Assembly (NCBI GenBank): GCA_019594055.1
Contig: JAFDTY010000002.1
Coordinates: forward strand, 1 to 45,393
Direction of reading: 5' to 3'
Length of the DNA stretch: 45,393 bases
Origin: Candidatus Haladaptatiplasma halalkaliphilum
Lineage (GTDB): Archaea > Thermoplasmatota > Thermoplasmata > Halarchaeoplasmatales > Halarchaeoplasmataceae
Shown here: one piece after another, positions 1 through 45,393 of the stretch
Numbering within the stretch: position 1 is the first letter of the stretch
Layout: each line of letters opens with the position of its first letter
The notes under the pieces: model-generated
Seen by the model: the letters and a program-made list of their open reading frames with translations, nothing else
Told to the model about the DNA's origin: nothing
Databases searched by the model: none
Translations under genes and position numbers: made by a program

Positions 1-3
1 ACT

Positions 4-95
4 GGAATTGCAAGGCAATTCCTATGACATCGGGAATGTGATTCCCGAAATGAGTTAAGGACATATCTAAATTACAGAAAGCATATGTCCTTAAC
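4..95. repeat. Three consecutive perfect inverted repeats (hairpins) in the 3' flank of the HTH-repeat operon
   Basis: The three hairpins are ggaattgc-aag-gcaattcc (4..22), cgggaat-gtg-attcccg (31..47) and gttaaggacatat-16 nt loop-atatgtccttaac (54..95). The region is non-coding and lies downstream of the minus-strand gene ending at 111. Confidence 0.6.
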
Positions 96-110
96 TATAT
101 ACCGTAAAAC

Positions 111-854
111 TCAGGGTTCATTCCTTTCCAAATCCGCCACCCAGCGGAGTATGGTATCCTTGGCTATGCCGTACTTCACGGATATGCCCGAGGCGTCCCC
201 GGTATCAAGGAATTCGCCTGTTATTTCTTCCTTTACATGAGATGAGTATGATGTATCTCTTCTAGGGATTCCCCTTTCAGCCAGCAGTTGACATATCATC
301 AACTCGTCGACCCCATACTCTCGTGAAATATCCCGGATATCCATTCCATCGCCATAGGCTTGTTCCACCCTATCTATCAACTTTATGGGGTTGCCTCTCC
401 CACGCCAGGTGATGCCACTATCATCAAGCCACTTGTAGATGGTCAGGGTAGATACGCCGTGCTTTTCCGCCACGGGTGTGGCGCTTCCCACCTCCAGATA
501 TTCCCTTATCACCCTATCCCGTAGTTCCTCATCGGAATGCCTGTTCTTTTTCGGGATGCCCCTTTCCTCGATCCAGCCGTAGAGTGTAAAGAAGGGCACG
601 CCGTACACTTCGTTGAGACGGGTGATGTCCTTCCCCTCCGCATACTCCCTTATCACTTTGTCCATGAACTCTTCGGTGTACTCGCTATCCATGCGGCACC
701 TCACATTCTTGTTACCTATCCGCACATCACCTCTTTTCAACCATTTGTAGATTGTCATGGGTGTCAGATCGTATTCCCTGGCCAGTTCGGATACCTTCTT
801 ACCTTCCAGATACCCCTCTATTACCGCTTTCTTGTACTCGTCTATATATTTCAT
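111..854 (-). CDS. Tandem helix-turn-helix repeat protein (5 modules of about 48 aa)
   Basis: This corresponds to track ORF 111..878. It has five consecutive modules of the type E-x-[IV]-x-[ED]-Y-x-x-G ... [KR]-[YH]-G-[VI]-x-x-x-T-[IV]-Y-x-W-[LI]-x-x-x-G-I. I prefer the ATG at 854 (MKYIDEYKK) because it forms an ATGA start/stop overlap with the upstream gene, whose stop is at 851..853. The track start at 878 is a TTG. Confidence 0.75.
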   Translation of the reverse strand: MKYIDEYKKAVIEGYLEGKKVSELAREYDLTPMTIYKWLKRGDVRIGNKNVRCRMDSEYTEEFMDKVIREYAEGKDITRLNEVYGVPFFTLYGWIEERGIPKKNRHSDEELRDRVIREYLEVGSATPVAEKHGVSTLTIYKWLDDSGITWRGRGNPIKLIDRVEQAYGDGMDIRDISREYGVDELMICQLLAERGIPRRDTSYSSHVKEEITGEFLDTGDASGISVKYGIAKDTILRWVADLERNEP

Positions 855-2053
855 GTTTGTTTCCACTTCCTCATCCAACGGTATATGGTGGACGGATGGA
901 CTTCGTACTTTTTCGACACGGATATCACGTCTTCGCCACTCATGTACTCCCTGATAGCCTTTTTTTCCAGCTCCTCGGGACTTCCCTTTCCCCGTTTGAC
1001 GATGCCTCTCTTGTTACGCCAGATAAGCATGGACTGTCTGGAGATGTTGTACCTTTTGGTTATATTCGATATGCTGTCGCCATCCACATAATCCTGTAAA
1101 GCCCTCACCTTGACCTCTTCTGGTATGGTTTTTGCCCTTCTTCGGATACCCTTCTCTTCCAGCCAACGGTACACGGTGTTTGGGTTTATACCGTGTTTTT
1201 TGGCGATACTCTTCCCGCTCTTTCCGTCCGTATACTCCCTGACCACCATTTCCTTGATATTATCCTGATAGGTACCCCCGGTCCTCGGTATCCCTTTCTT
1301 ATCAAGCCAGTGGTAGATAGTTGTTTCGGCGATATGGTATTTTCTTGCCACAGGGCCCGCACACCCTTCCCTGAGATATTCCTCAATCACCTCCTCTTTC
1401 ATATCTTCCGGGTATGCGTGACTTTTCAGGGGCACATCCCTTTCGCTCAACCATCTCAAAACGGTGGTGGTAGCGAGACCGTATCTCTTGGCCACACCAT
1501 TGGCGCTACCCTCTTTGACATAATCCTCTATGACCTTTTCCCTGACGTCATCGGTGTAGCAGTGTTTGTACCTGGATATGCCCATCTCCTTCAGCCACTG
1601 GTACACGGTGGTCGTACACACTCCGTATTCCCTTGCCACGGGCACGGCGTTTCCCAGTTCCAGGTAGGCTTCCACCACCCTTTCCTTTAACTCCTGCGTA
1701 TAGGCGTTCTTTCGCATCTCGAACCCTTCTTCCACCACCCATCGACACACGGTGTTTCGACTTATCCCGTGTTTTCTTGCCGTGCCGGAAGCGTTTTTTC
1801 CGTCAAGGTAGTCTCTTACCACCATACACCTGAATTCCACGGGGTGCCCGTGTTCGAATCTGGGTATCCCCTTTTCGTCCAACCAGCGGTATATGGTGGG
1901 CGTGGTGACACCGTATGTTTTTTCGATGTATGAACCGCTGCCCACCCTCATGTACTCCCTGATAGCCTTTTCCTTGAAGAATTCTGGATATCCGGATTCG
2001 TGTACGTGTACACCCTTTTCCCCGAGCCAGCGGTAAACGGTGCTTTTACTCAC
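851..2053 (-). CDS. Tandem helix-turn-helix repeat protein (8 complete modules plus a partial first module)
   Basis: The 400-aa ORF consists almost entirely of 48-aa repeats, for example EFFKEKAIREYMRVGSGSYIEKTYGVTTPTIYRWLDEKGIPRFEHGHP. The track start is a GTG. The repeat homology continues in frame upstream to 2146 without a canonical start codon (see findings). Confidence 0.75.
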   Translation of the reverse strand: MSKSTVYRWLGEKGVHVHESGYPEFFKEKAIREYMRVGSGSYIEKTYGVTTPTIYRWLDEKGIPRFEHGHPVEFRCMVVRDYLDGKNASGTARKHGISRNTVCRWVVEEGFEMRKNAYTQELKERVVEAYLELGNAVPVAREYGVCTTTVYQWLKEMGISRYKHCYTDDVREKVIEDYVKEGSANGVAKRYGLATTTVLRWLSERDVPLKSHAYPEDMKEEVIEEYLREGCAGPVARKYHIAETTIYHWLDKKGIPRTGGTYQDNIKEMVVREYTDGKSGKSIAKKHGINPNTVYRWLEEKGIRRRAKTIPEEVKVRALQDYVDGDSISNITKRYNISRQSMLIWRNKRGIVKRGKGSPEELEKKAIREYMSGEDVISVSKKYEVHPSTIYRWMRKWKQT

Positions 2054-2403
2054 ATCATATCCCTTCGAAAGTTCAGGAACCGATCTACCCTGGACATATT
2101 CCTGTACGACCTTGTGTTTGAACTCGTTGGAATATCTTATGATATATCACCTTCTACATCTTCATGAAAAATCGTTGTTCCTCCGTGAAGTTTACTCTGT
2201 TCAATAGAGGGTCATCGACATAACATCATTTTATAATTTTTGTAAACGGTAAGGGGATCCATTTCATCCCGTTATCCCACGGGATCATATTCAGGTGTAC
2301 CTGATGTGATCACCGCTACGGAGACAAAATCCGCTGAGGGGTATGACCCCGAATTCCGATTCTTGCGGAAAATATTATTATCTCCCTCAGGATACCTCAG
2401 CAG

Positions 2404-2877
2404 ATGATCCACCTACTCGACGAAAAACTCTCTCGTAAAAACTTCAAAAACTACGCTATGCAGAGTTCCCTGGCCGCGGTCATACTTTTTGCTTCCCTGT
2501 GCATACCTATCATCAGCAGTGAGATATTGATAGCAGCCATCGGCTCAACCGCTTTCGTTATCTTTGCGATGCCTTACCGGTTGACTGCAAGACCCAGGAA
2601 CGTGCTGGGCAGTCATTTGGTTTGCGGACTTATAGGCTTGTTTTTTTCACAACTCAACGAAACCGTACTACCACAAACAGTGATCATCAGCCTTGCAGTA
2701 GGGGCAGCTATCTTTGCCATGGTGACCCTAGATATAGAGCACCCTCCCGCAGGTGGCACTGTAATATTCTTGGCATTAACCCCCGATGTGCCTGCCTTCA
2801 TCGCCCTTTTACTGTTGGCAAACATAATGGTATTGATCTCATACCATATCAAACCGTACATGATAGACCTCATATGA
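2404..2877 (+). CDS. HPP family integral membrane protein
   Basis: The 157-aa product is hydrophobic, with about 4 TM segments and the family-defining motif in DIEHPPAGGT. Confidence 0.7.
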   Translation: MIHLLDEKLSRKNFKNYAMQSSLAAVILFASLCIPIISSEILIAAIGSTAFVIFAMPYRLTARPRNVLGSHLVCGLIGLFFSQLNETVLPQTVIISLAVGAAIFAMVTLDIEHPPAGGTVIFLALTPDVPAFIALLLLANIMVLISYHIKPYMIDLI

Positions 2878-2926
2878 ATACAAGGTAACGAGCGAAGGGT
2901 ATATAATACATGAACTGATTACAGGT

Positions 2927-3259
2927 GTGATTAGTTTGGCTAACAAGAAGTACAACAGCGAAGAAGAGGTAATAAGGGTACCGTACCCACGCAGAAGGGA
3001 AGGACAGATGTTCGCCATAGCCGATAAGATGCTGGGTGGCGGTAGGATACACGTTGTTTGCGAGGACGGGAAGTCACGTATGGGCAGAATACCCGGAAAA
3101 CTCAAGAAGAGGATGTGGATCCGTGAAGGAGACCTTCTCATAGTCAATCCATGGGACTTTCAGGATGAAAAGTGCGAGGTACAATACAGGTATACCCGAA
3201 CCCAGGTGAGCTATCTGAAGAGAAAGAATGACATACCCTCATCCATAGATATATTCTGA
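2927..3259 (+). CDS. eif1a: Translation initiation factor aIF-1A
   Basis: The S1-like OB core reads GQMFAIADKMLGGGRIHVVCEDGKSRMGRIPGKLKKRMWIREGDLLIVNPWDF, which is typical of a/eIF1A. The track start is a GTG. Confidence 0.9.
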   Translation: MISLANKKYNSEEEVIRVPYPRRREGQMFAIADKMLGGGRIHVVCEDGKSRMGRIPGKLKKRMWIREGDLLIVNPWDFQDEKCEVQYRYTRTQVSYLKRKNDIPSSIDIF

Positions 3260-3312
3260 CCCTCAAGGGAGCATAGAAAGAACATTATACCACCATATAT
3301 CTACCACAAGGT

Positions 3313-3477
3313 ATGAAGCGGGAACTTATGGATATCCTTCGATGTCCAAAATGCAAGGGTGTTCTCGAGCTTGAGGTTTCCCTGGAAGAAGAGGAGATAG
3401 AGGAAGGCACACTCTTTTGTGACTCATGTAAAAGGAAATACCCCGTCGAGAAGGGCATACCTGACATGCTGGTATGA
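3313..3477 (+). CDS. trm112: Trm112-like small zinc-ribbon protein (methyltransferase activator family)
   Basis: I translated this 54-aa ORF by hand; it is below the track cutoff. The product is MKRELMDILRCPKCKGVLELEVSLEEEEIEEGTLFCDSCKRKYPVEKGIPDMLV. It has CPxC...CxxC and the C-terminal YP[IV]xxGIPxML signature of Trm112/UPF0434. Confidence 0.7.
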   Translation: MKRELMDILRCPKCKGVLELEVSLEEEEIEEGTLFCDSCKRKYPVEKGIPDMLV

Positions 3478-3492
3478 AGTCGTCCCCGTTTT

Positions 3493-4446
3493 TTAGTGTT
3501 TTTTTCGTCCGTCCATGCAGTTGTACGAGCAAAATTGAACTTCATATTGCTCTACGAACTTTCTCTTCCTCGAAAAATCCTTGCCGCAGATATCACAGGT
3601 CAACGTTATGGCCTGCTCCTCCCAACTTTTCTTGCATCCGTAGGAACAGAGTTGTTCCTCGCTCCTATCTATCAATATCCTCTTTCTTTTGAAATCATCA
3701 CCGCAGTATTCGCAGGCTACCGTTACCAGCTCGTCTCTAATGGGCCATCTTTTCTTGCATTCATAGGAGCAGAATTGATGCTCGGACCTATCCGCCAATC
3801 CCTTCTTCCTGGTGAACTCCCGGTCGCAGTACTCGCAGTGCAGCACCAGTATATCGTTCCTTGTTTCCCACATGTCCCTGCATCGGTAGGTACAGAAATG
3901 ATGTTTCCTCATCTCGGCCAGAGCCTTGAGTCTTGTGAATTCCCGGCCGCAGTACTCACATCCCACGGCAACCCTGTCTTCCCTGAACTTCCATCTCTCG
4001 AAACATTCTGTCGAACAGAATAGGTTCCCGTTCCTGATCACTTCAGAAGAATCTGGGATGTTACCGCAAAAATCGCATACGACTTTTTCGGTGGCGTGCT
4101 CATCATTGTCCATGAAGACGGAATCCATCCTTTTTGATTCCCATTTATCCCTGCAATCTTTGGAACAAAAATGATCTCCCGTCATGCTGTTGATCACTTC
4201 GAAACCGGAAACCTTTTTCCCGCAAAAACCGCACTCCTCCGTTTCCATGTCCCTCACGTGTTCCAGAAGTGCCTCCGCCCTTTCCCTGCCCATACCTTTT
4301 ATCCCCTGGAGGTCTTCCAGCTTCAAAAGGGTAAGCTCGTCCACTGTATTGACGGATAACTCCGAGATGAGCACTTCCGCCAGTGAAGCTCCTATACCGG
4401 GAACCTTCATAAGTTCATCCTTCAAGTCTTCTGTTCTTCTGTCCAT
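3493..4446 (-). CDS. Helix-hairpin-helix protein with six tandem TRASH/FCS-type zinc-finger repeats
   Basis: The N-terminus has two HhH motifs (VPGIGASLAEVL and LQGIKGMGRERAEAL). These are followed by six units of C-x2-C-x(16-19)-[FL]C-[ST]-x-x-C, for example CEYCGREFTRLKALAEMRKHHFCTYRC. Confidence 0.7.
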   Translation of the reverse strand: MDRRTEDLKDELMKVPGIGASLAEVLISELSVNTVDELTLLKLEDLQGIKGMGRERAEALLEHVRDMETEECGFCGKKVSGFEVINSMTGDHFCSKDCRDKWESKRMDSVFMDNDEHATEKVVCDFCGNIPDSSEVIRNGNLFCSTECFERWKFREDRVAVGCEYCGREFTRLKALAEMRKHHFCTYRCRDMWETRNDILVLHCEYCDREFTRKKGLADRSEHQFCSYECKKRWPIRDELVTVACEYCGDDFKRKRILIDRSEEQLCSYGCKKSWEEQAITLTCDICGKDFSRKRKFVEQYEVQFCSYNCMDGRKKH

Positions 4447-4515
4447 ACTTACAGTATAATCATATGCAAAATGCTGTTATAAGATATTTACTTGAATTTA
4501 GCAGATAGCTTGGAA

Positions 4516-5010
4516 TCAAAGATAATCTTTCTGCAGCCTGACCACCTCGGTGCTGGTCCCGGCATCCCGGTACCTTTCCATGGGTTCCCGGTTCAATTCG
4601 AGGAAGTGGGGCCCCCACTTGAACAGGGATAACAATCCCTGGGCCTGCTCTTCCTCATCCAGTATGAAGAGTGCCGCTGCCAGGGCCTCCGCGGTGGTGA
4701 GCTTCAGAGGTCTGCCGTAATTCACCGGGTTGGCAGCCACGAGATACGGAAGTGCCCTTCCGTTGGAATACCTTTTCAACTTTGTATCTGCGTTTTTCCA
4801 TGTGCAGTCCACCGCCTTTATCCCACCGGTGAGTGCCCTTTCCCTGTCCTCGGATGATACTGCTCTATCCGAAAGGGGTGTCAGGAAGATCCCGTCCCGT
4901 CCCAGTTCGTTGACATCCTTCAATTTGACAGCTAAACCCTTTCCCAGTATCTTATGTGCCGTGCATTTTTTCGGGTCGCACTCACCGTAATCGTATATGT
5001 AAAGTTCCAT
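4516..5010 (-). CDS. tsr3: Tsr3-like small-subunit rRNA aminocarboxypropyltransferase (DUF367)
   Basis: The N-terminus YDYGECDPKKCTAHKL, and the segments AVDCTWK and LPYLVAANPVNYGRPLKLTTAEALAAAL, match the Tsr3 family pattern. Confidence 0.8.
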   Translation of the reverse strand: MELYIYDYGECDPKKCTAHKILGKGLAVKLKDVNELGRDGIFLTPLSDRAVSSEDRERALTGGIKAVDCTWKNADTKLKRYSNGRALPYLVAANPVNYGRPLKLTTAEALAAALFILDEEEQAQGLLSLFKWGPHFLELNREPMERYRDAGTSTEVVRLQKDYL

Positions 5011-5015
5011 GGGTC

Positions 5016-6284
5016 TTAACTCTCGAGATACCTCTTAACCATCTTTATGGCGCAGACGTCTCCGCACATGGAGCAGGTGTCCTGATCCCCTATGGGCCTT
5101 TCACTGCGGTACTTTCGCGCCTTTTCCGGGTCCACCACACCCTTGAACATCCTCTCCCAGTCCAGGTCCTTACGTGCACTGGAAACCTCCCTGTCTATAC
5201 CCGTATCGACACCTCGGGCTATGTCCGCGGCATGGGCGGCTATCCTGGATGCGATGGTGCCTTCCCTGACGTCATCCACATCGGGCAGGCCGAGGTGCTC
5301 CGACGGGGTCACGTAACATAGAAAATCGGCACCCTCGTAGGCAGCCAGGGCACCGCCGATGGCACCCACGATATGGTCGTACCCCGGTGCGAAATCGGTG
5401 ACCAGGGGACCCAGGACGTAAAAGGGGGCATCGTCGCACAATTTTTTCTGTATCTTCACGTTGGCGGATATCTGGTCCATGGGTACGTGACCGGGGCCCT
5501 CCACCATGGCCTGAACCTTGGCCTTGCGGGACCTTTTCACCAGCTCTCCCAGTGTGAGGAGTTCCTGTATCTGAGGCCTGTCGGTAGCATCGGCGATGGA
5601 ACCGGGTCGCAAGCCGTCACCGAGGCTCAGGGTAAGATCGTACTCTCTGGCTATCTCAAGTAAATAATCGAACTCCCGATAGAGCGGATTTTCCTCCTGG
5701 TTATGCAGTATCCAGGCGGTAAGGAATGAACCGCCCCGGCTCACCACATCGGTGAGTCTTCCCGATTCCTTCAGGGATCCCACCGCATTTCTGGTCACGC
5801 CGCAGTGTACCGTCACGAAATCAACGCCGTCCCTGGCATGCAGACGTATACTGTTGAACATATCGTCCGAGGTCATGTCAACGATGGCACCTTCCCGTGC
5901 CTTCTTCAAACCGCACTGGTAGATGGGGACGCTTCCCAGGGGTAGTGTGGTCTCGCCGATCATTGTACGTCTGATCTCATCCACATCTCCCCCGGTGCTC
6001 AGGTCCATCACCGTGTCCGCACCGTATTTTTCTGCGACCTTCAATTTCTCCAGTTCCAGACCTACATGGTGCATGTCTCCGGAGGTGCCTATGTTAACAT
6101 TCACTTTTACCCGGAGTCCCTTTCCTATGGCGGTGGGTCTCGGTCCGTGTATGGAATTGTAAGGGAGCACTGCAAAACCCTTTGCAATGAGACTGGCGAG
6201 TTTTTCCGCTTTCATGGATTCGGTTACGGCACACTGTTCCACCACATCGGGTACACCCCTTTCACATTCTTCCATGAGTGTCAT
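5016..6284 (-). CDS. thiC: Phosphomethylpyrimidine synthase ThiC
   Basis: The 422-aa product has characteristic blocks DTVMDLSTGG, FVTVHCGV, MVEGPGHVP, APFYVLGPLVTD, and the C-terminal CSMCGxxC iron-sulfur motif. Confidence 0.95.
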   Translation of the reverse strand: MTLMEECERGVPDVVEQCAVTESMKAEKLASLIAKGFAVLPYNSIHGPRPTAIGKGLRVKVNVNIGTSGDMHHVGLELEKLKVAEKYGADTVMDLSTGGDVDEIRRTMIGETTLPLGSVPIYQCGLKKAREGAIVDMTSDDMFNSIRLHARDGVDFVTVHCGVTRNAVGSLKESGRLTDVVSRGGSFLTAWILHNQEENPLYREFDYLLEIAREYDLTLSLGDGLRPGSIADATDRPQIQELLTLGELVKRSRKAKVQAMVEGPGHVPMDQISANVKIQKKLCDDAPFYVLGPLVTDFAPGYDHIVGAIGGALAAYEGADFLCYVTPSEHLGLPDVDDVREGTIASRIAAHAADIARGVDTGIDREVSSARKDLDWERMFKGVVDPEKARKYRSERPIGDQDTCSMCGDVCAIKMVKRYLES

Positions 6285-6405
6285 CGTGGTTCAATGAAGG
6301 GTCGAACATTATAACCTTTTGGATTGACAGCCGGTAAAAGAGAGCTATCTAATGTAAAAAACTAAATATGTTATGCTTTATCTTAAGCTGCCAAGGTGTT
6401 AATCT

Positions 6406-8646
6406 ATGGTAGAAGAAGAGATGACTTGCCCCGTATGCGATTCGAAGATACCCGTGGATTCGGATAAATGTACTTTCTGTGGTATCGAGACGGAACTGTT
6501 ACGCATGGTGGAAGAGAAAGGAGGAATCGTAGACGATGGGGTGAATGAGGGTCCTGTACCCGAGGAGACCTTGATCTTCGAATGCCCTATATGTGAAACA
6601 GATGTTGCCGAGGATGCAAAACGATGCCCTAAATGCGGGGCGATATTCGAGGAAGGAGTGGAAGATGAGGTGATAGAGGACGAGCTGGAGGCGGATTTCA
6701 ATGAAAGGCTAGCGGAAACAAGGCAGAGTTTATCCACGGTAAGAGCAATGGGAATAGGGCTAGATCACCTGAAAGCACTACTCAGGGATGCCACAACCGC
6801 GGGTTCTAACGGTGAATACAAACGAGGTATCCGGATCACGGATGAATGCATACGATCTGCACAGCATATAGAGGATATAAACGAGAGGGTGGTCTCAGCG
6901 AGGCATCTGATTATTGAGCTAAAGGACCTGGGAAAGGACCCCGATGTATACCTGGATTTTTTACGTGAGGCGGTAAAAAAATTGGACAGCGGACTCTACG
7001 ACCAAGCCACCACGGAGATCGAGAACATCAACATCATGATGGAGGAAGAGCTGGAAAGCCTGAAAACAAAAACCCGTGAGTTGGAGGCGGAATTCAAAGA
7101 TAAATTCGAAGCCGCCAAGAAGAAACTTCTTGTGATCAGGGACGGTGAGATAAACATAGAGGAACAGAGGGGATTATTGAGGATGGCCAGGGACGCCGAG
7201 AGTGAAGGTGATCATCAGAGGGCGATAGAGCACCTCGACGAACTTCTGCTTTCATGCGAAAGCGTATCCACCATATTGGACATCATCGAGAAATTTAAAG
7301 AAACCTTAAATATGCTGAGAGAAAGGGGACTGGAACACCGATCCTACGTTCAGAACATCAGAAAAGGTAAGGGGATGGCCGATGAGGGGCGCTACCAAGA
7401 GGCCGAGGAGGTCATGGCTAAAACCCTCGAAGAGGCGGAAAATGCCCTGACCTGTGAAAGAGTTCTGAGCGATACCGAGAGTAGAGAACTGTATAACGAC
7501 ATGCGTGAAATTGTCAACGACCTGATGGAAAGGGTGATGAAAAGTCACATTTCACATGAACGTATCGACAGGATGATAGACAGGGCGTCGGAACAAGAGG
7601 GCAAGGGGAATACAGACACTGCGGCCCGGATACTGGAAAAGGTAGTGGGTAAGGCTGAAAAACTGCTCTTGATACGTAATATGATAGACCAGGGGAAGGT
7701 AAGATTAAAGGAATTGAAGAAATACGGCAAGGTGGACAAATCATACCTTGATGCCCTGAAGGAAGGCAAGAAATTGGCGGACAAGGGTGATTACGACACG
7801 GCCGTCAAGTTGGTGACCGATACAATAGAAGAGATGGATAACAAGATAAGCAAGACCTCCGGTGGTGGGGTCGCCGAAATAAGCAGGAAAACTTCCATAA
7901 AGGACATAGAGGACATGGTGTCCGAATTGAAGGATTTATTGTCAACTGCAAAAAAGCACGGTATAAAGGTGGAAGGAGGTCGCGAGATAATCTCGGAGGC
8001 CCTTGAAAGCGTTGCAGACAAGGATTTTGATAATACCCTCGAACTGTTAAGAAAAGGTAAGACCAGGATAATCGATTACCTGAAAGATGTCATTGACGGC
8101 AAGGTGGTCTCCCTTGAGCTGGCCATGGATGGCATATCAAAAGATGATGTGAAAACGGTTGAAAGGTACCTGGAACAGGTAAAACATACCGTGGAAGCCC
8201 ACAAGATATTCGAGGCCCTCGAGTACCTCTCCAAGGCGAATTCCCTCGTTGAGGTTTCCGAGGAGCCCGTGGGTGAAGCAGAATCCAACGTTGCATACGC
8301 GGGAAAGCTCTTATTCGATGCCGAGATGCTTGGAATAGATGTTACCCAGGCGAACGAACTACTGGATAAGGCCAAACTCGAACTAGAAGTGGGGGATTGG
8401 GAAAGTGCCGATGAATTCGCAGGTGACGCACGTGAAAGGATATATCAGAATGTACCCGCCAGACTTCAATCACTGGTCAGGGAGGCTCAAGAGGACCTTA
8501 AGAAGGCCAAGATATTCGGTATCAACGTATCCGAGGAGATAGAAATACTGAAGAGCGCCACCACTGCAAAGGATCAAGGTGATATGGTGAAATGCCTAGC
8601 CTTCATGAAGCGTTACAAGGAAAGGATAGAATTGTTGAAGGTTTGA
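6406..8646 (+). CDS. Double zinc-ribbon protein with about 10 TPR/MIT-like helical repeats (paralog family A)
   Basis: The N-terminus has CPVCDSKIPVDSDKCTFCG and CPICETDVAEDAKRCPKCG. These are followed by recurring units x-G-[IV]-[DN]-[VI]-x(5)-L-L-x-x-A-x(6,7)-G-[DE]-[YW]-x-x-A. It is a paralog of 29125..33483 and 37787..38917. Confidence 0.7.
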   Translation: MVEEEMTCPVCDSKIPVDSDKCTFCGIETELLRMVEEKGGIVDDGVNEGPVPEETLIFECPICETDVAEDAKRCPKCGAIFEEGVEDEVIEDELEADFNERLAETRQSLSTVRAMGIGLDHLKALLRDATTAGSNGEYKRGIRITDECIRSAQHIEDINERVVSARHLIIELKDLGKDPDVYLDFLREAVKKLDSGLYDQATTEIENINIMMEEELESLKTKTRELEAEFKDKFEAAKKKLLVIRDGEINIEEQRGLLRMARDAESEGDHQRAIEHLDELLLSCESVSTILDIIEKFKETLNMLRERGLEHRSYVQNIRKGKGMADEGRYQEAEEVMAKTLEEAENALTCERVLSDTESRELYNDMREIVNDLMERVMKSHISHERIDRMIDRASEQEGKGNTDTAARILEKVVGKAEKLLLIRNMIDQGKVRLKELKKYGKVDKSYLDALKEGKKLADKGDYDTAVKLVTDTIEEMDNKISKTSGGGVAEISRKTSIKDIEDMVSELKDLLSTAKKHGIKVEGGREIISEALESVADKDFDNTLELLRKGKTRIIDYLKDVIDGKVVSLELAMDGISKDDVKTVERYLEQVKHTVEAHKIFEALEYLSKANSLVEVSEEPVGEAESNVAYAGKLLFDAEMLGIDVTQANELLDKAKLELEVGDWESADEFAGDARERIYQNVPARLQSLVREAQEDLKKAKIFGINVSEEIEILKSATTAKDQGDMVKCLAFMKRYKERIELLKV

Positions 8647-8713
8647 CCTCTCCGTTCTCCCCCGTTATGTCGTATCCGAAGGTTTTATCTCCTAAAAGAT
8701 AGTTATACAATAC

Positions 8714-9631
8714 ATGGAAGAAGAATTGTATTCACTTTCACATGATGAGATAGCGAAAAGGATATCATCCATGGAGATACGGGGTGCGGCATTCATAGCC
8801 AGGGCCGCAGCTATCGCACTTAAAAACGCCGCTGAATCCTTCCACGGGACGGACATGGGTGAGTTCCGGTCCCATATGTCCGGGGCCGCAGATGTGATAG
8901 GCTCCACCCGTCCGTCGGCTGTTTCACTACCCAACGCGATACGTTATGTTCTGGGTTCAGGAGAACACGATACCGTTGACGAAGCCAGAGACTACATGGT
9001 TGAAAGGAGCCGTCGGTTCGTTGAGAATTCGCACATGGCTTCCAAAAGGATAGCGGAGTACGGTGGTAAAAGGCTCAAGGACGGAGATGTGCTGCTCACC
9101 CACTGCAACAGCTCACTGGCCATAGGTGCCATGAAGTATGCATGGGGCCAGGGGAAGAAGATAAGCGTATTTGCCACGGAATCCCGGCCGAAAAAACAGG
9201 GTTACATAACGGTGCGCCAGCTTGCGGAGCACGGCATACCCGTGAACCTGATAGTCGATTCGGCGGTAAGGTATTTCATGAATCAGGTGGACCACGTTTA
9301 CATAGGGGCGGACAGTATAGCCTCCAACGGTGCGGTGATCAACAAGATCGGTACTTCCCAGGTCGCCCTGTGTGCCCATGAATCTCGCGTTCCCGTGACC
9401 GTATGCGCCGAGACATACAAATTCTCCAGGGAAACAACCTTCGGCGACCTGATAAGGATAGAGGAGCGGGACCCGTCGGAGATAGTCGAGCCTGCAGATT
9501 TTCCCGGTGTAAACATAAGAAATCCTGTCTTCGATGCCACCTCCGAAAGGTATATCGACGCCATAGTTACGGAGAAAGGTATTATATCCCCCTCTAGCGC
9601 TTACCATATAATAACGGAGATGGAAGAATGA
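8714..9631 (+). CDS. Ribose-1,5-bisphosphate isomerase (eIF-2B alpha/beta/delta-like, e2b2 family)
   Basis: The product shows block-by-block resemblance to the archaeal R15P isomerase family: MEIRGA, TRPSAVSLPNAIRYV, THCNS, ESRPKKQG, VDSAVRY, GADSIASNGAVINKIGT, AETYKF. Its stop overlaps the rbcL start (ATGA at 9628..9631). Confidence 0.85.
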   Translation: MEEELYSLSHDEIAKRISSMEIRGAAFIARAAAIALKNAAESFHGTDMGEFRSHMSGAADVIGSTRPSAVSLPNAIRYVLGSGEHDTVDEARDYMVERSRRFVENSHMASKRIAEYGGKRLKDGDVLLTHCNSSLAIGAMKYAWGQGKKISVFATESRPKKQGYITVRQLAEHGIPVNLIVDSAVRYFMNQVDHVYIGADSIASNGAVINKIGTSQVALCAHESRVPVTVCAETYKFSRETTFGDLIRIEERDPSEIVEPADFPGVNIRNPVFDATSERYIDAIVTEKGIISPSSAYHIITEMEE

Positions 9632-10863
9632 AAAACGAATATCTAGCCCTGGGCGAGGAATTGGATCCCGAAGGATACTTAATCTGCGATTACAGGGTAA
9701 AGAGCGATTTACCCATAGAAACCGCCGGCTCACGTATAGCCGAGGAGGAATCCACGGGTACGTGGACCAGACCCACGACACTTACGGAAGACATATACGA
9801 GAGATACGGTGCCAAGGTGGTCATGGCCCAAGGTAACATGGTGCGTGTGGGATATCCAGTGATCGATTTTTCAGGTGAGTTCGGAGGCGTTCCCCAGATA
9901 CTCAGCATAATAGCCGGTAACCTCTTCGGACTGGAGTCCCTACGGGGTGTAAGGCTCCAGGACATATGGATACCGAAGGTCATCACCGAAAGATACCCGG
10001 GCCCGAGGTACGGTATCTCGGGCCTTAGAAAAATACTGGATAGGCCGGAAAAGCCCCTGATAGGAACCATAGTAAAACCAAAGATAGGGTTACCGCCCAA
10101 GGAGTTTGCGGATTATGTGTACGAGGCCGGAAAGGGCGGGCTCACCAACTCAAAGGACGACGAGACCCTGGTGGACCAGGATTTCTGCCCCCTGGAGGCC
10201 CGGGTCAGTGCGGTGAGCGAGAAGCTGGACCTTCTGGAAGAAGAGGGACATCCGATGATACATGCCCACAACATTAGCACCTCGGCACATGAGATACTGG
10301 ATGCCGCGGATATCGCCCTTGAGAACGGTGCAAGGCAGTTGATGGTGGACGTCTTCACCGAGGGCTTCTCCGGGGTTCAGGTGCTTGCGGAAGATCCATC
10401 TGTGGGCGTACCACTACACGTGCACCGTGCCATGCACGGCGCATTCACCAGAGATCCCGAACACGGCATCTCCATGCCGGTGGCCTGCAAACTGGTAAGG
10501 ATGGTGGGTGGAGATTCCTTCCATATCGGAACCTACGGCACGGGAAAGATGCACGCAAACATATCGGAAGAACTGCACTCGGAGAAGGCTCTAACGGAGG
10601 AGATGCACGGTATACATCCAACGATACCCGTATCAAGCGGGGGTTTGCACCCTGGCCACATGCCCGAATTGATGGCTAAGAGCGGTAACGATGTACAGAT
10701 ACAGGCAGGGGGAGGTGTTTCGGGGCACCCTGACGGCGTCAGGGCGGGCGCTACCGCATTGATGCAGGCTGTGGATGCAGCTTTCGACGGAATACCCCTC
10801 AGGGAGTATGCAAAGAGTCATGACGAACTGAGAAAGGCACTAGAAACGTGGGGATACAGATGA
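9628..10863 (+). CDS. rbcL: Ribulose-1,5-bisphosphate carboxylase/oxygenase large subunit, form III
   Basis: The catalytic signature positions are all present: KPK(I)GL, the carbamylated-Lys block KDDE, HVHRAMHG, FHIGT..GKM, SSGGLHPG, and AGGGVSGHPDG. The gene is flanked by the two AMP-pathway genes. Confidence 0.85.
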   Translation: MKNEYLALGEELDPEGYLICDYRVKSDLPIETAGSRIAEEESTGTWTRPTTLTEDIYERYGAKVVMAQGNMVRVGYPVIDFSGEFGGVPQILSIIAGNLFGLESLRGVRLQDIWIPKVITERYPGPRYGISGLRKILDRPEKPLIGTIVKPKIGLPPKEFADYVYEAGKGGLTNSKDDETLVDQDFCPLEARVSAVSEKLDLLEEEGHPMIHAHNISTSAHEILDAADIALENGARQLMVDVFTEGFSGVQVLAEDPSVGVPLHVHRAMHGAFTRDPEHGISMPVACKLVRMVGGDSFHIGTYGTGKMHANISEELHSEKALTEEMHGIHPTIPVSSGGLHPGHMPELMAKSGNDVQIQAGGGVSGHPDGVRAGATALMQAVDAAFDGIPLREYAKSHDELRKALETWGYR

Positions 10864-12386
10864 TAGAGAGGTTGAGGGCCAGGACGATAGATATCGAGGC
10901 GGGTGACTGCAAGGTCATCCTCAACAAGAAAGATGCGGAAAAGATGGGCCTGCGGAGTCAGGGCCGTGTGAAGGTGGGCTCTTCCCATGGTCATACAGTT
11001 GCCATAGTCGAGTTGTCCGAAACCCTGGTCAAAGAGGGGGAGATAGGTGTTCTGCACAGGGTGGTCACCAATATCAAAGTCCGGGAGGGAGAGGAGCTTA
11101 CCATCGTACCATCGGGAAGGCCCAAATCCATAGATCATATACGTGAAAAACTGGAAGGCAAGGAACTATCGGAACATGCGATAAACGAGATAATCCGCGA
11201 CATAACCGATCGGAGGCTTTCGGACATAGAATTATCGGCTTATGTGTGCGGTGTATACGCACGGGGGATGAACCTCAGGGAGACCAAGGACCTTACCCTG
11301 GCCATGATCAAAACCGGGGAGACCATAGAATTCGATAAACACCCCGTATTCGACCATCACAGCATCGGGGGAGTTCCAGGTAACAAGATAACACTTCTGG
11401 TGGTACCCATAGTCGCCGCTGCCGGCCTGCTGATACCCAAGAGTAGTTCCAGGGCCATATCCAGCGCCGGAGGTACCGCGGACATATTCGAGGTACTCGC
11501 CGATGTTACCCTTTCGTTATCCCAGATCAAATCCATTACCGAAGAGATCGGAGGCGTTATCTCATGGGGCGGTGCGGTAAATCTTGCACCCAGCGACGAC
11601 CTGATAATCCGGGCGGAATATCCTCTGCGGATAGACCCCTACGCCCAGGTGCTGGCATCCGTACTGTCCAAGAAGAAGGCCTTCGGGGCGGAGTATCTGG
11701 TTATGGACATACCCGTGGGACCCAATACGAAGGTCGAGGACATGGAGCAGGGAAGAAAGTATGCCAGGGACTTCGTCACCCTGGGTGAGGAGATCGGCAT
11801 CAACGTACGCTGCGCCCTTAGCTACGGCGGCCAACCTGTGGGAGAAGGCGTAGGCCCTGCCATCGAGGCCCGGGAGGCTCTGGCGGCCCTGGAAGGAAAG
11901 GAGGTGCCCAACAGTTTGATAGAAAAATCCGTGGAGCTGGCGGGCATGATACTCGAACAGGGCGGGTTACCTGAGGGAAGAGGAAAGGAAAAGGCAAGAA
12001 AGATACTTTCCGGCGGGGCCGCACTGAACAAGATGAAAGAGATAATTCAGTACCAGGGAGGCGACCCCGAGGTTACGTCGGACGACGTACCCATAGGCAA
12101 ATATTCCCAGGATATATTGTGCAACAGGGACGGGTATGTGGGCGCCATAAACAACCGCTGTGTCATCGAGATCGTACGGGCCGCCGGAGGGCCCCACGAC
12201 AAGGGCGCCGGGTTCATACTGAAGAAGAAGAGGGGTGACAAGGTGGATAAGGACGAATTGCTCTACACCATCTACTCTGAAAACAAGAGCAATCTGAAGG
12301 AAGCGGTCAAACTAGCCAACCATCTGAAACCCTTCTTCATAGAAGGTATGATACTGGAAAAGCACCCATCCTATCGCATGGTCTGA
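10860..12386 (+). CDS. deoA: AMP phosphorylase (thymidine phosphorylase family)
   Basis: The N-terminal AMPpase-specific domain (IDIEAGDCKVILNKKDAEKMGL) is present. So are the blocks HSIGGVPGNK, VVPIVAAAGL, SSRAISSAGGTAD, WGGAVNLAPSDD and YGGQPVGEGVGPAIEAREAL. I chose the ATG at 10860 because it overlaps the rbcL stop (ATGA); the track start at 10848 is non-ATG. Confidence 0.85.
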   Translation: MIERLRARTIDIEAGDCKVILNKKDAEKMGLRSQGRVKVGSSHGHTVAIVELSETLVKEGEIGVLHRVVTNIKVREGEELTIVPSGRPKSIDHIREKLEGKELSEHAINEIIRDITDRRLSDIELSAYVCGVYARGMNLRETKDLTLAMIKTGETIEFDKHPVFDHHSIGGVPGNKITLLVVPIVAAAGLLIPKSSSRAISSAGGTADIFEVLADVTLSLSQIKSITEEIGGVISWGGAVNLAPSDDLIIRAEYPLRIDPYAQVLASVLSKKKAFGAEYLVMDIPVGPNTKVEDMEQGRKYARDFVTLGEEIGINVRCALSYGGQPVGEGVGPAIEAREALAALEGKEVPNSLIEKSVELAGMILEQGGLPEGRGKEKARKILSGGAALNKMKEIIQYQGGDPEVTSDDVPIGKYSQDILCNRDGYVGAINNRCVIEIVRAAGGPHDKGAGFILKKKRGDKVDKDELLYTIYSENKSNLKEAVKLANHLKPFFIEGMILEKHPSYRMV

Positions 12387-12388
12387 GT

Positions 12389-14050
12389 TTATATGTGGTG
12401 CCTGACCTTTACGGCTATGCCCCTTTCCGCATCCACCATCTCCATGCCCGACATCACCGCCACACCAACGCCTCTCAACTGACCATCGTGGACCACGACG
12501 CACTCATCCCCGGGACTTAGCCGTGTGTCCGCATCCGTCACACCCACGGCAAAAACCGTACCTTTGGGTATAAAATCCTCTATCTCCACCATGTTTATGC
12601 CGTAGTCCATCAATATCTTACCACCGTGGAGTGTTAAGGAGATAAGACCCCTATCGGATATCATCATCCCTCTCTGTTGGTCCCGGGCCATGATCCTGTA
12701 CTCCGGATATCGACCCTTCACCGAGGCGTCATCCAGGAGATGAACACCCTTGGGACCGAATTGGAATCTCACGAAGGAAAGCAAATTTTCCCTGAGGTAT
12801 CTCCCCATATCCCCCCTTCCTGTACCCGCATGGGCCCTGATCTCATGGGCCAGTCTCCCCAGGGCCCCGTCGTGGGTGGGGTGGTCGCCCCCGGCGGTGT
12901 TCACGTGATCAAGGTGCTCGACTGCAAAATCCATGTCTTCGGGCAGGTGTGAAATTATGGCTCCATAACTCCCTTTATCCAGCAGGTTATCCACCATCTC
13001 CACTATGGTATCCCTCTCTTCCTCGTACCATGTGTGGGTCACGGGAATATCATAATTTTGTGCCGGGTAGAAGAGTTCCAGCTCCCTGGGTACCATCCCC
13101 AGGGGTGATGTGAGTACCACCTCATGAACCCTGGTCCAGTCACCATTGTTCACGGCGAACCTGAACTTTTTATGGCTGGAGGAGCGAGTGTAAGGCTTTC
13201 TGGCCGAGCATGGTAGTAATAGCAGTATCTCCCGCTCCGGAGGTTCGTATATGGTGAGCAGCCTCTTTCTGAACCTTTCTATGTCCGGACGGTTATACGC
13301 CTCCCGGGTGGTGACGATCACCCTGTCGCCGGTTACGGGGGTATACGGGATGATGAGGTCGTTCCTTGAATCCACATGCCTCAATGCCTCCACGAGCCAC
13401 GGCTCACTCCTTACACGTGTTTCAACCAATTCCCGTATACGACCCCTGATAATGCCTTCCTTCACCAGCCTAAGCTCCTCATCCATCTTCGCCCGGTTCA
13501 GTCCGTCATCTCCGGGAAACCCCATCCAGTCGGAGATCTCGACGCCCCGGGAGCCCAGCAGGTCGCTGTACGTGGTATCGAGCACATCGACTCCCAAGTA
13601 GGACAGCAGGGCCATGTTAACCGGTGTTGCTATACCAGGTACGTAGACGAGCTTGTGGAAGGGTATCTTGCTTCTCAAAGTAAGTATCCTCCGGGCAAGG
13701 TCATGCCCCCTTCCCAGTAACTCAGGTGAATTCCCCAGTACGTATAGTTCGGCCATGGGGTCGGGCTCCTGATGGTATATCACCTGTATCTCTCTTTTAC
13801 CGCCCTTGCTCTCCACATGATTACCACCAACCGTTGCCGTATAGGCGAAGCTGGCCGGTATGCTAAGTTCCTCCTTTGAGGGTTTGAAGAAAGAAACGGG
13901 AACACCCATCTCGAACCCCTCGCCGTCTGACAGGAACATCATTTCTTCCCTCCGATCAGGGTGCAGTATGACGGGAGTTCTCAGGACCTTTCCGTCTATA
14001 TTCCAGATACCTGTTCTTGCCAGGCCCCATCTATGGGTTATCTCTATCAT
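12389..14050 (-). CDS. arcS: Archaeosine synthase alpha subunit ArcS (TGT-like N-domain, PCSxxKPY domain, C-terminal PUA)
   Basis: The 553-aa product has the LLLPCSARKPY motif and a C-terminal PUA-like segment (KGTVFAVGVTDADTRLSPGDECVVV...GIAVKVRH). Confidence 0.75.
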   Translation of the reverse strand: MIEITHRWGLARTGIWNIDGKVLRTPVILHPDRREEMMFLSDGEGFEMGVPVSFFKPSKEELSIPASFAYTATVGGNHVESKGGKREIQVIYHQEPDPMAELYVLGNSPELLGRGHDLARRILTLRSKIPFHKLVYVPGIATPVNMALLSYLGVDVLDTTYSDLLGSRGVEISDWMGFPGDDGLNRAKMDEELRLVKEGIIRGRIRELVETRVRSEPWLVEALRHVDSRNDLIIPYTPVTGDRVIVTTREAYNRPDIERFRKRLLTIYEPPEREILLLLPCSARKPYTRSSSHKKFRFAVNNGDWTRVHEVVLTSPLGMVPRELELFYPAQNYDIPVTHTWYEEERDTIVEMVDNLLDKGSYGAIISHLPEDMDFAVEHLDHVNTAGGDHPTHDGALGRLAHEIRAHAGTGRGDMGRYLRENLLSFVRFQFGPKGVHLLDDASVKGRYPEYRIMARDQQRGMMISDRGLISLTLHGGKILMDYGINMVEIEDFIPKGTVFAVGVTDADTRLSPGDECVVVHDGQLRGVGVAVMSGMEMVDAERGIAVKVRHHI

Positions 14051-14132
14051 TTCAGGGTGTAAAATGTCTGATATGGTAAAAAGGTATCGTGCATAAAAAA
14101 ATAAAAAGAAAGGGGTGGACTATGTTATAGTC

Positions 14133-14360
14133 CTATTTTCCCATTATCTTCATCCAGCCGCTGGATTCGTATATGGATAGCTTGCGTTGCTCCAGTTTCG
14201 TCTTGAATTCGTCCCAGGAAATCTCTTTCAAGCGTTCGTTCCCGCCGCCCTTCTTGGTGAATTGAAGGATACCATCGGTCTTGTCTACCATGGCTGGTAC
14301 AAGTTTCTTGTCGGTCGCAATCTTCTTGGCTTCTTCCACGCTTATCGGTTTCATGCTCAT
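14133..14360 (-). CDS. Small hypothetical protein (75 aa)
   Basis: The ORF is clean and has a GGAGGT Shine-Dalgarno-like box 7 nt upstream of the ATG (ggaggtaaaagatATG). I recognised no family. Confidence 0.5.
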   Translation of the reverse strand: MSMKPISVEEAKKIATDKKLVPAMVDKTDGILQFTKKGGGNERLKEISWDEFKTKLEQRKLSIYESSGWMKIMGK

Positions 14361-14587
14361 ATCTTTTACCTCCTATTTGGAGACAGGCCGGCATCACCGA
14401 ACCCAGTACATGAAAGGGCTAATAATATATAAAACTTTCGCTAAATTCCAGACATTTTCACCCTTTTTTGCGGTAAATCATGTTGTTTGTGTCAGACAAT
14501 TTTTTCATGTATCATCACTCACATTTGACCGTAAACTATATGCACATGTGTGCAAATATAAATCCTTACTCTTGGAGATATAAAAAC

Positions 14588-14752
14588 ATGCTAGACCGGG
14601 AAACCATCGTGGGAAAGGAAGTCGGAAGACTCGACAAAGGAACGGTTCCTTACTGTGATGATTTTTTAACATGTCTCACCCGTGCCAAAGAGGTAGCCCA
14701 CGACGAGGACTTTTTGAGGTGCCTGGATAAGGCAATCTGTTTTTCAGGGTAG
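14588..14752 (+). CDS. Possible small protein with a duplicated C-x6-C motif (54 aa)
   Basis: This is the ATG-initiated part of track ORF 14480..14752. The product is MLDRETIVGKEVGRLDKGTVPYCDDFLTCLTRAKEVAHDEDFLRCLDKAICFSG. The internal duplicate is YCDDFLTCL / RCLDKAICF. I recognised no family. Confidence 0.3.
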   Translation: MLDRETIVGKEVGRLDKGTVPYCDDFLTCLTRAKEVAHDEDFLRCLDKAICFSG

Positions 14753-14758
14753 GGATCG

Positions 14759-16951
14759 TTACCTTATACGACTGCCAGGAGATATCGCTCTGTCTAGGTG
14801 CAGGGGTTTCTCTCCGACGGTGAGTACCTTCGCTCTTCCATCCGTCACGCAGGCTACCGACGGTGTCGTCGGTAACACATCGTCCACTGCCGAATAGTCC
14901 TGGTCACCCACCAGTTTTTTACCTTCGGCCACGACCACCTGGAGGACGAATTCCTGGAACTCCTTGAAGGATATCATGGATGCGTCACCGCAGGTACCCT
15001 GTACCTGGGTTCCCGGAGCTTCACCGGAGAGCACCAGGGAAACGGTGTCTCCCTCCTCTCCCGCGAGTATCATACCCCGGGACTCTATCCCCCTGAGTTT
15101 AGCGGGTTCCAGGTTGGCCACCACCACCACGGATTTTCCCGTGAGCTCGTCATTCGAGTAATGCCCTTTGAGCCCGGCCACCAGGGTTCTCCTGTGATCC
15201 CCCAGGTCCACCTCCATCACCTGCAAACGATCCGCGTTGGGATGGTCCTCTACCTTCAGTATCCTAGCCGTTCTTAGATCCAGTTTTTCCAACTCTTTCA
15301 TGGTTCCTTTCTCCTTGAATAGATGTTCCAACTCCACGTTACTGTAGAGTGGTTCCGGTTTATGGAGTTTCCTGCCCCCCGGCACCGGTCTCAGGGCGTC
15401 TTCCCATGAACATTGATGCACGCTCCCTTCCATACCCAGGTACCCCCAAAGGGTGTCCATGGTGTGGGGTAGATACGGCATACCGGCCACCGATAGTGCC
15501 TTGACCATCCTGATGGCCACATTGAGGGTGGTGCTGCACCTCTCACGATCTTCATTGTATTCCGCCCAGGGTGCCCTTTCGTTGAAGTATCTGTTACCCT
15601 CCCGGGAGATCTCCAGTAACGCCCTCAGACCGTCCTTGAACCTGCATTCCTCTATCGCCTCACCCACCTCCCTGACTTTGCTCTCCATGGATTCCAATGC
15701 TCCCATGTCCCTCTCGTCGAGTTCGCCGGGAAATGGTATCTCACCGAACCTGGAGTATGCGAAGGATAGAACACGGTGTATGAAGTTTCCCAGGTTTCCC
15801 ACTAGTTCGGTGTTGTTCTTTTCCGCAAAATCCTCCCACGAGAAGTTGGAGTCCCTCAGCTCGGGCATTATGGCGGTCACATAGTATCTTATGGCGTCCG
15901 CATGGAAATTCTCGAGCATATGGGGCAGTGGGACGAACAGTCCCCTGCTGGTGGAGAATTGTTTACCTTCGAACCTCATGAACTGGTTGGCAGGAACGTT
16001 GTGAGGCAGGTTGAGCTCTTCATCATACCCCATGAGCATGGCGGGCCATATGATGGTGTGAAAGGGTATATTGTCCTTGGCCAGGAAATAGTAATGGGGG
16101 GTTTCATCGTTCTTCCAGAATACCTCCCAGTCCTTACCGGTGCTCTCCGACCATTGTATGGCGGTGGAGAGGTACCCGATGACCGCTTCGAACCACACGT
16201 AGATCTTCTTCTCCCGGTAGCCGTCGATGGGTACGGGTATACCCCACTCCATATCCCTAGATATGGGTCTGTCCTTTAACCCCTCGTCCAACCATCCCCT
16301 GGTGAAGTTGATCACGTGATTTTTCCAATCTATTTTTGAGTCTATGTACTCCTCCAGTGCGCTCTGGAAAGCACTCAGTCTAAGGAAGAAATGCTCGCTC
16401 TCCCGTAGTTCCGGTCTTCCCTGGCAGAATGTGCATTTGGGTTCAACGAGTTCCTGGGGATCCAGCAGCAGTCCGCACTCATCGCACTGGTCTCCCTTTA
16501 TATCCTCCGCACCGCACCTGGGACATATCCCTCTAACGTACCTGTCCGGCAGGAATTTGCCACAGTCGGGGCAGTAAAAGGTTTCCATGGTATCTTTGTA
16601 GATATGACCCTTTTCGTAGAGGTTACTGAAGAGGTCCTGGGAGATCCTTTTATGGGTTGGATGGGTAGTGTAGGTGAACAGGGTAAAATCTATACCCAGG
16701 TCCCGGATAGCCTTTGTATTTATCCGGTGGTACCTGTCGGCCAGTTCGGCAGGGGTTATACCTTCCTTTTCCGCTGCCGCTGCCACCGGAGTTCCGTGCT
16801 GGTCGGATCCGGAGACCATCAGCACCTCCCGTCCTTTCAACTGGTGATATCTCTTGAATATGTCCGGAGGCAGGTAACACCCGCCTACCTGACCTATGTG
16901 TATCGGTCCGTTTGCGTAGGGCCATGCGACCCCTATGAACACACGTTTCAT
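14759..16951 (-). CDS. metG: Methionyl-tRNA synthetase with C-terminal Trbp111/EMAPII-like tRNA-binding domain
   Basis: The N-terminus is WPYANGPIHIGQ. Zinc knuckles are present (CPDCGKF...CPRCG...CDECG). The KMSKS-equivalent is GKQFSTSRG, and the C-terminal OB domain reads LDLRTARILKVEDHPNADRLQVMEVDLG. Confidence 0.9.
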   Translation of the reverse strand: MKRVFIGVAWPYANGPIHIGQVGGCYLPPDIFKRYHQLKGREVLMVSGSDQHGTPVAAAAEKEGITPAELADRYHRINTKAIRDLGIDFTLFTYTTHPTHKRISQDLFSNLYEKGHIYKDTMETFYCPDCGKFLPDRYVRGICPRCGAEDIKGDQCDECGLLLDPQELVEPKCTFCQGRPELRESEHFFLRLSAFQSALEEYIDSKIDWKNHVINFTRGWLDEGLKDRPISRDMEWGIPVPIDGYREKKIYVWFEAVIGYLSTAIQWSESTGKDWEVFWKNDETPHYYFLAKDNIPFHTIIWPAMLMGYDEELNLPHNVPANQFMRFEGKQFSTSRGLFVPLPHMLENFHADAIRYYVTAIMPELRDSNFSWEDFAEKNNTELVGNLGNFIHRVLSFAYSRFGEIPFPGELDERDMGALESMESKVREVGEAIEECRFKDGLRALLEISREGNRYFNERAPWAEYNEDRERCSTTLNVAIRMVKALSVAGMPYLPHTMDTLWGYLGMEGSVHQCSWEDALRPVPGGRKLHKPEPLYSNVELEHLFKEKGTMKELEKLDLRTARILKVEDHPNADRLQVMEVDLGDHRRTLVAGLKGHYSNDELTGKSVVVVANLEPAKLRGIESRGMILAGEEGDTVSLVLSGEAPGTQVQGTCGDASMISFKEFQEFVLQVVVAEGKKLVGDQDYSAVDDVLPTTPSVACVTDGRAKVLTVGEKPLHLDRAISPGSRIR

Positions 16952-16973
16952 GTGGAACGCAAATGATTACTAG

Positions 16974-16982
16974 TATTATAAA
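16974..16982 (-). promoter_or_regulatory. TATA-box-like element upstream of metG
   Basis: TTTATAATA on the minus strand lies about 23 nt upstream of the metG ATG at 16951. This spacing is consistent with a leaderless or short-leader archaeal mRNA. Confidence 0.4.
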
Positions 16983-17074
16983 TTCATCTGTCTCGGGGGT
17001 GCGGCATTCGGGAAGCAGTGCTTCACTCGTCGAACAAGTTCTCATCCCTTTGTTAGATTGAATTTGATATAGTG

Positions 17075-17157
17075 CGATTTTTACGCTGTAAAAATCGGCA
17101 TCAGTCGGAATTTTCAGAGAAAATTCCAACAATGCATTTTTTCGCTAGAAAAAATGC
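17075..17157. terminator. Three consecutive perfect T/A-run hairpins between tRNA-Gly and metG
   Basis: The hairpins are cgatttttac-gct-gtaaaaatcg (17075..17097), ggaattttc-aga-gaaaattcc (17107..17127) and gcatttttt-cgctag-aaaaaatgc (17134..17157). The last one starts immediately at the tRNA 3' end. Oligo-T runs are the archaeal termination signal, and they occur here on both strands. Confidence 0.55.
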
Positions 17158-17228
17158 AGGCGCCGGGATTCGAACCCGGGCAGAAGGCTTGGAAGGCCTT
17201 AATCCTAACCAAACTGGATCACGCCTGC
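17155..17228 (-). tRNA. tRNA-Gly (anticodon UCC)
   Basis: The hand-folded cloverleaf from the minus strand has acceptor GCAGGCG/CGCCUGC, anticodon stem AAGGC/GCCUU with loop CUUCCAA, and T arm CCGGG-UUCGAAU-CCCGG. No CCA is encoded. Confidence 0.85.
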
Positions 17229-17325
17229 TTTGGGAAAATTAAACCCGGATATGGCAGTCTGCATAAATCCTTTTTGGTAGGCCCCATGAGTAATGTTAAT
17301 ACCTAGCCACATCTATCCGATAAAT

Positions 17326-17850
17326 ATGAACAACGTTTTCGTGACCGGTCCTCCACGCTCGGGCAAGAGTACCATGGTGAAGGTGCTCATGGACGAACTG
17401 AATTTGGGCGATTTCGGTATCCTAACTCCCGAGATCAGGAGGGACGGTAAAAGATGCGGGTTCAAAATCGTGGACCTGTCAACAGGTGAAGAAGGTGTGC
17501 TGGCCCACGTCGACAATAAGGGTGGACCCAGGGTGGGCCATTACGGCTTGAACCTAGGGGAACTTGACAGGATCACCGAACAGGCACTTCTTGAGATACC
17601 CGAAGGATACCCCATGGCCGTTATAGACGAGATAGGGACCATGGAACTGCACTCGAAGCTATTCGAAAGTGCGGTAATACGCCTCCTGGAATCCCACATA
17701 CCTGTGCTGACGGTATTGCACAGGAACTATGTGGAACGGTACGGAAAATACGGTACCGTACTTACGTTGGATAAGGATTATGATCAGATAAAACGAAGAC
17801 TGGCCGTCATACTGAAGGACATGTCCCGTGAACCTCCCAAAACCTTATAA
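17326..17850 (+). CDS. THEP1-type nucleoside-triphosphatase (NTPase_1 family)
   Basis: Walker A is GPPRSGKST. The GFKIVDL and VIDEIGTMEL (Walker B) pattern is typical of THEP1. The ATG at 17326 places the P-loop at the N-terminus as in homologs; an alternative ATG lies at 17293. Confidence 0.75.
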   Translation: MNNVFVTGPPRSGKSTMVKVLMDELNLGDFGILTPEIRRDGKRCGFKIVDLSTGEEGVLAHVDNKGGPRVGHYGLNLGELDRITEQALLEIPEGYPMAVIDEIGTMELHSKLFESAVIRLLESHIPVLTVLHRNYVERYGKYGTVLTLDKDYDQIKRRLAVILKDMSREPPKTL

Positions 17851-17886
17851 CCGATGTACTTATTAGCACAATCCCGTGAACGACAG

Positions 17887-19524
17887 ATGACAAGATTCAT
17901 AATAATCACGGGCGGTGTTTTATCAGGACTCGGTAAAGGCATAGTGACATCTTCGCTGGGTAAATTGCTGAAATCACGGGGCTTCTCGGTAACCGCGATA
18001 AAGATGGACCCCTACCTTAATTGCGATGCGGGAACCATGAATCCCTTCGAACACGGTGAGGTATTCGTGCTTCGGGACGGAGCAGAGGTTGACCTCGATT
18101 TCGGAAATTACGAGCGTTTCATGGACCTGGACCTCTGCGGAGAGGATAACATAACCACGGGTAAGGTTTACAGAAGTGTGATAGAAAAGGAACGCTCCGG
18201 TGAATACCTGGGAAAAACCGTTCAGATAATCCCCCACGTTACGGACGAGATAATAAGGCGTATCTGGAAGGTGGCAAATGACGCCGGTACGGATATTGTA
18301 CTCATAGAACTGGGAGGAACAGTCGGAGATATGGAAAGCGCACCCTTCCTGGAGGCCAGCCGACAGCTGCGGATGGAGTTGGGGGACGACATAAAAAAAT
18401 GTTTCTTCATACACACCACACTGGTTCCCACCCTCAATGTGGTGGGTGAACAGAAAACGAAGCCAACCCAGCATTCGGTACAGGAACTTCGGGCCATAGG
18501 CATAGAACCCAACGTTATCGTCGGCCGCTCCGACAGATACCTGGAAAGTTCAACCAAGAAGAAGATATCACTCTTCTGCGACGTTCCGGTGGAAGCGGTG
18601 GTGAGTTCACCCGATGCCAGCAATATATACCGGGTTCCCCTGATACTCGAGGATGAGGGCCTTGCGGATTACGTGATGAAAAAGATGGATATGGACCCGT
18701 TGTACCAGGAGAGGAAATCCGATGCACCAGGTCTGGAAACCTGGAAACAGTTCCTCGAGAGATTCGAGAATCCCGAATCGGAGATAACCATAGCTCTTGT
18801 GGGTAAATACTGTGACCTCAAGGACGCCTATACCAGCCACGAAGAAGCCCTGAATCACTGCAGGGCATTCACGAGGACCCTTATCAAGATGAAATACATA
18901 GAGTCCGAGGACCTGGAAACGGAGGAAAATATCCTGAAACTATTGGGTGATGTGGATGGTATATTGATACCCGGCGGCTTCGGTGTCAGGGGTATCAACG
19001 GAAAGATAAATGCCGTTCATTACGCAAGGACAAATAACATACCCATGCTCAGCATATGCCTCGGGTTCCAGGTATCGGTGATCGAATTTGCCCGCAATGT
19101 CCTGGGATACCAGGACGCAAACAGCTCGGAATTCGACGATCGGACGGAACATCCCGTGATCGACCTGATGGCCATGCAGAGGGGCATTGACATGATGGGG
19201 GGGACCATGAGATTGGGTGCCGAGAAGGTAATGTTAGAGAAAGGTTCGAAGGCGTACGGAATATACGGGACCGAAGAGATAGAGGAAAGACACAGGCACA
19301 GGTACGAGGTCAATCCGGATTACAAGGACGAGTTCGAGGAAAGAGGTTTTATGTTCAGTGGTAAAACCCTCAACAAGAAGAGGATGGAGATATTCGAGAT
19401 ACCCGAACACCCCTTCTTCATGGGCTGTCAGTTCCACCCCGAGTTCATCTCCAGACCCACGAAGCCCGCACCCCTGTTCCTTGCATTTGTGAATGCCATA
19501 AGGGAACGAAAAGGGCTTACATAG
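17887..19524 (+). CDS. pyrG: CTP synthase
   Basis: The N-terminus [18 protein letters not shown] and the block [21 protein letters not shown] are present. The C-terminal GATase has GICLGFQ and HRHRYEVN. The start is set at the ATG at 17887 rather than the track start at 17854. Confidence 0.95.
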
Positions 19525-19532
19525 GTGGTCGC

Positions 19533-20096
19533 ATGAAAGTGGATGTGATCGACAACGGGGGCCAGTGGACCCACAGGGAATGGAGGGTACTCCGTTACCT
19601 GGGTGTGGAATCCAGCATCATCCCCAACCACACTCCTTCCCACCTCATAGATGCCGATGGCCTTGTACTCTCGGGTGGTGCCCCCACCATATCGGACGAA
19701 TCCCTTAAGTTGGGTAATACGGACGAATACATCGAACTGGGAATACCGGTTTTGGGTATATGCGTGGGTGCGCAGTACCTTGCCAGATATTTCGGAGGAA
19801 GGGCGGGTCCGGCGTCAATCCCCGAATACGGAAGAACGGAGATCCACGTGATCCATGAGAACGATATCTTCCTGGGAATCCCCGAAACATTCATCGCCTG
19901 GGAATCCCACAACGATGAGATAAAGGAGCTGGGAAGGGAGTTGACACTCCTTGCCAGTTCGGAATCGTGCAAAGTGCAGGGTTTCAAGCACAGGGACAGA
20001 AGCATATACGGATTGCAGTTCCATCCGGAAGTGGAGCACACCCAGTACGGAAGGGAGATATTCAACAATTTTTTGAAGGTCTGTGAAGGATGCTAG
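19533..20096 (+). CDS. guaAA: GMP synthase (glutamine-hydrolysing) subunit A
   Basis: The 187-aa class I amidotransferase has IDNGGQWTHREWRVLRYLGV, GICVGAQ and LQFHPEVEHT, the archaeal split-GuaA pattern. Confidence 0.85.
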   Translation: MKVDVIDNGGQWTHREWRVLRYLGVESSIIPNHTPSHLIDADGLVLSGGAPTISDESLKLGNTDEYIELGIPVLGICVGAQYLARYFGGRAGPASIPEYGRTEIHVIHENDIFLGIPETFIAWESHNDEIKELGRELTLLASSESCKVQGFKHRDRSIYGLQFHPEVEHTQYGREIFNNFLKVCEGC

Positions 20097-20688
20097 ACTT
20101 GGTCCTATCCAAAAAATATTCGTGTATCCTGGTATCCCCTGTCAGTTCTGGATGAAATGAAAGTGCCAGATAGTTTCCCTCCTGGGCAGCTACCACGATA
20201 CCTTCCACGGAAGACAATGCGCGGCAATCACCCCATACTCTTGTTATGGACGGAGCTCTTATGAAAACACCGGGAAAATCCCGGGCTATCCCACTGACCT
20301 CCAGGTGCCTTTCGAAAGACTCCCTCTGACGTCCGAAGGAATTGCGAACAACACTCATGTCCATGAGACCAAGAAGCTCCGTATCCGTTCTTCCCACAGA
20401 ATGATCCCCCTCCTTGGCCAGCAAGATCGCACCGGCGCATGTACCCATGATGTTCATCCCTTCGTCTGCCCGTTCCAGGAGGTTTTCCCTCAGCTCAAAT
20501 CTGTCCAACAATCTGGAGATAGTGCTGCTTTCGCCTCCCGGGATTATCAGTCCGTCCACTTCCCTTAAACTATCCGCTCTCTTTACCTTGATAACCTTAC
20601 CCTCGATACCCCTGCGCAAGAAAGCTCTTTTCATGGAAATCTCGTGTTCGGATACTGCGCCCTGAACGGACAGGATCCCTATGTTCAT
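20062..20688 (-). CDS. pdxT: Pyridoxal 5'-phosphate synthase glutaminase subunit PdxT
   Basis: The blocks MNIGILSVQGAVSEH, LIIPGGESST, GTCAGAILL and LSFHPELT are present. The 3' end overlaps the guaAA 3' end convergently by 35 nt. Confidence 0.85.
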   Translation of the reverse strand: MNIGILSVQGAVSEHEISMKRAFLRRGIEGKVIKVKRADSLREVDGLIIPGGESSTISRLLDRFELRENLLERADEGMNIMGTCAGAILLAKEGDHSVGRTDTELLGLMDMSVVRNSFGRQRESFERHLEVSGIARDFPGVFIRAPSITRVWGDCRALSSVEGIVVAAQEGNYLALSFHPELTGDTRIHEYFLDRTKSSILHRPSKNC

Positions 20689-20803
20689 GCACCTACAATA
20701 ACGGGTGCTTTTTAAGTCTAACCGTCATACGATACATTTATACGATAAAGTTATTATGGGGTAACCATACACAGTGAAAAAGTTACATAACGAGGATAAG
20801 TAC

Positions 20804-23537
<2,734 letters not shown>

Positions 23538-23598
23538 TTATTTAAGTTTTTTAATCCAAAAATTTATTAAAGGAACTACTTTCTCCCAGGGTGTTCAC

Positions 23599-24498
23599 AT
23601 GAAAAAATGGATAACGTATCTGATAGTGGCGATAATCATCGCATCCGTAGTCGGTGTGACCCTGGCATGGAATTATATGCCCAGGGATGAAGAGGAAGTC
23701 AAGGTAGTGGAGATGGGCGACACCGTTACCGTCCACTACACCGGTTGGTTGAGGGACGAAAGGATCTACGACAACAGGCGGGTATTCGATACATCCCTGG
23801 AGCGAATCCATGAAGAGACCACCGTAACCTTCCAGGAAAGGCAAAGGGGTGATCCCTTCGCGTTCACCGTGGGCTCCGGAGTGATAGACGGATGGAGCGA
23901 GAATGTGATCGGATTGCGTGAAGGACAAACGATATTGGTCGATATCCCACCGGAGAAGGCATACGATACCAGGACAGAGGAACTCATCTATCAGGTTGAC
24001 AGGGTGGAGCGCATCCCCATGCACGAAACTATCCGCCTGGAAAAATTTGTTGAAGATCACGGTATCTTCCCCAAGATAAACATGGTGGTCCAGGACGCTT
24101 TTTGGACCTGGAACAAGGTGGTCATAGGCGTGGAACACGAACACGTGGACTTACGGCACGAGCCCGATGTGGGGTCGTACTACAACGCTTACGCTCAGGG
24201 CGGTCTCGGCTGGAGTTCCAAGGTAATATCCCTTGATTCGTCCGCGAACTCCGGTGTGGGAGAGATAGTGGTGGAGCATCATGCGGAACTGAGAACCGTC
24301 GTTCGCTCCAACCATCTCCAAAAGCACGATGCCAGATTCGGACAGGTTTTGACCGTAAAAAGGAATGCGGGTCAGTCATCCACACCCGAAGGTGTGGTTA
24401 TCGAGACGGGCGACAAGATCATCATCGACTTCAACGAGGAGGTTGCCGGTCGTACCCTTACCTTCAGGATCTCCGTACTGGTGATCTCAAAGGGTTGA
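23599..24498 (+). CDS. Membrane-anchored FKBP-type peptidyl-prolyl cis-trans isomerase
   Basis: The N-terminal TM helix is MKKWITYLIVAIIIASVVGVTLAW. The FKBP core reads GDTVTVHYTGWL...FDTS...FAFTVGSGVIDGWSENVIGLREGQ. The C-terminal strand is LAGRTLTFRISVL. The start is the ATG at 23599 within track ORF 23518..24498. Confidence 0.8.
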   Translation: MKKWITYLIVAIIIASVVGVTLAWNYMPRDEEEVKVVEMGDTVTVHYTGWLRDERIYDNRRVFDTSLERIHEETTVTFQERQRGDPFAFTVGSGVIDGWSENVIGLREGQTILVDIPPEKAYDTRTEELIYQVDRVERIPMHETIRLEKFVEDHGIFPKINMVVQDAFWTWNKVVIGVEHEHVDLRHEPDVGSYYNAYAQGGLGWSSKVISLDSSANSGVGEIVVEHHAELRTVVRSNHLQKHDARFGQVLTVKRNAGQSSTPEGVVIETGDKIIIDFNEEVAGRTLTFRISVLVISKG

Positions 24499-24541
24499 GA
24501 ACAGAACGATACGGTCACATCATCACGCACCTTGAGGTATT

Positions 24542-24652
24542 GTGACTGAAGCGGGCAGTCACCGGAACCGGTTCCGGTTTGCCCTCAGAAGTCGTAACAA
24601 CTCCTTCTTACGCGGGGGTTACACAGGAACCCTGTTCCTGTTCACTCCCCGC
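24542..24652 (+). other. Cluster of nested hairpins upstream of tRNA-Leu, including an acceptor-stem-like minihelix
   Basis: The hairpins are gtgact...agtcac (24542..24562), the 16-nt palindrome ccggaaccggttccgg (24562..24577) and acaggaac-cct-gttcctgt (24623..24641). The last is enclosed by gcggggg (24612..24618) and ccccgc (24647..24652), which copy the tRNA-Leu acceptor arms. Confidence 0.5.
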
Positions 24653-24673
24653 TTTCTCATTCGCATTCGAAGC

Positions 24674-24758
24674 GCGGGGGTAGCCAAGCATGGCCAACGG
24701 CGCTAGATTCAGGGTCTAGTCACATAGGTGTCCGAGGGTTCAAATCCCTTCCCCCGCA
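24674..24758 (+). tRNA. tRNA-Leu (anticodon CAG), class II with long variable arm
   Basis: The hand-folded structure has acceptor GCGGGGG/CCCCCGC plus discriminator A and anticodon stem CUAGA/UCUAG with loop UUCAGGG. The variable arm is CAC-AUAG-GUG and the T arm is GAGGG-UUCAAAU-CCCUU. Confidence 0.85.
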
Positions 24759-24802
24759 TACTTTAATTTTCTGAAGCGAAGCGAATGAAAATGAAGTAGA
24801 GG

Positions 24803-24942
24803 AGGAAGAACTTGTTTCTTCCTGCGAATTACAAGGGCTTTGCCCGAAGTAAAAGAGGGACATCAGTCCCTCGCATTCATTTTTTCTTTGAGTTTTCGAA
24901 AAGAAAAATGAAGAGCAGGAACTCAGTTCCTGCGGACTTTTT
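24803..24942. terminator. Array of short perfect hairpins and T-runs between tRNA-Leu and the trkH 3' end
   Basis: The hairpins are aggaagaa-cttgt-ttcttcct (24803..24823), gggc-ttt-gccc (24835..24845), gagggac-atca-gtccctc (24855..24872) and the palindrome ttttcgaaaa (24893..24902). The last hairpin is gcaggaac-tca-gttcctgc (24915..24933), followed by T6. T-runs occur on both strands, so the array probably acts as a bidirectional terminator. Confidence 0.5.
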
Positions 24943-24983
24943 TAGTTCTGGAGCGGATTCATACCCGGCGACCACAGAGCCCT

Positions 24984-26483
24984 TCACGGTTTACCGAACT
25001 TTAATATGGTCTTGAGTTTTCGCTTCTTGTACAGGTTGGGATTGAAGAGGACAACAGCGGTGAATATTTCAAGCCTGCCTATCCACATCAGTATGGTCAG
25101 TACCACCCTCCCCGCCGTGGGGACTGCAGAGTAATTGTTCATGGGTCCCAGCAAGCCCAGGGCGGGCCCCACATTGCCTATGCATGATGCGGATGCAGAC
25201 AGGGCGGATAGAATGTCCAGGCCCATCGCGGTGAGTATGAGCATGCCCACAATAAATACCATCAGATAGGCAGCAAAGAAAACGACTATGTTGTCAAGAG
25301 TTTTTTCGTCCAAAACCTGGTTGCCCAACCTTACCACCAGCACTCTTCTGGGGTTGATGAATTCCCGGATCCGCCTGAACACCATCTTGATTATAAGAGT
25401 GACCCTCAATACCTTCAAACCACCGCCCGTGGAGCCTGCCGAGGCCCCAACGAACATCAATATCAGCAGTATCAGGCGCGCAAGGTCTGGCCATGCATCG
25501 TAGTTGGCGCTGAAGTATCCCGTGTTCGATGCGAATGCCACCACCTGGAAGGTTGCCGCCCTGAAGGATTCCATCAGGGGCTGCCCAGTGTCTATCAGAA
25601 GGCAGGTGACGATGAGAATACCGGATGCGATTATACCTAGAAAAACATGAAGTTCGGTGTTGGAAAAGGCCTTGCGTATGTTACCCATGAAAACCTGATA
25701 GTGCAGTGAAAAATTTATGCCACCCAGAAGCATGAAGAAGATTATTATCCACTGCACTCCGGATGGAAAGTATCCGGCACTGGAAGTATGTGGTGAAAAA
25801 CCTCCGGTGGACATGGTGGTGAGGGAATATAGAAAGGCTTCATAAAAGGCGGTTCCCGCACCCAGCAAAAGTATGAGCATGCAAAGTGTTAGTAGCCCGT
25901 AAATATACCACAGTATCTTTGCGGTTTCCATTATCTTCGGTTTCAGGCGGGTGATGGATAGTCCCGGGGCCTCGGCCTCCAGCAGCCTCAATCCCCCTTT
26001 GCTGAGCTTGGAGAGCACCGCAACGGAAAGAACGATCACTCCCATGCCGCCTATCCACTGGAGGATGGCCCTCCACATGAAGATGCTCCTGTGATGCTGT
26101 TCAAGTGGATAGGGGAGTATGGTGGCCCCTGTGGTGGTTATCCCGGACATGGCCTCGAAGTAGGCGTCCACGGGGGAGGTCAAGGTTCCCGTCAACATGA
26201 AAGGTATTGCGGATATGGCCGCCAGTACCAGCCATGTGGTGCTTACCAGCACTATGGCCTCATTGTGGTAGAAGTCCTCCGCCTTACCGAAGGCTTCCAG
26301 GGGATATCCTATGGTGATGGTGAAGGAGGCCATGAAAAGGAATATAAGGGCATTCACCGGTATGAATCCGTGGAACAGGACCCCTTCCTGATACCAAAGA
26401 GCCGGAAACACCGGTAAAAAAAAGGCAAAGCCGAACAGCTTGAGTATGGTCCCCAGATTACCGATGATGATATTCCATCTCAT
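24984..26483 (-). CDS. trkH: Trk-type potassium uptake protein TrkH
   Basis: The 499-aa polytopic membrane protein has repeated selectivity-filter-like segments (TTTGAT, STGGFS, SNTGYF, STGGGLK). It lies directly downstream of trkA. Confidence 0.85.
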   Translation of the reverse strand: MRWNIIIGNLGTILKLFGFAFFLPVFPALWYQEGVLFHGFIPVNALIFLFMASFTITIGYPLEAFGKAEDFYHNEAIVLVSTTWLVLAAISAIPFMLTGTLTSPVDAYFEAMSGITTTGATILPYPLEQHHRSIFMWRAILQWIGGMGVIVLSVAVLSKLSKGGLRLLEAEAPGLSITRLKPKIMETAKILWYIYGLLTLCMLILLLGAGTAFYEAFLYSLTTMSTGGFSPHTSSAGYFPSGVQWIIIFFMLLGGINFSLHYQVFMGNIRKAFSNTELHVFLGIIASGILIVTCLLIDTGQPLMESFRAATFQVVAFASNTGYFSANYDAWPDLARLILLILMFVGASAGSTGGGLKVLRVTLIIKMVFRRIREFINPRRVLVVRLGNQVLDEKTLDNIVVFFAAYLMVFIVGMLILTAMGLDILSALSASASCIGNVGPALGLLGPMNNYSAVPTAGRVVLTILMWIGRLEIFTAVVLFNPNLYKKRKLKTILKFGKP

Positions 26484-27815
26484 CTAAAATAAATCCTCCA
26501 CGCAACTAATCTGGTCCTTCAGCACGAAGAGTATCACCTCGTCACCCTTTTGGAGAGCCACCTTCCCACTGGGGATGATGGTATCTTCCCCCCGGATGAT
26601 GGCCCCCACGATGCATTCATTCGGTAAATTACTCGTTTCCAGGCTTTTACCCAGTATCTTCGATTCTTCCGTTACATTCATCTCCAGTATGTATAGGTCA
26701 CCACCGTGTATCGATATGGCTTTGAGTGGATTTAGCTCCCTGGCCAGTCTGAGCATCATCTGTGCCGTCTGTAGCTGTGGGGAGGCTGCCATGTCGATGC
26801 CCACGGTTTCGATCAGTGATTTTAGGCCCAGTTCCTTGACTACCGCGATGGTCTTTTCAACACCATATATCTTCGCCAGCAAGCTGACCAGCACGTTGAA
26901 TTCCTCCGACGGTGTGGTGGCCGCAAAGGCATCTATACGGAGTATGCCTTCCTCGATAAGTATTCGTTTGTCTCTAGCATCTCCATGTATTATCTCAAGA
27001 CCTACCAGGGATTCGGCTGCCTTCCTAGCCCTTTTTTTGGATACCTCGATTATCTTGACGGTCATACCCCTTTTATCGAGTATACGAGCAACATTGATGC
27101 CTATGTTAGTTGCACCCACTATCATCACATTTTGATGTTTTCTTTCTCTCTTTGTTCCAAGGAGTTGTCTCATCCTTTTTGAGCCTTTTACCCCGTCCAT
27201 CATCACGATCAATTTGTCGTCATCCTTTAACACCGTATTGCCCCGAGGTACGAGGATATCATTTTTCCGAATTATAGCGCCGAGGTTCACATTCGATGGT
27301 AGGGCGATATCGGAGATCCTTTTACCGAGTACCTTTGACTTCCGCATGACTTTGTACTCGATCACATTTATCCTTTCACCCATGGACAAGTTCATATCGA
27401 TGGCCGCAGGGGTGCTGATGATGTTGGCTATCTTCTTCGCTATGAGCAACTCTGGCGATATGGCGAAATCGACACCTATATTCGAAAAGCGTGTGGATAC
27501 CGGCTTTGAAATGTATTCCAACCCGTTTATCCTGGCCATGGTCCTGCATCTCGCCGCCTTGGCCATGGAGCACGTCACCAGGTTCGTCTCGTTATCGTCG
27601 GTAACCGCGAAGAAATGATCCCTGTGTTTAAGGTCCAGGGAATTAAGAAGTTCGGGTCTTGCACCGTTACCTTTTACTACCTTAACATCCAAAGACCTGG
27701 CCCTTTCGCAAGCTCTATCTTCTCTATCTACTACGATAACATCGTGGCCCTTTCTACTGATGGATTCGGCGAGTTCGTATCCCACTTCTCCGGCACCTAT
27801 TATTACAGCCTTCAT
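26484..27815 (-). CDS. trkA: Trk system NAD-binding regulatory protein TrkA (two RCK N/C modules)
   Basis: Two Rossmann motifs are present (MKAVIIGAGEVG and VMIVGATNIG), each followed by an RCK_C-like segment. The ATG at 27815 is preferred; the track start at 27824 is a GTG. Confidence 0.85.
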   Translation of the reverse strand: MKAVIIGAGEVGYELAESISRKGHDVIVVDREDRACERARSLDVKVVKGNGARPELLNSLDLKHRDHFFAVTDDNETNLVTCSMAKAARCRTMARINGLEYISKPVSTRFSNIGVDFAISPELLIAKKIANIISTPAAIDMNLSMGERINVIEYKVMRKSKVLGKRISDIALPSNVNLGAIIRKNDILVPRGNTVLKDDDKLIVMMDGVKGSKRMRQLLGTKRERKHQNVMIVGATNIGINVARILDKRGMTVKIIEVSKKRARKAAESLVGLEIIHGDARDKRILIEEGILRIDAFAATTPSEEFNVLVSLLAKIYGVEKTIAVVKELGLKSLIETVGIDMAASPQLQTAQMMLRLARELNPLKAISIHGGDLYILEMNVTEESKILGKSLETSNLPNECIVGAIIRGEDTIIPSGKVALQKGDEVILFVLKDQISCVEDLF

Positions 27816-27850
27816 GCTTCTCACAGTTTTTTTAAGACTATGCCCAATCC

Positions 27851-28147
27851 CTATAATAATTTATCCAAAGGTTTACTTTTTAACACCTTGCTGTGGGGTC
27901 TTACCTTCACCGAGCAACCTTCGGCCGTGATCAGTTTTTTCATGTCCTCCTTCCTTATCACGACACTCCCCTCATCCACCAACTGGTCGGAGTAAATATT
28001 CACCAGTATATCCTTTTCCTCCGAGCTCAGTACCACCAAAGAACCTTCTTTGATACCAAGCTTGGCAAGGTTGTTTTTGTTGATCCTTGCACGCCCACCC
28101 ATGGTAACCGGGCTTTCCTCAACATTGAGATTAAGACTTCCGGACAT
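27851..28147 (-). CDS. Stand-alone Cdc48/VAT N-terminal-like double-psi beta-barrel protein
   Basis: The 98-aa product is LNLNVEESPVTMGGRARINKNNLAKLGIKEGSLVVLSSEEKDILVNIYSDQLVDEGSVVIRKEDMKKLITAEGCSVKVRP. It follows the VAT-N/Cdc48-N pattern: L-R-V-x-E-x(n)-G-x-[AV]-R-[IL]-x(5)-L-x(3)-G-x-V-x-[IL] ... G-x-[IV]-R-[IM]-x(3)-[MR]-x(5)-G-x-x-V-x-V. Confidence 0.55.
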   Translation of the reverse strand: MSGSLNLNVEESPVTMGGRARINKNNLAKLGIKEGSLVVLSSEEKDILVNIYSDQLVDEGSVVIRKEDMKKLITAEGCSVKVRPHSKVLKSKPLDKLL

Positions 28148-28217
28148 AACCGTTGGATATAGCCCTTATCGTTTTTAAGATTTATCCCGCATTTCCAAAA
28201 TATACGGGTGAAAGAGA

Positions 28218-28901
28218 TCACGCCCTGAATTTTCCTTCCAGAAACTTTTCTGCAGCCCTGGAACAAGTATCATGGGTCAATCTCCGGTCTAGTTCCGGTT
28301 TAACAAGCAGCCTTTTTAGGGCGTGAACAAGCCCTGTCAGGTTCCCGGTAAAATCCCAGTCCTCCAGATACGCCATACGTATGATACCACCATCCTCCGG
28401 TGGGAGTATGTTGGGGTGATAAATCCTGGATTTCCAGATCACCCTGGGTGCTTCGAAGGGATATCCCCGTCCCAGACGTATGTCCAACTGATGGGTGAAA
28501 GTCATGGCTAGCGAATTTCCCACCGTCACCGGGCCGGGTGTATCCTTGAACACCAAGGTAAGATACAGGATGTCCCCCTCCCGGACCGTGTCCATATCCA
28601 GATCCATGCCTTTAAGGGAGTCTATCTCGTTTTCGATCCTCTTTCTCCACATATCTTCGGGGAGGGTTCTCTCCGTGTCTGTGCGTATCAGGGTTAGTTC
28701 CTCGCCCCCCTCAACACCGGTGGCCGACCATATAACATCCTTTTGGACCTTCCTGGATGAAAGGTGTAGTTCATAGTTACCTTCCAATCCCCAATACTTC
28801 ACCAATCCCTCGATGGTGTTATCCACCTTTTTTCGAGGGTCAACCTCTATATCGACCCGTTCTCCGCCTTTCTCGTCGAATACCTTCAACCTTATGGACA
28901 T
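28218..28901 (-). CDS. Possible beta-grasp (ubiquitin-like) domain fused to a UBC/E2-like core that lacks the catalytic cysteine
   Basis: The C-terminal half reads GRGYPFEAPRVIWKSRIYHPNILPPEDGGIIRMAYLEDWDFTGNLTGLVHALKRLL. It fits the E2 signature YPF-x-PP-x-V-x-F-x(3)-I-YHPNI-x(n)-G-x-I-C-x(3)-L-x(3)-W, but has Arg where the Cys belongs. The N-terminal 75 aa (MSIRLKVFDEKGGERVDIEVD...GGEELTLIR) have a beta-beta-alpha-beta-beta alternation. The start is set at the ATG at 28901, 23 nt downstream of a TATA-like box; the track ORF extends to 28982. Confidence 0.6.
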   Translation of the reverse strand: MSIRLKVFDEKGGERVDIEVDPRKKVDNTIEGLVKYWGLEGNYELHLSSRKVQKDVIWSATGVEGGEELTLIRTDTERTLPEDMWRKRIENEIDSLKGMDLDMDTVREGDILYLTLVFKDTPGPVTVGNSLAMTFTHQLDIRLGRGYPFEAPRVIWKSRIYHPNILPPEDGGIIRMAYLEDWDFTGNLTGLVHALKRLLVKPELDRRLTHDTCSRAAEKFLEGKFRA

Positions 28902-28923
28902 GGAGAGAACACAAGACAGGGTA

Positions 28924-28934
28924 GATATAGCTTT
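28924..28934 (-). promoter_or_regulatory. TATA-like box for the E2-like gene in the divergent intergenic region
   Basis: AAAGCTATATC on the minus strand lies about 23 nt upstream of the ATG at 28901. Confidence 0.35.
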
Positions 28935-29124
28935 TTTTCCCTTTCTCGGCGCATGTTCTTCCCGAAAACTATATATCGTCAATTATCTTAGAGTCTGTTC
29001 CATATATATGCTCCGGGGCATTACACAGATTTAGGATTACCATATTCATGAATGCCATGGGTAGTAAAACTTATTATTTCCCGGAAGCATACCCGGTTAG
29101 AAAGAACAACGGAGATGTAAAAGA

Positions 29125-32100
29125 TTGTCAGGGAAGTTCCTCAAGGCTAGGCAACTGGCCAAGGAGATGGAAGAAAAAGCAAAGAAAACGGCCGAAGAGA
29201 AGAAAAAAGCAACTGATAGTTTGCAAAAGGCCGAAGATTTGCTGGATTTTTCCCTGGAACTGGGGGTTGACGTGGGTGAGGCCAAGGACCTCATAGACAA
29301 CGCTTCCAAGAAGATCGTTGACATGCGCTGGGAAGAGGGTGTGGAGGATCTGAACAAGGCTATGGAAGTACTGAGTCAAGCGAACTTCAGTGTACTCGAT
29401 GATTTTTTAGACGGTACAAAGGAAATACACGAACTCATGGGGGATACGGAGAGGTGTGATGGCTCTCGGAAAAGTATGGAAAGTGCCATTGAACTTGCCG
29501 GAGAAGGTAAATTCAAAGAGGCCTTGGAATTAGCCAAAGAGGCCATGGAACTAGCCAAGCTAGAGATCCACGAGAAGCTGACGGACGAATTACATTCGGT
29601 TGAAACCCATATGCTCACCCTCGAGGGTATGAATAAGGATACCACCGAACTCAGGGATATACTCGACCAGGCCAGGGCTTTGGCGGAAGAAAATAATTTC
29701 GGTGAGGCATCCACACTAATATCCGGCGTGAATGAAAAGCTCCACGGAGATCTACAGGAATCCCTCAACGAGAGCATATCACGACTTGAGATCCTGGTGA
29801 CAAAAATCCGTAACGATGGTGAGGATACAACCGATGTTGAGGCCTCCATAAGCAAGGCCAAGTCACGTGCTAAAAACCTGGATATCGACGGTGCCATGGA
29901 GATGATAAAGGAGGCCCAGGGTATCATAAACGAGTCTCTGGAGAATGTGGTGTTGGTAAGATTCCAGGAACTCAGGTCGGGCATGGATGATGCCATGGCG
30001 ATAGAGGCCGACATGGGACCGGTGAACATACTTTTGAAACAGGCCGAATCCATGAGGGACGAAAGGCTTTTCAGCGAAGCCTACAATATAATTGAAGATG
30101 CCTTCGAAAAGCTCGGGGAGGCAAAATTCCACCGGGTTTTAAGGACCATAGCCGAGTCCAGGGAGAATTTTATCAAGGCAAAGAATATTGGTATCGATAT
30201 ATCCGAACCCATGGAATTGCTCAACAAGGCAAGAGATGCTCTGAAGGAAGGGAATCACAAGGGCGCCCTGGATTGGGCCATGGCAGGAAGAAGCAAGGTC
30301 AAGGAACTGGTCAAGGAATACGATGAGATCGAGGCCAGGATAGAACGATCCAAAAAGATGATCGCCGACTTGAAGGAGACAAACATAGACCTGGAGGTTG
30401 CCGGAGAGATCATATCCGAGGCACAAGGTTACTTTTTGGATAAAGATTACCAGACCGCCGTGGAAAAACTGGATGAGTTCCAAGAACACGCTGATAAGGT
30501 AGCCTACGGCAAAGTGATGGAACTAATCGAGGAATTCGAGATGAATATGATGACTGCCGATGAATTGGGTCTGGATGTGGCTGAGCACTCGGAAATGCTT
30601 GAAAAATCCATCGCCCAGATCAAATCGGGTATATATTTGGAGGCCGGAAAGATAGCCCAGGAGAACATCGGCGAATTGAGTGAAGCTATATCCAGGGAAA
30701 TGAAAGTCCGGTACGAGAACATCAGAGTACTGGTGGAGAAGATCAGAAAGGACCTGGGTGAAGACGAGGACCTATCCGAATTGAACCGGGTAACGGAGGA
30801 CATGGAAAAAGTGAGAGATGTCATGGAGAAAGGCTTTCACAGGGAAGCCATCGGCATAATTCAAGGCATTTCCGAGAAACTGGAGCGCTGGCAGGTGGGT
30901 GAAGCGGACGGAGCCCTTGCAGATGCCAGGGAACTGGTGGAACTCGTGGAAAGACTCGGGATAGAGAACATAGACCTGAAAGATTACATGAACAATATCG
31001 AAAAGGCCGAAAAGGCCCTTGAGAATGAAGATTACACCACAGCCATACAAACCTCGCACTCTATCGTGGATGAATTGAACAACAGGATGCGAAAGACCTC
31101 GGAAGAACAGTTCGCACATGCAAAGATGGAGGTGGTGAAGGCAAAGAAGGCTGGGGTTGACATAGAGGAATCGAGAAAGAGACTGATAGACTGCAAGAAG
31201 CAGATAAGGGATGAAAACTATGCGGAGTCCATCAAACTCTCCATGAAGATCCAGGAGGAGGCTCTTACCCTCAGGGAAAAAAGGAGAAGCAGCTACGAGA
31301 TAATCACCAGAATATCCGAGGAACTGACAAGGTTGAGACGGGAGGAGGGATTGAAGGACGTAGGTGCCGCCAAACAGATACTGTTAAAATCGAAGGAAAG
31401 TTTCCAGAACAGGGATTACACCCAGGCCGAGAAACTTGCCGAGCAGGCGATGCTCAAGATAGAAGAGGTTCACGGCAGGTATAACTACGAGAACAAGGAG
31501 AAAAATCTCAAGGAACTGATCGCCGAAGCCGAGGCCATCGGTATGGATGCTTCCCAGGAGGAGGATGCACTAGAGCTGTGCATCAGAAATTCGAATAGGG
31601 GTGAATATGAAATTGCCGTGGAGAAATTGAGCGAAACAATAGAATCACTTGTAAGCAAGATGGAAGGATATGTTAAGCCCGAGATAGAAAGGACAAAGGA
31701 CATAATCGACTCTGCCAAGGATATAAAGATAGACCTCTCTGGACCGGAAACGAAACTAAATGAAAGTATGGAGTTATTGAAGAAGAAGGATTTCAAGAAT
31801 TCCGTAGAGAAGATAGAGGCGTGTCGAAGGGAGATCGAGGATATACGTGACAAAAGCAGAAAGGCGGCCAGCCAGGTTAAACAGGTCAAGGAACGGATGA
31901 CGGAGGCAAAAGACCTTTATGCCGATGTAACCGAAGCGGAGATAATATTGGGCAGGGCCATGGATGCACTCAAAAAGGACGATTATGATCGGACGATAAC
32001 AGAGGCATTGAATGCGGAGAAGAGCATATCCCGTGCGGAAAAAATAAGGGTTGAACGATTGCTGGCGGCCTTCGAATCCAAAACAAGTGATATACGAAGG

Positions 32101-33483
32101 CAAGGGATCAATACCGCTCTGGCCGATAACCTTTTGCGACGTGCCGAGAAGGCCATGGAGAAGGGTAGTTATAAAGAGGCGATCAACCTTGCCATGCAGA
32201 GCGAGGGAGAGCTGGAAAGGATAGAGCTTCAACAGGATATCTCCAAAAGATGCATATCAACCACCAGTGACAAGGTGAATGCTGCCAAGGAGGTCGGCAT
32301 AAAGGTGGAAGATGCGGACAAATTGCTGAAACAGGCGATCCAGGCCTATCAGGCCGGCTTCTATGTAAAGGCCTTCGACAATGCGGTGAAGAGCGGGGAC
32401 GTACTCAACAAGACAGTCAAGGCCCACGATAGCACCAAGGAACTCATGGGATTGCTTGACAAAGCGGTCAAGAGCTGCGAATACCTCGGATGGGATGTTC
32501 AAGATGCGAAGAAGTATATGACGGAAGGGGAGCAGGCATTCCAGCGCGGTCTTTACGTGAAAGCACTTGTGAGCACCAGGAAGGCAGAAAAGTCACTGGT
32601 CTCCTTGGAAAAAGACATACCTGACAAACTGAAGGAAACCGAGAACATAATAAAGAGGATGAAGCAATTGAAACATGATGCCGGCGGATCCGAAGAATTG
32701 CTCAGGCAGGCCAAACTATCCCAGGGCATAGGTGACGTACTAGAAACCTTCATGTTAATAGCGGATGCCATGAAGAAAGCCGGTGTAGATGTGCATAACG
32801 AGTACAACAGTTCCATCACCGAGGCCGTATCCCTGCTGGCAAGCGCGCACAAATTCGGTGCCGATATAGGGGAGGCGGAAAGACTTGTGGAGGAAGCGAG
32901 AACCCTGGAGTTCGAAGACATCGGCAAGGCAAGGGATATGGCCATGGAAGCGCTTAAAGCCGTTGAAAACACCCTTGACCCCTACAGCCCCAAACTGGAG
33001 ATGGAGTTCAAGGGTCGGATAGATCCGGAAGGATGGAGTAAGGTGACCTTCGTGATGACCAATACCGGTAAGGGTGTAGGCAAATCACCATCACTGGAGT
33101 TCCAGGGATGTGAACATAAGGACATGGTAATGCCTTCCATGTTGAAGGCCGGGGAAACCAAGGAGATCGAAGTGGAACTCAAGGCAATCGACGAGAAGGT
33201 AACCGTAAAGGGAAGCGTAAAGAGGGTATTCGATGACAAAAGCATCGAAGATGTTCTGGAAATAGAGCCCAAGGCCGGTTCCTACCAAGTCCAAAAATCT
33301 ACGGGTGAGGAGAAATGCGACCTCTGCAAGGGGAACATAAAGAAGGGACTGGATATGATAGTCTGTAGTTGTGGCGAAACCTACCACAAAACATGCGGTG
33401 AAAGGGGAAACGAGTGCAAGAAATGCGGCACCGGTTTCGCACCAAAGAAGGTCACATCCAAGAGGGTTTCCCTCAAATTGTGA
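29125..33483 (+). CDS. Giant (1452 aa) helical-repeat protein with C-terminal beta-sandwich and C4HC3 zinc finger (paralog family A)
   Basis: About 20 units of the same motif as in 6406..8646 are present, for example NIGIDISEPMELLNKARDALKEGNHKGALDWA and RQGINTALADNLLRRAEKAMEKGSYKEAINLA. These are followed by a beta-rich segment (KVTFVMTNTGKGVGKSPSLEF...ETKEIEVELKA) and then CDLC-x12-CSC-x4-H-x2-C-x6-C-x2-C. The start is a TTG at 29125 with GGAG 11 nt upstream; an alternative ATG lies at 29167. Confidence 0.75.
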   Translation: MSGKFLKARQLAKEMEEKAKKTAEEKKKATDSLQKAEDLLDFSLELGVDVGEAKDLIDNASKKIVDMRWEEGVEDLNKAMEVLSQANFSVLDDFLDGTKEIHELMGDTERCDGSRKSMESAIELAGEGKFKEALELAKEAMELAKLEIHEKLTDELHSVETHMLTLEGMNKDTTELRDILDQARALAEENNFGEASTLISGVNEKLHGDLQESLNESISRLEILVTKIRNDGEDTTDVEASISKAKSRAKNLDIDGAMEMIKEAQGIINESLENVVLVRFQELRSGMDDAMAIEADMGPVNILLKQAESMRDERLFSEAYNIIEDAFEKLGEAKFHRVLRTIAESRENFIKAKNIGIDISEPMELLNKARDALKEGNHKGALDWAMAGRSKVKELVKEYDEIEARIERSKKMIADLKETNIDLEVAGEIISEAQGYFLDKDYQTAVEKLDEFQEHADKVAYGKVMELIEEFEMNMMTADELGLDVAEHSEMLEKSIAQIKSGIYLEAGKIAQENIGELSEAISREMKVRYENIRVLVEKIRKDLGEDEDLSELNRVTEDMEKVRDVMEKGFHREAIGIIQGISEKLERWQVGEADGALADARELVELVERLGIENIDLKDYMNNIEKAEKALENEDYTTAIQTSHSIVDELNNRMRKTSEEQFAHAKMEVVKAKKAGVDIEESRKRLIDCKKQIRDENYAESIKLSMKIQEEALTLREKRRSSYEIITRISEELTRLRREEGLKDVGAAKQILLKSKESFQNRDYTQAEKLAEQAMLKIEEVHGRYNYENKEKNLKELIAEAEAIGMDASQEEDALELCIRNSNRGEYEIAVEKLSETIESLVSKMEGYVKPEIERTKDIIDSAKDIKIDLSGPETKLNESMELLKKKDFKNSVEKIEACRREIEDIRDKSRKAASQVKQVKERMTEAKDLYADVTEAEIILGRAMDALKKDDYDRTITEALNAEKSISRAEKIRVERLLAAFESKTSDIRRQGINTALADNLLRRAEKAMEKGSYKEAINLAMQSEGELERIELQQDISKRCISTTSDKVNAAKEVGIKVEDADKLLKQAIQAYQAGFYVKAFDNAVKSGDVLNKTVKAHDSTKELMGLLDKAVKSCEYLGWDVQDAKKYMTEGEQAFQRGLYVKALVSTRKAEKSLVSLEKDIPDKLKETENIIKRMKQLKHDAGGSEELLRQAKLSQGIGDVLETFMLIADAMKKAGVDVHNEYNSSITEAVSLLASAHKFGADIGEAERLVEEARTLEFEDIGKARDMAMEALKAVENTLDPYSPKLEMEFKGRIDPEGWSKVTFVMTNTGKGVGKSPSLEFQGCEHKDMVMPSMLKAGETKEIEVELKAIDEKVTVKGSVKRVFDDKSIEDVLEIEPKAGSYQVQKSTGEEKCDLCKGNIKKGLDMIVCSCGETYHKTCGERGNECKKCGTGFAPKKVTSKRVSLKL

Positions 33484-33487
33484 TCTC

Positions 33488-34018
33488 ATGGACCTTCTTA
33501 TACACGCATGTTGCGCGCCCTGTTCCACCTATTGTGTGAAAATTTATACGGATAGTTACAGGGTTGCGCTCTTTTGGTTCAATCCGAATATACATCCGTA
33601 CACCGAGTACAAAAAAAGATTGGATTCCATGCTATCCTACCATGTGGCGGAGCTCGTGTTAAAGGACGAGTATCTTCTGGAAGAGTTCTTTGAGAGGACG
33701 GCGAAGGTTGATAACCGATGCTCGGCCTGTTACCGATGGAGGCTGATGGAGACCGCGAAGAGCGCCTCCGAGAACGGTTTCGACGCCTTCACCACCACCC
33801 TTTCCATCTCCCCTTATCAAGACCATGAACTCATCAGAAGGGAAGGTGTAGCTGCCGGCAATATCCACGATGTGGAATTCGTCTATAACGATCTAAGAAA
33901 TGGTTTCAGGGAAAGTCGCAACACGGCCCGAGAGATCGGACTTTACATGCAAAAATACTGTGGGTGCATCTTCAGCGAGGCCGAGAGATACCTTAAGGAT
34001 CAGTGCCCTTCTCGGTAG
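33488..34018 (+). CDS. queH: QueH-like epoxyqueuosine reductase (DUF208)
   Basis: The N-terminus is MDLLIHACCAPCS. The blocks FWFNPNIHPYTEY, CSACYRWRL, FTTTLSISPYQ and KYCGCIFSE are characteristic of DUF208/QueH. The start is set at the ATG at 33488, 5 nt after the stop of the upstream gene. Confidence 0.75.
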   Translation: MDLLIHACCAPCSTYCVKIYTDSYRVALFWFNPNIHPYTEYKKRLDSMLSYHVAELVLKDEYLLEEFFERTAKVDNRCSACYRWRLMETAKSASENGFDAFTTTLSISPYQDHELIRREGVAAGNIHDVEFVYNDLRNGFRESRNTAREIGLYMQKYCGCIFSEAERYLKDQCPSR

Positions 34019-34788
34019 AACTTGCCTTCCCCGCCCCTCTCCTTTATTCGCTCGATGACTTCTTTAGCCCAGTTCTCCAGATCCTCTTCCGCTATCTTGT
34101 AATCCAGGGATTTTACGTCTATACGGTATTTCGGTGCCGCAAGATAGCTGACCGTCATCATGGAATCTTCCGTATCCCTTATGTTGTCCAGGGCGTACTT
34201 GATGTCATGAACCCCCCGGGGGGTCATTGAGAAAAGTTCGATGATACCGGTTATGGATATATAAGGTGGTGATATATTGTCTATGGCCATACTGGTAAAT
34301 TTTTCAACCCATTTCCCCTGGAAACCGTGTTTCTTCAGTACGTCGGGGTCCATGGTGCATTGCTCAAAGGCCTGGTATATGCTTCCGAACTCCTCAATCA
34401 ATCGGTATCCGAAGGTATCGTAGCATTCGTCTATATCCATGCCGATATTCTCGCAAACTATGCCCAGCATCTTTTCGGCCTTTTTATGATTCTTCCATGC
34501 CTGTATCTTCTGTCTTCGCTGATGCTCGTTCACCTGTTTCAACGAGAGGTCGATATGGCCCTTTTCCTTGGTAACTCGGAGTACCTTGCAGACCCTTTTC
34601 TGTTCTTCATGAATGTGATTTCTTATCCTCTTCACCCACCCGGATGATATCTCGGAGATGTGGATGAAGCCTTCCTTACCCTCGTACTCCTCGAGGTCCA
34701 CGAAGGCCCCGAAATCCCTCACATTCCTCACGTTGCATATGACGAGTTCTCCCTCGCTGGGCCATTCGTAATCCTCTTCTTCATCCAT
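34000..34788 (-). CDS. eif2a: Translation initiation factor aIF-2 alpha subunit
   Basis: The S1 domain reads GELVICNVRNVRDFGAFVDLEEYEGKEGFIHISEISSGWVKRIRNHI...IDLSLKQV. The start is the ATG at 34788, overlapping the S27e stop by 1 nt (TGATG). The track ORF is extended upstream to 34872. Confidence 0.9.
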   Translation of the reverse strand: MDEEEDYEWPSEGELVICNVRNVRDFGAFVDLEEYEGKEGFIHISEISSGWVKRIRNHIHEEQKRVCKVLRVTKEKGHIDLSLKQVNEHQRRQKIQAWKNHKKAEKMLGIVCENIGMDIDECYDTFGYRLIEEFGSIYQAFEQCTMDPDVLKKHGFQGKWVEKFTSMAIDNISPPYISITGIIELFSMTPRGVHDIKYALDNIRDTEDSMMTVSYLAAPKYRIDVKSLDYKIAEEDLENWAKEVIERIKERGGEGKFYREGH

Positions 34789-34970
34789 CAACCGACCTCT
34801 TCCACTATCTCGCCCTTGAATGAGGCATGCCCGCCTCCGGGGATGACCAGTACGGAGCCGCAAACCAGGCAAGACACCTTGGTGGATGATTTTTTAAAAG
34901 TTAGCTGTTCGTTACCGCAATCCGTGCATTTTACCTTTACAAAAGATTTATCTTTTGACATGATGATCAT
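34788..34970 (-). CDS. rps27e: 30S ribosomal protein S27e
   Basis: The 60-aa product has the zinc ribbon FVKVKCTDCGNEQLTFKKSSTKVSCLVCGSVL. Confidence 0.9.
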   Translation of the reverse strand: MIIMSKDKSFVKVKCTDCGNEQLTFKKSSTKVSCLVCGSVLVIPGGGHASFKGEIVEEVG

Positions 34971-35245
34971 TCCGTGAGATCCAGGCGCCTCGCCCGTTTA
35001 CCCTTTTTCTGCCATGTTTTACCGCATTGGGAACATGTGTACTTCAGGTAGGTTCGTTTAACAGGTTTTCCGGCACCCGATGGTTTTGGCCAGGGGAATC
35101 CTCCGTAACCCGCTGTCACACGTCTGAAACGCCGCTGACCCTTCCGCAGTTCGGAAACCTTTCTGTTCTTACCCTTGGAGATGTCCATGGTGGTGTGAGA
35201 GTCACAGCTTGGACAGTAATCCTTTACTTTTCGTGGCTTATTCAT
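34967..35245 (-). CDS. rpl44e: 50S ribosomal protein L44e (eL42)
   Basis: The product is MNKPRKVKDYCPSCDSHTTM...RKGQRRFRRVTAGYGG...KYTCSQCGK. The start is set at the ATG at 35245. The stop overlaps the S27e start (ATGA). Confidence 0.9.
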   Translation of the reverse strand: MNKPRKVKDYCPSCDSHTTMDISKGKNRKVSELRKGQRRFRRVTAGYGGFPWPKPSGAGKPVKRTYLKYTCSQCGKTWQKKGKRARRLDLTE

Positions 35246-35270
35246 GATAGGGCTCCCATTACTAGGTAGG

Positions 35271-35280
35271 GTATAAAAAA
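35271..35280 (-). promoter_or_regulatory. TATA box of the L44e-S27e-aIF2alpha operon
   Basis: TTTTTTATAC on the minus strand lies about 27 nt upstream of the L44e ATG. Confidence 0.45.
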
Positions 35281-35310
35281 TTATCCCTTTGGCCAGTAGC
35301 AGGGTGGCGG

Positions 35311-35487
35311 GATAGCGGGAAGATATTATCAATATATCGGTGTAAAGTAAAAATTATTTGGTAGCGCGACGATGGGTGAACATGAAAAAATTGTTCCTGC
35401 CACAGTAGATAATTTTCTATATCATCCGATGTGTGCCCAACATACGGTCTTTGACTTTCAACCCCGTTAAAGTGAGCAAAGAAAAAC
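35311..35487. repeat. Direct repeat copy 1 (about 177 bp) bracketing the hydrolase islet
   Basis: It aligns by eye over its whole length with 37226..37401, at roughly 85-90 percent identity with one 1-nt indel. An example of the shared sequence is tctttgactttcaaccccgttaa. The MKKLF... reading frame that is open in copy 2 is stopped in this copy (MKKLFLPQ-stop). Confidence 0.8.
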
Positions 35488-35682
35488 ACAAACGGACCAC
35501 CTTTCCCATCGTCCGTGTTCCATGAACAGGTCTTCGAAGAGTTGATGTAACCTCGGATTGTTCACAAGAACCTTGTGTTCGTCCAAGATCAGGTGGTATC
35601 GAAAAATCCATCCTCCGTGTAATTCGTGACGTTCATCGTCTTCTATGAGTAAGACGGTAGAAACGTTGTCGAAAGTCAGCAT
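35467..35682 (-). CDS. Hypothetical protein (71 aa), last gene of the hydrolase islet
   Basis: The ORF start overlaps the stop of the preceding 45-aa ORF (ATGCTGA). Its last codons run into direct repeat copy 1, so it may be truncated. I recognised no family. Confidence 0.35.
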   Translation of the reverse strand: MLTFDNVSTVLLIEDDERHELHGGWIFRYHLILDEHKVLVNNPRLHQLFEDLFMEHGRWERWSVCVFLCSL

Positions 35683-35813
35683 TTTTTCGACACTTCGTCG
35701 ATAGTCTCCAGGATGTCGCTACCAGCAACCTCTGTACCCCATGGATATGTGGATGACACGACCAGCAAAACGACCAAGGCACCTATGAGCAAAGCGAGGA
35801 ATATCCATTTCAT
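35676..35813 (-). CDS. Small single-pass membrane or secreted peptide (45 aa)
   Basis: My hand translation is MKWIFLALLIGALVVLLVVSSTYPWGTEVAGSDILETIDEVSKKC. It has an N-terminal hydrophobic helix. It lies 30 nt downstream of the hydrolase gene and overlaps the next ORF. Confidence 0.4.
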   Translation of the reverse strand: MKWIFLALLIGALVVLLVVSSTYPWGTEVAGSDILETIDEVSKKC

Positions 35814-35842
35814 CCGTTCTTTGATCTGCAGGGTGATTCACA

Positions 35843-37108
35843 TTAACGATAGTAACTTATTGGCGTTTCTTCTTGAATGGTTCTTATATCACCACAGCTA
35901 CTGCACTTGAATTTGAAAATGAATCTTGTAGCTACCCTGATAGGATCATGGCGACGATTCAAATCTGGGGCTTTGCCCACCTCACATCCTATAATAGGTG
36001 GTCTCCATCTTCTATTAGTCGTTGTACGACAATTTTCACATTCCCATTTTTCCCATTCAATACGATAGCGATGCCATCTAGGAAACGGTCGATCACAAAT
36101 ACCTGAAGAATCAAAGTTTCTTGGGCGATTTGTACCTTTTTTCCTATCTCCACATTTTCTACAGCGCCACCCTCTGTAACTTGTTCTCCTCCATGTATGC
36201 AGTCTTTCGTTCTTACCTATTTCGCACCCCCACCACCAGTTGGGCCACCATAATGAATCAGTAGTTTCGTCACATTCATTATTATTTATCATGTTTTTAC
36301 AAGCAAACAAATATTCTTTTCTCATTGAATTCCTTGCCTTTGGCCCTGTAGGTTTCTCTGACCTATAACCTACAGGCATCCAATACTTATCTTTTGAGTT
36401 ACAGTTACATTCGTCGGGATACTCCTGCAATCCTGTGGGCTTAGGATCCCCTTTTAAAATATCTCTTACTATATCCTCCGTGTTTGATCTATGCATCACT
36501 CCATTATGCCTTACACTTATGTTATCAATCAGATAATTACTGGCGTTTTCTGAAACGGAGGTGTGTTTCGGAACCATAACTCCATCACCGGTAGACCATA
36601 TAGAATGAAAATCTACATCCTTTGGAAAATCAGCATCATTTAATTCTCTGATAAAATCCGATCCAGGCCAAAGGAGATCACGACATTTACTGTTATTCAA
36701 TTGAACTCCCACAGATGTTCCATGATGGGGAGATGCAAGGGTGATCAACATATTAACCTTTGATTTTGTATCAGGATCTCCTATTCCCCCCTCTTGGAGA
36801 TATAAGCGGCAGGTAATACCACCCATACTATGGCCGATTAGAGCGATTTCTTCAACTGGTAATTTTTGCTCACAATGAGGACACAAATAGCCCTTTTCTA
36901 GTTCGTCCGCAAGGAAATGAGCATATTTTTCAAAATCCCAATCAGGTAATTTATATTTCCCTGGCATGGATAATACCATTGTCTCGTATCCCTGACCTTC
37001 AAAAAGTCGTATCAATCGCTGATTCTTTCTATACCATTGTCTGCTTTGGTCTCTATTTTTGATTACTCCCCAACCATGGACGAATACTGCTAATTTTGTT
37101 TTTCTCAT
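35843..37108 (-). CDS. Alpha/beta-hydrolase (lipase/esterase-like, GHSMGG nucleophile elbow) with basic Cys/Trp-rich C-terminal repeats
   Basis: The N-terminal half has VFVHGWG and IALIGHSMGG, then LITLASPHHGT. The C-terminal 170 aa contain three units of G-x-C-[ED]-x(15-21)-[WF]-x-C-x2-C in a very Arg/Lys/Trp-rich context. The gene is visibly more AT-rich than its neighbours. Confidence 0.7.
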   Translation of the reverse strand: MRKTKLAVFVHGWGVIKNRDQSRQWYRKNQRLIRLFEGQGYETMVLSMPGKYKLPDWDFEKYAHFLADELEKGYLCPHCEQKLPVEEIALIGHSMGGITCRLYLQEGGIGDPDTKSKVNMLITLASPHHGTSVGVQLNNSKCRDLLWPGSDFIRELNDADFPKDVDFHSIWSTGDGVMVPKHTSVSENASNYLIDNISVRHNGVMHRSNTEDIVRDILKGDPKPTGLQEYPDECNCNSKDKYWMPVGYRSEKPTGPKARNSMRKEYLFACKNMINNNECDETTDSLWWPNWWWGCEIGKNERLHTWRRTSYRGWRCRKCGDRKKGTNRPRNFDSSGICDRPFPRWHRYRIEWEKWECENCRTTTNRRWRPPIIGCEVGKAPDLNRRHDPIRVATRFIFKFKCSSCGDIRTIQEETPISYYR

Positions 37109-37225
37109 TATTTCAGAACCTCATATGTTTTTTAGAACGGATATATTTATATATGCGTCCCATTCCTAAAAATGCTAGCGAGTTTACACTATATAATATT
37201 TGTCCCACCCCTAATAGAGTGGTGA

Positions 37226-37401
37226 GATATCGGGAAGATCTTTTCCACATATATCGGTGTCAAGTAAAAATTATTTGGTACCGCAACTATGGGTGGACAT
37301 GAAAAAACTGTTCCTGCTACAGTTGATGATTTTCTACATCTTCCGAGGTATGCCCCGCATACTGTCTTTGACTTTCAACCCCGTTAACGTGAGCAAAAAA
37401 C
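37226..37401. repeat. Direct repeat copy 2 bracketing the hydrolase islet
   Basis: See copy 1 (35311..35487). This copy carries the intact start of ORF 37299..37541. Confidence 0.8.
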
Positions 37402-37541
37402 CCAAGATCGTCGCAGTATGCATGCTCGTATCTGCTTTGGTAGCCCTCTTCTTCGTATATGTTCTGATTACAGGAGACATACATGTCATCGATAACGGAC
37501 CCATGAGTACAAGGAAATACCCTCGGGGTTTTTCGACCTGA
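37299..37541 (+). CDS. Possible small membrane protein (80 aa)
   Basis: This is the ATG-initiated part of track ORF 37257..37541. The product is MKKLFLLQLMIFYIF...KIVAVCMLVSALVALFFVYVLI, with two hydrophobic segments. Its 5' part lies in the direct repeat. I recognised no family. Confidence 0.3.
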   Translation: MKKLFLLQLMIFYIFRGMPRILSLTFNPVNVSKKPKIVAVCMLVSALVALFFVYVLITGDIHVIDNGPMSTRKYPRGFST

Positions 37542-37786
37542 TCGTAAAAATTTACGCCGTGTTAATCGTTTTTATATCGGTGATTCAAATGAATTTCGCA
37601 TACTTTGCATAACAAAAGGCGTAACTGGCATATAACCCTCGCCGGGGCCTTCGTGGGGATGCTCTCGGTAGGGATGCTATTCCTATCCACCGTATTCTCC
37701 ATTATCGCCCTGGTACTACTGCTGATATCAAAGGACGATTTTCAATAGGATGGAGTGTCAAAGTTTATATATTTACCGATGTTTAA

Positions 37787-38917
37787 GTGGTTTCCAAAAT
37801 ACAGAGGTGCCATGATTTGGTTCCAGCAAAACTGGTAGCATGTCCCATATGCGAGACGGACATAGATGCGGATAAGACCAAGTGCACGGTATGCGGAATA
37901 CCCCGGAGCCTCATCGAGCTTGATCAATCCATCGAAACCGTCAGCACCGATGAGGTGGAGTCCGTCATCAACGATCTCAACAAGGATATTTTTACACTTG
38001 ATGACGAGGAGATATGGGCGTTGACCAGAAAACTGGGCGCCATAACCAACAGCACCTCCGATGCCTCAACCATTCTCGATGAGGTGATATTCGAGTGCCC
38101 CCTTTGCGGTACCGAAGTGGGTGAGCACGATAGCAAATGCCCCGGCTGTGGGGTAGTATTCGAAGGGGACGATGAAGACGCACCTGCCCGTAGGGAGGAG
38201 TACGAGGCATTGTTCATGCAGGCAAAAGAGGAGTTCATCAAGATAAAAGACATACCCATCTCCCCTACAATCTTAAGTGACCTGCTGAAAGAGTCGATGA
38301 CCGCAAGGATTGAAGGGGATTACACAAAGGCCATCGACCGTTGCCAGGAGGTGATAAACGTATGCAAAAAAATGGGTGTGTTCAAGGACAATGTGAACAG
38401 GTCCAAGGTGCTTCTCAACGATATAAGAAAGTTGGGGGGGAATTACAAAGCACATCTGATAGCCCTTGTTGATGCGAAGGAAATGATCGAAAGGGGCGAT
38501 ATCGAGGAGAGTATCTCCGTAACAGAAAAAGTGCTTGGTGAACTGGATGTGATATACCAGTTCGAGACCTCCTTCCATGAGGTAAAAAAGGATATCAAGC
38601 GTTTCAACAACATGTCCATATCGATACCCTTCAGGGATCTGATCTCCGGGGCGCTAGTAGCAAGGAATTCGGGTGATCATGAAGAGGGGATAAAGGTCGT
38701 AAACGAGATAGTCGAGATGGTATCTCGCTTAGATGTTCAACTGGACAAGATAAGGCAGGGGAAAGAATATATCAGCCAGCTGAGGAAGAAGAAGCGGGAG
38801 TACAAGAGCCATATGGACGAACTTGTATCGGCCAAAAAGATGCTGGAGAAGGGGAAAATTGACCTGGCGGAAAACCAGCTGGATCGAGTAATGAAAAGTA
38901 TACAAGAGAAATTGTGA
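37787..38917 (+). CDS. Double zinc-ribbon protein with TPR/MIT-like helical repeats (paralog family A, short member)
   Basis: CPICETDIDADKTKCTVCG and CPLCGTEVGEHDSKCPGCG have the same spacing and order as in 6406..8646. These are followed by units such as LLKESMTARIEGDYTKAIDRC, LVDAKEMIERGDIEESISV and LVSAKKMLEKGKIDLAENQL. The start codon is a GTG. Confidence 0.7.
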   Translation: MVSKIQRCHDLVPAKLVACPICETDIDADKTKCTVCGIPRSLIELDQSIETVSTDEVESVINDLNKDIFTLDDEEIWALTRKLGAITNSTSDASTILDEVIFECPLCGTEVGEHDSKCPGCGVVFEGDDEDAPARREEYEALFMQAKEEFIKIKDIPISPTILSDLLKESMTARIEGDYTKAIDRCQEVINVCKKMGVFKDNVNRSKVLLNDIRKLGGNYKAHLIALVDAKEMIERGDIEESISVTEKVLGELDVIYQFETSFHEVKKDIKRFNNMSISIPFRDLISGALVARNSGDHEEGIKVVNEIVEMVSRLDVQLDKIRQGKEYISQLRKKKREYKSHMDELVSAKKMLEKGKIDLAENQLDRVMKSIQEKL

Positions 38918-38987
38918 ATCTTTATGTGCCTTGGACCTCCCTGACCGGCGCAAATTTTTTATTACCCGAATCGCCTGATTGGACGTA

Positions 38988-40259
38988 ATGAAGGAAGAGT
39001 CAAGTGAGTTTATATTCCAGTTTTTCGCGTCGGCCTTTGGGGTTATCGTTCTGTTCCTGGCCGCACTAAGGAGCGACTTGCTGCTCTCATTCCTAAGCAT
39101 CGTTTTCCTTGTTTTGATGAATAAGACCCTGGATATCGAGCCCGAACCCTACCGTAAATATTGCCTGAAAAACCTTAAAGGAGATCTATTCTTCTGGTGC
39201 TTTTTTCCGTTGTTGCTGGGTGCCATAGGTGCCACCGGGCTTATCGACATGTACTTCTACTTCGTGTTTTTCAGGGATATCGCCTTCACCACTCTTGCAG
39301 GGGTGTACGCCTTCATGTTGCTGGTGAATCTCGAATACTATACCGATTTTCGGGCCAACCGTCCCTTTACGCTGTATTTTGTGGTGATGGTTACAATGAC
39401 ATCGGGTGCCATCATCGGGGTGAGCCGTTTTCTCCAGGATGTATATCTGGGTACTATATTCATCTCCGGGAATACTCATATGATGGTGTTTTTTATCATA
39501 ATCACCATCCTTAGCGTAGCCTTTGCCGTCAACATCTACGGTTACATCAAAACCTACGAATTCTTCCCCATATCGAGCATGACATCGGATTTCCGCATCA
39601 AAATGAATTTCAGAGAGCGAAGGGCGGATTTTCTTGACTTCCTCAACGAACTGTTCGGCAAGTACGATCGCCCTTCCTTCATGCTGGCCGCGAGGGTACT
39701 GCAGATATGTATCCTCGCAACGGTGATCTACGGTGTATATATGAGAAGTATTGTGGTTTTTTCATGGAGTGCCTTCTCGCTCATGTTTGCCATATCGCCC
39801 GATCTATTCGCAAGGAGGATCTACAAGAGAGCACCATCCGTGCTTTATCTCTGGATCGCAGTGTCAACCTTCATATTCGCCTTCGGCAGACCCATGGGGT
39901 TCTACACTCGTTTCCCCTTCTGGTCGGGGCTAACTCACTGTGTCACAGGCACGTTGGTGGGGGTTCTGGTATTTTCGTTACTGGTCTATCTAAACTGGCT
40001 CCCCGAAGACATCTACATACCCCCTTATCTCCTCGTGGCGGTGGTCCTCGTGGCCATATTCCCCATAGGGGTTATCTGGGAGATATCGGAGTTTTACGTG
40101 GATACCCTTTACGGTCGTGGCCTCCAGGAAGGGGTATTTGACACCACAACTGACCTTCTGTGCAACTTCCTAGGCACGGTGATATCCATGTGCATACTAT
40201 TACTGATGAAGCTGGATTGGACTGCACGGAAGGCTTTGGCGGAAGGCCATGGAGGTTGA
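38988..40259 (+). CDS. Polytopic integral membrane protein, unknown function
   Basis: About 10 hydrophobic segments are present. The C-terminal segment is PIGVIWEISEFYVDTLYGRGLQEGVFDTTTDLLCNFLG. The ATG at 38988 is preferred over the TTG at 38979. Confidence 0.65.
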   Translation: MKEESSEFIFQFFASAFGVIVLFLAALRSDLLLSFLSIVFLVLMNKTLDIEPEPYRKYCLKNLKGDLFFWCFFPLLLGAIGATGLIDMYFYFVFFRDIAFTTLAGVYAFMLLVNLEYYTDFRANRPFTLYFVVMVTMTSGAIIGVSRFLQDVYLGTIFISGNTHMMVFFIIITILSVAFAVNIYGYIKTYEFFPISSMTSDFRIKMNFRERRADFLDFLNELFGKYDRPSFMLAARVLQICILATVIYGVYMRSIVVFSWSAFSLMFAISPDLFARRIYKRAPSVLYLWIAVSTFIFAFGRPMGFYTRFPFWSGLTHCVTGTLVGVLVFSLLVYLNWLPEDIYIPPYLLVAVVLVAIFPIGVIWEISEFYVDTLYGRGLQEGVFDTTTDLLCNFLGTVISMCILLLMKLDWTARKALAEGHGG

Positions 40260-40305
40260 TGTGTATATTATACATCTCTCGACCACGGTAATTAACGTAA
40301 GTGTA

Positions 40306-41841
40306 CTATAGATATCCGTCCGGCTTGCTTATATCATCGTCTTCCATGGTGTAATCCATGGTCTTACCGCCGTCGCACTCGGTTTTGCAGGCACGGACGA
40401 AGTCCGAATGTGTCACCTCTTCTTTGCCAAGGGCCAGGGCCTGCCGGGCGGCATTGAGTACCGCGTTCCTGATCTGCCCACCGGTGAACTCGTATTCCCT
40501 GGCAAGCTCCTTCAGGTCAACATCGTCTGCCAGCGGCAATTCTTCCGGTATGTGGACCTTCCATATATTCAGCCTGGCATCCGCCTCGGGCCTTGGGAAC
40601 ATGACCTTCATGGCCATCCTCCGTTCCAGGGCCCTGTCCATACCCCGGGCAAGGTTAGAGGTGAGTATCAGCACACCGCTATGTTCCTCCATCTTCTGAA
40701 GGAATATGTTCACTATCCTGTTTTCCGTTGAATCCACACCGGAGCCCCTGTTACCCCTGTGGGCAAGTATACCGTCTGCCTCGTCCACCAGTAGTATCAC
40801 ATCTTCCCTTTCAACGATGTCAAAAAGAGATTCAACGTTCTTTTCCGTTTCACCGTAATAACAGTTGATCAAATGATCGAACTCAACTATGTAAACTTCC
40901 ATCCCAAGCTCTTTACCCAATGCCTTGGCGGTGAGGGTTTTGCCGGTACCGGAGGGTCCTGCGAACAGTATGTTTATACCGGTTCCGGCGATCTTTTTCA
41001 GATTCCATTCCCTGTACAACTTGTCCTTCTCTTTGATCTGTGTCATCAAAGCTTGTATATCTCTTCTGACACTGTCCTTGAGCACTACATCAGTCATGGA
41101 GAAAGACAGATCGGCCTTCCTCACCTGTTCCGAACCTCTATCATGTCTGCGTGGTCTTCCACGATGCTTCGTTTCCAGTTCATCTTCATCCATGATCACC
41201 GCTCCCAGCATCATGTCGACCAGATCCTCGTTTATCTCGAAGTAAGTGCCTTCCGTGCTCCGACCTGTGTGGCGCCTATGCATATTTCTAGGGATGAAAC
41301 GATCCACAGACCTCGAACTCCGGGATACGATCATGTTCTTTTGGGAGAGCGTGCTGTTCTCGCTCAGCAGTATCCTCCCCTCCTCGATGGGAGTTCCGTG
41401 GAGCACGTTGAGCAGGGCGATGAGCACCTCGCCTTTCACTGCAGGTTCCAGGGTATCTATGCCCACACCCCTGGCAGAATAGAGTAGCTTCACGATCGTT
41501 TCCTCCTGTTGTGAAATTTTGAAGTCTTCAAGTACACTTGTGGATGTGAAGGGTTCGCCCAAGGTTTTTTCGCTTTTCTTTCTCATATCTTCCAGAGATC
41601 CCATACGGTTCCGTATGTCTTCTGAAAAGCTATGGAAACCTTCCCGGGTGGGACGTGACATAAGATAATTTGCCTTTTCGATCAACTCCCTGCCTACGCT
41701 ACCAAGTGCCCGCAGATAATGGCCGTTGTCCTGGTAGAGTTCCAAGTCGTCCGTTGGACCTTCGGAACCCATAAGCTTCAACTTTTCCCTGTCGGCCTGC
41801 CTGCGGATGTTCTCATCATCGTATCCCGGGCTAATATGCAT
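40306..41841 (-). CDS. Single-module classical AAA+ ATPase with a 270-aa uncharacterised N-terminal region
   Basis: Walker A is ILFAGPSGTGKT and Walker B is ILLVDEAD. The second region of homology is TSNLARGMDRALERR. An AGGAGG box lies directly upstream (aaaacaggagggATG), 12 nt after the stop of the upstream gene. Confidence 0.85.
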   Translation of the reverse strand: MHISPGYDDENIRRQADREKLKLMGSEGPTDDLELYQDNGHYLRALGSVGRELIEKANYLMSRPTREGFHSFSEDIRNRMGSLEDMRKKSEKTLGEPFTSTSVLEDFKISQQEETIVKLLYSARGVGIDTLEPAVKGEVLIALLNVLHGTPIEEGRILLSENSTLSQKNMIVSRSSRSVDRFIPRNMHRRHTGRSTEGTYFEINEDLVDMMLGAVIMDEDELETKHRGRPRRHDRGSEQVRKADLSFSMTDVVLKDSVRRDIQALMTQIKEKDKLYREWNLKKIAGTGINILFAGPSGTGKTLTAKALGKELGMEVYIVEFDHLINCYYGETEKNVESLFDIVEREDVILLVDEADGILAHRGNRGSGVDSTENRIVNIFLQKMEEHSGVLILTSNLARGMDRALERRMAMKVMFPRPEADARLNIWKVHIPEELPLADDVDLKELAREYEFTGGQIRNAVLNAARQALALGKEEVTHSDFVRACKTECDGGKTMDYTMEDDDISKPDGYL

Positions 41842-41853
41842 CCCTCCTGTTTT

Positions 41854-42996
41854 TCATGTCTTGTACCCCCTGGAATCCAAGTCCCTCCATACCTCGTTCT
41901 GGGTGCTCTTCGGGTTCTCCATCCTGTAGATGGTGGGCCTCATGGGGTGGTTTCTCGGCGATGCAAAGCGATGATTGGCGCACAGTGTCTGGAGTGTCAG
42001 ACTCATGGTTGAGTTTGCGTTCATGGTAACCCGGGTTTCCCCCTGTGTCACCAGATTCTGTACCGCCGCTTTGGGGTCTATGACCTCGAAGAGGTATCCC
42101 TTAGGCACTTTTACTGTTACCTGTTGGTTTGTATTGTTCTCCAGCAGCAGATCGACCATGAGACCCGATTCGTTTCTTCCTCCCTTTGCATATCTTACGG
42201 TTATCATCTTTGAGCGTACCATGACCGGTAGGGAGTCCTCAGAGTCTTCTTCCACCAATCCCATGACCTCCGGTGAAATTTTCCGGATCTTTTCGGGAAG
42301 AGCGCCACCCCTGTAGCCCGCCCTCTCCAATGCGAAGGATCTGATCAATGTTCGACCGCCAACACCGTCTTGCCCGTCGGGTATGTACCTTATCTCCGGT
42401 AACGTTTCCCAAACTCCACGGTCAACAAGTTCCGTTTCATTGTTTTCTTCATCGTCGAAAACGAACAACCTTCCATGCTGCTCTTCCCCTTGTATCTCCA
42501 GTTCTCCCGTATCCTTGTTTACCAACCAGCTCTCCACGAAGACCTTGTTGTCCCGATACGTATGGATCATGAACTGGGAAGGTATGCAGATATGATCTCT
42601 GTGAAAACTCCTGTGTAGTGGAGATACGATCACAAATACTACGAAATATATCCGTTCGTCCATGTTTTCTACCAATCCTATCATGGAAGATTCCAACTCC
42701 CTGATACCAAAATTCTCCGTCTCCGCCAGCTCACCTACGGTGAACAGATTCACGCTGTCCTTTGAATGTGTTCTACGGTCCCTTACCAACTCGTCCGCGG
42801 AAGGTGGCGACCACCTATCCATGGGTAATAGACCGGCATCGGCATCCACCATTTCATGTACACCGTGATCCTCCATCAACGAGATCATATCCCCCTTTAA
42901 CATCAGTCTCTTTTGATCTTCCAGGGTCTCTCCGCTCACCAGCACGTAGACCCCGGGGCACACTTCGCCCAATCCTTTTTTTCTGTTATCCGGCAT
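41854..42996 (-). CDS. Hypothetical protein (380 aa), operon partner of the AAA+ ATPase
   Basis: The ORF is long and clean with an acidic central region. The beta-rich C-terminal part is LLLENNTNQQVTVKVPKGYLFEVIDPKAAVQNLVTQGETRVTMNANSTMSLTLQTLCANHRF. I could not assign a family with confidence. Confidence 0.7.
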   Translation of the reverse strand: MPDNRKKGLGEVCPGVYVLVSGETLEDQKRLMLKGDMISLMEDHGVHEMVDADAGLLPMDRWSPPSADELVRDRRTHSKDSVNLFTVGELAETENFGIRELESSMIGLVENMDERIYFVVFVIVSPLHRSFHRDHICIPSQFMIHTYRDNKVFVESWLVNKDTGELEIQGEEQHGRLFVFDDEENNETELVDRGVWETLPEIRYIPDGQDGVGGRTLIRSFALERAGYRGGALPEKIRKISPEVMGLVEEDSEDSLPVMVRSKMITVRYAKGGRNESGLMVDLLLENNTNQQVTVKVPKGYLFEVIDPKAAVQNLVTQGETRVTMNANSTMSLTLQTLCANHRFASPRNHPMRPTIYRMENPKSTQNEVWRDLDSRGYKT

Positions 42997-43019
42997 CTTT
43001 TTGCACCGCAGATATCTAT

Positions 43020-43069
43020 GTTGATAACGTATATATACTAGAGCACGTTATTGTTGTTATAGATGTTAT
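43020..43069. promoter_or_regulatory. GTTAT-repeat candidate operator in the divergent promoter
   Basis: Three direct GTTAT pentamers have exact 9-nt phasing (43047, 43056, 43065). The near-palindrome gttgataac lies at 43020..43028, and a tatatatac TATA-like element lies between them. Confidence 0.35.
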
Positions 43070-43082
43070 TCAGGTGGATATC

Positions 43083-43853
43083 ATGGTAAGGCACGCACCG
43101 AGAAATCTTAGAGTAGTGATCTTCTGTATGGGCATAGAAACGGTAAAGCACATCGCACCGCTAAGGTACTTCGGTGCGGACAGGGCATACATGCTTTACC
43201 TGGAAAACAAGGCGCTGTTCAAGGTCTTCCGCAAGGAAGTCTCCAAACAGGCGAACGAGATACTTTCCGAACCACTGGAGGAGGTGGAGGTGAAGGTTTA
43301 CGATTTCACAAGCACCATGGCCGAGTTGTTGAGGATCGTCAGGAAGGAGAAGGAGGCCGGTAACGTGGTCTACATGAATCTGGACGGCCCGCCCAATTAC
43401 GCTGCCGCCGCCATGATAACCGCCATGATGGAGGACTGTCTTACGTTCTTCACGCCCACCATAGACCACCAGATAATCGACGCCAAGATGTTCCAGGATG
43501 AGGATGGTAACCTGGTGGGTCTGAGCAAGGACGTTGAGGACCCGGTGGTCGTACCCAAATTCCAACTGAGGATGCCTGCTGAAGAAGTGGTGAAAGGATT
43601 ACGGGTATGGAGAAACCGTATGGAGAAAGGTTGGATAATGACCGATACCGCCATGGTGGAGGACCTTCGGAAGGAAAATCTCATGGGAAAGCACAACCAC
43701 GAAGGAAAGGTGAGCCAGAGCGCCAAGATGTACTACCGCCGCCACTTCAAGGATAAGTGGGAATACCTGGGCTGGATGGAGAAAGATCACAAGGGTAGGT
43801 ACGTGCTGACGGAGAAGGGAGAGGTGGCTGCGGACGTGTTCTATGTGGAGTGA
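43083..43853 (+). CDS. Putative transcriptional regulator: Rossmann-like (Csa3/CARF-like topology) N-domain plus C-terminal winged-helix-like domain
   Basis: The 256-aa product starts at the ATG at 43083. The N-terminus is LRVVIFCMGIETVKHIAPLRYFGADRAYMLYLEN, followed by VVYMNLDGPPNYAAA. The C-terminus is KMYYRRHFKDKWEYLGWMEKDHKGRYVLTEKGE, resembling a wHTH wing. The part of the track ORF upstream of 43083 overlaps the divergent gene and promoter and is discounted. Confidence 0.45.
   Translation: MVRHAPRNLRVVIFCMGIETVKHIAPLRYFGADRAYMLYLENKALFKVFRKEVSKQANEILSEPLEEVEVKVYDFTSTMAELLRIVRKEKEAGNVVYMNLDGPPNYAAAAMITAMMEDCLTFFTPTIDHQIIDAKMFQDEDGNLVGLSKDVEDPVVVPKFQLRMPAEEVVKGLRVWRNRMEKGWIMTDTAMVEDLRKENLMGKHNHEGKVSQSAKMYYRRHFKDKWEYLGWMEKDHKGRYVLTEKGEVAADVFYVE
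43593..43664 (+). repeat. Segment of the regulator gene that is duplicated at the window end
   Basis: The sequence aaaggattacgggtatggagaaa[ccgtatggagaaa]ggttggataatgaccgataccgccatggtggaggac recurs at 45335..45393 without the bracketed 13 nt. Confidence 0.85.
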
Positions 43854-44067
43854 ATCGATGCATCGTGGTTGTATCCGGCATTGATGTTGGTAAGACGTGT
43901 TCACGGATTTTTCAAGGCATCTATATCAATGATCACCATTTAGTGAAAATCCTTATCTTCAACTTCGCCTTTGGTCTTTACAGTCGCTTGTTGACACTTT
44001 GCTTCTTTGTACAGGAGTATTTCACTGAAGGAAGTAATATATCCGCTTTCCTCTCTTCTATTTTCTT

Positions 44068-44715
44068 TCAATTAACTTCCGACCTCGAATCATTGTTTTG
44101 ACTCTGAAGTTTCTGCCAGGCATTAGCAGAATCCAGGAAACCCTGAGGACTTTCGTTTCGTTCCATGAAGTCCGATATTAGTTCAGCTGATTCATCTGGC
44201 GTGAGCTTGCCCGTGTCCAGTACCAGGTCATAGATGAAGTGGGGATTATACACCTCGTCATATAACCCCTCTGCCAACCCTGGAACCCGGTCGCCACGCT
44301 CTCTCTCGCGTCTGACCACCACTTCCTTCTCTGGTTTGATGCCTATAAAGTAGACAGTTTCTGCTGCGAGTATTTCAAAATACGGTGTCACTCTGTTCGC
44401 GTTGAACAGTACCTCGTCGATGATGAGATTATAGCCCAGTTCCGACAGCATTTTGTAAAAGCGGATAGCGGTCTCATAAACTGGGTACATGTAGGAAGAA
44501 ACTACCAATCTCGCCTGAGGACGGCCGTCTTCCTCTTTTATAATGAGCTTGATGGCCTGCTCGTCGAAGGGCGGGAAATCACACTTAGCCGGGAACACAG
44601 TCTGAACCATGGTATCTACTCCGTAGAGTAGCAATACACCGGGATACTTCTCCTGCAAAACGCGAGCGATGGTGGTCTTTCCAGCCGATGAGGTTCCATT
44701 CAGGAGAATGATCAT
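44068..44715 (-). CDS. Chloramphenicol-phosphotransferase-like P-loop kinase (CPT family)
   Basis: The N-terminus is MIILLNGTSSAGKTTIARVLQ, followed by LLYGVDT and NLIIDEVL, the pattern of CPT-like kinases. Confidence 0.7.
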   Translation of the reverse strand: MIILLNGTSSAGKTTIARVLQEKYPGVLLLYGVDTMVQTVFPAKCDFPPFDEQAIKLIIKEEDGRPQARLVVSSYMYPVYETAIRFYKMLSELGYNLIIDEVLFNANRVTPYFEILAAETVYFIGIKPEKEVVVRRERERGDRVPGLAEGLYDEVYNPHFIYDLVLDTGKLTPDESAELISDFMERNESPQGFLDSANAWQKLQSQNNDSRSEVN

Positions 44716-44717
44716 GG

Positions 44718-45149
44718 TTATGAGGGAAAGGATCGGTCATCCGCCTGTCGTAAATCTATGAATGAAAAATGGAACTGCGCAATGAGCCACTGGTCTTTTT
44801 GTTTGACAAAGACCACACTGATTCTGCATGGGAGGGTTTCTTGTGTTCCTTCCGTCGCCCATGATAGAGTGCCATCCGCCGCAATCCAGGCAACGTCTCC
44901 GAAGACTGAAACGTGATGCCATTCATCCTTGTAGTCGACACCTTCCACCTGCGACAGATCCCTCTGTAATTGTGCTTTGGCTTCCCCTCGGCCCACCCTT
45001 CTCTCGTCCTGTCCTGAGCCTAGAAATACCACTTCGGGGTCCTGAACAAGTGTTTCCATTGCAGTGTTGAGATCATCGGTGGTATATGCTTCGAAGAACT
45101 TGTGGAATACAGTCATTACCGCCGCTTCGGTCTGCTTGTCTGCCTTCAT
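44718..45149 (-). CDS. NTF2/SnoaL-like fold protein (DUF4440-like)
   Basis: The 143-aa product has the pattern ...FHKFFEAYTTDDLNTAMETL...DVAWIAADGTL...RISVVFVKQKDQWLIAQFHFS, typical of the cone-shaped alpha+beta barrel family. It lies 2 nt upstream of the kinase gene. Confidence 0.6.
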   Translation of the reverse strand: MKADKQTEAAVMTVFHKFFEAYTTDDLNTAMETLVQDPEVVFLGSGQDERRVGRGEAKAQLQRDLSQVEGVDYKDEWHHVSVFGDVAWIAADGTLSWATEGTQETLPCRISVVFVKQKDQWLIAQFHFSFIDLRQADDRSFPS

Positions 45150-45334
45150 GTTCTGCTTTCCTCCCTCTTATAGATAAACAAAGTCATGAACATATAGTAT
45201 GGTATTTTGTATTTAATATTTTGCAAACCTAAATTGCATGTGTATTCCTGAAAGTATTTCCTACATTAGTAAACGTTAAGAAACCACGCTATGTTTCAGA
45301 ACCAATGAAGCTGAACAAGAGGAAGATACTGGTT

Positions 45335-45393
45335 AAAGGATTACGGGTATGGAGAAAGGTTGGATAATGACCGATACCGCCATGGTGGAGGAC
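45335..45393 (+). repeat. Second copy of the regulator-gene 3' segment (runs off the window)
   Basis: It is identical by eye to 43593..43615 plus 43629..43664. An ATG at 45349 would restart the same reading frame (MEKGWIMTDTAMVED...). The upstream similarity (gaagatactggttaaagg versus gaagaagtggtgaaagg) is weaker, and the 13-nt difference shifts the frame. Confidence 0.8.

Follow-up and report, generated by a model that had tools for sequence, protein, structure and literature searches.

The window, a stretch of 45,393 nucleotides from a contig of Candidatus Haladaptatiplasma halalkaliphilum, contains three open reading frames on the plus strand, whose lengths of 746, 1452 and 376 aa agree with a preliminary description of this DNA. 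P0001 (6406..8646), as read from its open reading frame and translation, starts with a double zinc ribbon that is followed by about ten units modelled as three-helix bundles. P0002 (29125..33483) consists of about 20 units, then a beta-rich domain and a C-terminal C4HC3 RING-like finger, and P0003 (37787..38917) carries a double zinc ribbon followed by four units. The database record of P0003 begins at residue 11, which gives 366 aa, and a record of identical length (P0153) exists for P0002. All three proteins are soluble and acidic (pI 4.8–5.0), with D, E, K and R making up 34–37% of their composition, and no transmembrane or signal-like hydrophobic segment was detected in them (maximum 19-residue hydropathy <1.0). 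The features described below for these proteins are likewise on the plus strand.

Regular-expression searches located two ribbons of the form C-x2-C-x10-C-x2-C-G in P0001 (aa 8–26, 6427..6483; aa 60–78, 6583..6639) and two in P0003 (aa 19–37, 37841..37897; aa 104–122, 38096..38152), as the preliminary description had reported. Its CPICETD[VI] start was also recovered, as CPICETDV at aa 60 of P0001 and CPICETDI at aa 19 of P0003. The first P0001 ribbon is modelled as beta hairpins. All eight P0001 cysteines (C8, C11, C22 and C25; C60, C63, C74 and C77) are invariant in alignment A1, and C104, C107, C118 and C121 of P0003 are invariant in alignment A3. With Pfam, P0001 matched UPF0547 (PF10571) at 37 bits (cut-off 29) and DZR (PF12773) at 23.9 bits, the latter under its cut-off of 27.3. 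Judged by sequence, P0001 and P0003 are double zinc ribbon proteins, with paired C-x2-C knuckles in both and the Pfam match (UPF0547) in P0001.

The beta-rich domain of P0002 (aa 1290–1389, 32992..33291) had no significant Pfam match in P0002 itself; at the equivalent position, CARDB scored above cut-off in the relatives P0186 (27.3 bits) and P0194 (32.6 bits), and the domain is probably a CARDB-like sandwich. The C4HC3 pattern noted earlier near the end of the protein was found by regular expression at aa 1398–1434 (33316..33426), and its seven cysteines are invariant across 36 orthologs. Prok-RING_1 (PF14446) reached 26.3 bits on P0002, below its cut-off of 29.1, and the same model is precomputed on most close P0002 homologs. 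A gene for a UQ_con (E2-like) protein lies divergently beside P0002 (28218..28982, minus strand); it belongs to the genomic context and is not a member of the repeat family.

A shared repeat unit and its distribution

The repeat arrays span aa 104–746 of P0001 (6715..8643; HMM), aa 35–1289 of P0002 (29227..32991; HMM, 20 units) and aa 132–375 of P0003 (38180..38911; four three-helix bundles in the model). The preliminary description had proposed a unit of 35–40 aa. Our self-similarity lags and HMM spacing instead gave a period of ~62 aa, made up of a 49-aa conserved core and a linker. The top lag in P0002 was 62 (z 6.0), and its units are fairly uniform at 62–64 aa. Lags of 60 and 132 (132–133) appeared in P0001 (z ~4) and a lag of 119 in P0003 (z 7.8), so that self-similarity marks a two-unit super-repeat of 119–133 aa in these two proteins. 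The HMM counted 9 units in P0001, 20 in P0002 and 4 in P0003, starting ~60–64 aa apart. P0001 units start at aa 104, 165, 237, 297, 372, 429, 507, 635 and 693, and one further divergent bundle at aa ~541–618 is seen in the model only. In relatives outside the training set, 39 of 112 unit spacings were 60–64 aa and 54 of 112 were 55–69 aa. Of the three peptides quoted earlier as examples of the unit, one lies in each protein, starting from aa 641 in P0001, 354 in P0002 and 227 in P0003. The motif given with them, taken literally, had no match in the three proteins, and only its relaxed halves were enriched relative to shuffles.

The repeat is common to all three proteins above chance. BLASTP related P0001 to P0003 (E 2e-27), P0001 to P0002 (2e-9) and P0002 to P0003 (7e-4), and leave-one-protein-out HMMs recovered units across proteins. 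An HMM built from P0002 units only found 8 units in P0001 and 2 in P0003, with none in reversed sequences or in 50 shuffles each; the reciprocal HMM found 6 units in P0002, against 0 in the reversed sequence and a shuffle mean of 0.02. These controls bear on the possibility, raised with the first description, that the repeat is a charged low-complexity coiled coil lacking a true periodic unit. The share of charged residues, a heptad signal at lag 7 (z 3.6 and 5.1) and high phmmer bias scores (e.g., 94.6 for P0002) would be in keeping with a coiled coil. However, the cross-protein HMMs found their 8, 2 and 6 units with none on reversal and at most one in any of 50 shuffles, the peaks at lags 62 and 119 are higher than that of the heptad, and the conserved turn residues G and D break the helices every ~15 and ~37 residues. 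The repeat HMM is also specific, matching 7 of 4910 genomic open reading frames. We therefore regard a coiled coil of this kind as extremely unlikely; the reversal and shuffling controls contradict it.

The repeat of ~62 residues was previously undescribed, and no public domain model describes it. Neither Pfam nor NCBIfam has a model covering it, in agreement with its earlier listing as uncharacterised; on P0001–P0003 these databases returned only zinc-ribbon or RING matches, besides sub-threshold helical ones (TPR_x, YfdX, FIMAH, Uds1, SAXB). The ESM Atlas returned only unnamed Thermoplasmatota clusters. No description of the repeat was found in print under Saliniplasma, DUF835 archaea, Thermoplasmata RING/ubiquitin or spectrin-like archaea.

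The three proteins had been presented as a lineage-specific expansion within 33 kb. That they share one repeat was correct, but three is an undercount: among the genomic open reading frames of at least 80 aa, the HMM found seven members, four of them on other contigs. Nor are the three each other's closest homologs, given that the best phmmer paralog of P0001 lies on contig C48 (E 1.3e-32), followed by P0003 (7.6e-23) and P0002 (4.8e-7). Each of the three has positional orthologs in other Thermoplasmata MAGs. Those of P0001 adjoin thiC in 7 of 14 loci examined, and P0003-like orthologs lie downstream of giant-queH-eIF2a-L44e in loci L010 and L011. Of 201 genomes sampled across the phylum, 64 (about one third) have the unit, which also occurs in open frames of 3000–7000 aa. 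Because members lie on other contigs and positional orthologs in other MAGs, we interpret the family as old and not as a local expansion. The word-based homolog search with P0001 returned a single relative (P0004, 53% identity), a yield that reflects the word-based method; exhaustive phmmer with P0003 gave 147 matches, many of which cover the zinc-ribbon region only.

Members elsewhere fuse the unit to DUF835, to HHH_5 plus TPR, to a transmembrane segment with C-terminal zinc ribbons, or to a TPR array. HHH_5 is fused in the C48 member, P0019 and P0037, and membrane anchors are found in C100 (an N-terminal transmembrane segment) and P0037 (C-terminal transmembrane segments). The neighbourhoods of all seven genomic members shared no functional theme and consist mostly of housekeeping genes. 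An exception is the C21 member, which is preceded by genes for a KaiC-like ATPase and a DZR-rich protein. The C48 member sits between an Lhr helicase and ArgRS, two GT4 glycosyltransferases follow the C76 member, and a gene for a polytopic membrane protein lies directly downstream of P0003. A promoter and terminator scan around P0003 gave sites fewer than, or about equal in number to, those in shuffles.

Predicted fold and comparison with other helical repeats

AlphaFold models were obtained for P0001 (pLDDT 83.9, pTM 0.35) and P0003 (pLDDT 82.5, pTM 0.59) from shallow alignments of 13 and 16 rows, respectively. The overall shape of P0001 (straight, curved or closed) is not fixed by its model. 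Long helices (~37–48 aa) alternate with short ones (~15 aa) in both. The P0001 model has ten short 'B' helices, with low-confidence hinges at aa 351–354, 486–494 and 618–622 that group the units as 4+2+2+2, and the P0003 helices are modelled at aa 132–153, 161–175, 179–215, 221–235, 239–275, 283–295, 298–334, 340–354 and 358–375. When single units were compared by VIA-align, stand-alone three-helix bundles superposed on model units with an rmsd of 1.3–2.0 Å over 58–70 residues. The P0003 ranges 133–198, 190–266 and 314–376 each superposed on single three-helix bundles at 1.3–2.8 Å. Every superposed range takes in half a long helix, the short helix and half of the next long helix. Accordingly, the models predict a small antiparallel bundle of three helices for each unit, and a string of such bundles for the array.

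Matches over several units had Z scores of 7–10, below the tool's guide of ~13, which helical bundles reach through common arrangement alone. They included BB0323-N (Z 9.7, 139 aligned), EzrA (4uy3_A; Z 9.3, rmsd 5.0 Å, 143 aligned), the Embp FG-repeat (6gv5_A; Z 7.8, 118 aligned, 3.6 Å) and EbhA (2dgj; Z 7.3, 208 aligned). Foldseek with the whole P0001 model found nothing at E≤0.001, the best entry being vinculin (E 0.04, TM ~0.1), and with P0003 it found only designed helical repeats (TM 0.15–0.27). The best geometry in Foldseek came from designed chains of Protein A three-helix modules (TMt 0.38–0.39) and from EbhA.

The preliminary description read the repeat as TPR- or MIT-like hairpins of 35–40 aa, stacked as an alpha-solenoid superhelix for peptide recognition. 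Some of our observations are consistent with a TPR. Both repeats are all-alpha, the G-D-Y-x-x-A segment is similar to the junction of helices A and B in a TPR (as the helix cap G-D-Y-x-x-A-[IL] it is nearly identical to the consensus-TPR junction), the top PDB sequence matches of the unit profile were consensus TPR designs, single stretches matched Ski3, Acl4 and HOP (E 5e-4 to 8e-4), and true TPRs are carried next to the family unit in two family members. The Pfam TPR matches, however, all stayed below cut-off: the best in P0001–P0003 was TPR_14 (17.3 bits, cut-off 23.5), and among 30 single units TPR_2 touched two (best E 0.049), TPR_21 one and TPR_10 one. The likeness spans 19 of 60 profile positions, namely the G-D-Y..A helix-cap segment, and no single stretch of it is significant. 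PDB sequence-profile searches with alignments A1 and A2 yielded no convincing relative. With 62 aa, the period is well above the 34–40 of such hairpins, and C21, a TPR protein encoded in this genome, has its only peak at lag 34. A TPR has two helices per 34 aa, whereas the family unit has three helical segments, and the antiparallel two-helix stacking of a solenoid is replaced in the models by a short helix and a long shared one. Instead of hairpins in a superhelix, the models thus consist of three-helix bundles joined by continuous helices.

The likeness to MIT goes no further than a three-helix bundle of similar size (MIT ~65–75 aa) in the models and weak profile matches to the MIT of chitin synthase (E 0.015) and to that of katanin (E 0.028). 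Pfam MIT (PF04212) had no match at E≤0.01 in this genome, which is 90% complete, and matched in 3 of 14 control genomes; it was also absent from hmmscan of P0001–P0003 at E≤1. Snf7/ESCRT-III (PF03357) likewise had no match in the genome at E≤0.01, a weak search, since just one of the 14 control genomes gave a match. An MIT domain occurs singly, at the N-terminus, and does not form arrays that share helices. The best 50 VIA-align matches listed include neither a TPR nor an MIT entry, an absence that does not amount to an exclusion. Taken together, we find the hairpin solenoid very improbable.

The closer likeness is one of building principle. The models resemble spectrin and EzrA in that antiparallel triple-helical bundles follow one another head to tail in a line, with a helix running on from each repeat into the next, and in a degenerate sequence that is conserved mainly at core positions. 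The unit of ~62 aa differs from the EzrA/spectrin repeat length of ~100–122 aa given in PMC4243239, and the match to EzrA lies below the tool's guide for helical repeats. A link to actin, FtsZ or the membrane forms no part of the resemblance. Small bundles strung on a shared long helix, in rod-like giants of many units, also recall Ebh and Embp. Their FG-repeat, according to PMC7587433, has 125 aa and two three-helix bundles, which compares with the 119–133 aa super-repeat of P0003 and P0001 as an architectural analogy only, and differs from the fairly uniform units of P0002. No sequence relationship was detected: FIVAR and GA had no Pfam match in P0001–P0003 at E≤1, and FIMAH reached 21.9 bits (cut-off 24.8). 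Moreover, Ebh and Embp are secreted, wall-anchored adhesins, whereas the archaeal proteins here are probably cytoplasmic, carry zinc ribbons and lack both a signal peptide and a transmembrane segment.

Possible roles of the arrays

On balance, we favour as probable an old, phylum-wide Thermoplasmatota family whose ~62-residue repeat forms a string of three-helix bundles, and whose members are cytoplasmic rod or spacer scaffolds with terminal heads. In each unit, a long helix (A) would end at a G-[IV]-D-[IV] turn, after which comes a helix of ~15 residues (B); beyond the G-D-Y turn the next long helix (C) would begin, to continue unbroken as helix A of the following unit. The array would therefore be a bundle string with shared connecting helices, built as spectrin, EzrA and Ebh/Embp rods are at about twice the unit size. 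Since the conserved residues lie at turns, helix caps and the core, the repeat looks like a structural framework with variable surfaces. We infer that the arrays most likely serve as cytoplasmic rod, spacer or docking scaffold. They may hold the heads at a set distance and offer docking platforms; the heads would be double zinc ribbons in P0001 and P0003, the beta domain and RING-like finger in P0002, and, elsewhere in the family, DUF835, HhH, TPR or a membrane anchor. The protein–protein scaffold suggested in the preliminary description is plausible, and it was right to treat the proteins as a single homologous family of helical repeats that has zinc ribbons or a RING as end domains.

Two other roles can be considered for such rods. 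One is a cytoskeletal system of the spectrin/EzrA kind, close to the membrane, that would organise the machinery of division or of the envelope. EzrA, which is described in PMC4243239 as a membrane-anchored, spectrin-like scaffold, was among the best multi-unit structural matches; C100 and P0037 have transmembrane segments, P0003 is encoded directly upstream of the polytopic membrane protein, and the C76 member precedes the two glycosyltransferases. Yet P0001, P0002 and P0003 themselves are without such a segment, no division gene is linked to them in the neighbourhoods, the EzrA match falls under the significance guide of the tool, and the unit has 62 aa against ~100 in EzrA, which makes this role unlikely. 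The other would make the proteins nucleic-acid tethers, in which the rod would keep heads that bind DNA or RNA at a distance from each other and so help to organise chromosomes or RNPs. The invariant four-cysteine ribbons at the N-termini, the HHH_5 fusions and the position of the C48 member between Lhr helicase and ArgRS point in that direction. But DZR-type zinc ribbons are a generic module that often serves in protein contacts, all three proteins are strongly acidic, and no nucleic-acid-binding surface was identified in them; we consider a tether improbable, and more so than the cytoskeletal role. The scaffold reading remains the one that we prefer.

Spectrins, EzrA of bacteria and the giant staphylococcal proteins Ebh and Embp are all built as strings of three-helix bundles, and within the terms searched no archaeal counterpart was found in print. 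With a domain model of the ~62-aa unit, many giant proteins now called 'hypothetical' could be annotated. If the models are wrong, the result is still a well-delimited new repeat family, one with no assigned fold.

The length of P0002 deserves separate mention. Although the search admitted 798–2541 aa, 37 of 45 homologs measured 1438–1517 aa. Among 36 orthologs at 21–61% identity, the gap fraction was 0.008, the ~20 units were free of indels and unit starts were conserved. Such indel-free keeping of ~20 units in a RING-bearing giant is unusual among repeat proteins. Per-unit conservation was highest in unit 6 (aa 344–407; 2.81) and unit 16 (aa 982–1045; 2.65), compared with 0.92–0.96 in units 9, 13 and 18. 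The rod may thus be fixed at ~20 units, with units 6 and 16 as candidate partner sites, and it is a testable idea that length matters and that these two units dock partners, one that would help to explain how the adjacent ubiquitin-like/E2-like module might be deployed. As a more speculative extension, which we think doubtful, P0002 could be a molecular ruler of ~20 bundles, unchanged in length throughout the lineage, that sets the distance from its N-terminal end to a RING-like head working with the neighbouring ubiquitin-like/E2-like protein, with P0001 and P0003 as shorter rods of one archaeal, spectrin-like cytoplasmic network whose origin would be independent of those in bacteria and eukaryotes. 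Were this the case, and P0002 extended like Embp (~2.9 nm per bundle), its length would be ~50–60 nm. The product of that adjacent gene matched UQ_con at 35.8 bits over aa 164–242 (Pfam), and by eye its translation reads HPN and then R at the expected position of the E2 cysteine.

A recurring unit of about 62 residues

The window is contig C81 of a 1.82-Mb genome (108 contigs, 49.8% GC, 90% completeness). Its gene content is archaeal: eIF2-alpha, L44e, Tsr3, MetRS, CTP synthase, and a form III RuBisCO accompanied by genes for AMP phosphorylase and ribose-1,5-bisphosphate isomerase. The three open reading frames singled out in the preliminary description were all recovered on the forward strand, at 6406..8646 (P0001, 746 aa), 29125..33483 (P0002, hereafter the giant, 1452 aa) and 37787..38917 (P0003, 376 aa). 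The database record of P0003 (P0006) begins at residue 11, and that of the giant (P0153) is of equal length, 1452 aa. The three example peptides were located in these proteins, four C-x2-C-x10-C-x2-C-G ribbons with the CPICETD[VI] strings were confirmed in P0001 and P0003, and the C4HC3 pattern of the giant was confirmed at aa 1398-1434.

By BLASTP, P0001 and P0003 were collinear (E 2e-27), and the giant matched P0001 (E 2e-9) and P0003 (E 7e-4). When the period was measured by BLOSUM self-similarity against 200 shuffles, the giant peaked at lag 62 (z 6.0), P0001 at lags 60 and 132-133 (z about 4) and P0003 at lag 119 (z 7.8); none of the three peaked at the 35-40 aa initially proposed. The literal motif pattern proposed with that period had 0 matches, with enrichment for its relaxed halves only. 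The motif that had been noticed (G-[IV]-D-[IV] ... L-L ... A ... G-D-Y..A) covers the central part of the unit, which extends past it by a preceding helix and a continuation of ~13 residues.

An iterated HMM settled on a 49-position core recurring every ~60-64 aa, with 9 units in P0001, 20 in the giant and 4 in P0003. Because these scores are circular, we ran three controls, namely leave-one-protein-out, genome-specificity and untrained-relative. An HMM built from the giant alone recognised 8 units in P0001 and 2 in P0003 but none in their reversed versions or in any of 50 shuffles per protein, and the reciprocal HMM found 6 units in the giant (reversed 0, shuffle mean 0.02). The repeat HMM matched 7 of the 4910 genomic ORFs of at least 80 aa. 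Among untrained relatives, unit-to-unit spacing was 60-64 aa in 39/112 and 55-69 aa in 54/112.

The unit had also been likened to MIT/TPR hairpins. The best PDB sequence matches of the unit profile are indeed consensus TPR designs, with the match confined to profile positions 29-47, no single stretch significant and the E-value a sum over repeats; natural single-stretch PDB matches were Ski3, Acl4 and HOP (E 5e-4 to 8e-4). The ~62-aa spacing argues against a TPR, as do the absence of any TPR model match to the units at cut-off (TPR_2 was touched by 2/30 units) and the self-similarity of a true TPR protein encoded in this genome, which peaks at lag 34, not 62. The G-D-Y..A likeness to TPR is best read as a common helix-capping solution. 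An MIT relationship is not supported either: MIT domains matched the unit profile at just E 0.015-0.028, and Pfam MIT had 0 matches genome-wide at E<=0.01. Snf7 likewise had 0 matches genome-wide at E<=0.01, a weak negative given that its control was positive in 1/14 genomes only.

Predicted fold and possible role of the arrays

AlphaFold2 models of P0001 and P0003, built on 13- and 16-row alignments, reached pLDDT 83.9 and pTM 0.35 for P0001, and pLDDT 82.5 and pTM 0.59 for P0003, the helical part of which was mostly > 90. The zinc-ribbon hairpins are present in both models. After the ribbons, long helices (37-48 aa) alternate with short helices (13-19 aa), parted by 3-7-residue turns that correspond to the G-x-D and G-D-Y motifs. 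The P0001 model has ten short helices, hence about ten bundles, which are grouped 4+2+2+2 by low-confidence hinges at aa 351-354, 486-494 and 618-622.

Our three-dimensional reading of the models comes from fold comparison, not coordinate inspection, with VIA-align run against 48,161 chains. Ranges 133-198, 190-266 and 314-376 of the P0003 model superposed on stand-alone three-helix bundles, each range running from the late half of a long helix through a short helix into the early half of the next long one. Examples of these single-bundle matches are AF1782 (Z 9.2; 1.9 Å, 70 residues), the designed bundle 9dte_B (Z 9.1; 1.3 Å, 58 residues), LanD (Z 8.9) and sc-apCC3 (Z 8.1; 1.3 Å, 66 residues). 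Over several units, matches were obtained with BB0323-N (Z 9.7; 139 aligned, 4.2 Å), EzrA (Z 9.3; 143 aligned, 5.0 Å), the Embp FG-repeat (Z 7.8; 118 aligned, 3.6 Å) and EbhA (Z 7.3; 208 aligned). The best-geometry rows of Foldseek were chains designed from three-helix modules of Protein A (TMt 0.38-0.39, rmsd ~9 Å) and EbhA. The best-supported model is that the arrays would be strings of mini three-helix bundles in which adjoining units share a helix; we hold it as such, and not as shown, because the Z scores lie below ~13, where the VIA-align guide notes that helical proteins may share a common arrangement only.

None of the three proteins has a TM segment; all are acidic, with a pI of 4.8-5.0, and soluble. 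The unit arrays may serve as semi-rigid rods in the cytoplasm, setting the spacing of terminal heads and displaying them, and could also supply docking surfaces specific to individual units. According to PMC7587433, the FG-repeat of Embp/Ebh comprises 125 aa in two bundles with a shared helix, ~70 Å long; six such repeats measure 34.8 nm, and the estimate for Ebh is 320 nm. EzrA is given as five spectrin-like bundles of ~100 aa in PMC4243239. The FG-repeat with its two bundles has a parallel in the super-repeat of P0003 and P0001, which takes in two units and 119-133 aa. At Embp's ~2.9 nm per bundle, P0003 would be about 12 nm long, P0001 at most about 29 nm (with hinges) and the giant about 58 nm, by analogy and not by measurement. 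Spectrin, EzrA and Ebh/Embp already exemplify the building principle. The repeat family itself was not found in Pfam, NCBIfam, ESM Atlas or the literature searched, and what is new in it is the ~62-aa unit, the archaeal cytoplasmic setting, the fusion repertoire and the 20-unit giant without indels.

Paralogs, orthologs and phyletic spread

The genes had been presented as a local trio, a view that falls with at least four further unit-bearing proteins elsewhere in the genome. These are a 757-aa protein on contig C48 (HHH_5, zinc ribbon, TPR and units), a 619-aa protein on C76 (units and DUF835, 113.9 bits), a 341-aa protein on C100 (TM, units and zinc ribbons at the C-terminus) and an 846-aa protein on C21 (a true TPR array and 2 units). 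The paralogs of P0001 are, best first, those on C48 (E 1.3e-32), P0003 (7.6e-23), C76 and C21, and the giant (4.8e-7). The best paralog of P0003 is P0001, which is also the only genome paralog matched by the giant. The repeat is an old, widespread homologous family with modular fusions to zinc ribbons, RING, DUF835, HhH, TPR and a membrane anchor.

DUF835 is listed as an inactivated KaiC-like output domain in an excerpt of Galperin 2018 (PMC5847659). At the C21 locus (L084, G000:C21:22000-35000), three genes lie upstream of the TPR+unit protein at positions 26-7750, encoding a 949-aa protein without a Pfam match, a 236-aa KaiC-like ATPase (117.8 bits) and a 446-aa protein dense in double zinc ribbons. 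Taken with the DUF835 fusions, this neighbourhood hints that the family may be surrounded by a KaiC-type theme.

P0001, the giant and P0003 are each an old positional ortholog. A P0001-like gene adjoins thiC, divergently, in 7/14 loci examined, and in 4 of them e2b2-rbcL-deoA then follows; the flanks share 70-89% identity and the repeat protein just 22-53%. In several MAGs the ortholog is wedged between thiC and this archaeal AMP-salvage operon, as in the window (6406-12386) and at loci L001, L006, L015 and L022. With 22-53% identity against 60-89% for its neighbours there, the P0001 ortholog evolves far faster than they do. The order giant-queH-eIF2a-L44e-P0003-like was seen again in 2/80 loci (L010 and L011), and a same-genus genome (G096) has unit-bearing frames of 1473, 749, 379, 848 and 350 aa.

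The relatives come nearly all from uncultured Thermoplasmata/Thermoplasmatota MAGs, Candidatus Saliniplasma among them. At E<=1e-5 the unit profile matched 64/201 sampled genomes of the phylum, a count that may contain false positives among the weak single matches of this 60-position helical profile. Presence was all-or-none by family (e.g., f23 23/24, f29 4/4 and f7 4/4 vs f2 0/19, f20 0/16 and f30 0/21). Some matches sit within open frames of 3000-7300 aa. Further families of Thermoplasmatota have unit matches in frames of 5393-7295 aa (G146:C3, G174:C42 and G077:C92 are examples), so much larger rod proteins of this type probably exist.

In a search that admitted lengths of 798-2541 aa, 37/45 giant homologs at E<=1e-5, among them the record of the query itself, fell within 1438-1517 aa, and identity among the homologs dropped to 22%. 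Unit start positions recurred between orthologs. Across 36 aligned giant orthologs (21-61% identity), the mean gap fraction over P0002 columns was 0.008 and there was zero unit gain or loss; in contrast, the zinc-ribbon subfamily ranges from about 210 to 1536 aa. This constant unit number fits a ruler or spacer role. Conservation was uneven, reaching 2.81 in unit 6 (aa 344-407), 2.65 in unit 16 (aa 982-1045) and 2.59 in the finger segment, against 0.92-0.96 in units 9, 13 and 18. Seven finger cysteines were invariant in the 36 orthologs. Units 6 and 16, whose conservation is markedly above that of the other units and close to that of the RING segment, are candidate partner-binding sites. Comparison with relatives makes a CARDB-like identity probable for the beta-rich segment ahead of the finger. 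The divergent neighbour of the giant is a UQ_con protein (35.8 bits) in which, read by eye, R takes the place of the expected catalytic cysteine.

Other genes in the window

A 426-aa polytopic membrane protein is encoded at 38979-40259 (+), following P0003 in the same orientation after a 61-bp gap; it had no Pfam family, and no homolog in L010 or L011 at E<=1e-10. At the contig edge, two adjoining ORFs of 255 and 400 aa at 111-2053 (-) consist almost wholly of tandem transposase-type HTH domains (in the 400-aa ORF the many copies add up to 144.8 bits for HTH_28 and 126 bits for HTH_23), which is an unusual multi-HTH array. The 317-aa protein at 3493-4446 (-) combines an N-terminal HhH (HHH_5) with zinc-finger types zf-FCS, PyrI_C-like and zf-BED, and is found at the same position in L001 with 57% identity.

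Follow-up and report, generated by a model that had tools for sequence, protein, structure and literature searches.

A Ubl-E2 fusion lacking the catalytic Cys and its giant RING-finger partner: a probably non-catalytic variant of an archaeal ubiquitin-like system

Organization of the locus

The window, i.e., the whole 45,393-nucleotide stretch of DNA analysed here, comes from Candidatus Haladaptatiplasma halalkaliphilum (GCA_019594055.1 JAFDTY010000002.1:1-45393) and contains three adjacent genes, here named A, B and C (Table 1), which a first-pass annotation of the sequence had connected with eukaryotic ubiquitin and Cdc48 biology. ORF calling placed all three genes at the coordinates given in that annotation, with the expected 70-nt gap between A and B; the divergent starts of A and C, reported as about 220 bp apart, are separated by 223 nt. 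The lineage carrying A and C is composed of uncultured Thermoplasmata archaea.

The same annotation had noted that neither an E1 (ThiF-like) nor a JAB peptidase gene is found in the window, and this holds for the 34 long ORFs (at least 143 residues, short ORFs being left out) compared with Pfam; no ESCRT genes were found among the window ORFs examined with Pfam. PADLOC gave no match for A, B, C or the QueH-family gene, and an anti-phage defence system was dropped on this basis. A tie to the Cdc48-family AAA ATPase encoded at 40306..41841 was also discarded, since this gene lies 7 kb off, with unrelated genes between, and is missing in the orthologous loci.

Table 1. Genes, domains and intergenic region of the A/C locus and its neighbours, in window coordinates
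Feature	Position	Strand	Description
Gene A	28218..28901	minus	Ubl + UBC-fold fusion
Gene A, Ubl part	28668..28901	minus	residues 1-78, beta-grasp; in frame with the E2-like domain, no di-glycine at the junction
Gene A, UBC-fold pseudo-E2	28218..28664	minus	residues 80-227 and stop
A/C divergent intergenic region	28902..29124	none	223 bp, several TATA-like AT-rich elements (sequence inspection)
Gene C	29125..33483	plus	1,452 residues, ~164 kDa
Gene C, repeat array	29221..32970	plus	residues 33-1282, ~20 tandem 63-residue acidic helical repeats
Gene C, non-helical domain	32992..33300	plus	residues about 1290-1392, conserved, probably beta-rich
Gene C, finger	33316..33426	plus	residues 1398-1434, C4HC3 cross-brace zinc finger, Prok-RING_1 type
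Gene C, basic C-terminal tail	33427..33483	plus	ends ...SKRV-x-LK[IL] (conserved) and stop
QueH-family gene	33488..34018	plus	5 nt past the C stop; Pfam QueH, E 1.5e-52
Gene B	27851..28147	minus	98-residue stand-alone double-psi beta-barrel
trkA	26484..27824	minus	directly downstream of B; context only
trkH	24984..26483	minus	past trkA; context only (trkA-trkH span 24984..27824)

Gene A: a Ubl joined to a UBC fold

Gene A had been read as a UBC core preceded by a beta-grasp-like segment, and Pfam, phmmer, structure prediction and profile searches all agree with this reading. Residues 137-215 match Pfam UQ_con (36.1 bits, cut-off 27), and comparison with PDB E2s by phmmer gives a best E value of 1e-5. 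In the AF2 model (pLDDT 88.6), residues 3-73 display a beta-beta-alpha-beta-beta-beta topology (DSSP elements E3-9, E15-20, H26-37, E43-47 and E68-73), followed by a UBC fold. Among the 50 entries listed by Foldseek, E2s take positions 1-34 and one non-E2 comes at position 35, and TM scores against E2 structures range from 0.51 to 0.71 on the target; Pfam and the AF2/Foldseek analysis thus both place this domain in the UBC alpha/beta fold. The beta-grasp assignment of the N-terminal part is based on the AF2 topology and on homology, since a profile built on the first 78 residues has the stand-alone Ubls encoded in sister operons as its only matches (E 7e-9 to 3e-4). When A and B were used in word-indexed searches, the window's own proteins were the only matches; the family surfaced with an exhaustive phmmer search. 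Ten sequences of A, 32-58% identical, have 24 invariant columns, which indicate that the gene is evidently kept by purifying selection.

At the domain junction gene A reads ...LIRTDTERTLPEDMW, while the sister Ubls read ...LIPDPEGG-stop. A free or exposable C-terminal Gly-Gly is absent from the gene A Ubl in the junction alignment, and therefore this Ubl would be neither released nor activated.

In A, the HPN motif corresponds to H162-P163-N164, which are invariant in the clade. The following active-site stretch is HPNILPPEDGGIIRMAYL in the window versus HPNIMPPEDGGYVCTKLL in the 68 sister loci. The E2-like core had been described as lacking its Cys, and the alignment agrees: no Cys is found 8-13 residues past HPN in the window protein, which has Arg at the catalytic position, whereas the canonical Cys is present in all 68 sister sequences. 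In most of the clade this position is variable, being occupied by R/H/K/N/E/D/G/S; therefore no nucleophile is conserved there, and with the loss of the Cys no thioester would be formed at the canonical site of A.

The sole Cys of the E2-like domain in the window protein is Cys213, which is invariant in the clade. It aligns with the loop-8/helix-3 junction of UBE2D2 (about L119-V120), which in the UbcH5 structure borders the active site. A pseudo-E2 with a purely structural role would not be expected to keep both HPN and Cys213 invariant, so that some residual chemistry is conceivable. These residues are consistent with a working pathway, an unlikely alternative in which E1 and a free Ubl-GG, possibly together with an active E2, would be encoded elsewhere, C would be an active RING E3, and A would be either active through Cys213 or a UEV-type cofactor, as Mms2/Uev1 is for Ubc13. 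Also in line with it, the L009-L011 sub-branch has Ser at the canonical position and a Cys one residue past it. However, the 68 Cys-containing sister enzymes show the same degree of conservation of Cys213, which for this reason is not a clade-specific replacement; a relocated catalytic Cys peculiar to the clade was thus rejected, although it is retained as a minor possibility, and the variability of the canonical position further argues against catalysis.

Gene C: a RING finger at the end of a repeat array

The gene C product, with a pI of 4.9, had been described as a scaffold of MIT/TPR-like helical hairpins, a description that holds as far as the helical repeats are concerned. An iterated repeat HMM gives 21 units in the window protein (each with E 1e-17 to 2e-3), with a period of 61-68 residues and the consensus IEELEELIEKAKELGIDVEEAEELLEEAKEALKEGDYEEAIELAEEAEEELEE. 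The MIT identity was rejected, since no MIT match was found in Pfam for C or its 20 repeats and no MIT chain is present among the best 60 of 82 PDB profile matches. A TPR identity was also rejected, because the period is not of 34 residues; a TPR-like motif of 20 residues is all that the array shares with known repeats, and none of the Pfam families matched it.

The block that follows the repeats, described as a beta-sandwich in the first-pass annotation, is conserved in eight orthologs, with the motif N-x-G-x-GV-x-K-x-P, and is probably beta-rich, a reading based on the weak CARDB match of one ortholog (E 0.0015).

The C4HC3 finger proposed for the C-terminal end was confirmed. Its ligands are arranged as C-x2-C-x12-C-x-C-x4-H-x2-C-x6-C-x2-C, and all eight are invariant in 8 orthologs, an invariance that is counted with purifying selection. 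Prok-RING_1 (cut-off 29.1) is matched by 8/8 orthologs, with 26.3 bits for full-length C and 30.1 bits for its isolated C-terminus, and the ortholog profile finds the Arkadia/RNF165 RINGs with E 1e-4, aligning ligand for ligand with the RNF165 RING. Six residues are found between ligands 6 and 7 and a Gly past ligand 8, so that the helix Trp and the "linchpin" Arg/Lys, which matter in the Caldiarchaeum srfp (PMC5654768), are missing, a point against the explanation favoured below. In the basic tail, S165, K166, R167, V168 and L170 (alignment A4 numbering) are invariant.

Gene B and the trk operon

Gene B had been assigned to the Cdc48/VAT N-terminal double-psi barrel fold, and the assignment stands: although the window protein matches CDC48_N with 28 bits, below the cut-off of 35.1, 15/15 family members match the model. 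The AF2 model has a pLDDT of 82, the relatives being derived from a profile search, and Foldseek superposes it on archaeal VCP double-psi barrels and p97/Cdc48 N domains (7dg9, 4kdi, 9m4g) with TM 0.77 and rmsd 1.2-2.0. Likeness to the AMP phosphorylase N-domain (4ga5) is equally good. The protein is a stand-alone barrel of 98 residues and does not have the Nn + Nc architecture of an N domain linked to AAA ATPase rings.

The first-pass annotation had also grouped B with A and C, and this part did not survive the comparison of loci. In all of them B lies upstream of trkA at 27-59 nt; TrkA is 62-86% identical across loci, and the TrkA_N/TrkA_C and TrkH Pfam families are found on the orthologs. 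B is present with trkA in L085/L086, where neither A nor C is found. In six other loci (L004-L007, L089/L090), A and B are separated by 1.3-1.4 kb containing one or two opposite-strand genes, and the B-trkA spacing is still 33-59 nt. Based on gene order, B is probably the first gene of a trkA-trkH potassium-uptake operon, outside the A/C pair. Since B tracks trkA and not A/C, the proposed link to Cdc48 biology would reflect a shared fold only. A three-gene module, with B as a Cdc48-N-like adaptor recognising the Ubl of A, appears very unlikely, even if B lies 31-130 nt from A in most loci, its family is confined to the same lineage as A and C, and the p97/Cdc48 N domains of several top structural matches bind UBX/UBXL ubiquitin-fold partners. 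Besides the arrangements described above, the A-B spacer of the window contains TATA-like AT-rich elements of its own, as well as T-runs, and B is devoid of the second (Nc) subdomain. In p97, the UBX-binding cleft is located between Nn and Nc.

Sister operons and origin of the fusion

E2 homologs with a catalytic Cys were found in 68 other Thermoplasmatota loci, where they are part of an E1/Ubl(...GG-stop)/E2/JAB operon. An adjacent Ubl is present in 66/68 of these loci, an adjacent JAB in 65/68 and an adjacent ThiF E1 in 43/68, while the HPN...GG-x-[VIL]-C signature is kept in all 68. On this gene content, the predicted operon is widespread in Thermoplasmatota. The sister Ubl ends exactly at ...PDPEGG-stop, and in many cases the E2 gene starts immediately after this stop and in the same frame (20/33 cases in frame, with a gap of 0-15 nt).

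In the tree, the 13 fused, Cys-less sequences are monophyletic; fused Ubl-E2 forms that retain both GG and Cys also exist in the same archaeal phylum. At the sequence level, these comparisons show a gene fusion at the origin of A, which arose from the Ubl and E2 genes of an E1/Ubl/E2/JAB operon with loss of the di-glycine and of the Cys. The two genes were joined in the window lineage, and E1 and JAB are no longer linked to the locus. The view that A and C are both derivatives of a ubiquitin system is supported.

E1, JAB and free Ubl genes were not found in the flanks of 30 window-clade loci (10 kb at most, and less on the several short contigs), which stands against the working pathway considered above; the one exception, in its favour, is an unlinked ThiF-family gene 7 kb away in L008. 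A second E2 locus from the 13 window-clade MAGs was absent among the best 80 genome matches, a weak argument against that pathway, as 351 weaker matches lie beyond.

A degenerate relic, one of the options initially raised, was ruled out: about 18 loci have A and C intact, with identities of 31-61% and invariant motifs.

Pairing of A and C

As for the co-localisation of homologs in other genomes, it was found consistently for A with C, but not in every locus for B with A/C. In every locus with enough contig, corresponding to about 18 distinct loci, C (38-61% identical) is divergent from A, so that a RING gene adjoins an E2-fold gene wherever the arrangement can be seen. A scan from the C-terminus of C did not reveal C without A; A is lacking in L096 and L098, where the contigs end inside C. 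Downstream, the QueH-family gene starts -1 to 24 nt past the last C codon, the stop codon being counted, in 21/21 covering locus records (about 17 distinct loci), and C and the QueH-family gene are probably co-transcribed, as judged from this spacing.

The block extending from L44e/S27e/eIF2alpha to trkH is syntenic in the clade and collinear in nearly all loci; therefore adjacency alone cannot part function from inheritance. The pairing could thus be fortuitous, with A, C, QueH, B and trkAH simply co-inherited within a single lineage of family level, A and C acting independently, as may be suggested also by the fact that all loci belong to one clade, mostly of soda-lake or hypersaline sediment MAGs going by contig names, and that L008 has a Cys-less A homolog and no C within 10 kb. 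This explanation is distinctly unlikely, since gene order has shifted around an intact A-C pair: genes beyond QueH differ in L012, and insertions occur between A and B, never between A and C. Moreover, C was not found alone, and E2-fold and RING proteins are cognate partners, a pairing that is functional in the Caldiarchaeum system (PMC5654768). The divergent RING/E2 layout also recurs in the unrelated L055/L057, where a 52-residue RING ORF, whose finger is 42% identical to that of C, is placed upstream of, and divergent from, a canonical Ubl-E2-JAB operon; in L055 it has the same ligand spacing and Gly as the C RING. As possible kin of C, the giant proteins encoded close to canonical operons (clusters c41, c101 and c116) were considered and discarded, as they have no RING pattern and no similarity.

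Proposed function

Neither Cys, GG, E1 nor JAB accompanies the locus, in line with the initial statement that it is not a canonical conjugation cassette. A and C probably constitute a new, non-catalytic variant of an archaeal ubiquitin-like system; from the gene comparisons, a non-catalytic adaptor-type role is the best reading, and the recognition or adaptor option proposed at the outset is retained. The explanation that best accounts for the whole, held with moderate confidence, is that A/C are a dead offshoot of the conjugation operon acting as a docked adaptor pair, with B belonging to trk.

In this adaptor pair, A retains the UBC fold along with the HPN motif and the loops that face an E3; because of these features, and because it is always divergent from C, non-covalent docking of A on the RING at the C-terminal end of C is the most likely interaction. 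With its fused Ubl, A would permanently resemble a charged E2~Ubl and could not be discharged. C may form a long acidic rod or scaffold of ~20 helical repeats, and the A-C pair would have a structural or adaptor role and would not work as a ligase. A more specific version, in which the uncleavable Ubl-E2 is clamped on the RING of a 20-repeat rod with a lineage-specific scaffold or cytoskeleton-like role, and possibly with a tRNA/nucleoside link through QueH, is offered tentatively and is more doubtful than not.

Significance

The architecture had been presented as not previously described, and no paper on it was found in the openly readable literature; likewise, nothing specific was found there on a ubiquitin operon of Thermoplasmatota or Methanomassiliicoccales. 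The Thermoplasmatota operon thus seems to be poorly documented in the open literature searched, and it widens the archaeal range of E2-based conjugation beyond Aigarchaeota and Asgard. Three states are found within one phylum: separate genes in a full operon, fused genes with GG and Cys, and fused genes without GG, Cys, E1 and JAB, the third being still under selection and having acquired a giant RING partner. This series may represent a natural experiment on ubiquitin machinery turning non-catalytic, to be compared with the UEV domains in the Asgard/eukaryotic ESCRT-I line. A naturally stable look-alike of E2~Ubl with its cognate RING could also aid structural work on RING-E2~Ub recognition.

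Comparison with known systems

The operon of Caldiarchaeum subterraneum encodes Ub, E1, E2, a small RING finger protein and Rpn11-JAB (PMC5654768, PMC3082918). As in the Caldiarchaeum and Asgard operons, A and C comprise a beta-grasp Ubl, a UBC-fold protein and a C4HC3 RING adjoining the E2-fold gene, and the sister Thermoplasmatota loci share the E1/Ubl-GG/E2/JAB core. Differently from Caldiarchaeum, the Ubl and the E2 fold form one protein here, di-glycine and catalytic Cys are missing, and no linked E1 or JAB is found in the window and the 30 clade loci; moreover, instead of being a small protein of ~50 residues like the L055/L057 ORF, the RING makes up the final 4% of a repeat protein of 1,452 residues. 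Therefore, a conjugation cascade could not run on A and C alone.

Gene A also resembles UEV and pseudo-E2 proteins (Mms2/Uev1, the TSG101/Vps23 UEV and the Asgard UEV-Vps23), which have a UBC fold without catalytic Cys; for the Asgard UEV, binding rather than catalysis is expected (bioRxiv 10.1101/2023.07.25.550441). However, A derives independently, from the Thermoplasmatota E2; it keeps HPN, has its own N-terminal Ubl, and its partner is a RING protein rather than ESCRT-I or Ubc13.

The C finger shares with Prok-RING_1 (PF14446) the C4HC3 pattern, typical of prokaryotic RINGs (PMC11354881), and a sequence match that exceeds the family cut-off on the fragment, while full-length C falls just below it; unlike in that family, the finger is joined to a beta domain and to an array of ~1,250 residues made up of a 63-residue repeat not classified before. 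Finally, gene B has the same fold as CDC48_N (PF02359); differently from Cdc48, VAT and p97, it stands alone, has neither an Nc subdomain nor an AAA ATPase, and its genomic partner is trkA.

A ubiquitin-like domain fused to a predicted dead E2

Gene A is, as judged from its sequence and modelled fold, a ubiquitin-like domain (Ubl) fused to an E2 predicted to be catalytically dead. The first-pass annotation had placed it in a three-gene, ubiquitin-signalling-like neighbourhood with gene B (a stand-alone Cdc48-N-like barrel) and gene C (a giant protein of helical hairpins with a C-terminal C4HC3 finger); the three reading frames hold at their coordinates, and the start codons chosen are supported, since the ortholog alignments begin at residue 1 for all three proteins. 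A spacer of 70 nt separates A from B, and one of 223 nt the divergent A and C. The UBC core, N-terminal beta-grasp segment and missing catalytic Cys read earlier in A are also borne out: its Pfam UQ_con match reaches 36.1 bits (cut-off 27), phmmer matches 210 PDB E2 sequences (best E 1e-5), and the AlphaFold2 model (ten family members, mean pLDDT 88.6) contains a beta-beta-alpha-beta-beta-beta unit at residues 3-73 and, after it, a UBC fold. With Foldseek, the best 34 PDB matches of this model, and nearly all of the best 50, are E2 enzymes (TM on target 0.51-0.71), while, of 1,238 proteins from related loci searched with a profile of residues 1-78, the only ones matched are A orthologs and stand-alone Ubls from sister operons (E 7e-9 to 3e-4). 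The HPN motif does not vary; where the catalytic Cys would be expected, the window protein has Arg and relatives have R/H/K/N/E/D/G/S. A pathway that is still active, its missing parts lying elsewhere in the genome or its catalysis running through C213, the single Cys of A, is considered unlikely; C213 is also kept in Cys-containing canonical enzymes and is thus no clade-specific innovation.

In a sub-branch of the Cys-less clade (loci L009-L011) a Cys lies one residue past the canonical position, GG-N-L-S-C-S-Y-L, which may be chance or a nucleophile that has shifted. In one soda-lake assembly (L087:7277-7949) A is in two pieces, the Ubl on an ORF of 98 residues and the UBC part on one of 88; the near-identical contig of another run (L088:6172-6861) has A intact, and the split is probably an assembly frameshift error.

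Table. Features of the window and of related loci
Feature	Coordinates	Strand	Remarks
Gene A	28218..28901	minus	227 residues
Gene B	27851..28147	minus	98 residues
Gene C	29125..33483	plus	1,452 residues
B and trk genes	24984..28147	minus	B directly precedes trkA
QueH-family gene (epoxyqueuosine reductase-like)	33488..34018	plus	starts 5 nt after C stop
511-residue protein, one Cdc48-family AAA domain	40306..41841	minus	E 5e-38 to p97/Cdc48
ORF flanking AAA gene	38979..40259	plus	no Pfam match
ORF flanking AAA gene	41854..42996	minus	no Pfam match
Two adjacent ORFs, 255 and 400 residues	111..2053	minus	transposase-type HTH_28/HTH_23/HTH_Tnp_1 domains
317-residue HhH protein, FCS/BED-like fingers	3493..4446	minus	zinc-finger-rich
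746-residue protein, N-terminal zinc ribbons, FIMAH-like segment	6406..8646	plus	zinc-finger-rich
Archaeal AMP-salvage cluster	8714..12386	plus	ribose-1,5-bisphosphate isomerase (IF-2B family), form III RuBisCO, AMP phosphorylase
B-trkA without A or C	L085:7805-9435
Small RING ORF, 52 residues	L055:1635-1748; L057:717-830	minus	previously unannotated; MNQTAEMAHFCTLCQGKIK...CPQCGTPM

Origin from E1/Ubl/E2/JAB operons

A word-indexed search for the A family found only the window's own protein; exhaustive phmmer gave 120 representatives, including 14 full-length ones with E < 1e-30. A scan with one genome for each species gave 80 best loci, of which 78 bear a Thermoplasmatota label (Thermoplasmata, Methanomassiliicoccales, Thermoplasmatales), the exceptions being L059 (Methanofastidiosia) and L057, whose Weeksellaceae bacterium label is probably due to mis-binning. 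In 68 of these loci the A homolog stands alone as an E2 of some 170 residues, carrying HPNIMPPEDGGYVCTKLL, and the gene before it codes for a Ubl of some 80 residues with ...PDPEGG-stop as its exact end; the E2 often starts straight after this stop, and lies in the Ubl frame, 0-15 nt on, in 20 of the 33 cases scored. Upstream comes a ThiF E1 (171.7 bits), and the gene on the downstream side is for a JAB peptidase (50.2 bits); adjacency to the E2 is seen for Ubl in 66, JAB in 65 and E1 in 43 of the 68.

Neighbour joining, a rough method, with human UBE2D2 as root groups the 13 fused sequences that lack the Cys in a single clade whose sister is the set of 68. Representatives further removed (P0020, P0044, P0049, P0055, P0064, P0070, P0074) are Ubl-E2 fusions with both the junction GG and the catalytic Cys, and may be evolutionary intermediates or self-processing precursors. 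Neither E1, JAB nor free Ubl was found in the flanks, up to 10 kb and several on short contigs, of 30 window-clade loci, with the sole exception of an unlinked ThiF match in L008; E1 and JAB are likewise missing from the long ORFs of the window (Pfam), as previously noted. These comparisons show that A originated by fusion and that GG, Cys and linked E1 and JAB were lost.

The compact ThiF-E1/Ubl/E2/JAB operon is widespread in Thermoplasmatota, including Methanomassiliicoccales (loci L014-L081, e.g. L051:123-2000, L025:9000-12000); no paper on it was found in the openly searchable literature. The C-termini of the seven GG- and Cys-containing fusions are long tails, basic or proline-rich.

Gene C and its linkage to A

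Helical repeats had been proposed for C as MIT/TPR-like hairpins. The repeats are real: an iterated profile defines 21 units of 61-68 residues over residues 2-1282 (E 1e-17 to 2e-3 each), in an acidic region (pI 4.9). Their sole likeness to known repeats is a 20-residue motif, '...kGdYeeAie.aeeA..', common to consensus TPR designs; no Pfam family matched, and the MIT identity is dropped, no MIT match having appeared in Pfam or among the best 60 of 82 PDB profile matches. A conserved non-helical block, with a weak CARDB match in one ortholog only, sits between repeats and finger. The C4HC3 finger (C-x2-C-x12-C-x-C-x4-H-x2-C-x6-C-x2-C) stands as first described, its eight ligands being invariant in eight orthologs, all of which match Prok-RING_1 (cut-off 29.1 bits; the isolated C fragment scores 30.1, above it, and full-length C 26.3, below it); in the ortholog profile each ligand has its counterpart in the Arkadia/RNF165 RINGs (E 1e-4).

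C is divergent from A in every locus with a long enough contig, about 18 distinct loci, C being 38-61% and A 31-59% identical to the window. A metagenome search from the C-terminus of C gave six further loci, from soda-lake or similar sediments as judged from contig names, with A in all where the sequence extends; L008 (8104-10491) has a Cys-less Ubl-E2 fusion without C or B. Adjacency alone is weak evidence for a link, because the whole L44e-S27e-eIF2alpha / QueH-C / A / B-trkA-trkH stretch is collinear in the window clade, as a synteny without functional meaning would also have it. That reading is nonetheless improbable, since E2 fold and RING are cognate partners, no insertion or flank change separates A from C, and a parallel exists in L055/L057, where a canonical Ubl-E2-JAB operon has, divergently upstream, a small RING ORF whose finger is 42% identical to that of C. 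This layout is the same as that of the 'small RING finger protein' of Caldiarchaeum, a working E3 (PMC5654768).

The conserved UBC surface of A and its constant partnership with a RING protein suggest that A and C form a stable complex without a covalent bond. In it A, presumably neither chargeable nor able to release its Ubl, would mimic an E2~Ubl kept permanently 'loaded', and a long scaffold would come from C.

QueH starts -1 to 24 nt after the last C codon in 21 of 21 covering locus records (about 17 distinct loci), and L012 keeps this spacing although the gene beyond QueH differs; a shared transcript is probable, and it would join a giant RING protein to an Fe-S enzyme of the tRNA-modification type. 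In L008 the genes divergent to the A homolog are one for a Ras/Rab-like small GTPase and one for an uncharacterised protein of 313 residues, with mutL- and mutS-like genes following, and the JAB-cluster gene of the L055/L057 operon is unusually long (346 residues).

Gene B and the trk operon

The CDC48_N-type fold assigned to B is upheld by all 15 family members, which match CDC48_N, and by its model (pLDDT 82), which superposes at TM about 0.77 on archaeal VCP-like DPBB, p97/Cdc48 N and AMP phosphorylase N domains. Its proposed membership in a module with A and C is not: B ends 27-59 nt before trkA in every locus, one or two opposite-strand genes part it from A in L004-L007 and L089/L090, L085/L086 (contigs of 11-12.7 kb) have B-trkA but neither A nor C, and the A-B spacer of the window carries AT-rich TATA-like elements and T-runs. 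On these grounds B quite likely belongs to the trk operon, and an original three-gene module including B is highly improbable. Its constant place just before trkA suggests that in this lineage the Trk potassium-uptake system may have B as a small subunit or regulator not described before.

Other genes in the window

In other genomes the AAA gene shows no synteny with the A/C pair; its product begins with about 250 uncharacterised residues. The AMP phosphorylase N-terminal domain is weakly similar to B (pairwise E 0.004). The transposase-type ORFs carry multiple helix-turn-helix copies, up to three or more in one protein, with no transposase catalytic domain detected.

Comparison with known systems

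No defence-system match was found for the A/C locus, nor, in the searchable literature, the combination of an uncleavable Ubl-E2 pseudoenzyme with a 164-kDa repeat protein ending in a RING. The parts are of known kinds, namely the archaeal ubiquitin-like systems already described (PMC3082918, PMC5654768), UEV-type pseudo-E2s and Prok-RING_1, and the pair bears on both ubiquitin evolution and pseudoenzyme biology.

Follow-up and report, generated by a model that had tools for sequence, protein, structure and literature searches.

What can a ubiquitin-conjugating (E2) fold still do in a prokaryote once its catalytic Cys is gone? The question is raised by a gene of an uncultured Thermoplasmata archaeon, Candidatus Haladaptatiplasma halalkaliphilum, which encodes a ubiquitin-like (Ubl) domain fused to an E2-like (UBC) domain and carries no codon for the catalytic Cys. 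We examined this gene, its relatives and its neighbours starting from a window of 45,393 nucleotides, the whole stretch of DNA analyzed here (contig JAFDTY010000002.1 of assembly GCA_019594055.1, positions 1 to 45,393 of the forward strand). The features under discussion are collected in Table 1.

Table 1. Position in the window of the pseudo-E2 gene, its landmarks and its neighbours
Feature	Position	Strand	Basis and remarks
TrkH potassium-uptake gene	24984-26483	-	NCBIfam TrkH, E 7e-92; downstream
TrkA potassium-uptake gene	26484-27824	-	NCBIfam TrkA, E 1e-121; downstream
98-aa stand-alone double-psi beta-barrel protein (CDC48 N-domain-like)	27851..28147	-	Pfam, PDB; directly downstream
Pseudo-E2 CDS (Ubl-UBC fusion, 227 aa)	28218..28901	-	ORF list, sequence, Pfam UQ_con, orthologues
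Pseudo-E2 stop codon	28218-28220	-	Sequence
UBC-fold domain, residues 80-227	28221..28664	-	Pfam, PDB phmmer, AF2, Foldseek
Cys213 codon, sole Cys of pseudo-E2	28263..28265	-	Conservation tables
CGT codon of Arg175, catalytic-Cys position of the family	28377..28379	-	Sequence, family alignments
HPN triad codons (H162 P163 N164)	28410..28418	-	Sequence, conservation table
Ubl (beta-grasp) domain, residues 1-75, without C-terminal Gly-Gly	28677..28901	-	AF2, Foldseek, hhalign
Divergent intergenic region, 223 bp, between pseudo-E2 and giant RING-protein genes	28902..29124	.	ORF coordinates
Giant 1452-aa helical-repeat protein with C-terminal C4HC3 RING-like finger	29125..33483	+	Pfam, orthologues, periodicity
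RING-like zinc finger, residues 1398-1434	33316..33426	+	Ligands C-x2-C-x10-C-x-C-x4-H-x2-C-x6-C-x2-C

A UBC fold without an active-site cysteine

The reading frame of the gene opens with ATG. A longer version beginning at a TTG codon (position 28982) was rejected: orthologues, whose length is steady at 220-237 aa across about 28 sequences, begin at the ATG Met, and the TTG is therefore unused. No NCBIfam model matched the protein, and a word-indexed homology search returned the query alone. Its relatives came from an exhaustive HMMER search, with 14 full-length cluster representatives, and a genome scan added a total of 431 relatives, the best 80 of which were almost all labelled as Thermoplasmatota or related archaeal MAGs.

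The first-pass annotation, made from the letters alone, had proposed a UBC-like core that retains the HPN triad. This core was recovered by several procedures. Pfam UQ_con (PF00179) matched residues 137-215 with 36.1 bits (E 5.9e-9), above its gathering cut-off of 27 bits, and phmmer against the PDB matched Ubc12, Ubc1 and UbcH7 with E-values from 1e-5 to 1e-3. AF2, supplied with an alignment of 23 sequences, produced a confident UBC-like model (pLDDT 92.4, pTM 0.72; a single-sequence AlphaFold run gave pLDDT 35) in which helix 82-97 is followed by four strands and by helices 188-200 and 211-221. Foldseek matched the model to Ubc1 (1fzy, TMt 0.72) as well as to >40 other E2 chains. The HPN triad itself is invariant, both among the fused proteins and among their active relatives.

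We then located the position of the lost Cys, which had been read as Arg. Residues 147-184 are YPFEAPRVIWKSRIYHPNILPPEDGGIIRMAYLEDWDF. In a gap-free alignment with Cys-bearing relatives (HPNIMPPEDGGYVCTKLLDxW against HPNILPPEDGGIIRMAYLEDW) the Cys of the relatives falls on R175, in agreement with that reading, and in pairwise alignments with eukaryotic E2s their Cys falls on I174; the Cys-to-Trp spacing of the archaeal family is one residue shorter than that of eukaryotic E2s. Judged by either alignment, the active site contains no Cys. The sole Cys of the protein, C213, lies in the C-terminal helix as originally noticed. It is not peculiar to this protein: it is conserved at 96% in the fused clade and at 97% in active E2s (NDTCTRAA). 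Because active E2s with a catalytic Cys of their own keep it equally, C213 is by these alignments an ancestral feature of the family, and its candidacy as a relocated catalytic Cys, an innovation of the clade, was rejected.

An N-terminal Ubl, probably tethered permanently

The N-terminal segment had been described as a Ubl that ends without Gly-Gly and is never released. In the AF2 model it adopts the topology bb-a-bb-3(10)-b of a beta-grasp, and Foldseek matched it to Caldiarchaeum ubiquitin (6fno_D, TMt 0.74) and to SUMO1 (6uyz, TMt 0.81). Using hhalign, we found the fused Ubl to be homologous to the genuine, stand-alone and GG-ended Ubl of related operons (probability 97.5%, E 6.7e-12). 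The domain ends in ...LTLIRTDTER, with no Gly-Gly, and where a C-terminal Gly-Gly would be expected the region reads ...LTLIRTDTERTLPEDMW; GG is missing from the clade consensus, whereas the relatives end in ...PDPEGG. The clade-wide loss of Gly-Gly, together with the absence of the JAB protease and of E1 at every clade locus, supports permanent tethering. More precisely, neither ThiF nor JAB nor a second UQ_con was found in the 45-kb window or in about 20 fused-clade loci.

An active-site Cys, a fold other than UBC and an N-terminus other than beta-grasp had been named in advance as outcomes that would speak against the first-pass annotation; we encountered none of them. Altogether, the gene very probably encodes a non-catalytic pseudo-E2.

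Origin from an active E1-Ubl-E2-JAB operon

The fused clade comprises about 28 distinct sequences in Thermoplasmata MAGs, and all of them are fused and lack both the Cys and the Gly-Gly. In an NJ tree the clade is monophyletic (26/26) and nested within Cys-bearing Thermoplasmatota E2s. A comparison of orthologues, which had been suggested as a check, gave a sharp division: Cys occupies the catalytic position in 100% of 68 active relatives and in 0/~28 members of the fused clade. The old Cys site reads S/K/R/H/N/Y/D/E/G across the clade, never C. In one subclade (L011-L013, L088, P0009, P0011) a Cys is found one position past the old catalytic site (+1), a position otherwise occupied by M or I.

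The relaxation extends to the whole active-site shell. Several positions whose conservation is confined to the active relatives have lost this constraint in the fused clade. In UbcH5 numbering they are C85, G105, E107, N114 (100%), P115, P118 (100%) and the D87 position, a Lys in the active relatives; conservation of the gate residue Asn114, of Pro115/Pro118 and of the D87-position residue amounts to 81-100% in the active relatives. At the shell positions of the fused clade, E203 is conserved at 50%, while L204, R207 and A177 are variable. Another set of residues is conserved in both groups, namely R88, N91, E92, F184, HPN, the YP..P motif, W182 and C213. New conserved residues specific to the clade have also arisen (W85, Y178, R145 and F135). 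Purifying selection on the fused gene is evident: 19 columns are invariant among 13 sequences of 32-59% identity, and pN/pS is 0.16 for a 93%-identical pair (L012/L088).

An active operon was confirmed at one locus (L027), which encodes ThiF (E 7e-42), a Ubl whose last residues before the stop codon are ...PDPEGG, a UQ_con protein and JAB. In this arrangement the Ubl stop codon directly adjoins the E2 start codon. Among 69 candidate ORFs lying just upstream of active E2s, GG forms the very C-terminus in 35, and in about 17 others it is followed by 1-4 residues, the remaining ones being unrelated short ORFs from crude ORF calling. JAB was present in 57/69 active loci and ThiF in 37/69. Since the fused clade nests within Cys-bearing E2s in the NJ tree and its Ubl is homologous to that of the operons, the pseudo-E2 appears, on these sequence comparisons, to descend from the Ubl and E2 of the Thermoplasmatota operon.

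The first-pass annotation had missed three things: the conserved clade derived from an active E1-Ubl-E2-JAB system, the relaxation of the whole shell and the conserved RING-finger neighbour.

Conserved neighbours of the pseudo-E2 gene

The neighbour transcribed divergently from the pseudo-E2 gene encodes a giant protein. Its chain contains some 20 helical repeats, each ~64 aa long, together with a beta-rich segment, the RING-like finger and a basic tail. Its orthologues measure 1452-1461 aa and show a repeat periodicity of 64 aa. A PDB sequence search with the 1242-aa repeat region gave no match. For the finger, the Pfam Prok-RING_1 score of 26.3 bits fell short of the gathering score (29.1), and a profile of the finger matched the RING-H2 of RNF165 and Arkadia with E ~1e-4, ligands 3 and 4 being out of register. 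Each of the eight zinc ligands is unchanged throughout the 8 full-length orthologues. The second Cys comes right after a hydrophobic position (L/V/I), a trait of E2-binding RINGs, and a Gly stands where many active RINGs carry the linchpin Arg/Lys.

The giant RING gene and the pseudo-E2 gene lie head-to-head in 19/20 informative loci, including those of the most divergent members (32-34% identity). Searching from the side of the RING protein, we recovered 6 metagenome loci, with the pseudo-E2 in 4/4 that reach upstream; a word-indexed search with the profile of the RING C-terminus returned two fragments and nothing more. One clade member (L010) has no giant protein within 9 kb. Downstream, the small barrel protein matched Pfam CDC48_N with 28 bits, below the gathering score of 35.1, and 7dg9 in the PDB with E 0.02. 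With the exception of L010, all clade loci long enough to cover this position have its gene, and TrkA and TrkH are likewise kept downstream of the pseudo-E2 in the clade. The order L44e-S27e-aIF2alpha-QueH-giant-pseudoE2-barrel-TrkA-TrkH is maintained across the clade; the whole region being syntenic, adjacency of the pseudo-E2 and RING genes could stem from shared ancestry and not from function. A reading of the region as a defence island was dropped because PADLOC models match neither the pseudo-E2 nor the giant protein nor the barrel protein.

A model for the function of the pseudo-E2

We propose that the pseudo-E2 is a dead Ubl-UBC fusion, derived from the operon, that acts by binding and is docked to the RING-like finger; we give this overall reading a probability of roughly 0.55. 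The starting point would have been the Thermoplasmatota ThiF(E1)-Ubl(GG)-E2(Cys)-JAB operon, in which the Ubl stop adjoins the E2 start. In one lineage, the Ubl and E2 reading frames became fused. This lineage lost the Gly-Gly that adenylation requires, along with the catalytic Cys and the remaining active-site shell, and the E1 and JAB genes came unlinked from the pseudo-E2. Purifying selection keeps the fold, HPN (taken here as structural), R88/N91/E92 of helix 1 and Phe184 of loop 7. Helix 1 and loop 7 make up the face on which E1 and RING dock in canonical E2s. As helix 1 and the loop-7 Phe are kept while the chemistry is lost, the pseudo-E2 is proposed to work purely by binding.

The UBC domain would then have its docking site on the C4HC3 RING-like finger of the giant, 1452-aa protein encoded head-to-head. 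Such a pairing is a physical interaction that we infer, tentatively and at somewhat less than even odds. The attached Ubl is proposed to serve as an interaction surface, a second and non-transferable one, that might contact either the UBC domain in cis or a partner in trans, the CDC48-N-like barrel protein being one candidate. Carried to its end, this scheme would depict a conjugation system stripped of its chemistry, in which the Ubl-UBC protein is a stand-in for a charged E2 that cannot be discharged, placed on a RING scaffold and possibly joined to the barrel through the Ubl; we regard this last version as rather doubtful.

Other functions were weighed against the same data. The protein might behave as a UEV-type cofactor, pairing with an active E2 encoded elsewhere and steering Ubl transfer as Mms2/Uev1 do with Ubc13, its own Ubl being a tethered acceptor or a positioning element. 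The Cys-less UBC fold is what such a role calls for, the phylum is rich in active E1-Ubl-E2-JAB operons, and other Cys-less UBC variants do adjoin an ordinary UQ_con gene (e.g. P0022 in L090). However, the window and the clade loci are devoid of ThiF, JAB and a second UQ_con as reported above, no second pattern-matching E2 from 12 clade assemblies appeared among the best 80 of 431 loci (the MAGs being incomplete), and Pfam UEV (PF05743) gave no match to the pseudo-E2 at E <= 1; we consider this role unlikely. Similarly improbable is a tie to potassium uptake, which would make the pseudo-E2 and the barrel protein accessory or regulatory subunits of TrkA/TrkH and the giant RING gene an incidental neighbour. 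It draws on the common strand and short gaps (70 nt from pseudo-E2 to barrel, 26 nt from there to TrkA, which abuts TrkH) and on a gene order from pseudo-E2 to TrkH that is kept even in the most divergent members. Yet four loci (L006-L009) carry an opposite-strand gene between the pseudo-E2 and barrel genes, so that co-transcription of the two is not obligatory, L010 has a pseudo-E2 and no Trk genes, and Trk systems are not known to have a UBC-fold or Ubl subunit.

Retention of catalysis through a non-canonical nucleophile would require C213 or, in some members, the +1 Cys or a Ser/Lys at the old site to take over. C213 is highly conserved in the clade and aligns to the start of helix 3, just past the loop flanking the canonical E2 active site, and the +1 Cys characterizes a subclade, but active E2s, which possess a catalytic Cys besides, conserve C213 equally well, the old site accommodates a broad range of residues, and the M or I otherwise found at +1 points to a core position. 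With the gate residues N114, P115 and P118 relaxed, the Ubl devoid of Gly-Gly and E1 not linked, we hold such activity to be very improbable. Least probable is a functionless, decaying relic. The catalytic residues are indeed gone, and in one metagenomic copy (L085) the frame is broken into two ORFs; the low pN/pS, the columns invariant at such modest identity, the steady length and the newly conserved W85, Y178, R145 and F135 are at odds with decay, and these sequence data already contradict the relic.

Comparison with known systems

We compared the fusion with systems of related composition. The pseudo-E2 shares with the Thermoplasmatota operons a UBC domain that nests in their E2 clade, the motifs HPNI-x-PP-x-x-GG and LP...R..NE (helix 1), the second Cys in ..C..A, and an N-terminal domain homologous to the operon Ubl. 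It differs from them as a single chain without Gly-Gly and catalytic Cys and with a relaxed shell, and its gene has a giant RING-like protein beside it instead of E1/JAB neighbours. Eukaryotic UEVs (Mms2/Uev1, Tsg101; PF05743) also possess a UBC fold without catalytic Cys and act by binding, the role proposed here for the pseudo-E2. In contrast to them, the pseudo-E2 has an independent origin, since its place in the tree is among archaeal E2s, apart from Mms2; it keeps the HPN, lost from Mms2 in the alignment; and it carries a covalently attached Ubl.

In the literature we did not find the fused Cys-less clade described, only a general 'Ca. Thermoplasmatota E2' clade, mentioned in bioRxiv 10.1101/2023.07.25.550441, and a bacterial precedent of Ubl with inactive E2. 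In the latter a polyUbl is joined to an E2/RWD-like domain that is inactive (Iyer, Burroughs and Aravind 2006, PMC1779556, Table 1), and the operons that encode it also contain genes for a JAB-E1 fusion and for a metal-binding protein (PMC1779556). The likeness is one of architecture, Ubl domain(s) with a catalytically inactive UBC-fold domain in a prokaryote; the present protein, however, comes from an archaeon and has a eukaryote-type HPN E2 as its ancestor, and its gene has neither the JAB-E1 fusion nor the metal-binding protein as a neighbour. The Caldiarchaeum subterraneum operon for Ub, E1, E2, small RING and Rpn11 encodes an active cascade with E1, catalytic E2 and deubiquitinase (PMC3082918, PMC5654768, PMC6043591). 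There too the genes for a eukaryote-like Ub, E2 and RING finger stand together in an archaeon, and the Ubl of the pseudo-E2 matches CsUb (6fno_D), but all that is left at our locus is an E2 and a Ubl, both apparently dead, and the RING-like finger carried by the 1452-aa scaffold.

Significance

Databases would call the protein of the window a ubiquitin-conjugating enzyme because it exceeds the UQ_con threshold, and it is very probably not one. A single phylum here documents the full transition in which an active E1-Ubl-E2-JAB operon gave rise to a fused, apparently dead and still selected derivative with putative new partners, a natural experiment on the origin of pseudo-E2s such as the UEV proteins. 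It separates structural from catalytic features of E2s: HPN, helix 1 and the loop-7 Phe persist, whereas the Cys, the gate Asn and the prolines are lost. If the partnership with the RING protein is true, the locus would allow RING-UBC recognition to be studied apart from Ubl transfer in a simple prokaryotic setting. If the fusion does stand in for a charged E2, RING-E2 and Ubl-receptor recognition would be selectable as pure protein-protein glue in a prokaryote, and such glue would have arisen independently of the eukaryotic UEV and RWD pseudo-E2s.

The pseudo-E2 gene and the surrounding window

The 227-residue Ubl-UBC fusion protein (pseudo-E2; Ubl residues 1-75, UBC fold residues 80-227) is encoded among archaeal genes such as aIF2-alpha, ribosomal protein L44e, archaeosine tRNA-guanine transglycosylase and AMP phosphorylase with type III RuBisCO, in a window of ~49% GC. 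A longer TTG start at 28982 was rejected; all orthologues begin at the Met of MSIRLKV... The string quoted in the first-pass annotation corresponds to residues 147-184. Pfam UQ_con matched residues 137-215 with 36.1 bits (gathering score 27), and a PDB sequence search recovered Ubc12, Ubc1, UbcH7 and others (E 1e-5 to 1e-3).

Coordinates of the pseudo-E2 gene, its neighbours and further features
Sequence	Positions	Strand or orientation	Feature
Window	111-2053	-	two adjacent ORFs, 255 and 400 aa
Window	6406-8646	+	746-aa protein
Window	8714-12386	+	IF-2B-family protein, type III RuBisCO large subunit and AMP/thymidine-phosphorylase-like protein, consecutive genes
Window	27851-28147	same strand as pseudo-E2 gene	barrel protein ORF, 98 aa; TrkA then TrkH after
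Window	28218-28901	-	pseudo-E2 ORF, ATG start, 227 aa
Window	29125-33483	head-to-head with pseudo-E2 gene	giant RING protein ORF, 1452 aa
Window	38979-40259	+	ORF, 426 aa
Window	40306-41841	-	AAA ATPase, 511 aa (within 38979-42996)
Window	41854-42996	-	ORF, 380 aa
L003	670-2909		P0043, directly after JAB and ThiF genes
L007	7476-8225	-	example of the inserted ORF of L006-L009
L010	8104-10491		clade member lacking giant RING, barrel and Trk neighbours
L085	1317-1989	-	split copy of pseudo-E2 gene
L090	5624-6097		separate UQ_con gene
L090	6548-8152		P0022, 534 aa

Elsewhere in the window, the ORFs of 255 and 400 aa carry tandem helix-turn-helix units (HTH_28/HTH_23, at least four stretches), an unusual architecture. 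The N-terminal ~260 aa of the AAA ATPase had no Pfam match, nor did its two flanking ORFs. The IF-2B/RuBisCO/phosphorylase trio matches the archaeal AMP-recycling pathway, and the N-terminus of the phosphorylase shares a weak Molydop_binding (barrel-type) match with the 98-aa protein.

Predicted fold

An AlphaFold model built from a 23-sequence family alignment (mean pLDDT 92.4, pTM 0.72) predicted a beta-grasp for residues 3-73, arranged bb-a-bb-3(10)-b, and a UBC fold for residues 82-221, whose elements are a helix at the N-terminus, a meander of four strands, a crossover helix and the C-terminal helices. In Foldseek comparisons with the PDB, the C-terminal part matched Ubc1 (1fzy, TMt 0.72) and dozens more E2s, and the N-terminal part Caldiarchaeum ubiquitin (6fno_D, TMt 0.74, rmsd 2.2) and SUMO1 (TMt 0.81). 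Because model and matches recover both a UBC fold and a beta-grasp, the UBC-like core and the N-terminal Ubl-like segment proposed at first pass stand, on all three points at which the proposal could have failed.

Loss of the catalytic position and of its shell

Pairwise alignments place the eukaryotic E2 Cys on I174; the spacing from Cys to the conserved Trp is one residue shorter in the pseudo-E2 family than in eukaryotic E2s. Alignment to the family's own Cys-bearing relatives is gap-free (HPNIMPPEDGGYVCTKLLDxW versus HPNILPPEDGGIIRMAYLEDW) and thus assigns the Cys position to R175, which bears out the Arg read there from the sequence. Cys was absent from this position in the twelve species and the window that make up the fused clade by genome loci; in 26 sequences of the clade we found S (7), K (5), R (5), H (3), N (2) and Y, D, E and G (one each). 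A subclade (L011, L012, L013, L088, P0009 and P0011) carries a Cys one residue further on (GGNLSCSYL), where the remaining members have Met or Ile.

Conservation was compared per column between 28 fused-clade sequences and 68 active ones, Thermoplasmatota E2s that keep the Cys. Only the active group conserved the Cys (100%), the gate Asn (UbcH5 N114, 100%), P115, P118 (100%), a Lys at the D87 position, E107, G105 and S97. The entire catalytic shell is therefore relaxed in the fused clade, beyond the Cys alone. Common to both groups were helix-1 R88, N91 and E92 (UbcH5 R5/K8/E9), PGP122-124, H137, Y147-P148, P152, W156, HPNI162-165, GG171-172, W182, F184 (UbcH5 P95, loop 7), L199, P202, C213 and A216, among them the HPN, the Gly before the active site and the Trp already noted as retained; W85, L96, Y178, L191, R145 and F135 are newly fixed in the fused clade. 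Canonical E2s dock E1 and RING domains on the helix-1/loop-7 face, and by this pattern the fused clade maintains the fold core together with the matching face.

The pair L012/L088 (93% identical) gave a pN/pS of 0.16, and more distant pairs, in which synonymous sites are saturated, 0.25-0.4. The gene is under purifying selection. A soda-lake-sediment copy (L085) consists of two ORFs and lacks the protein's middle, either by frameshift/assembly error or as a pseudogene.

Origin from active E2 operons

A word-indexed homology search recovered the query alone. Searching 1.84 billion cluster representatives exhaustively with HMMER gave 120 matches, fourteen of them full-length (222-232 aa, E below 1e-30). 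Remoter full-length matches (P0019, P0043 and others) retained the Cys as well as, at the Ubl/E2 junction, a Gly-Gly. The same combination occurs in P0048, P0054, P0063, P0069 and P0073, and the place of the P0043 gene right behind JAB and ThiF suggests cleavage of such a fusion by the JAB peptidase. Another relative, P0016 (352 aa), has two UQ_con stretches, hence tandem UBC domains.

Scanning one genome per species turned up 431 relatives. The best 80 of these 431 loci nearly all bear the label of Thermoplasmata, Thermoplasmatota, Methanomassiliicoccales or 'Methanobacteriota' MAGs, except one bacterial-labelled contig and one Methanofastidiosia, and formed two sharply distinct groups: fused (twelve species plus the window, 220-237 aa) versus separate Ubl and E2 (69 loci). 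A neighbour-joining tree of 178 UBC domains, computed without bootstrap values, showed the fused clade to be monophyletic (26/26 Cys-less) and to sit among Cys-bearing E2s, inside a clade of 120 members. The nearest sister of the fused clade, P0022, is Cys-less too and combines its UBC domain with JAB and a beta-propeller in a fusion protein. P0022 has His at the Cys position, and its gene adjoins a separate UQ_con gene, with grpE-dnaK-dnaJ nearby.

In the 69 active loci a separate Ubl gene of ~80 aa is followed directly by an E2 of ~170 aa with invariant Cys. In many cases the Ubl ORF stops exactly at ...PDPEGG, and in some it runs one to four residues past GG. By Pfam, the L027 operon reads ThiF (E 7e-42), Ubl, UQ_con, JAB; gene clustering found JAB in 57 of the 69 loci, ThiF in 37, and neither at any fused-clade locus. 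The fused N-terminal domain is homologous to the stand-alone Ubl (profile-profile probability 97.5%, E 6.7e-12), with ...LIRTDTER at the junction in place of ...LIPDPEGG. The Ubl without Gly-Gly is accordingly tethered, as first proposed: covalently attached, it can be neither adenylated nor released via Gly-Gly. The pseudo-E2 gene is under selection and now unlinked from E1 and JAB genes.

A conserved neighbour with a RING-like finger

In the giant RING protein, about twenty helical repeats of ~64 aa are combined with a beta-rich segment, a zinc finger at the C-terminus (C-x2-C-x10-C-x-C-x4-H-x2-C-x6-C-x2-C) and a basic tail. All eight finger ligands were invariant in eight full-length orthologues (1452-1461 aa). 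Pfam Prok-RING_1 scored 26.3 bits, slightly under its gathering score of 29.1, and the C-terminal profile matched the RING-H2 of RNF165 and Arkadia (E ~1e-4). Like E2-binding RINGs, the finger has a hydrophobic residue before its second Cys; Gly replaces the linchpin Arg/Lys after the last Cys. The helical region of the 746-aa protein, which follows N-terminal zinc ribbons (UPF0547, DZR), weakly matches the giant protein (phmmer E 3.8e-11). The genome may thus encode this 746-aa protein as a second, paralogous repeat scaffold. The barrel protein is a relative of the CDC48 N-domain (Pfam 28 bits, under the gathering score; PDB 7dg9, E 0.02), here as a stand-alone double-psi beta-barrel.

The order giant <-> pseudo-E2 -> barrel -> TrkA -> TrkH was found in 19 of 20 informative loci (all genome loci extending far enough, all four metagenome loci reached from the RING-protein side and the three most divergent members, which were looked up one by one). 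The sole exception, L010, lacks giant RING, barrel and Trk neighbours; there mutL and mutS lie downstream of the clade gene, and a gene for a small Ras-like GTPase and an ORF of 313 aa are divergent to it. In L006-L009 an opposite-strand ORF of ~200-250 aa, with hydrophobic stretches, membrane-spanning in appearance and without Pfam match, lies between the pseudo-E2 and barrel genes. Since the flank of the giant gene (QueH, aIF2-alpha, S27e, L44e) is likewise syntenic throughout the clade, adjacency alone does not prove a functional link. Weight is added by the giant protein itself, for which no occurrence away from a pseudo-E2 gene was found.

Comparison with known systems and possible function

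Pseudo-E2 belongs to the UBC-fold superfamily and fails the defining test of an E2 enzyme. It resembles UEVs in its presumed action by binding; it lies outside their family, with an independent origin within the archaeal E2 clade, no match to Pfam UEV and, unlike Mms2, a retained HPN. In bacteria, fusions of polyUbl to an inactive E2-like domain (Iyer et al. 2006, PMC1779556) set a precedent for the architecture, but those lie in JAB-E1 operons. A published tree shows a 'Ca. Thermoplasmatota E2' clade (bioRxiv 10.1101/2023.07.25.550441); our full-text literature searches brought up no account of the Cys-less fused clade or its RING-protein neighbour, and no PADLOC model matched pseudo-E2.

Pseudo-E2 has a UBC fold with neither nucleophile nor active-site shell, and we consider it, with a probability of about 90%, to be a pseudo-enzyme. 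Catalysis through C213 or another residue is very improbable: C213, singled out by the first-pass annotation, is indeed the only Cys of the protein, but it is not peculiar to it and, being equally conserved in active enzymes, is an ancestral feature. A functionless relic is hardly credible, as selection contradicts it.

A pseudo-enzyme of this kind would act by binding. Its partner, most economically, would be the RING-like finger of the giant protein, docking on the conserved helix-1/loop-7 face, and the tethered Ubl could offer a second surface, in cis or toward a further protein, for instance the CDC48-N-like barrel. We put the RING partnership forward tentatively, at somewhat less than even odds. 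A role as UEV-like cofactor to an active E2 encoded at an unlinked site seems unlikely, and so, to the same degree, does one as accessory of the Trk operon that follows the barrel gene. The evolutionary origin of pseudo-E2 with its fused Ubl is well documented, and its neighbour with the RING-like finger is conserved and uncharacterised; a demonstrated RING-UBC partnership would raise the interest of pseudo-E2.

Follow-up and report, generated by a model that had tools for sequence, protein, structure and literature searches.

A C-terminal Prok-RING_1 zinc finger on a giant helical-repeat protein encoded head-to-head with a probable Ubl–E2-like gene in a Thermoplasmata archaeon

The 45,393-nt stretch of Candidatus Haladaptatiplasma halalkaliphilum DNA analysed here (the window, 45 kb) encodes a giant protein that ends in a RING-type binuclear zinc finger (positions 33316–33426, + strand), as judged from its sequence, profile matches and a structural model. 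The finger is a member of the known family Prok-RING_1, probably derived from RING-H2, with a predicted cross-brace and two predicted zinc sites. On balance, it probably serves as a docking module for a UBC-fold partner and, in the lineage of the window, forms with that partner a non-catalytic pair of UEV-like adaptor and RING scaffold. As a domain, the finger is on record in Pfam (Prok-RING_1) and receives automatic annotation; the NCBI name “RING finger protein” is carried by the giant representative P0075 and its cluster-mate. The “PHD/RING-variant finger, rare in archaea” of the first-pass annotation is thus mostly a re-discovery, and the rarity does not hold for the Thermoplasmata lineage, in which the giant family is widespread (206 representative clusters at E ≤ 1e-3).

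The open reading frame of the giant protein (29125–33483, +) closes with ...EEKCDLCKGNIKKGLDMIVCSCGETYHKTCGERGNECKKCGTGFAPKKVTSKRVSLKL and a stop codon (33481–33483). Its translation places eight ligands, C1398, C1401, C1414, C1416, H1421, C1424, C1431 and C1434, in the motif C-x2-C-x12-C-x-C-x4-H-x2-C-x6-C-x2-C, which confirms, at the exact coordinates, the ligand order and spacing read in the first-pass annotation. The protein contains 14 Cys in 1452 residues and seven of these fall inside the 37-residue finger stretch, a clustering (P ~7e-10 for one stretch, ~1e-6 after correction over all stretches) that is not due to chance. Across 63 non-identical, diverse homologous fingers none of the eight ligands varies, and the 12/4/6 spacing recurs in 129 fingers, from 113 of the 150 representatives listed. 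Between C1 and C2 stands an Ile, Val or Leu in 52 of the 63 fingers, the window finger having Leu; C7 is followed by Pro in 46 of the 63 and by Lys in the window finger; and C8 is followed by Gly in 41 of the 63, as it is in the window finger, the basic linchpin being absent family-wide. The helix Trp is absent from the family, the window finger included, and the C6–C7 loop, with six residues in the window finger and four in those of L007 and L008, likewise has no Trp. There are also tandem multi-finger proteins, with up to six fingers in 372 aa.

Family membership was assessed against Pfam gathering cut-offs of 29.1 bits for Prok-RING_1 (PF14446), 24 bits for PHD and 27 bits for UQ_con. The Prok-RING_1 model scored 32.7 bits on a 72-aa segment, 30.1 bits on a 169-aa segment and 26.3 bits, just under the cut-off, on the full-length protein; it was matched by 30 of 31 homologues (E < 0.01), and zf-RING_2 by 20 of 31. 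Compared with PDB sequences, the finger profile matched RNF24 (3e-7), Arkadia (2e-6) and RNF165 (5e-6), with the ligands aligning one-to-one. The AF2 model of the finger (pLDDT 90, in a range of 90–93 for the finger and the adjacent sandwich domain) has a ββα layout, and its best Foldseek matches, RNF165, Ark2C, ZNRF1, RNF12 and RNF13, are RING-H2 domains solved with E2s, on which it superimposes with TM scores of 0.59–0.64 and rmsds of 1.6–2.2 Å over 52–59 columns. As expected for so small a domain, Foldseek gives it weak E-values (2.5e-3 at best), and C1 and PARP fingers appear lower among the matches. These data indirectly support a predicted ββα cross-brace RING fold, in which C1398/C1401/H1421/C1424 would form zinc site I and C1414/C1416/C1431/C1434 zinc site II. 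The cross-brace nature that the first-pass annotation had proposed is supported by the superposition and the ligand-for-ligand alignment. In a rival arrangement, C1–C4 and H5–C8 would each form a separate zinc ribbon or knuckle, one after the other. This is conceivable in that C-x2-C-x12-C-x-C could fold as a ribbon and the last loop is very short, but the confidently predicted model is a single ββα domain within ~2 Å of cross-brace RING-H2 structures over most of its length and each ligand falls on a RING ligand in the profile alignment, making such an arrangement extremely improbable.

The C4HC3 order of the finger is common to PHD (PF00628) and RING-CH/RINGv fingers, and the first-pass annotation had named PHD and RING variants together and allowed for a “reader” protein. 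The RING part of that assignment stands; the PHD part does not. PHD fingers have at least 12 residues between ligands 6 and 7 and a conserved Trp before ligand 7. In the finger family this last loop has 4–6 residues and C7 is not preceded by a Trp, so that a long, Trp-containing C6–C7 loop is not present in the window finger. A PHD-type reader of a modified or unmodified peptide tail would fit the C4HC3 order, the C-x-C...x4-H-x2-C spacing and a profile match to the Pygopus PHD (~1e-3), the latter covering the first half of the finger only. However, the PHD score (17.2 bits) is below the cut-off of 24, one of 31 homologues matches the PHD model, and no PHD finger is found among the best 50 matches of the Foldseek PDB search; this reading is largely refuted and we regard it as very improbable. 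The RING-CH consensus has x7 ahead of the His and a long last loop. A RING-CH/RINGv identity was rejected on the x4 and x6 spacings of the window finger and on the lack of any RINGv match to the finger segment in Pfam; DOA10 gave a partial profile match (E 5e-4). The finger departs from both of these classes in loop lengths, absence of Trp, sub-threshold scores and lack of a structural match.

Prok-RING_1, prokaryotic RING finger family 1, is reported to have been defined by Burroughs, Iyer and Aravind in 2011 (Mol Biosyst 7:2261), whose abstract reportedly describes some prokaryotic RINGs as not Ub-related. The window finger resembles this family in its eight ligands and C4HC3 order, an order typical of prokaryotic RINGs (review, PMC11354881). 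Its best profile and structural matches are eukaryotic RING-H2 domains (RNF24, Arkadia/RNF111, RNF165/Ark2C, ZNRF1, RNF12), and shared with these are the predicted cross-brace, the hydrophobic residue between C1 and C2 and, in most family members, a C-P-x-C sequence. In contrast to RING-H2, a Cys lying two residues upstream of C3 takes the place of the usual ligand-4 His, the helix-to-C7 loop (C6–C7) is four residues shorter, there is no Trp, and a Gly occupies the position of the linchpin Arg. The biochemically active srfp RING of Caldiarchaeum subterraneum also has a shifted third/fourth ligand, with an extra Cys proposed as ligand, and needs its helix Trp (W58) and basic linchpin (R69) for activity; srfp is a small stand-alone protein whose operon also encodes Ub, E1 and Rpn11 (PMC5654768). 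The window finger shares the shifted ligand and a nearby E2-like gene with srfp and the Asgard RING E3s. Unlike srfp, it ends a 1452-aa scaffold and has neither helix Trp nor basic linchpin, and its locus has no nearby E1, Ub or JAB and an E2-like partner without a catalytic Cys.

After its ~20 helical repeats the giant protein, a rod-like scaffold, has an Ig-like sandwich and then the RING finger, and it ends in a basic tail peptide. The start codon of its gene is TTG, and orthologue L002 conserves the N-terminal sequence MSGKFLKARQLAKEME. The helical-repeat array (29269–32967, +; residues ~49–1281) consists of about 20–21 repeats with a period of ~63 aa and a conserved 37-aa core, D[VI]xxAxxLLxxAxxxxxxxxYxxAxxxA, in agreement with the giant helical-repeat host of the first-pass annotation. 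The array has no Pfam match and no sequence relative in the PDB. The complete giant protein matched nothing when its profile was compared with the PDB, and neither it nor the E2-like protein matched an NCBIfam model. The adjacent β-sandwich had also been correctly recognised: an Ig-like, CARDB-like domain (32995–33297, +; residues ~1291–1391) is modelled with eight strands at pLDDT 93, Pfam CARDB is matched by 10 of 31 homologues, and among solved structures the fold comes closest to the NBR1 FW domain and adaptin-ear/GAE domains. Following the finger is a basic C-terminal tail (33427–33480, +) ending in SKRVSLKL. The motif [KR]2-3-[VLI]-x-[LFM]-x-[ILVF] occurs at the extreme C-terminus of 36 of 142 representatives, whatever the length of the linker.

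The neighbouring gene (28218–28901, −) encodes P0001, a 227-aa Ubl + E2-like protein with a UBC core at residues ~84–227. The core contains the motifs YPFEAP and HPN, scores 35.8 bits against UQ_con (PF00179; cut-off 27) and matches Ubc12 (E 1e-5). By these sequence matches it is a real UBC-fold protein, as the first-pass annotation had supposed. The N-terminal ~75 aa (28677–28901, −) form a probable β-grasp domain with no C-terminal Gly-Gly, which we call a probable Ubl because its matches are sub-threshold (Rad60-SLD, 21.2 bits against 23.8; RAD23/TUG, E ~0.4) and the polyubiquitin E-values overstate the match, being summed over repeats that score 2.8 bits apiece. The active-site loop, HPNILPPEDGGIIRMAYLEDW (28356–28418, −), has no cysteine. 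Met176 stands where the L002, L006 and L007 orthologues have Cys, and the sole Cys of the protein, C213, lies in the C-terminal helix. After HPN the loop reads ...GGIIRMAYLEDW in the window protein, ...GGTIHMSYLERW in L005 and ...VSC.. in L002, L006 and L007. These residues go together with the finger sequence: Met in the window and L005 with CKKC/CKEC, Cys in L002, L006 and L007 with CPNC. The window and its closest relative have thus exchanged both the active-site Cys for Met and the RING C7-Pro for Lys, while the sister lineages keep both.

A UBC fold without catalytic Cys but with a Ubl-like fusion is reminiscent of UEV proteins and of the bacterial polyUbl fused to an inactive E2-like domain (operon type 6e; Iyer et al. 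2006). The window protein differs from these in keeping HPN, in having sister orthologues that keep the Cys and in lying at a locus without JAB and E1 genes. The Pfam UEV model gave 13–14 bits on the L002 and L005 orthologues and was not listed for the window protein.

The giant and E2-like genes are arranged head-to-head (divergently), not tail-to-tail. In the window clade, the gene order TrkH-TrkA-p98-E2like<>giant-QueH-eIF2alpha-L44e is fully conserved, so that the adjacency of the E2-like and giant genes within it offers no independent evidence and may be inherited rather than selected. Neither the 45-kb window (37 larger ORFs, Pfam) nor the syntenic loci contain a ThiF E1, a JAB or a free GG-ended Ubl, and no ubiquitin operon of the Caldiarchaeum/Asgard type was found in either. 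Farther afield, L003 has an operon of E2, JAB, RING and E1 and L004 one of JAB, RING and E1, the finger in these operons being homologous to that of the giant (hhalign probability 94.6%, E 6.5e-8), and at L018, where the genes are arranged differently, the gene of a Ubl-domain protein (29.6 bits) starts immediately downstream of a distant giant. Most distant giants whose flanks could be read are without an E2 neighbour; for eight of them no E2-like gene lies within 5–8 kb. The two proteins encoded upstream of the L020 giant gene were considered as diverged E2-like proteins and rejected (−1.6 and −1.8 bits). One giant gene lies directly after FtsZ, and QueH/ArcTGT genes recur downstream of the giant gene. 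The contigs of the small finger proteins P0040, P0092 and P0049 are too short to be informative on gene context.

Our preferred reading is that the finger would dock a UBC-fold partner, the divergently transcribed Ubl–E2-like protein, and so place this protein on the giant scaffold. In the sister lineages, where neither the active-site Cys of the partner nor the C7-Pro of the RING has been lost, the pair could transfer Ubl in an E3-like manner. With both residues lost in the window lineage, the pair would most likely be non-catalytic, a UEV-like adaptor and a RING scaffold, and canonical catalysis with the window's E2-like neighbour appears unlikely from its sequence. Speaking against the docking are the eight distant giants with no E2-like gene nearby, the fully conserved gene order of the window clade and the family's lack of the helix Trp and basic linchpin, which mattered in the Caldiarchaeum system. 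The first-pass annotation had expected an E3-like or reader-like protein, and the E3-like view is partly supported, given the homologous finger in the E2–JAB–RING–E1 operon and the Ubl gene downstream of the distant L018 giant. An active E3 ligase at this locus, whereby the RING would recruit the Ubl-charged E2-like neighbour and catalyse transfer to scaffold-held substrates, would also be in keeping with the HPN-containing UBC fold of the neighbour, the modelled RING-H2-like fold of the finger and the Caldiarchaeum (PMC5654768) and Asgard E1/E2/RING cascades, which are active in vitro. Against it stand Met176 in the cysteine-free active-site loop, the Lys in place of C7-Pro and the missing linchpin Arg or Lys after C8. 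The 45 kb moreover contain no E1, JAB or free Ubl, and the Ubl is fused N-terminally in the E2-like protein and therefore has no free C-terminus. Together these features make an active ligase here distinctly unlikely.

A Ub-independent role is possible, if doubtful: the finger, perhaps together with the Ig-like domain and the basic tail, would anchor the rod to a protein, membrane or nucleic acid, and the E2-like neighbour would be unrelated. The scarcity of E2 genes beside distant giants is consistent with this, as are the tandem multi-finger proteins, which fit a generic binder, the conserved basic tail peptide on variable linkers, the giant gene next to FtsZ, the C1 and PARP fingers further down the list of fold matches and the prokaryotic RINGs that, in the 2011 abstract, are reportedly not Ub-related. 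Yet the E2-contact positions, that is the hydrophobic residue between C1 and C2 and the Pro after C7, are conserved family-wide, E2-binding RING-H2 domains are the best structural and profile matches, and the L018 and L003/L004 contexts tie this type of finger to Ubl and E2 genes. These features argue for the docking of a UBC-fold partner instead.

We know of no Thermoplasmatota E2 that has been characterised. RING, E2 and Ubl parts in archaea other than Asgard and TACK are relevant to how the ubiquitin system of eukaryotes came together, and the architecture described here, a RING on a 20-repeat scaffold paired with a Ubl–E2 fusion, is unusual. In the archaeal E2/UEV tree of one preprint, Thermoplasmatota E2s take a deep position. 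A more speculative proposal, which we consider rather unlikely, is that the giant RING, the Ubl–E2-like protein and possibly a CDC48_N-like protein constitute a minimal Ubl module specific to Thermoplasmata, with no dedicated E1 or JAB. Among archaea, this E2/RING pair would then branch deeply and lie outside Asgard and TACK. In it the RING would tether a UBC-fold adaptor to a ~1,300-residue rod, perhaps with a link to the envelope or to cell division, and in some lineages catalytic use (Cys) would have given way to non-catalytic use (Met). If true, this would be a natural snapshot of E2 enzymes turning into UEV-type adaptors. Closely related lineages that have the Cys (L002, L006, L007) or lack it (window, L005) lend themselves to a natural comparison of E2 and UEV states and of the step from the first to the second.

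The gene of the CDC48_N-like double-psi barrel protein of this proposal (p98; 98 aa; 27851–28147, −) follows the E2-like gene in the same orientation at a distance of 70 nt and is kept in all syntenic relatives; the protein is an uncertain member of the module. A word-indexed protein search, with an index that does not hold the giant itself, gave no relatives for the C-terminal 203 aa, the E2-like protein or alignment A2. A genome scan with the single E2-like sequence as query gave no match, and a scan with the E2-like alignment recovered its relatives. Between the two divergent genes lie 223 nt of AT-rich DNA (28902–29124) with the TATA-like boxes aactatatat, ccatatatatg and cttattattt, as read from the sequence, and this region presumably contains the promoters of both.

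The giant protein, 1452 residues encoded at 29125..33483 (+), ends in 55 residues that read C-DL-C-KGNIKKGLDMIV-C-S-C-GETY-H-KT-C-GERGNE-C-KK-C, then GTGFAPKKVTSKRVSLKL. The ligand coordinates in the ORF place its eight-ligand zinc finger at 33316-33426 (+), in agreement with the first-pass annotation, and seven of the protein's 14 cysteines are concentrated within this 37-residue stretch, a clustering with a chance probability of ~1e-6 (corrected). The same annotation had described a giant helical-repeat protein with a beta-sandwich beside the finger, and both features were recovered. With an iterated HMM, residues 49 to 1281 resolved into 20-21 helical repeats (period ~63 residues), for which neither Pfam nor the PDB sequences gave a match. 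The array is followed by a modeled eight-stranded Ig-like sandwich, CARDB-like in 10/31 homologues, the nearest solved folds of which are the NBR1 FW domain and adaptin-ear/GAE domains (E = 2.5e-4 or weaker). Beyond the finger lies a basic C-terminal tail (33427-33480, +), here ending SKRVSLKL. Its motif, [KR]2-3-[VLI]-x-[LFM]-x-[ILVF](G), is kept at the extreme C-terminus of 36 of the 142 representative finger proteins (P0002-P0143), after linkers 17-110 residues long and in many cases P/A/Q-rich; the motif resembles a tethered docking peptide or membrane anchor.

Scanned as a domain, the finger scored 32.7 and 30.1 bits against the Pfam Prok-RING_1 model (cut-off 29.1), while the score in the full-length giant was 26.3 bits. 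Among 31 diverse homologues, 30 matched Prok-RING_1, 20 zf-RING_2 and one PHD. When a 63-sequence finger profile was searched against PDB sequences, the first matches were the RING-H2 ligases RNF24 (3e-7), Arkadia (2e-6) and RNF165 (5e-6); Pygopus PHD fingers appeared only near 1e-3, with only the first half covered. The profile alignment shows two departures from RING-H2 domains: the ligand-4 His position is not conserved, its place being taken by an invariant Cys that lies two residues before the third ligand (C3), and the C6-C7 interval is four residues shorter. This shifted-ligand oddity has also been reported for the active srfp RING of Caldiarchaeum (PMC5654768), and C4HC3 is typical of prokaryotic RINGs (reviewed in PMC11354881).

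AF2 modeled the sandwich plus finger with a pLDDT of 93 and the finger alone with a pLDDT of 90, the latter in a beta-beta-alpha layout. The top Foldseek matches of the finger in the PDB were RING-H2 domains solved with E2s (RNF165, Ark2C, ZNRF1, RNF12 and RNF13), with TM-scores of 0.59-0.64 and rmsds of 1.6-2.2 Å over 52-59 columns; the small size of the domain keeps the E-values weak (2.5e-3 at best). The predicted layout and these superpositions therefore support, indirectly, the cross-brace proposed at first pass. The PHD reader offered there as an alternative did not hold up and was rejected, given a PHD score of 17.2 bits (cut-off 24), the single PHD match among the homologues and the absence of any PHD finger from the Foldseek top 50. 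A sequential zinc-ribbon reading was also rejected.

No relative was found in a word-indexed protein database. Scanning metagenomes and GTDB genomes by pattern recovered whole-protein orthologues of the giant (39-61% identity) in uncultured Thermoplasmata, including Candidatus Halarchaeoplasma halalkaliphilum, and each one found kept all eight ligands, with a last finger loop of 4 to 6 residues. At E<=1e-3, HMMER run exhaustively against 1.84 billion representatives defined a finger family of 206 clusters. Many members are 1450-1640 aa long with the same C-terminal module as the giant, and, among the matches listed, 129 fingers in 113 of 150 proteins have the 12/4/6 ligand spacing. Some proteins (P0064, P0014, P0024, P0011) carry 3-6 tandem copies of the finger, for example six matched stretches in 372 aa, and in one giant subclade (P0006, P0008, P0013, P0015) the His ligand is replaced by Glu, Gln or Asp. 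The Prok-RING_1 domain is already known, having been a Pfam entry since 2011, and at least some giants are already auto-annotated as RING finger proteins: one family representative and its cluster-mate bear the NCBI name 'RING finger protein [Thermoplasmata archaeon]'. The defining family paper aside, we found no published description of the architecture with 20 repeats, of the C-terminal tail motif, of a giant paired with a Ubl-E2 fusion or of the joint Cys and Pro loss.

The divergent neighbor (28218..28901, -; 227 aa) had been called E2-like, an assignment borne out by a Pfam UQ_con score of 35.8 bits (cut-off 27) on its C-terminal part, which aligned with Ubc12 and UbcH5 via YPFxxP and HPN motifs. 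Its N-terminal ~75 residues gave Ubl matches below threshold only. Fusions of Ubl and inactive E2-like domains occur in bacteria (PMC1779556), and Thermoplasmatota E2s have already been noted in a phylogeny. The active-site loop (28356-28418, -) reads HPNILPPEDGGIIRMAYLEDW and is devoid of Cys; the active-site position is Met in the window and in its closest relative, L005, and Cys in the syntenic loci L002, L006 and L007. At 33409-33417, the residue after RING C7 is Lys in the window and L005 (CKKC, CKEC) versus Pro in CPNC. In this one subclade the E2-like Cys and the C7 Pro were lost together, while L002, L006 and L007 kept both. Pfam scans of the window's 37 larger ORFs gave no ThiF, JAB or free Ubl, and tblastn likewise gave none in any of the Thermoplasmata loci retrieved. 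Between the E2-like and TrkA genes, on the same strand, lies a gene for p98 (27851-28147, -), a 98-aa CDC48_N-like double-psi barrel (28 bits, cut-off 35.1) conserved in L002, L005, L006 and L007.

The finger is a RING of the Prok-RING_1 family and of cross-brace type, carried by a Thermoplasmata scaffold protein; its most likely role is to dock a partner with a UBC fold. The E2-like/giant pair is present throughout the window's clade, but it lies in a block (TrkH-TrkA-p98-E2like<>giant-QueH-eIF2alpha-L44e) that is syntenic in its entirety, so the adjacency there does not count as independent evidence. Independent support for a Ubl/E2 link comes from three other sources. The metagenome loci L003 and L004 encode a 301-aa wHTH+finger protein whose finger is homologous to the giant's (hhalign probability 94.6%, E 6.5e-8) and whose gene sits in an E2-JAB-RING-E1 cluster. 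Downstream of a distant 1639-aa giant in L018, a same-strand gene start, known from 48 codons up to the contig end, scores 29.6 bits against the E2-like family's Ubl domain. Finally, canonical RINGs contact E2s mainly through two positions, a hydrophobic residue between C1 and C2 and a Pro after C7, and these are retained in 52/63 and 46/63 family fingers, respectively.

Other observations count against this link: no E2-like gene lies within 5-8 kb of eight distant giants, tandem multi-finger proteins exist, and the giant's finger family lacks the helix Trp and basic linchpin, both of which mattered in Caldiarchaeum. The main rival, in which the finger is a ubiquitin-independent binding module, is in our estimation rather unlikely. 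Under the favored UBC-docking model, the E3-like role originally suggested may apply to lineages in which the pair retains Cys and Pro; in the window genome, where the partner is Cys-less and UEV-like, canonical catalysis with it is unlikely.

In several lineages, a 7-deazaguanine tRNA-modification gene lies directly downstream of the giant gene: QueH in the window (33488-34018) and L020 (11394-11930), 4-14 nt past the stop, and ArcTGT in L012 (11776-13269) and L019 (10710-12236), overlapping the stop or 6 nt past it. Upstream of the L020 giant (P0006; 7001-11380) there are two paralogous membrane proteins in place of an E2-like gene. In L012, FtsZ (5927-6988) ends 13 nt upstream of a giant RING gene (1589 aa) in the same orientation, a hint that the giant of this lineage is tied to cell division or the cytoskeleton. 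On unclassified metagenome contigs, L003 (7893-11995) and L004 (136-3042) encode JAB, the wHTH+C4HC3 RING protein and a ThiF E1; the L003 cluster additionally has a Cys-bearing E2 and adjoins an Lhr helicase gene.

Elsewhere in the window, the region 40306-42996 (-) encodes a 511-aa protein that has a single AAA domain (AAA + AAA_lid_3), with no MIT or Vps4_C domain detected and no match for its N-terminal half; the adjoining 380-aa protein had no Pfam match. Two ORFs in overlapping frames (111-878 and 851-2053, -) contain many helix-turn-helix repeats, with very high summed scores, most families having no individually passing stretch. An archaeal AMP-salvage cluster at 8714-12386 encodes ribose-1,5-bisphosphate isomerase (IF-2B family), type III RuBisCO and AMP phosphorylase.
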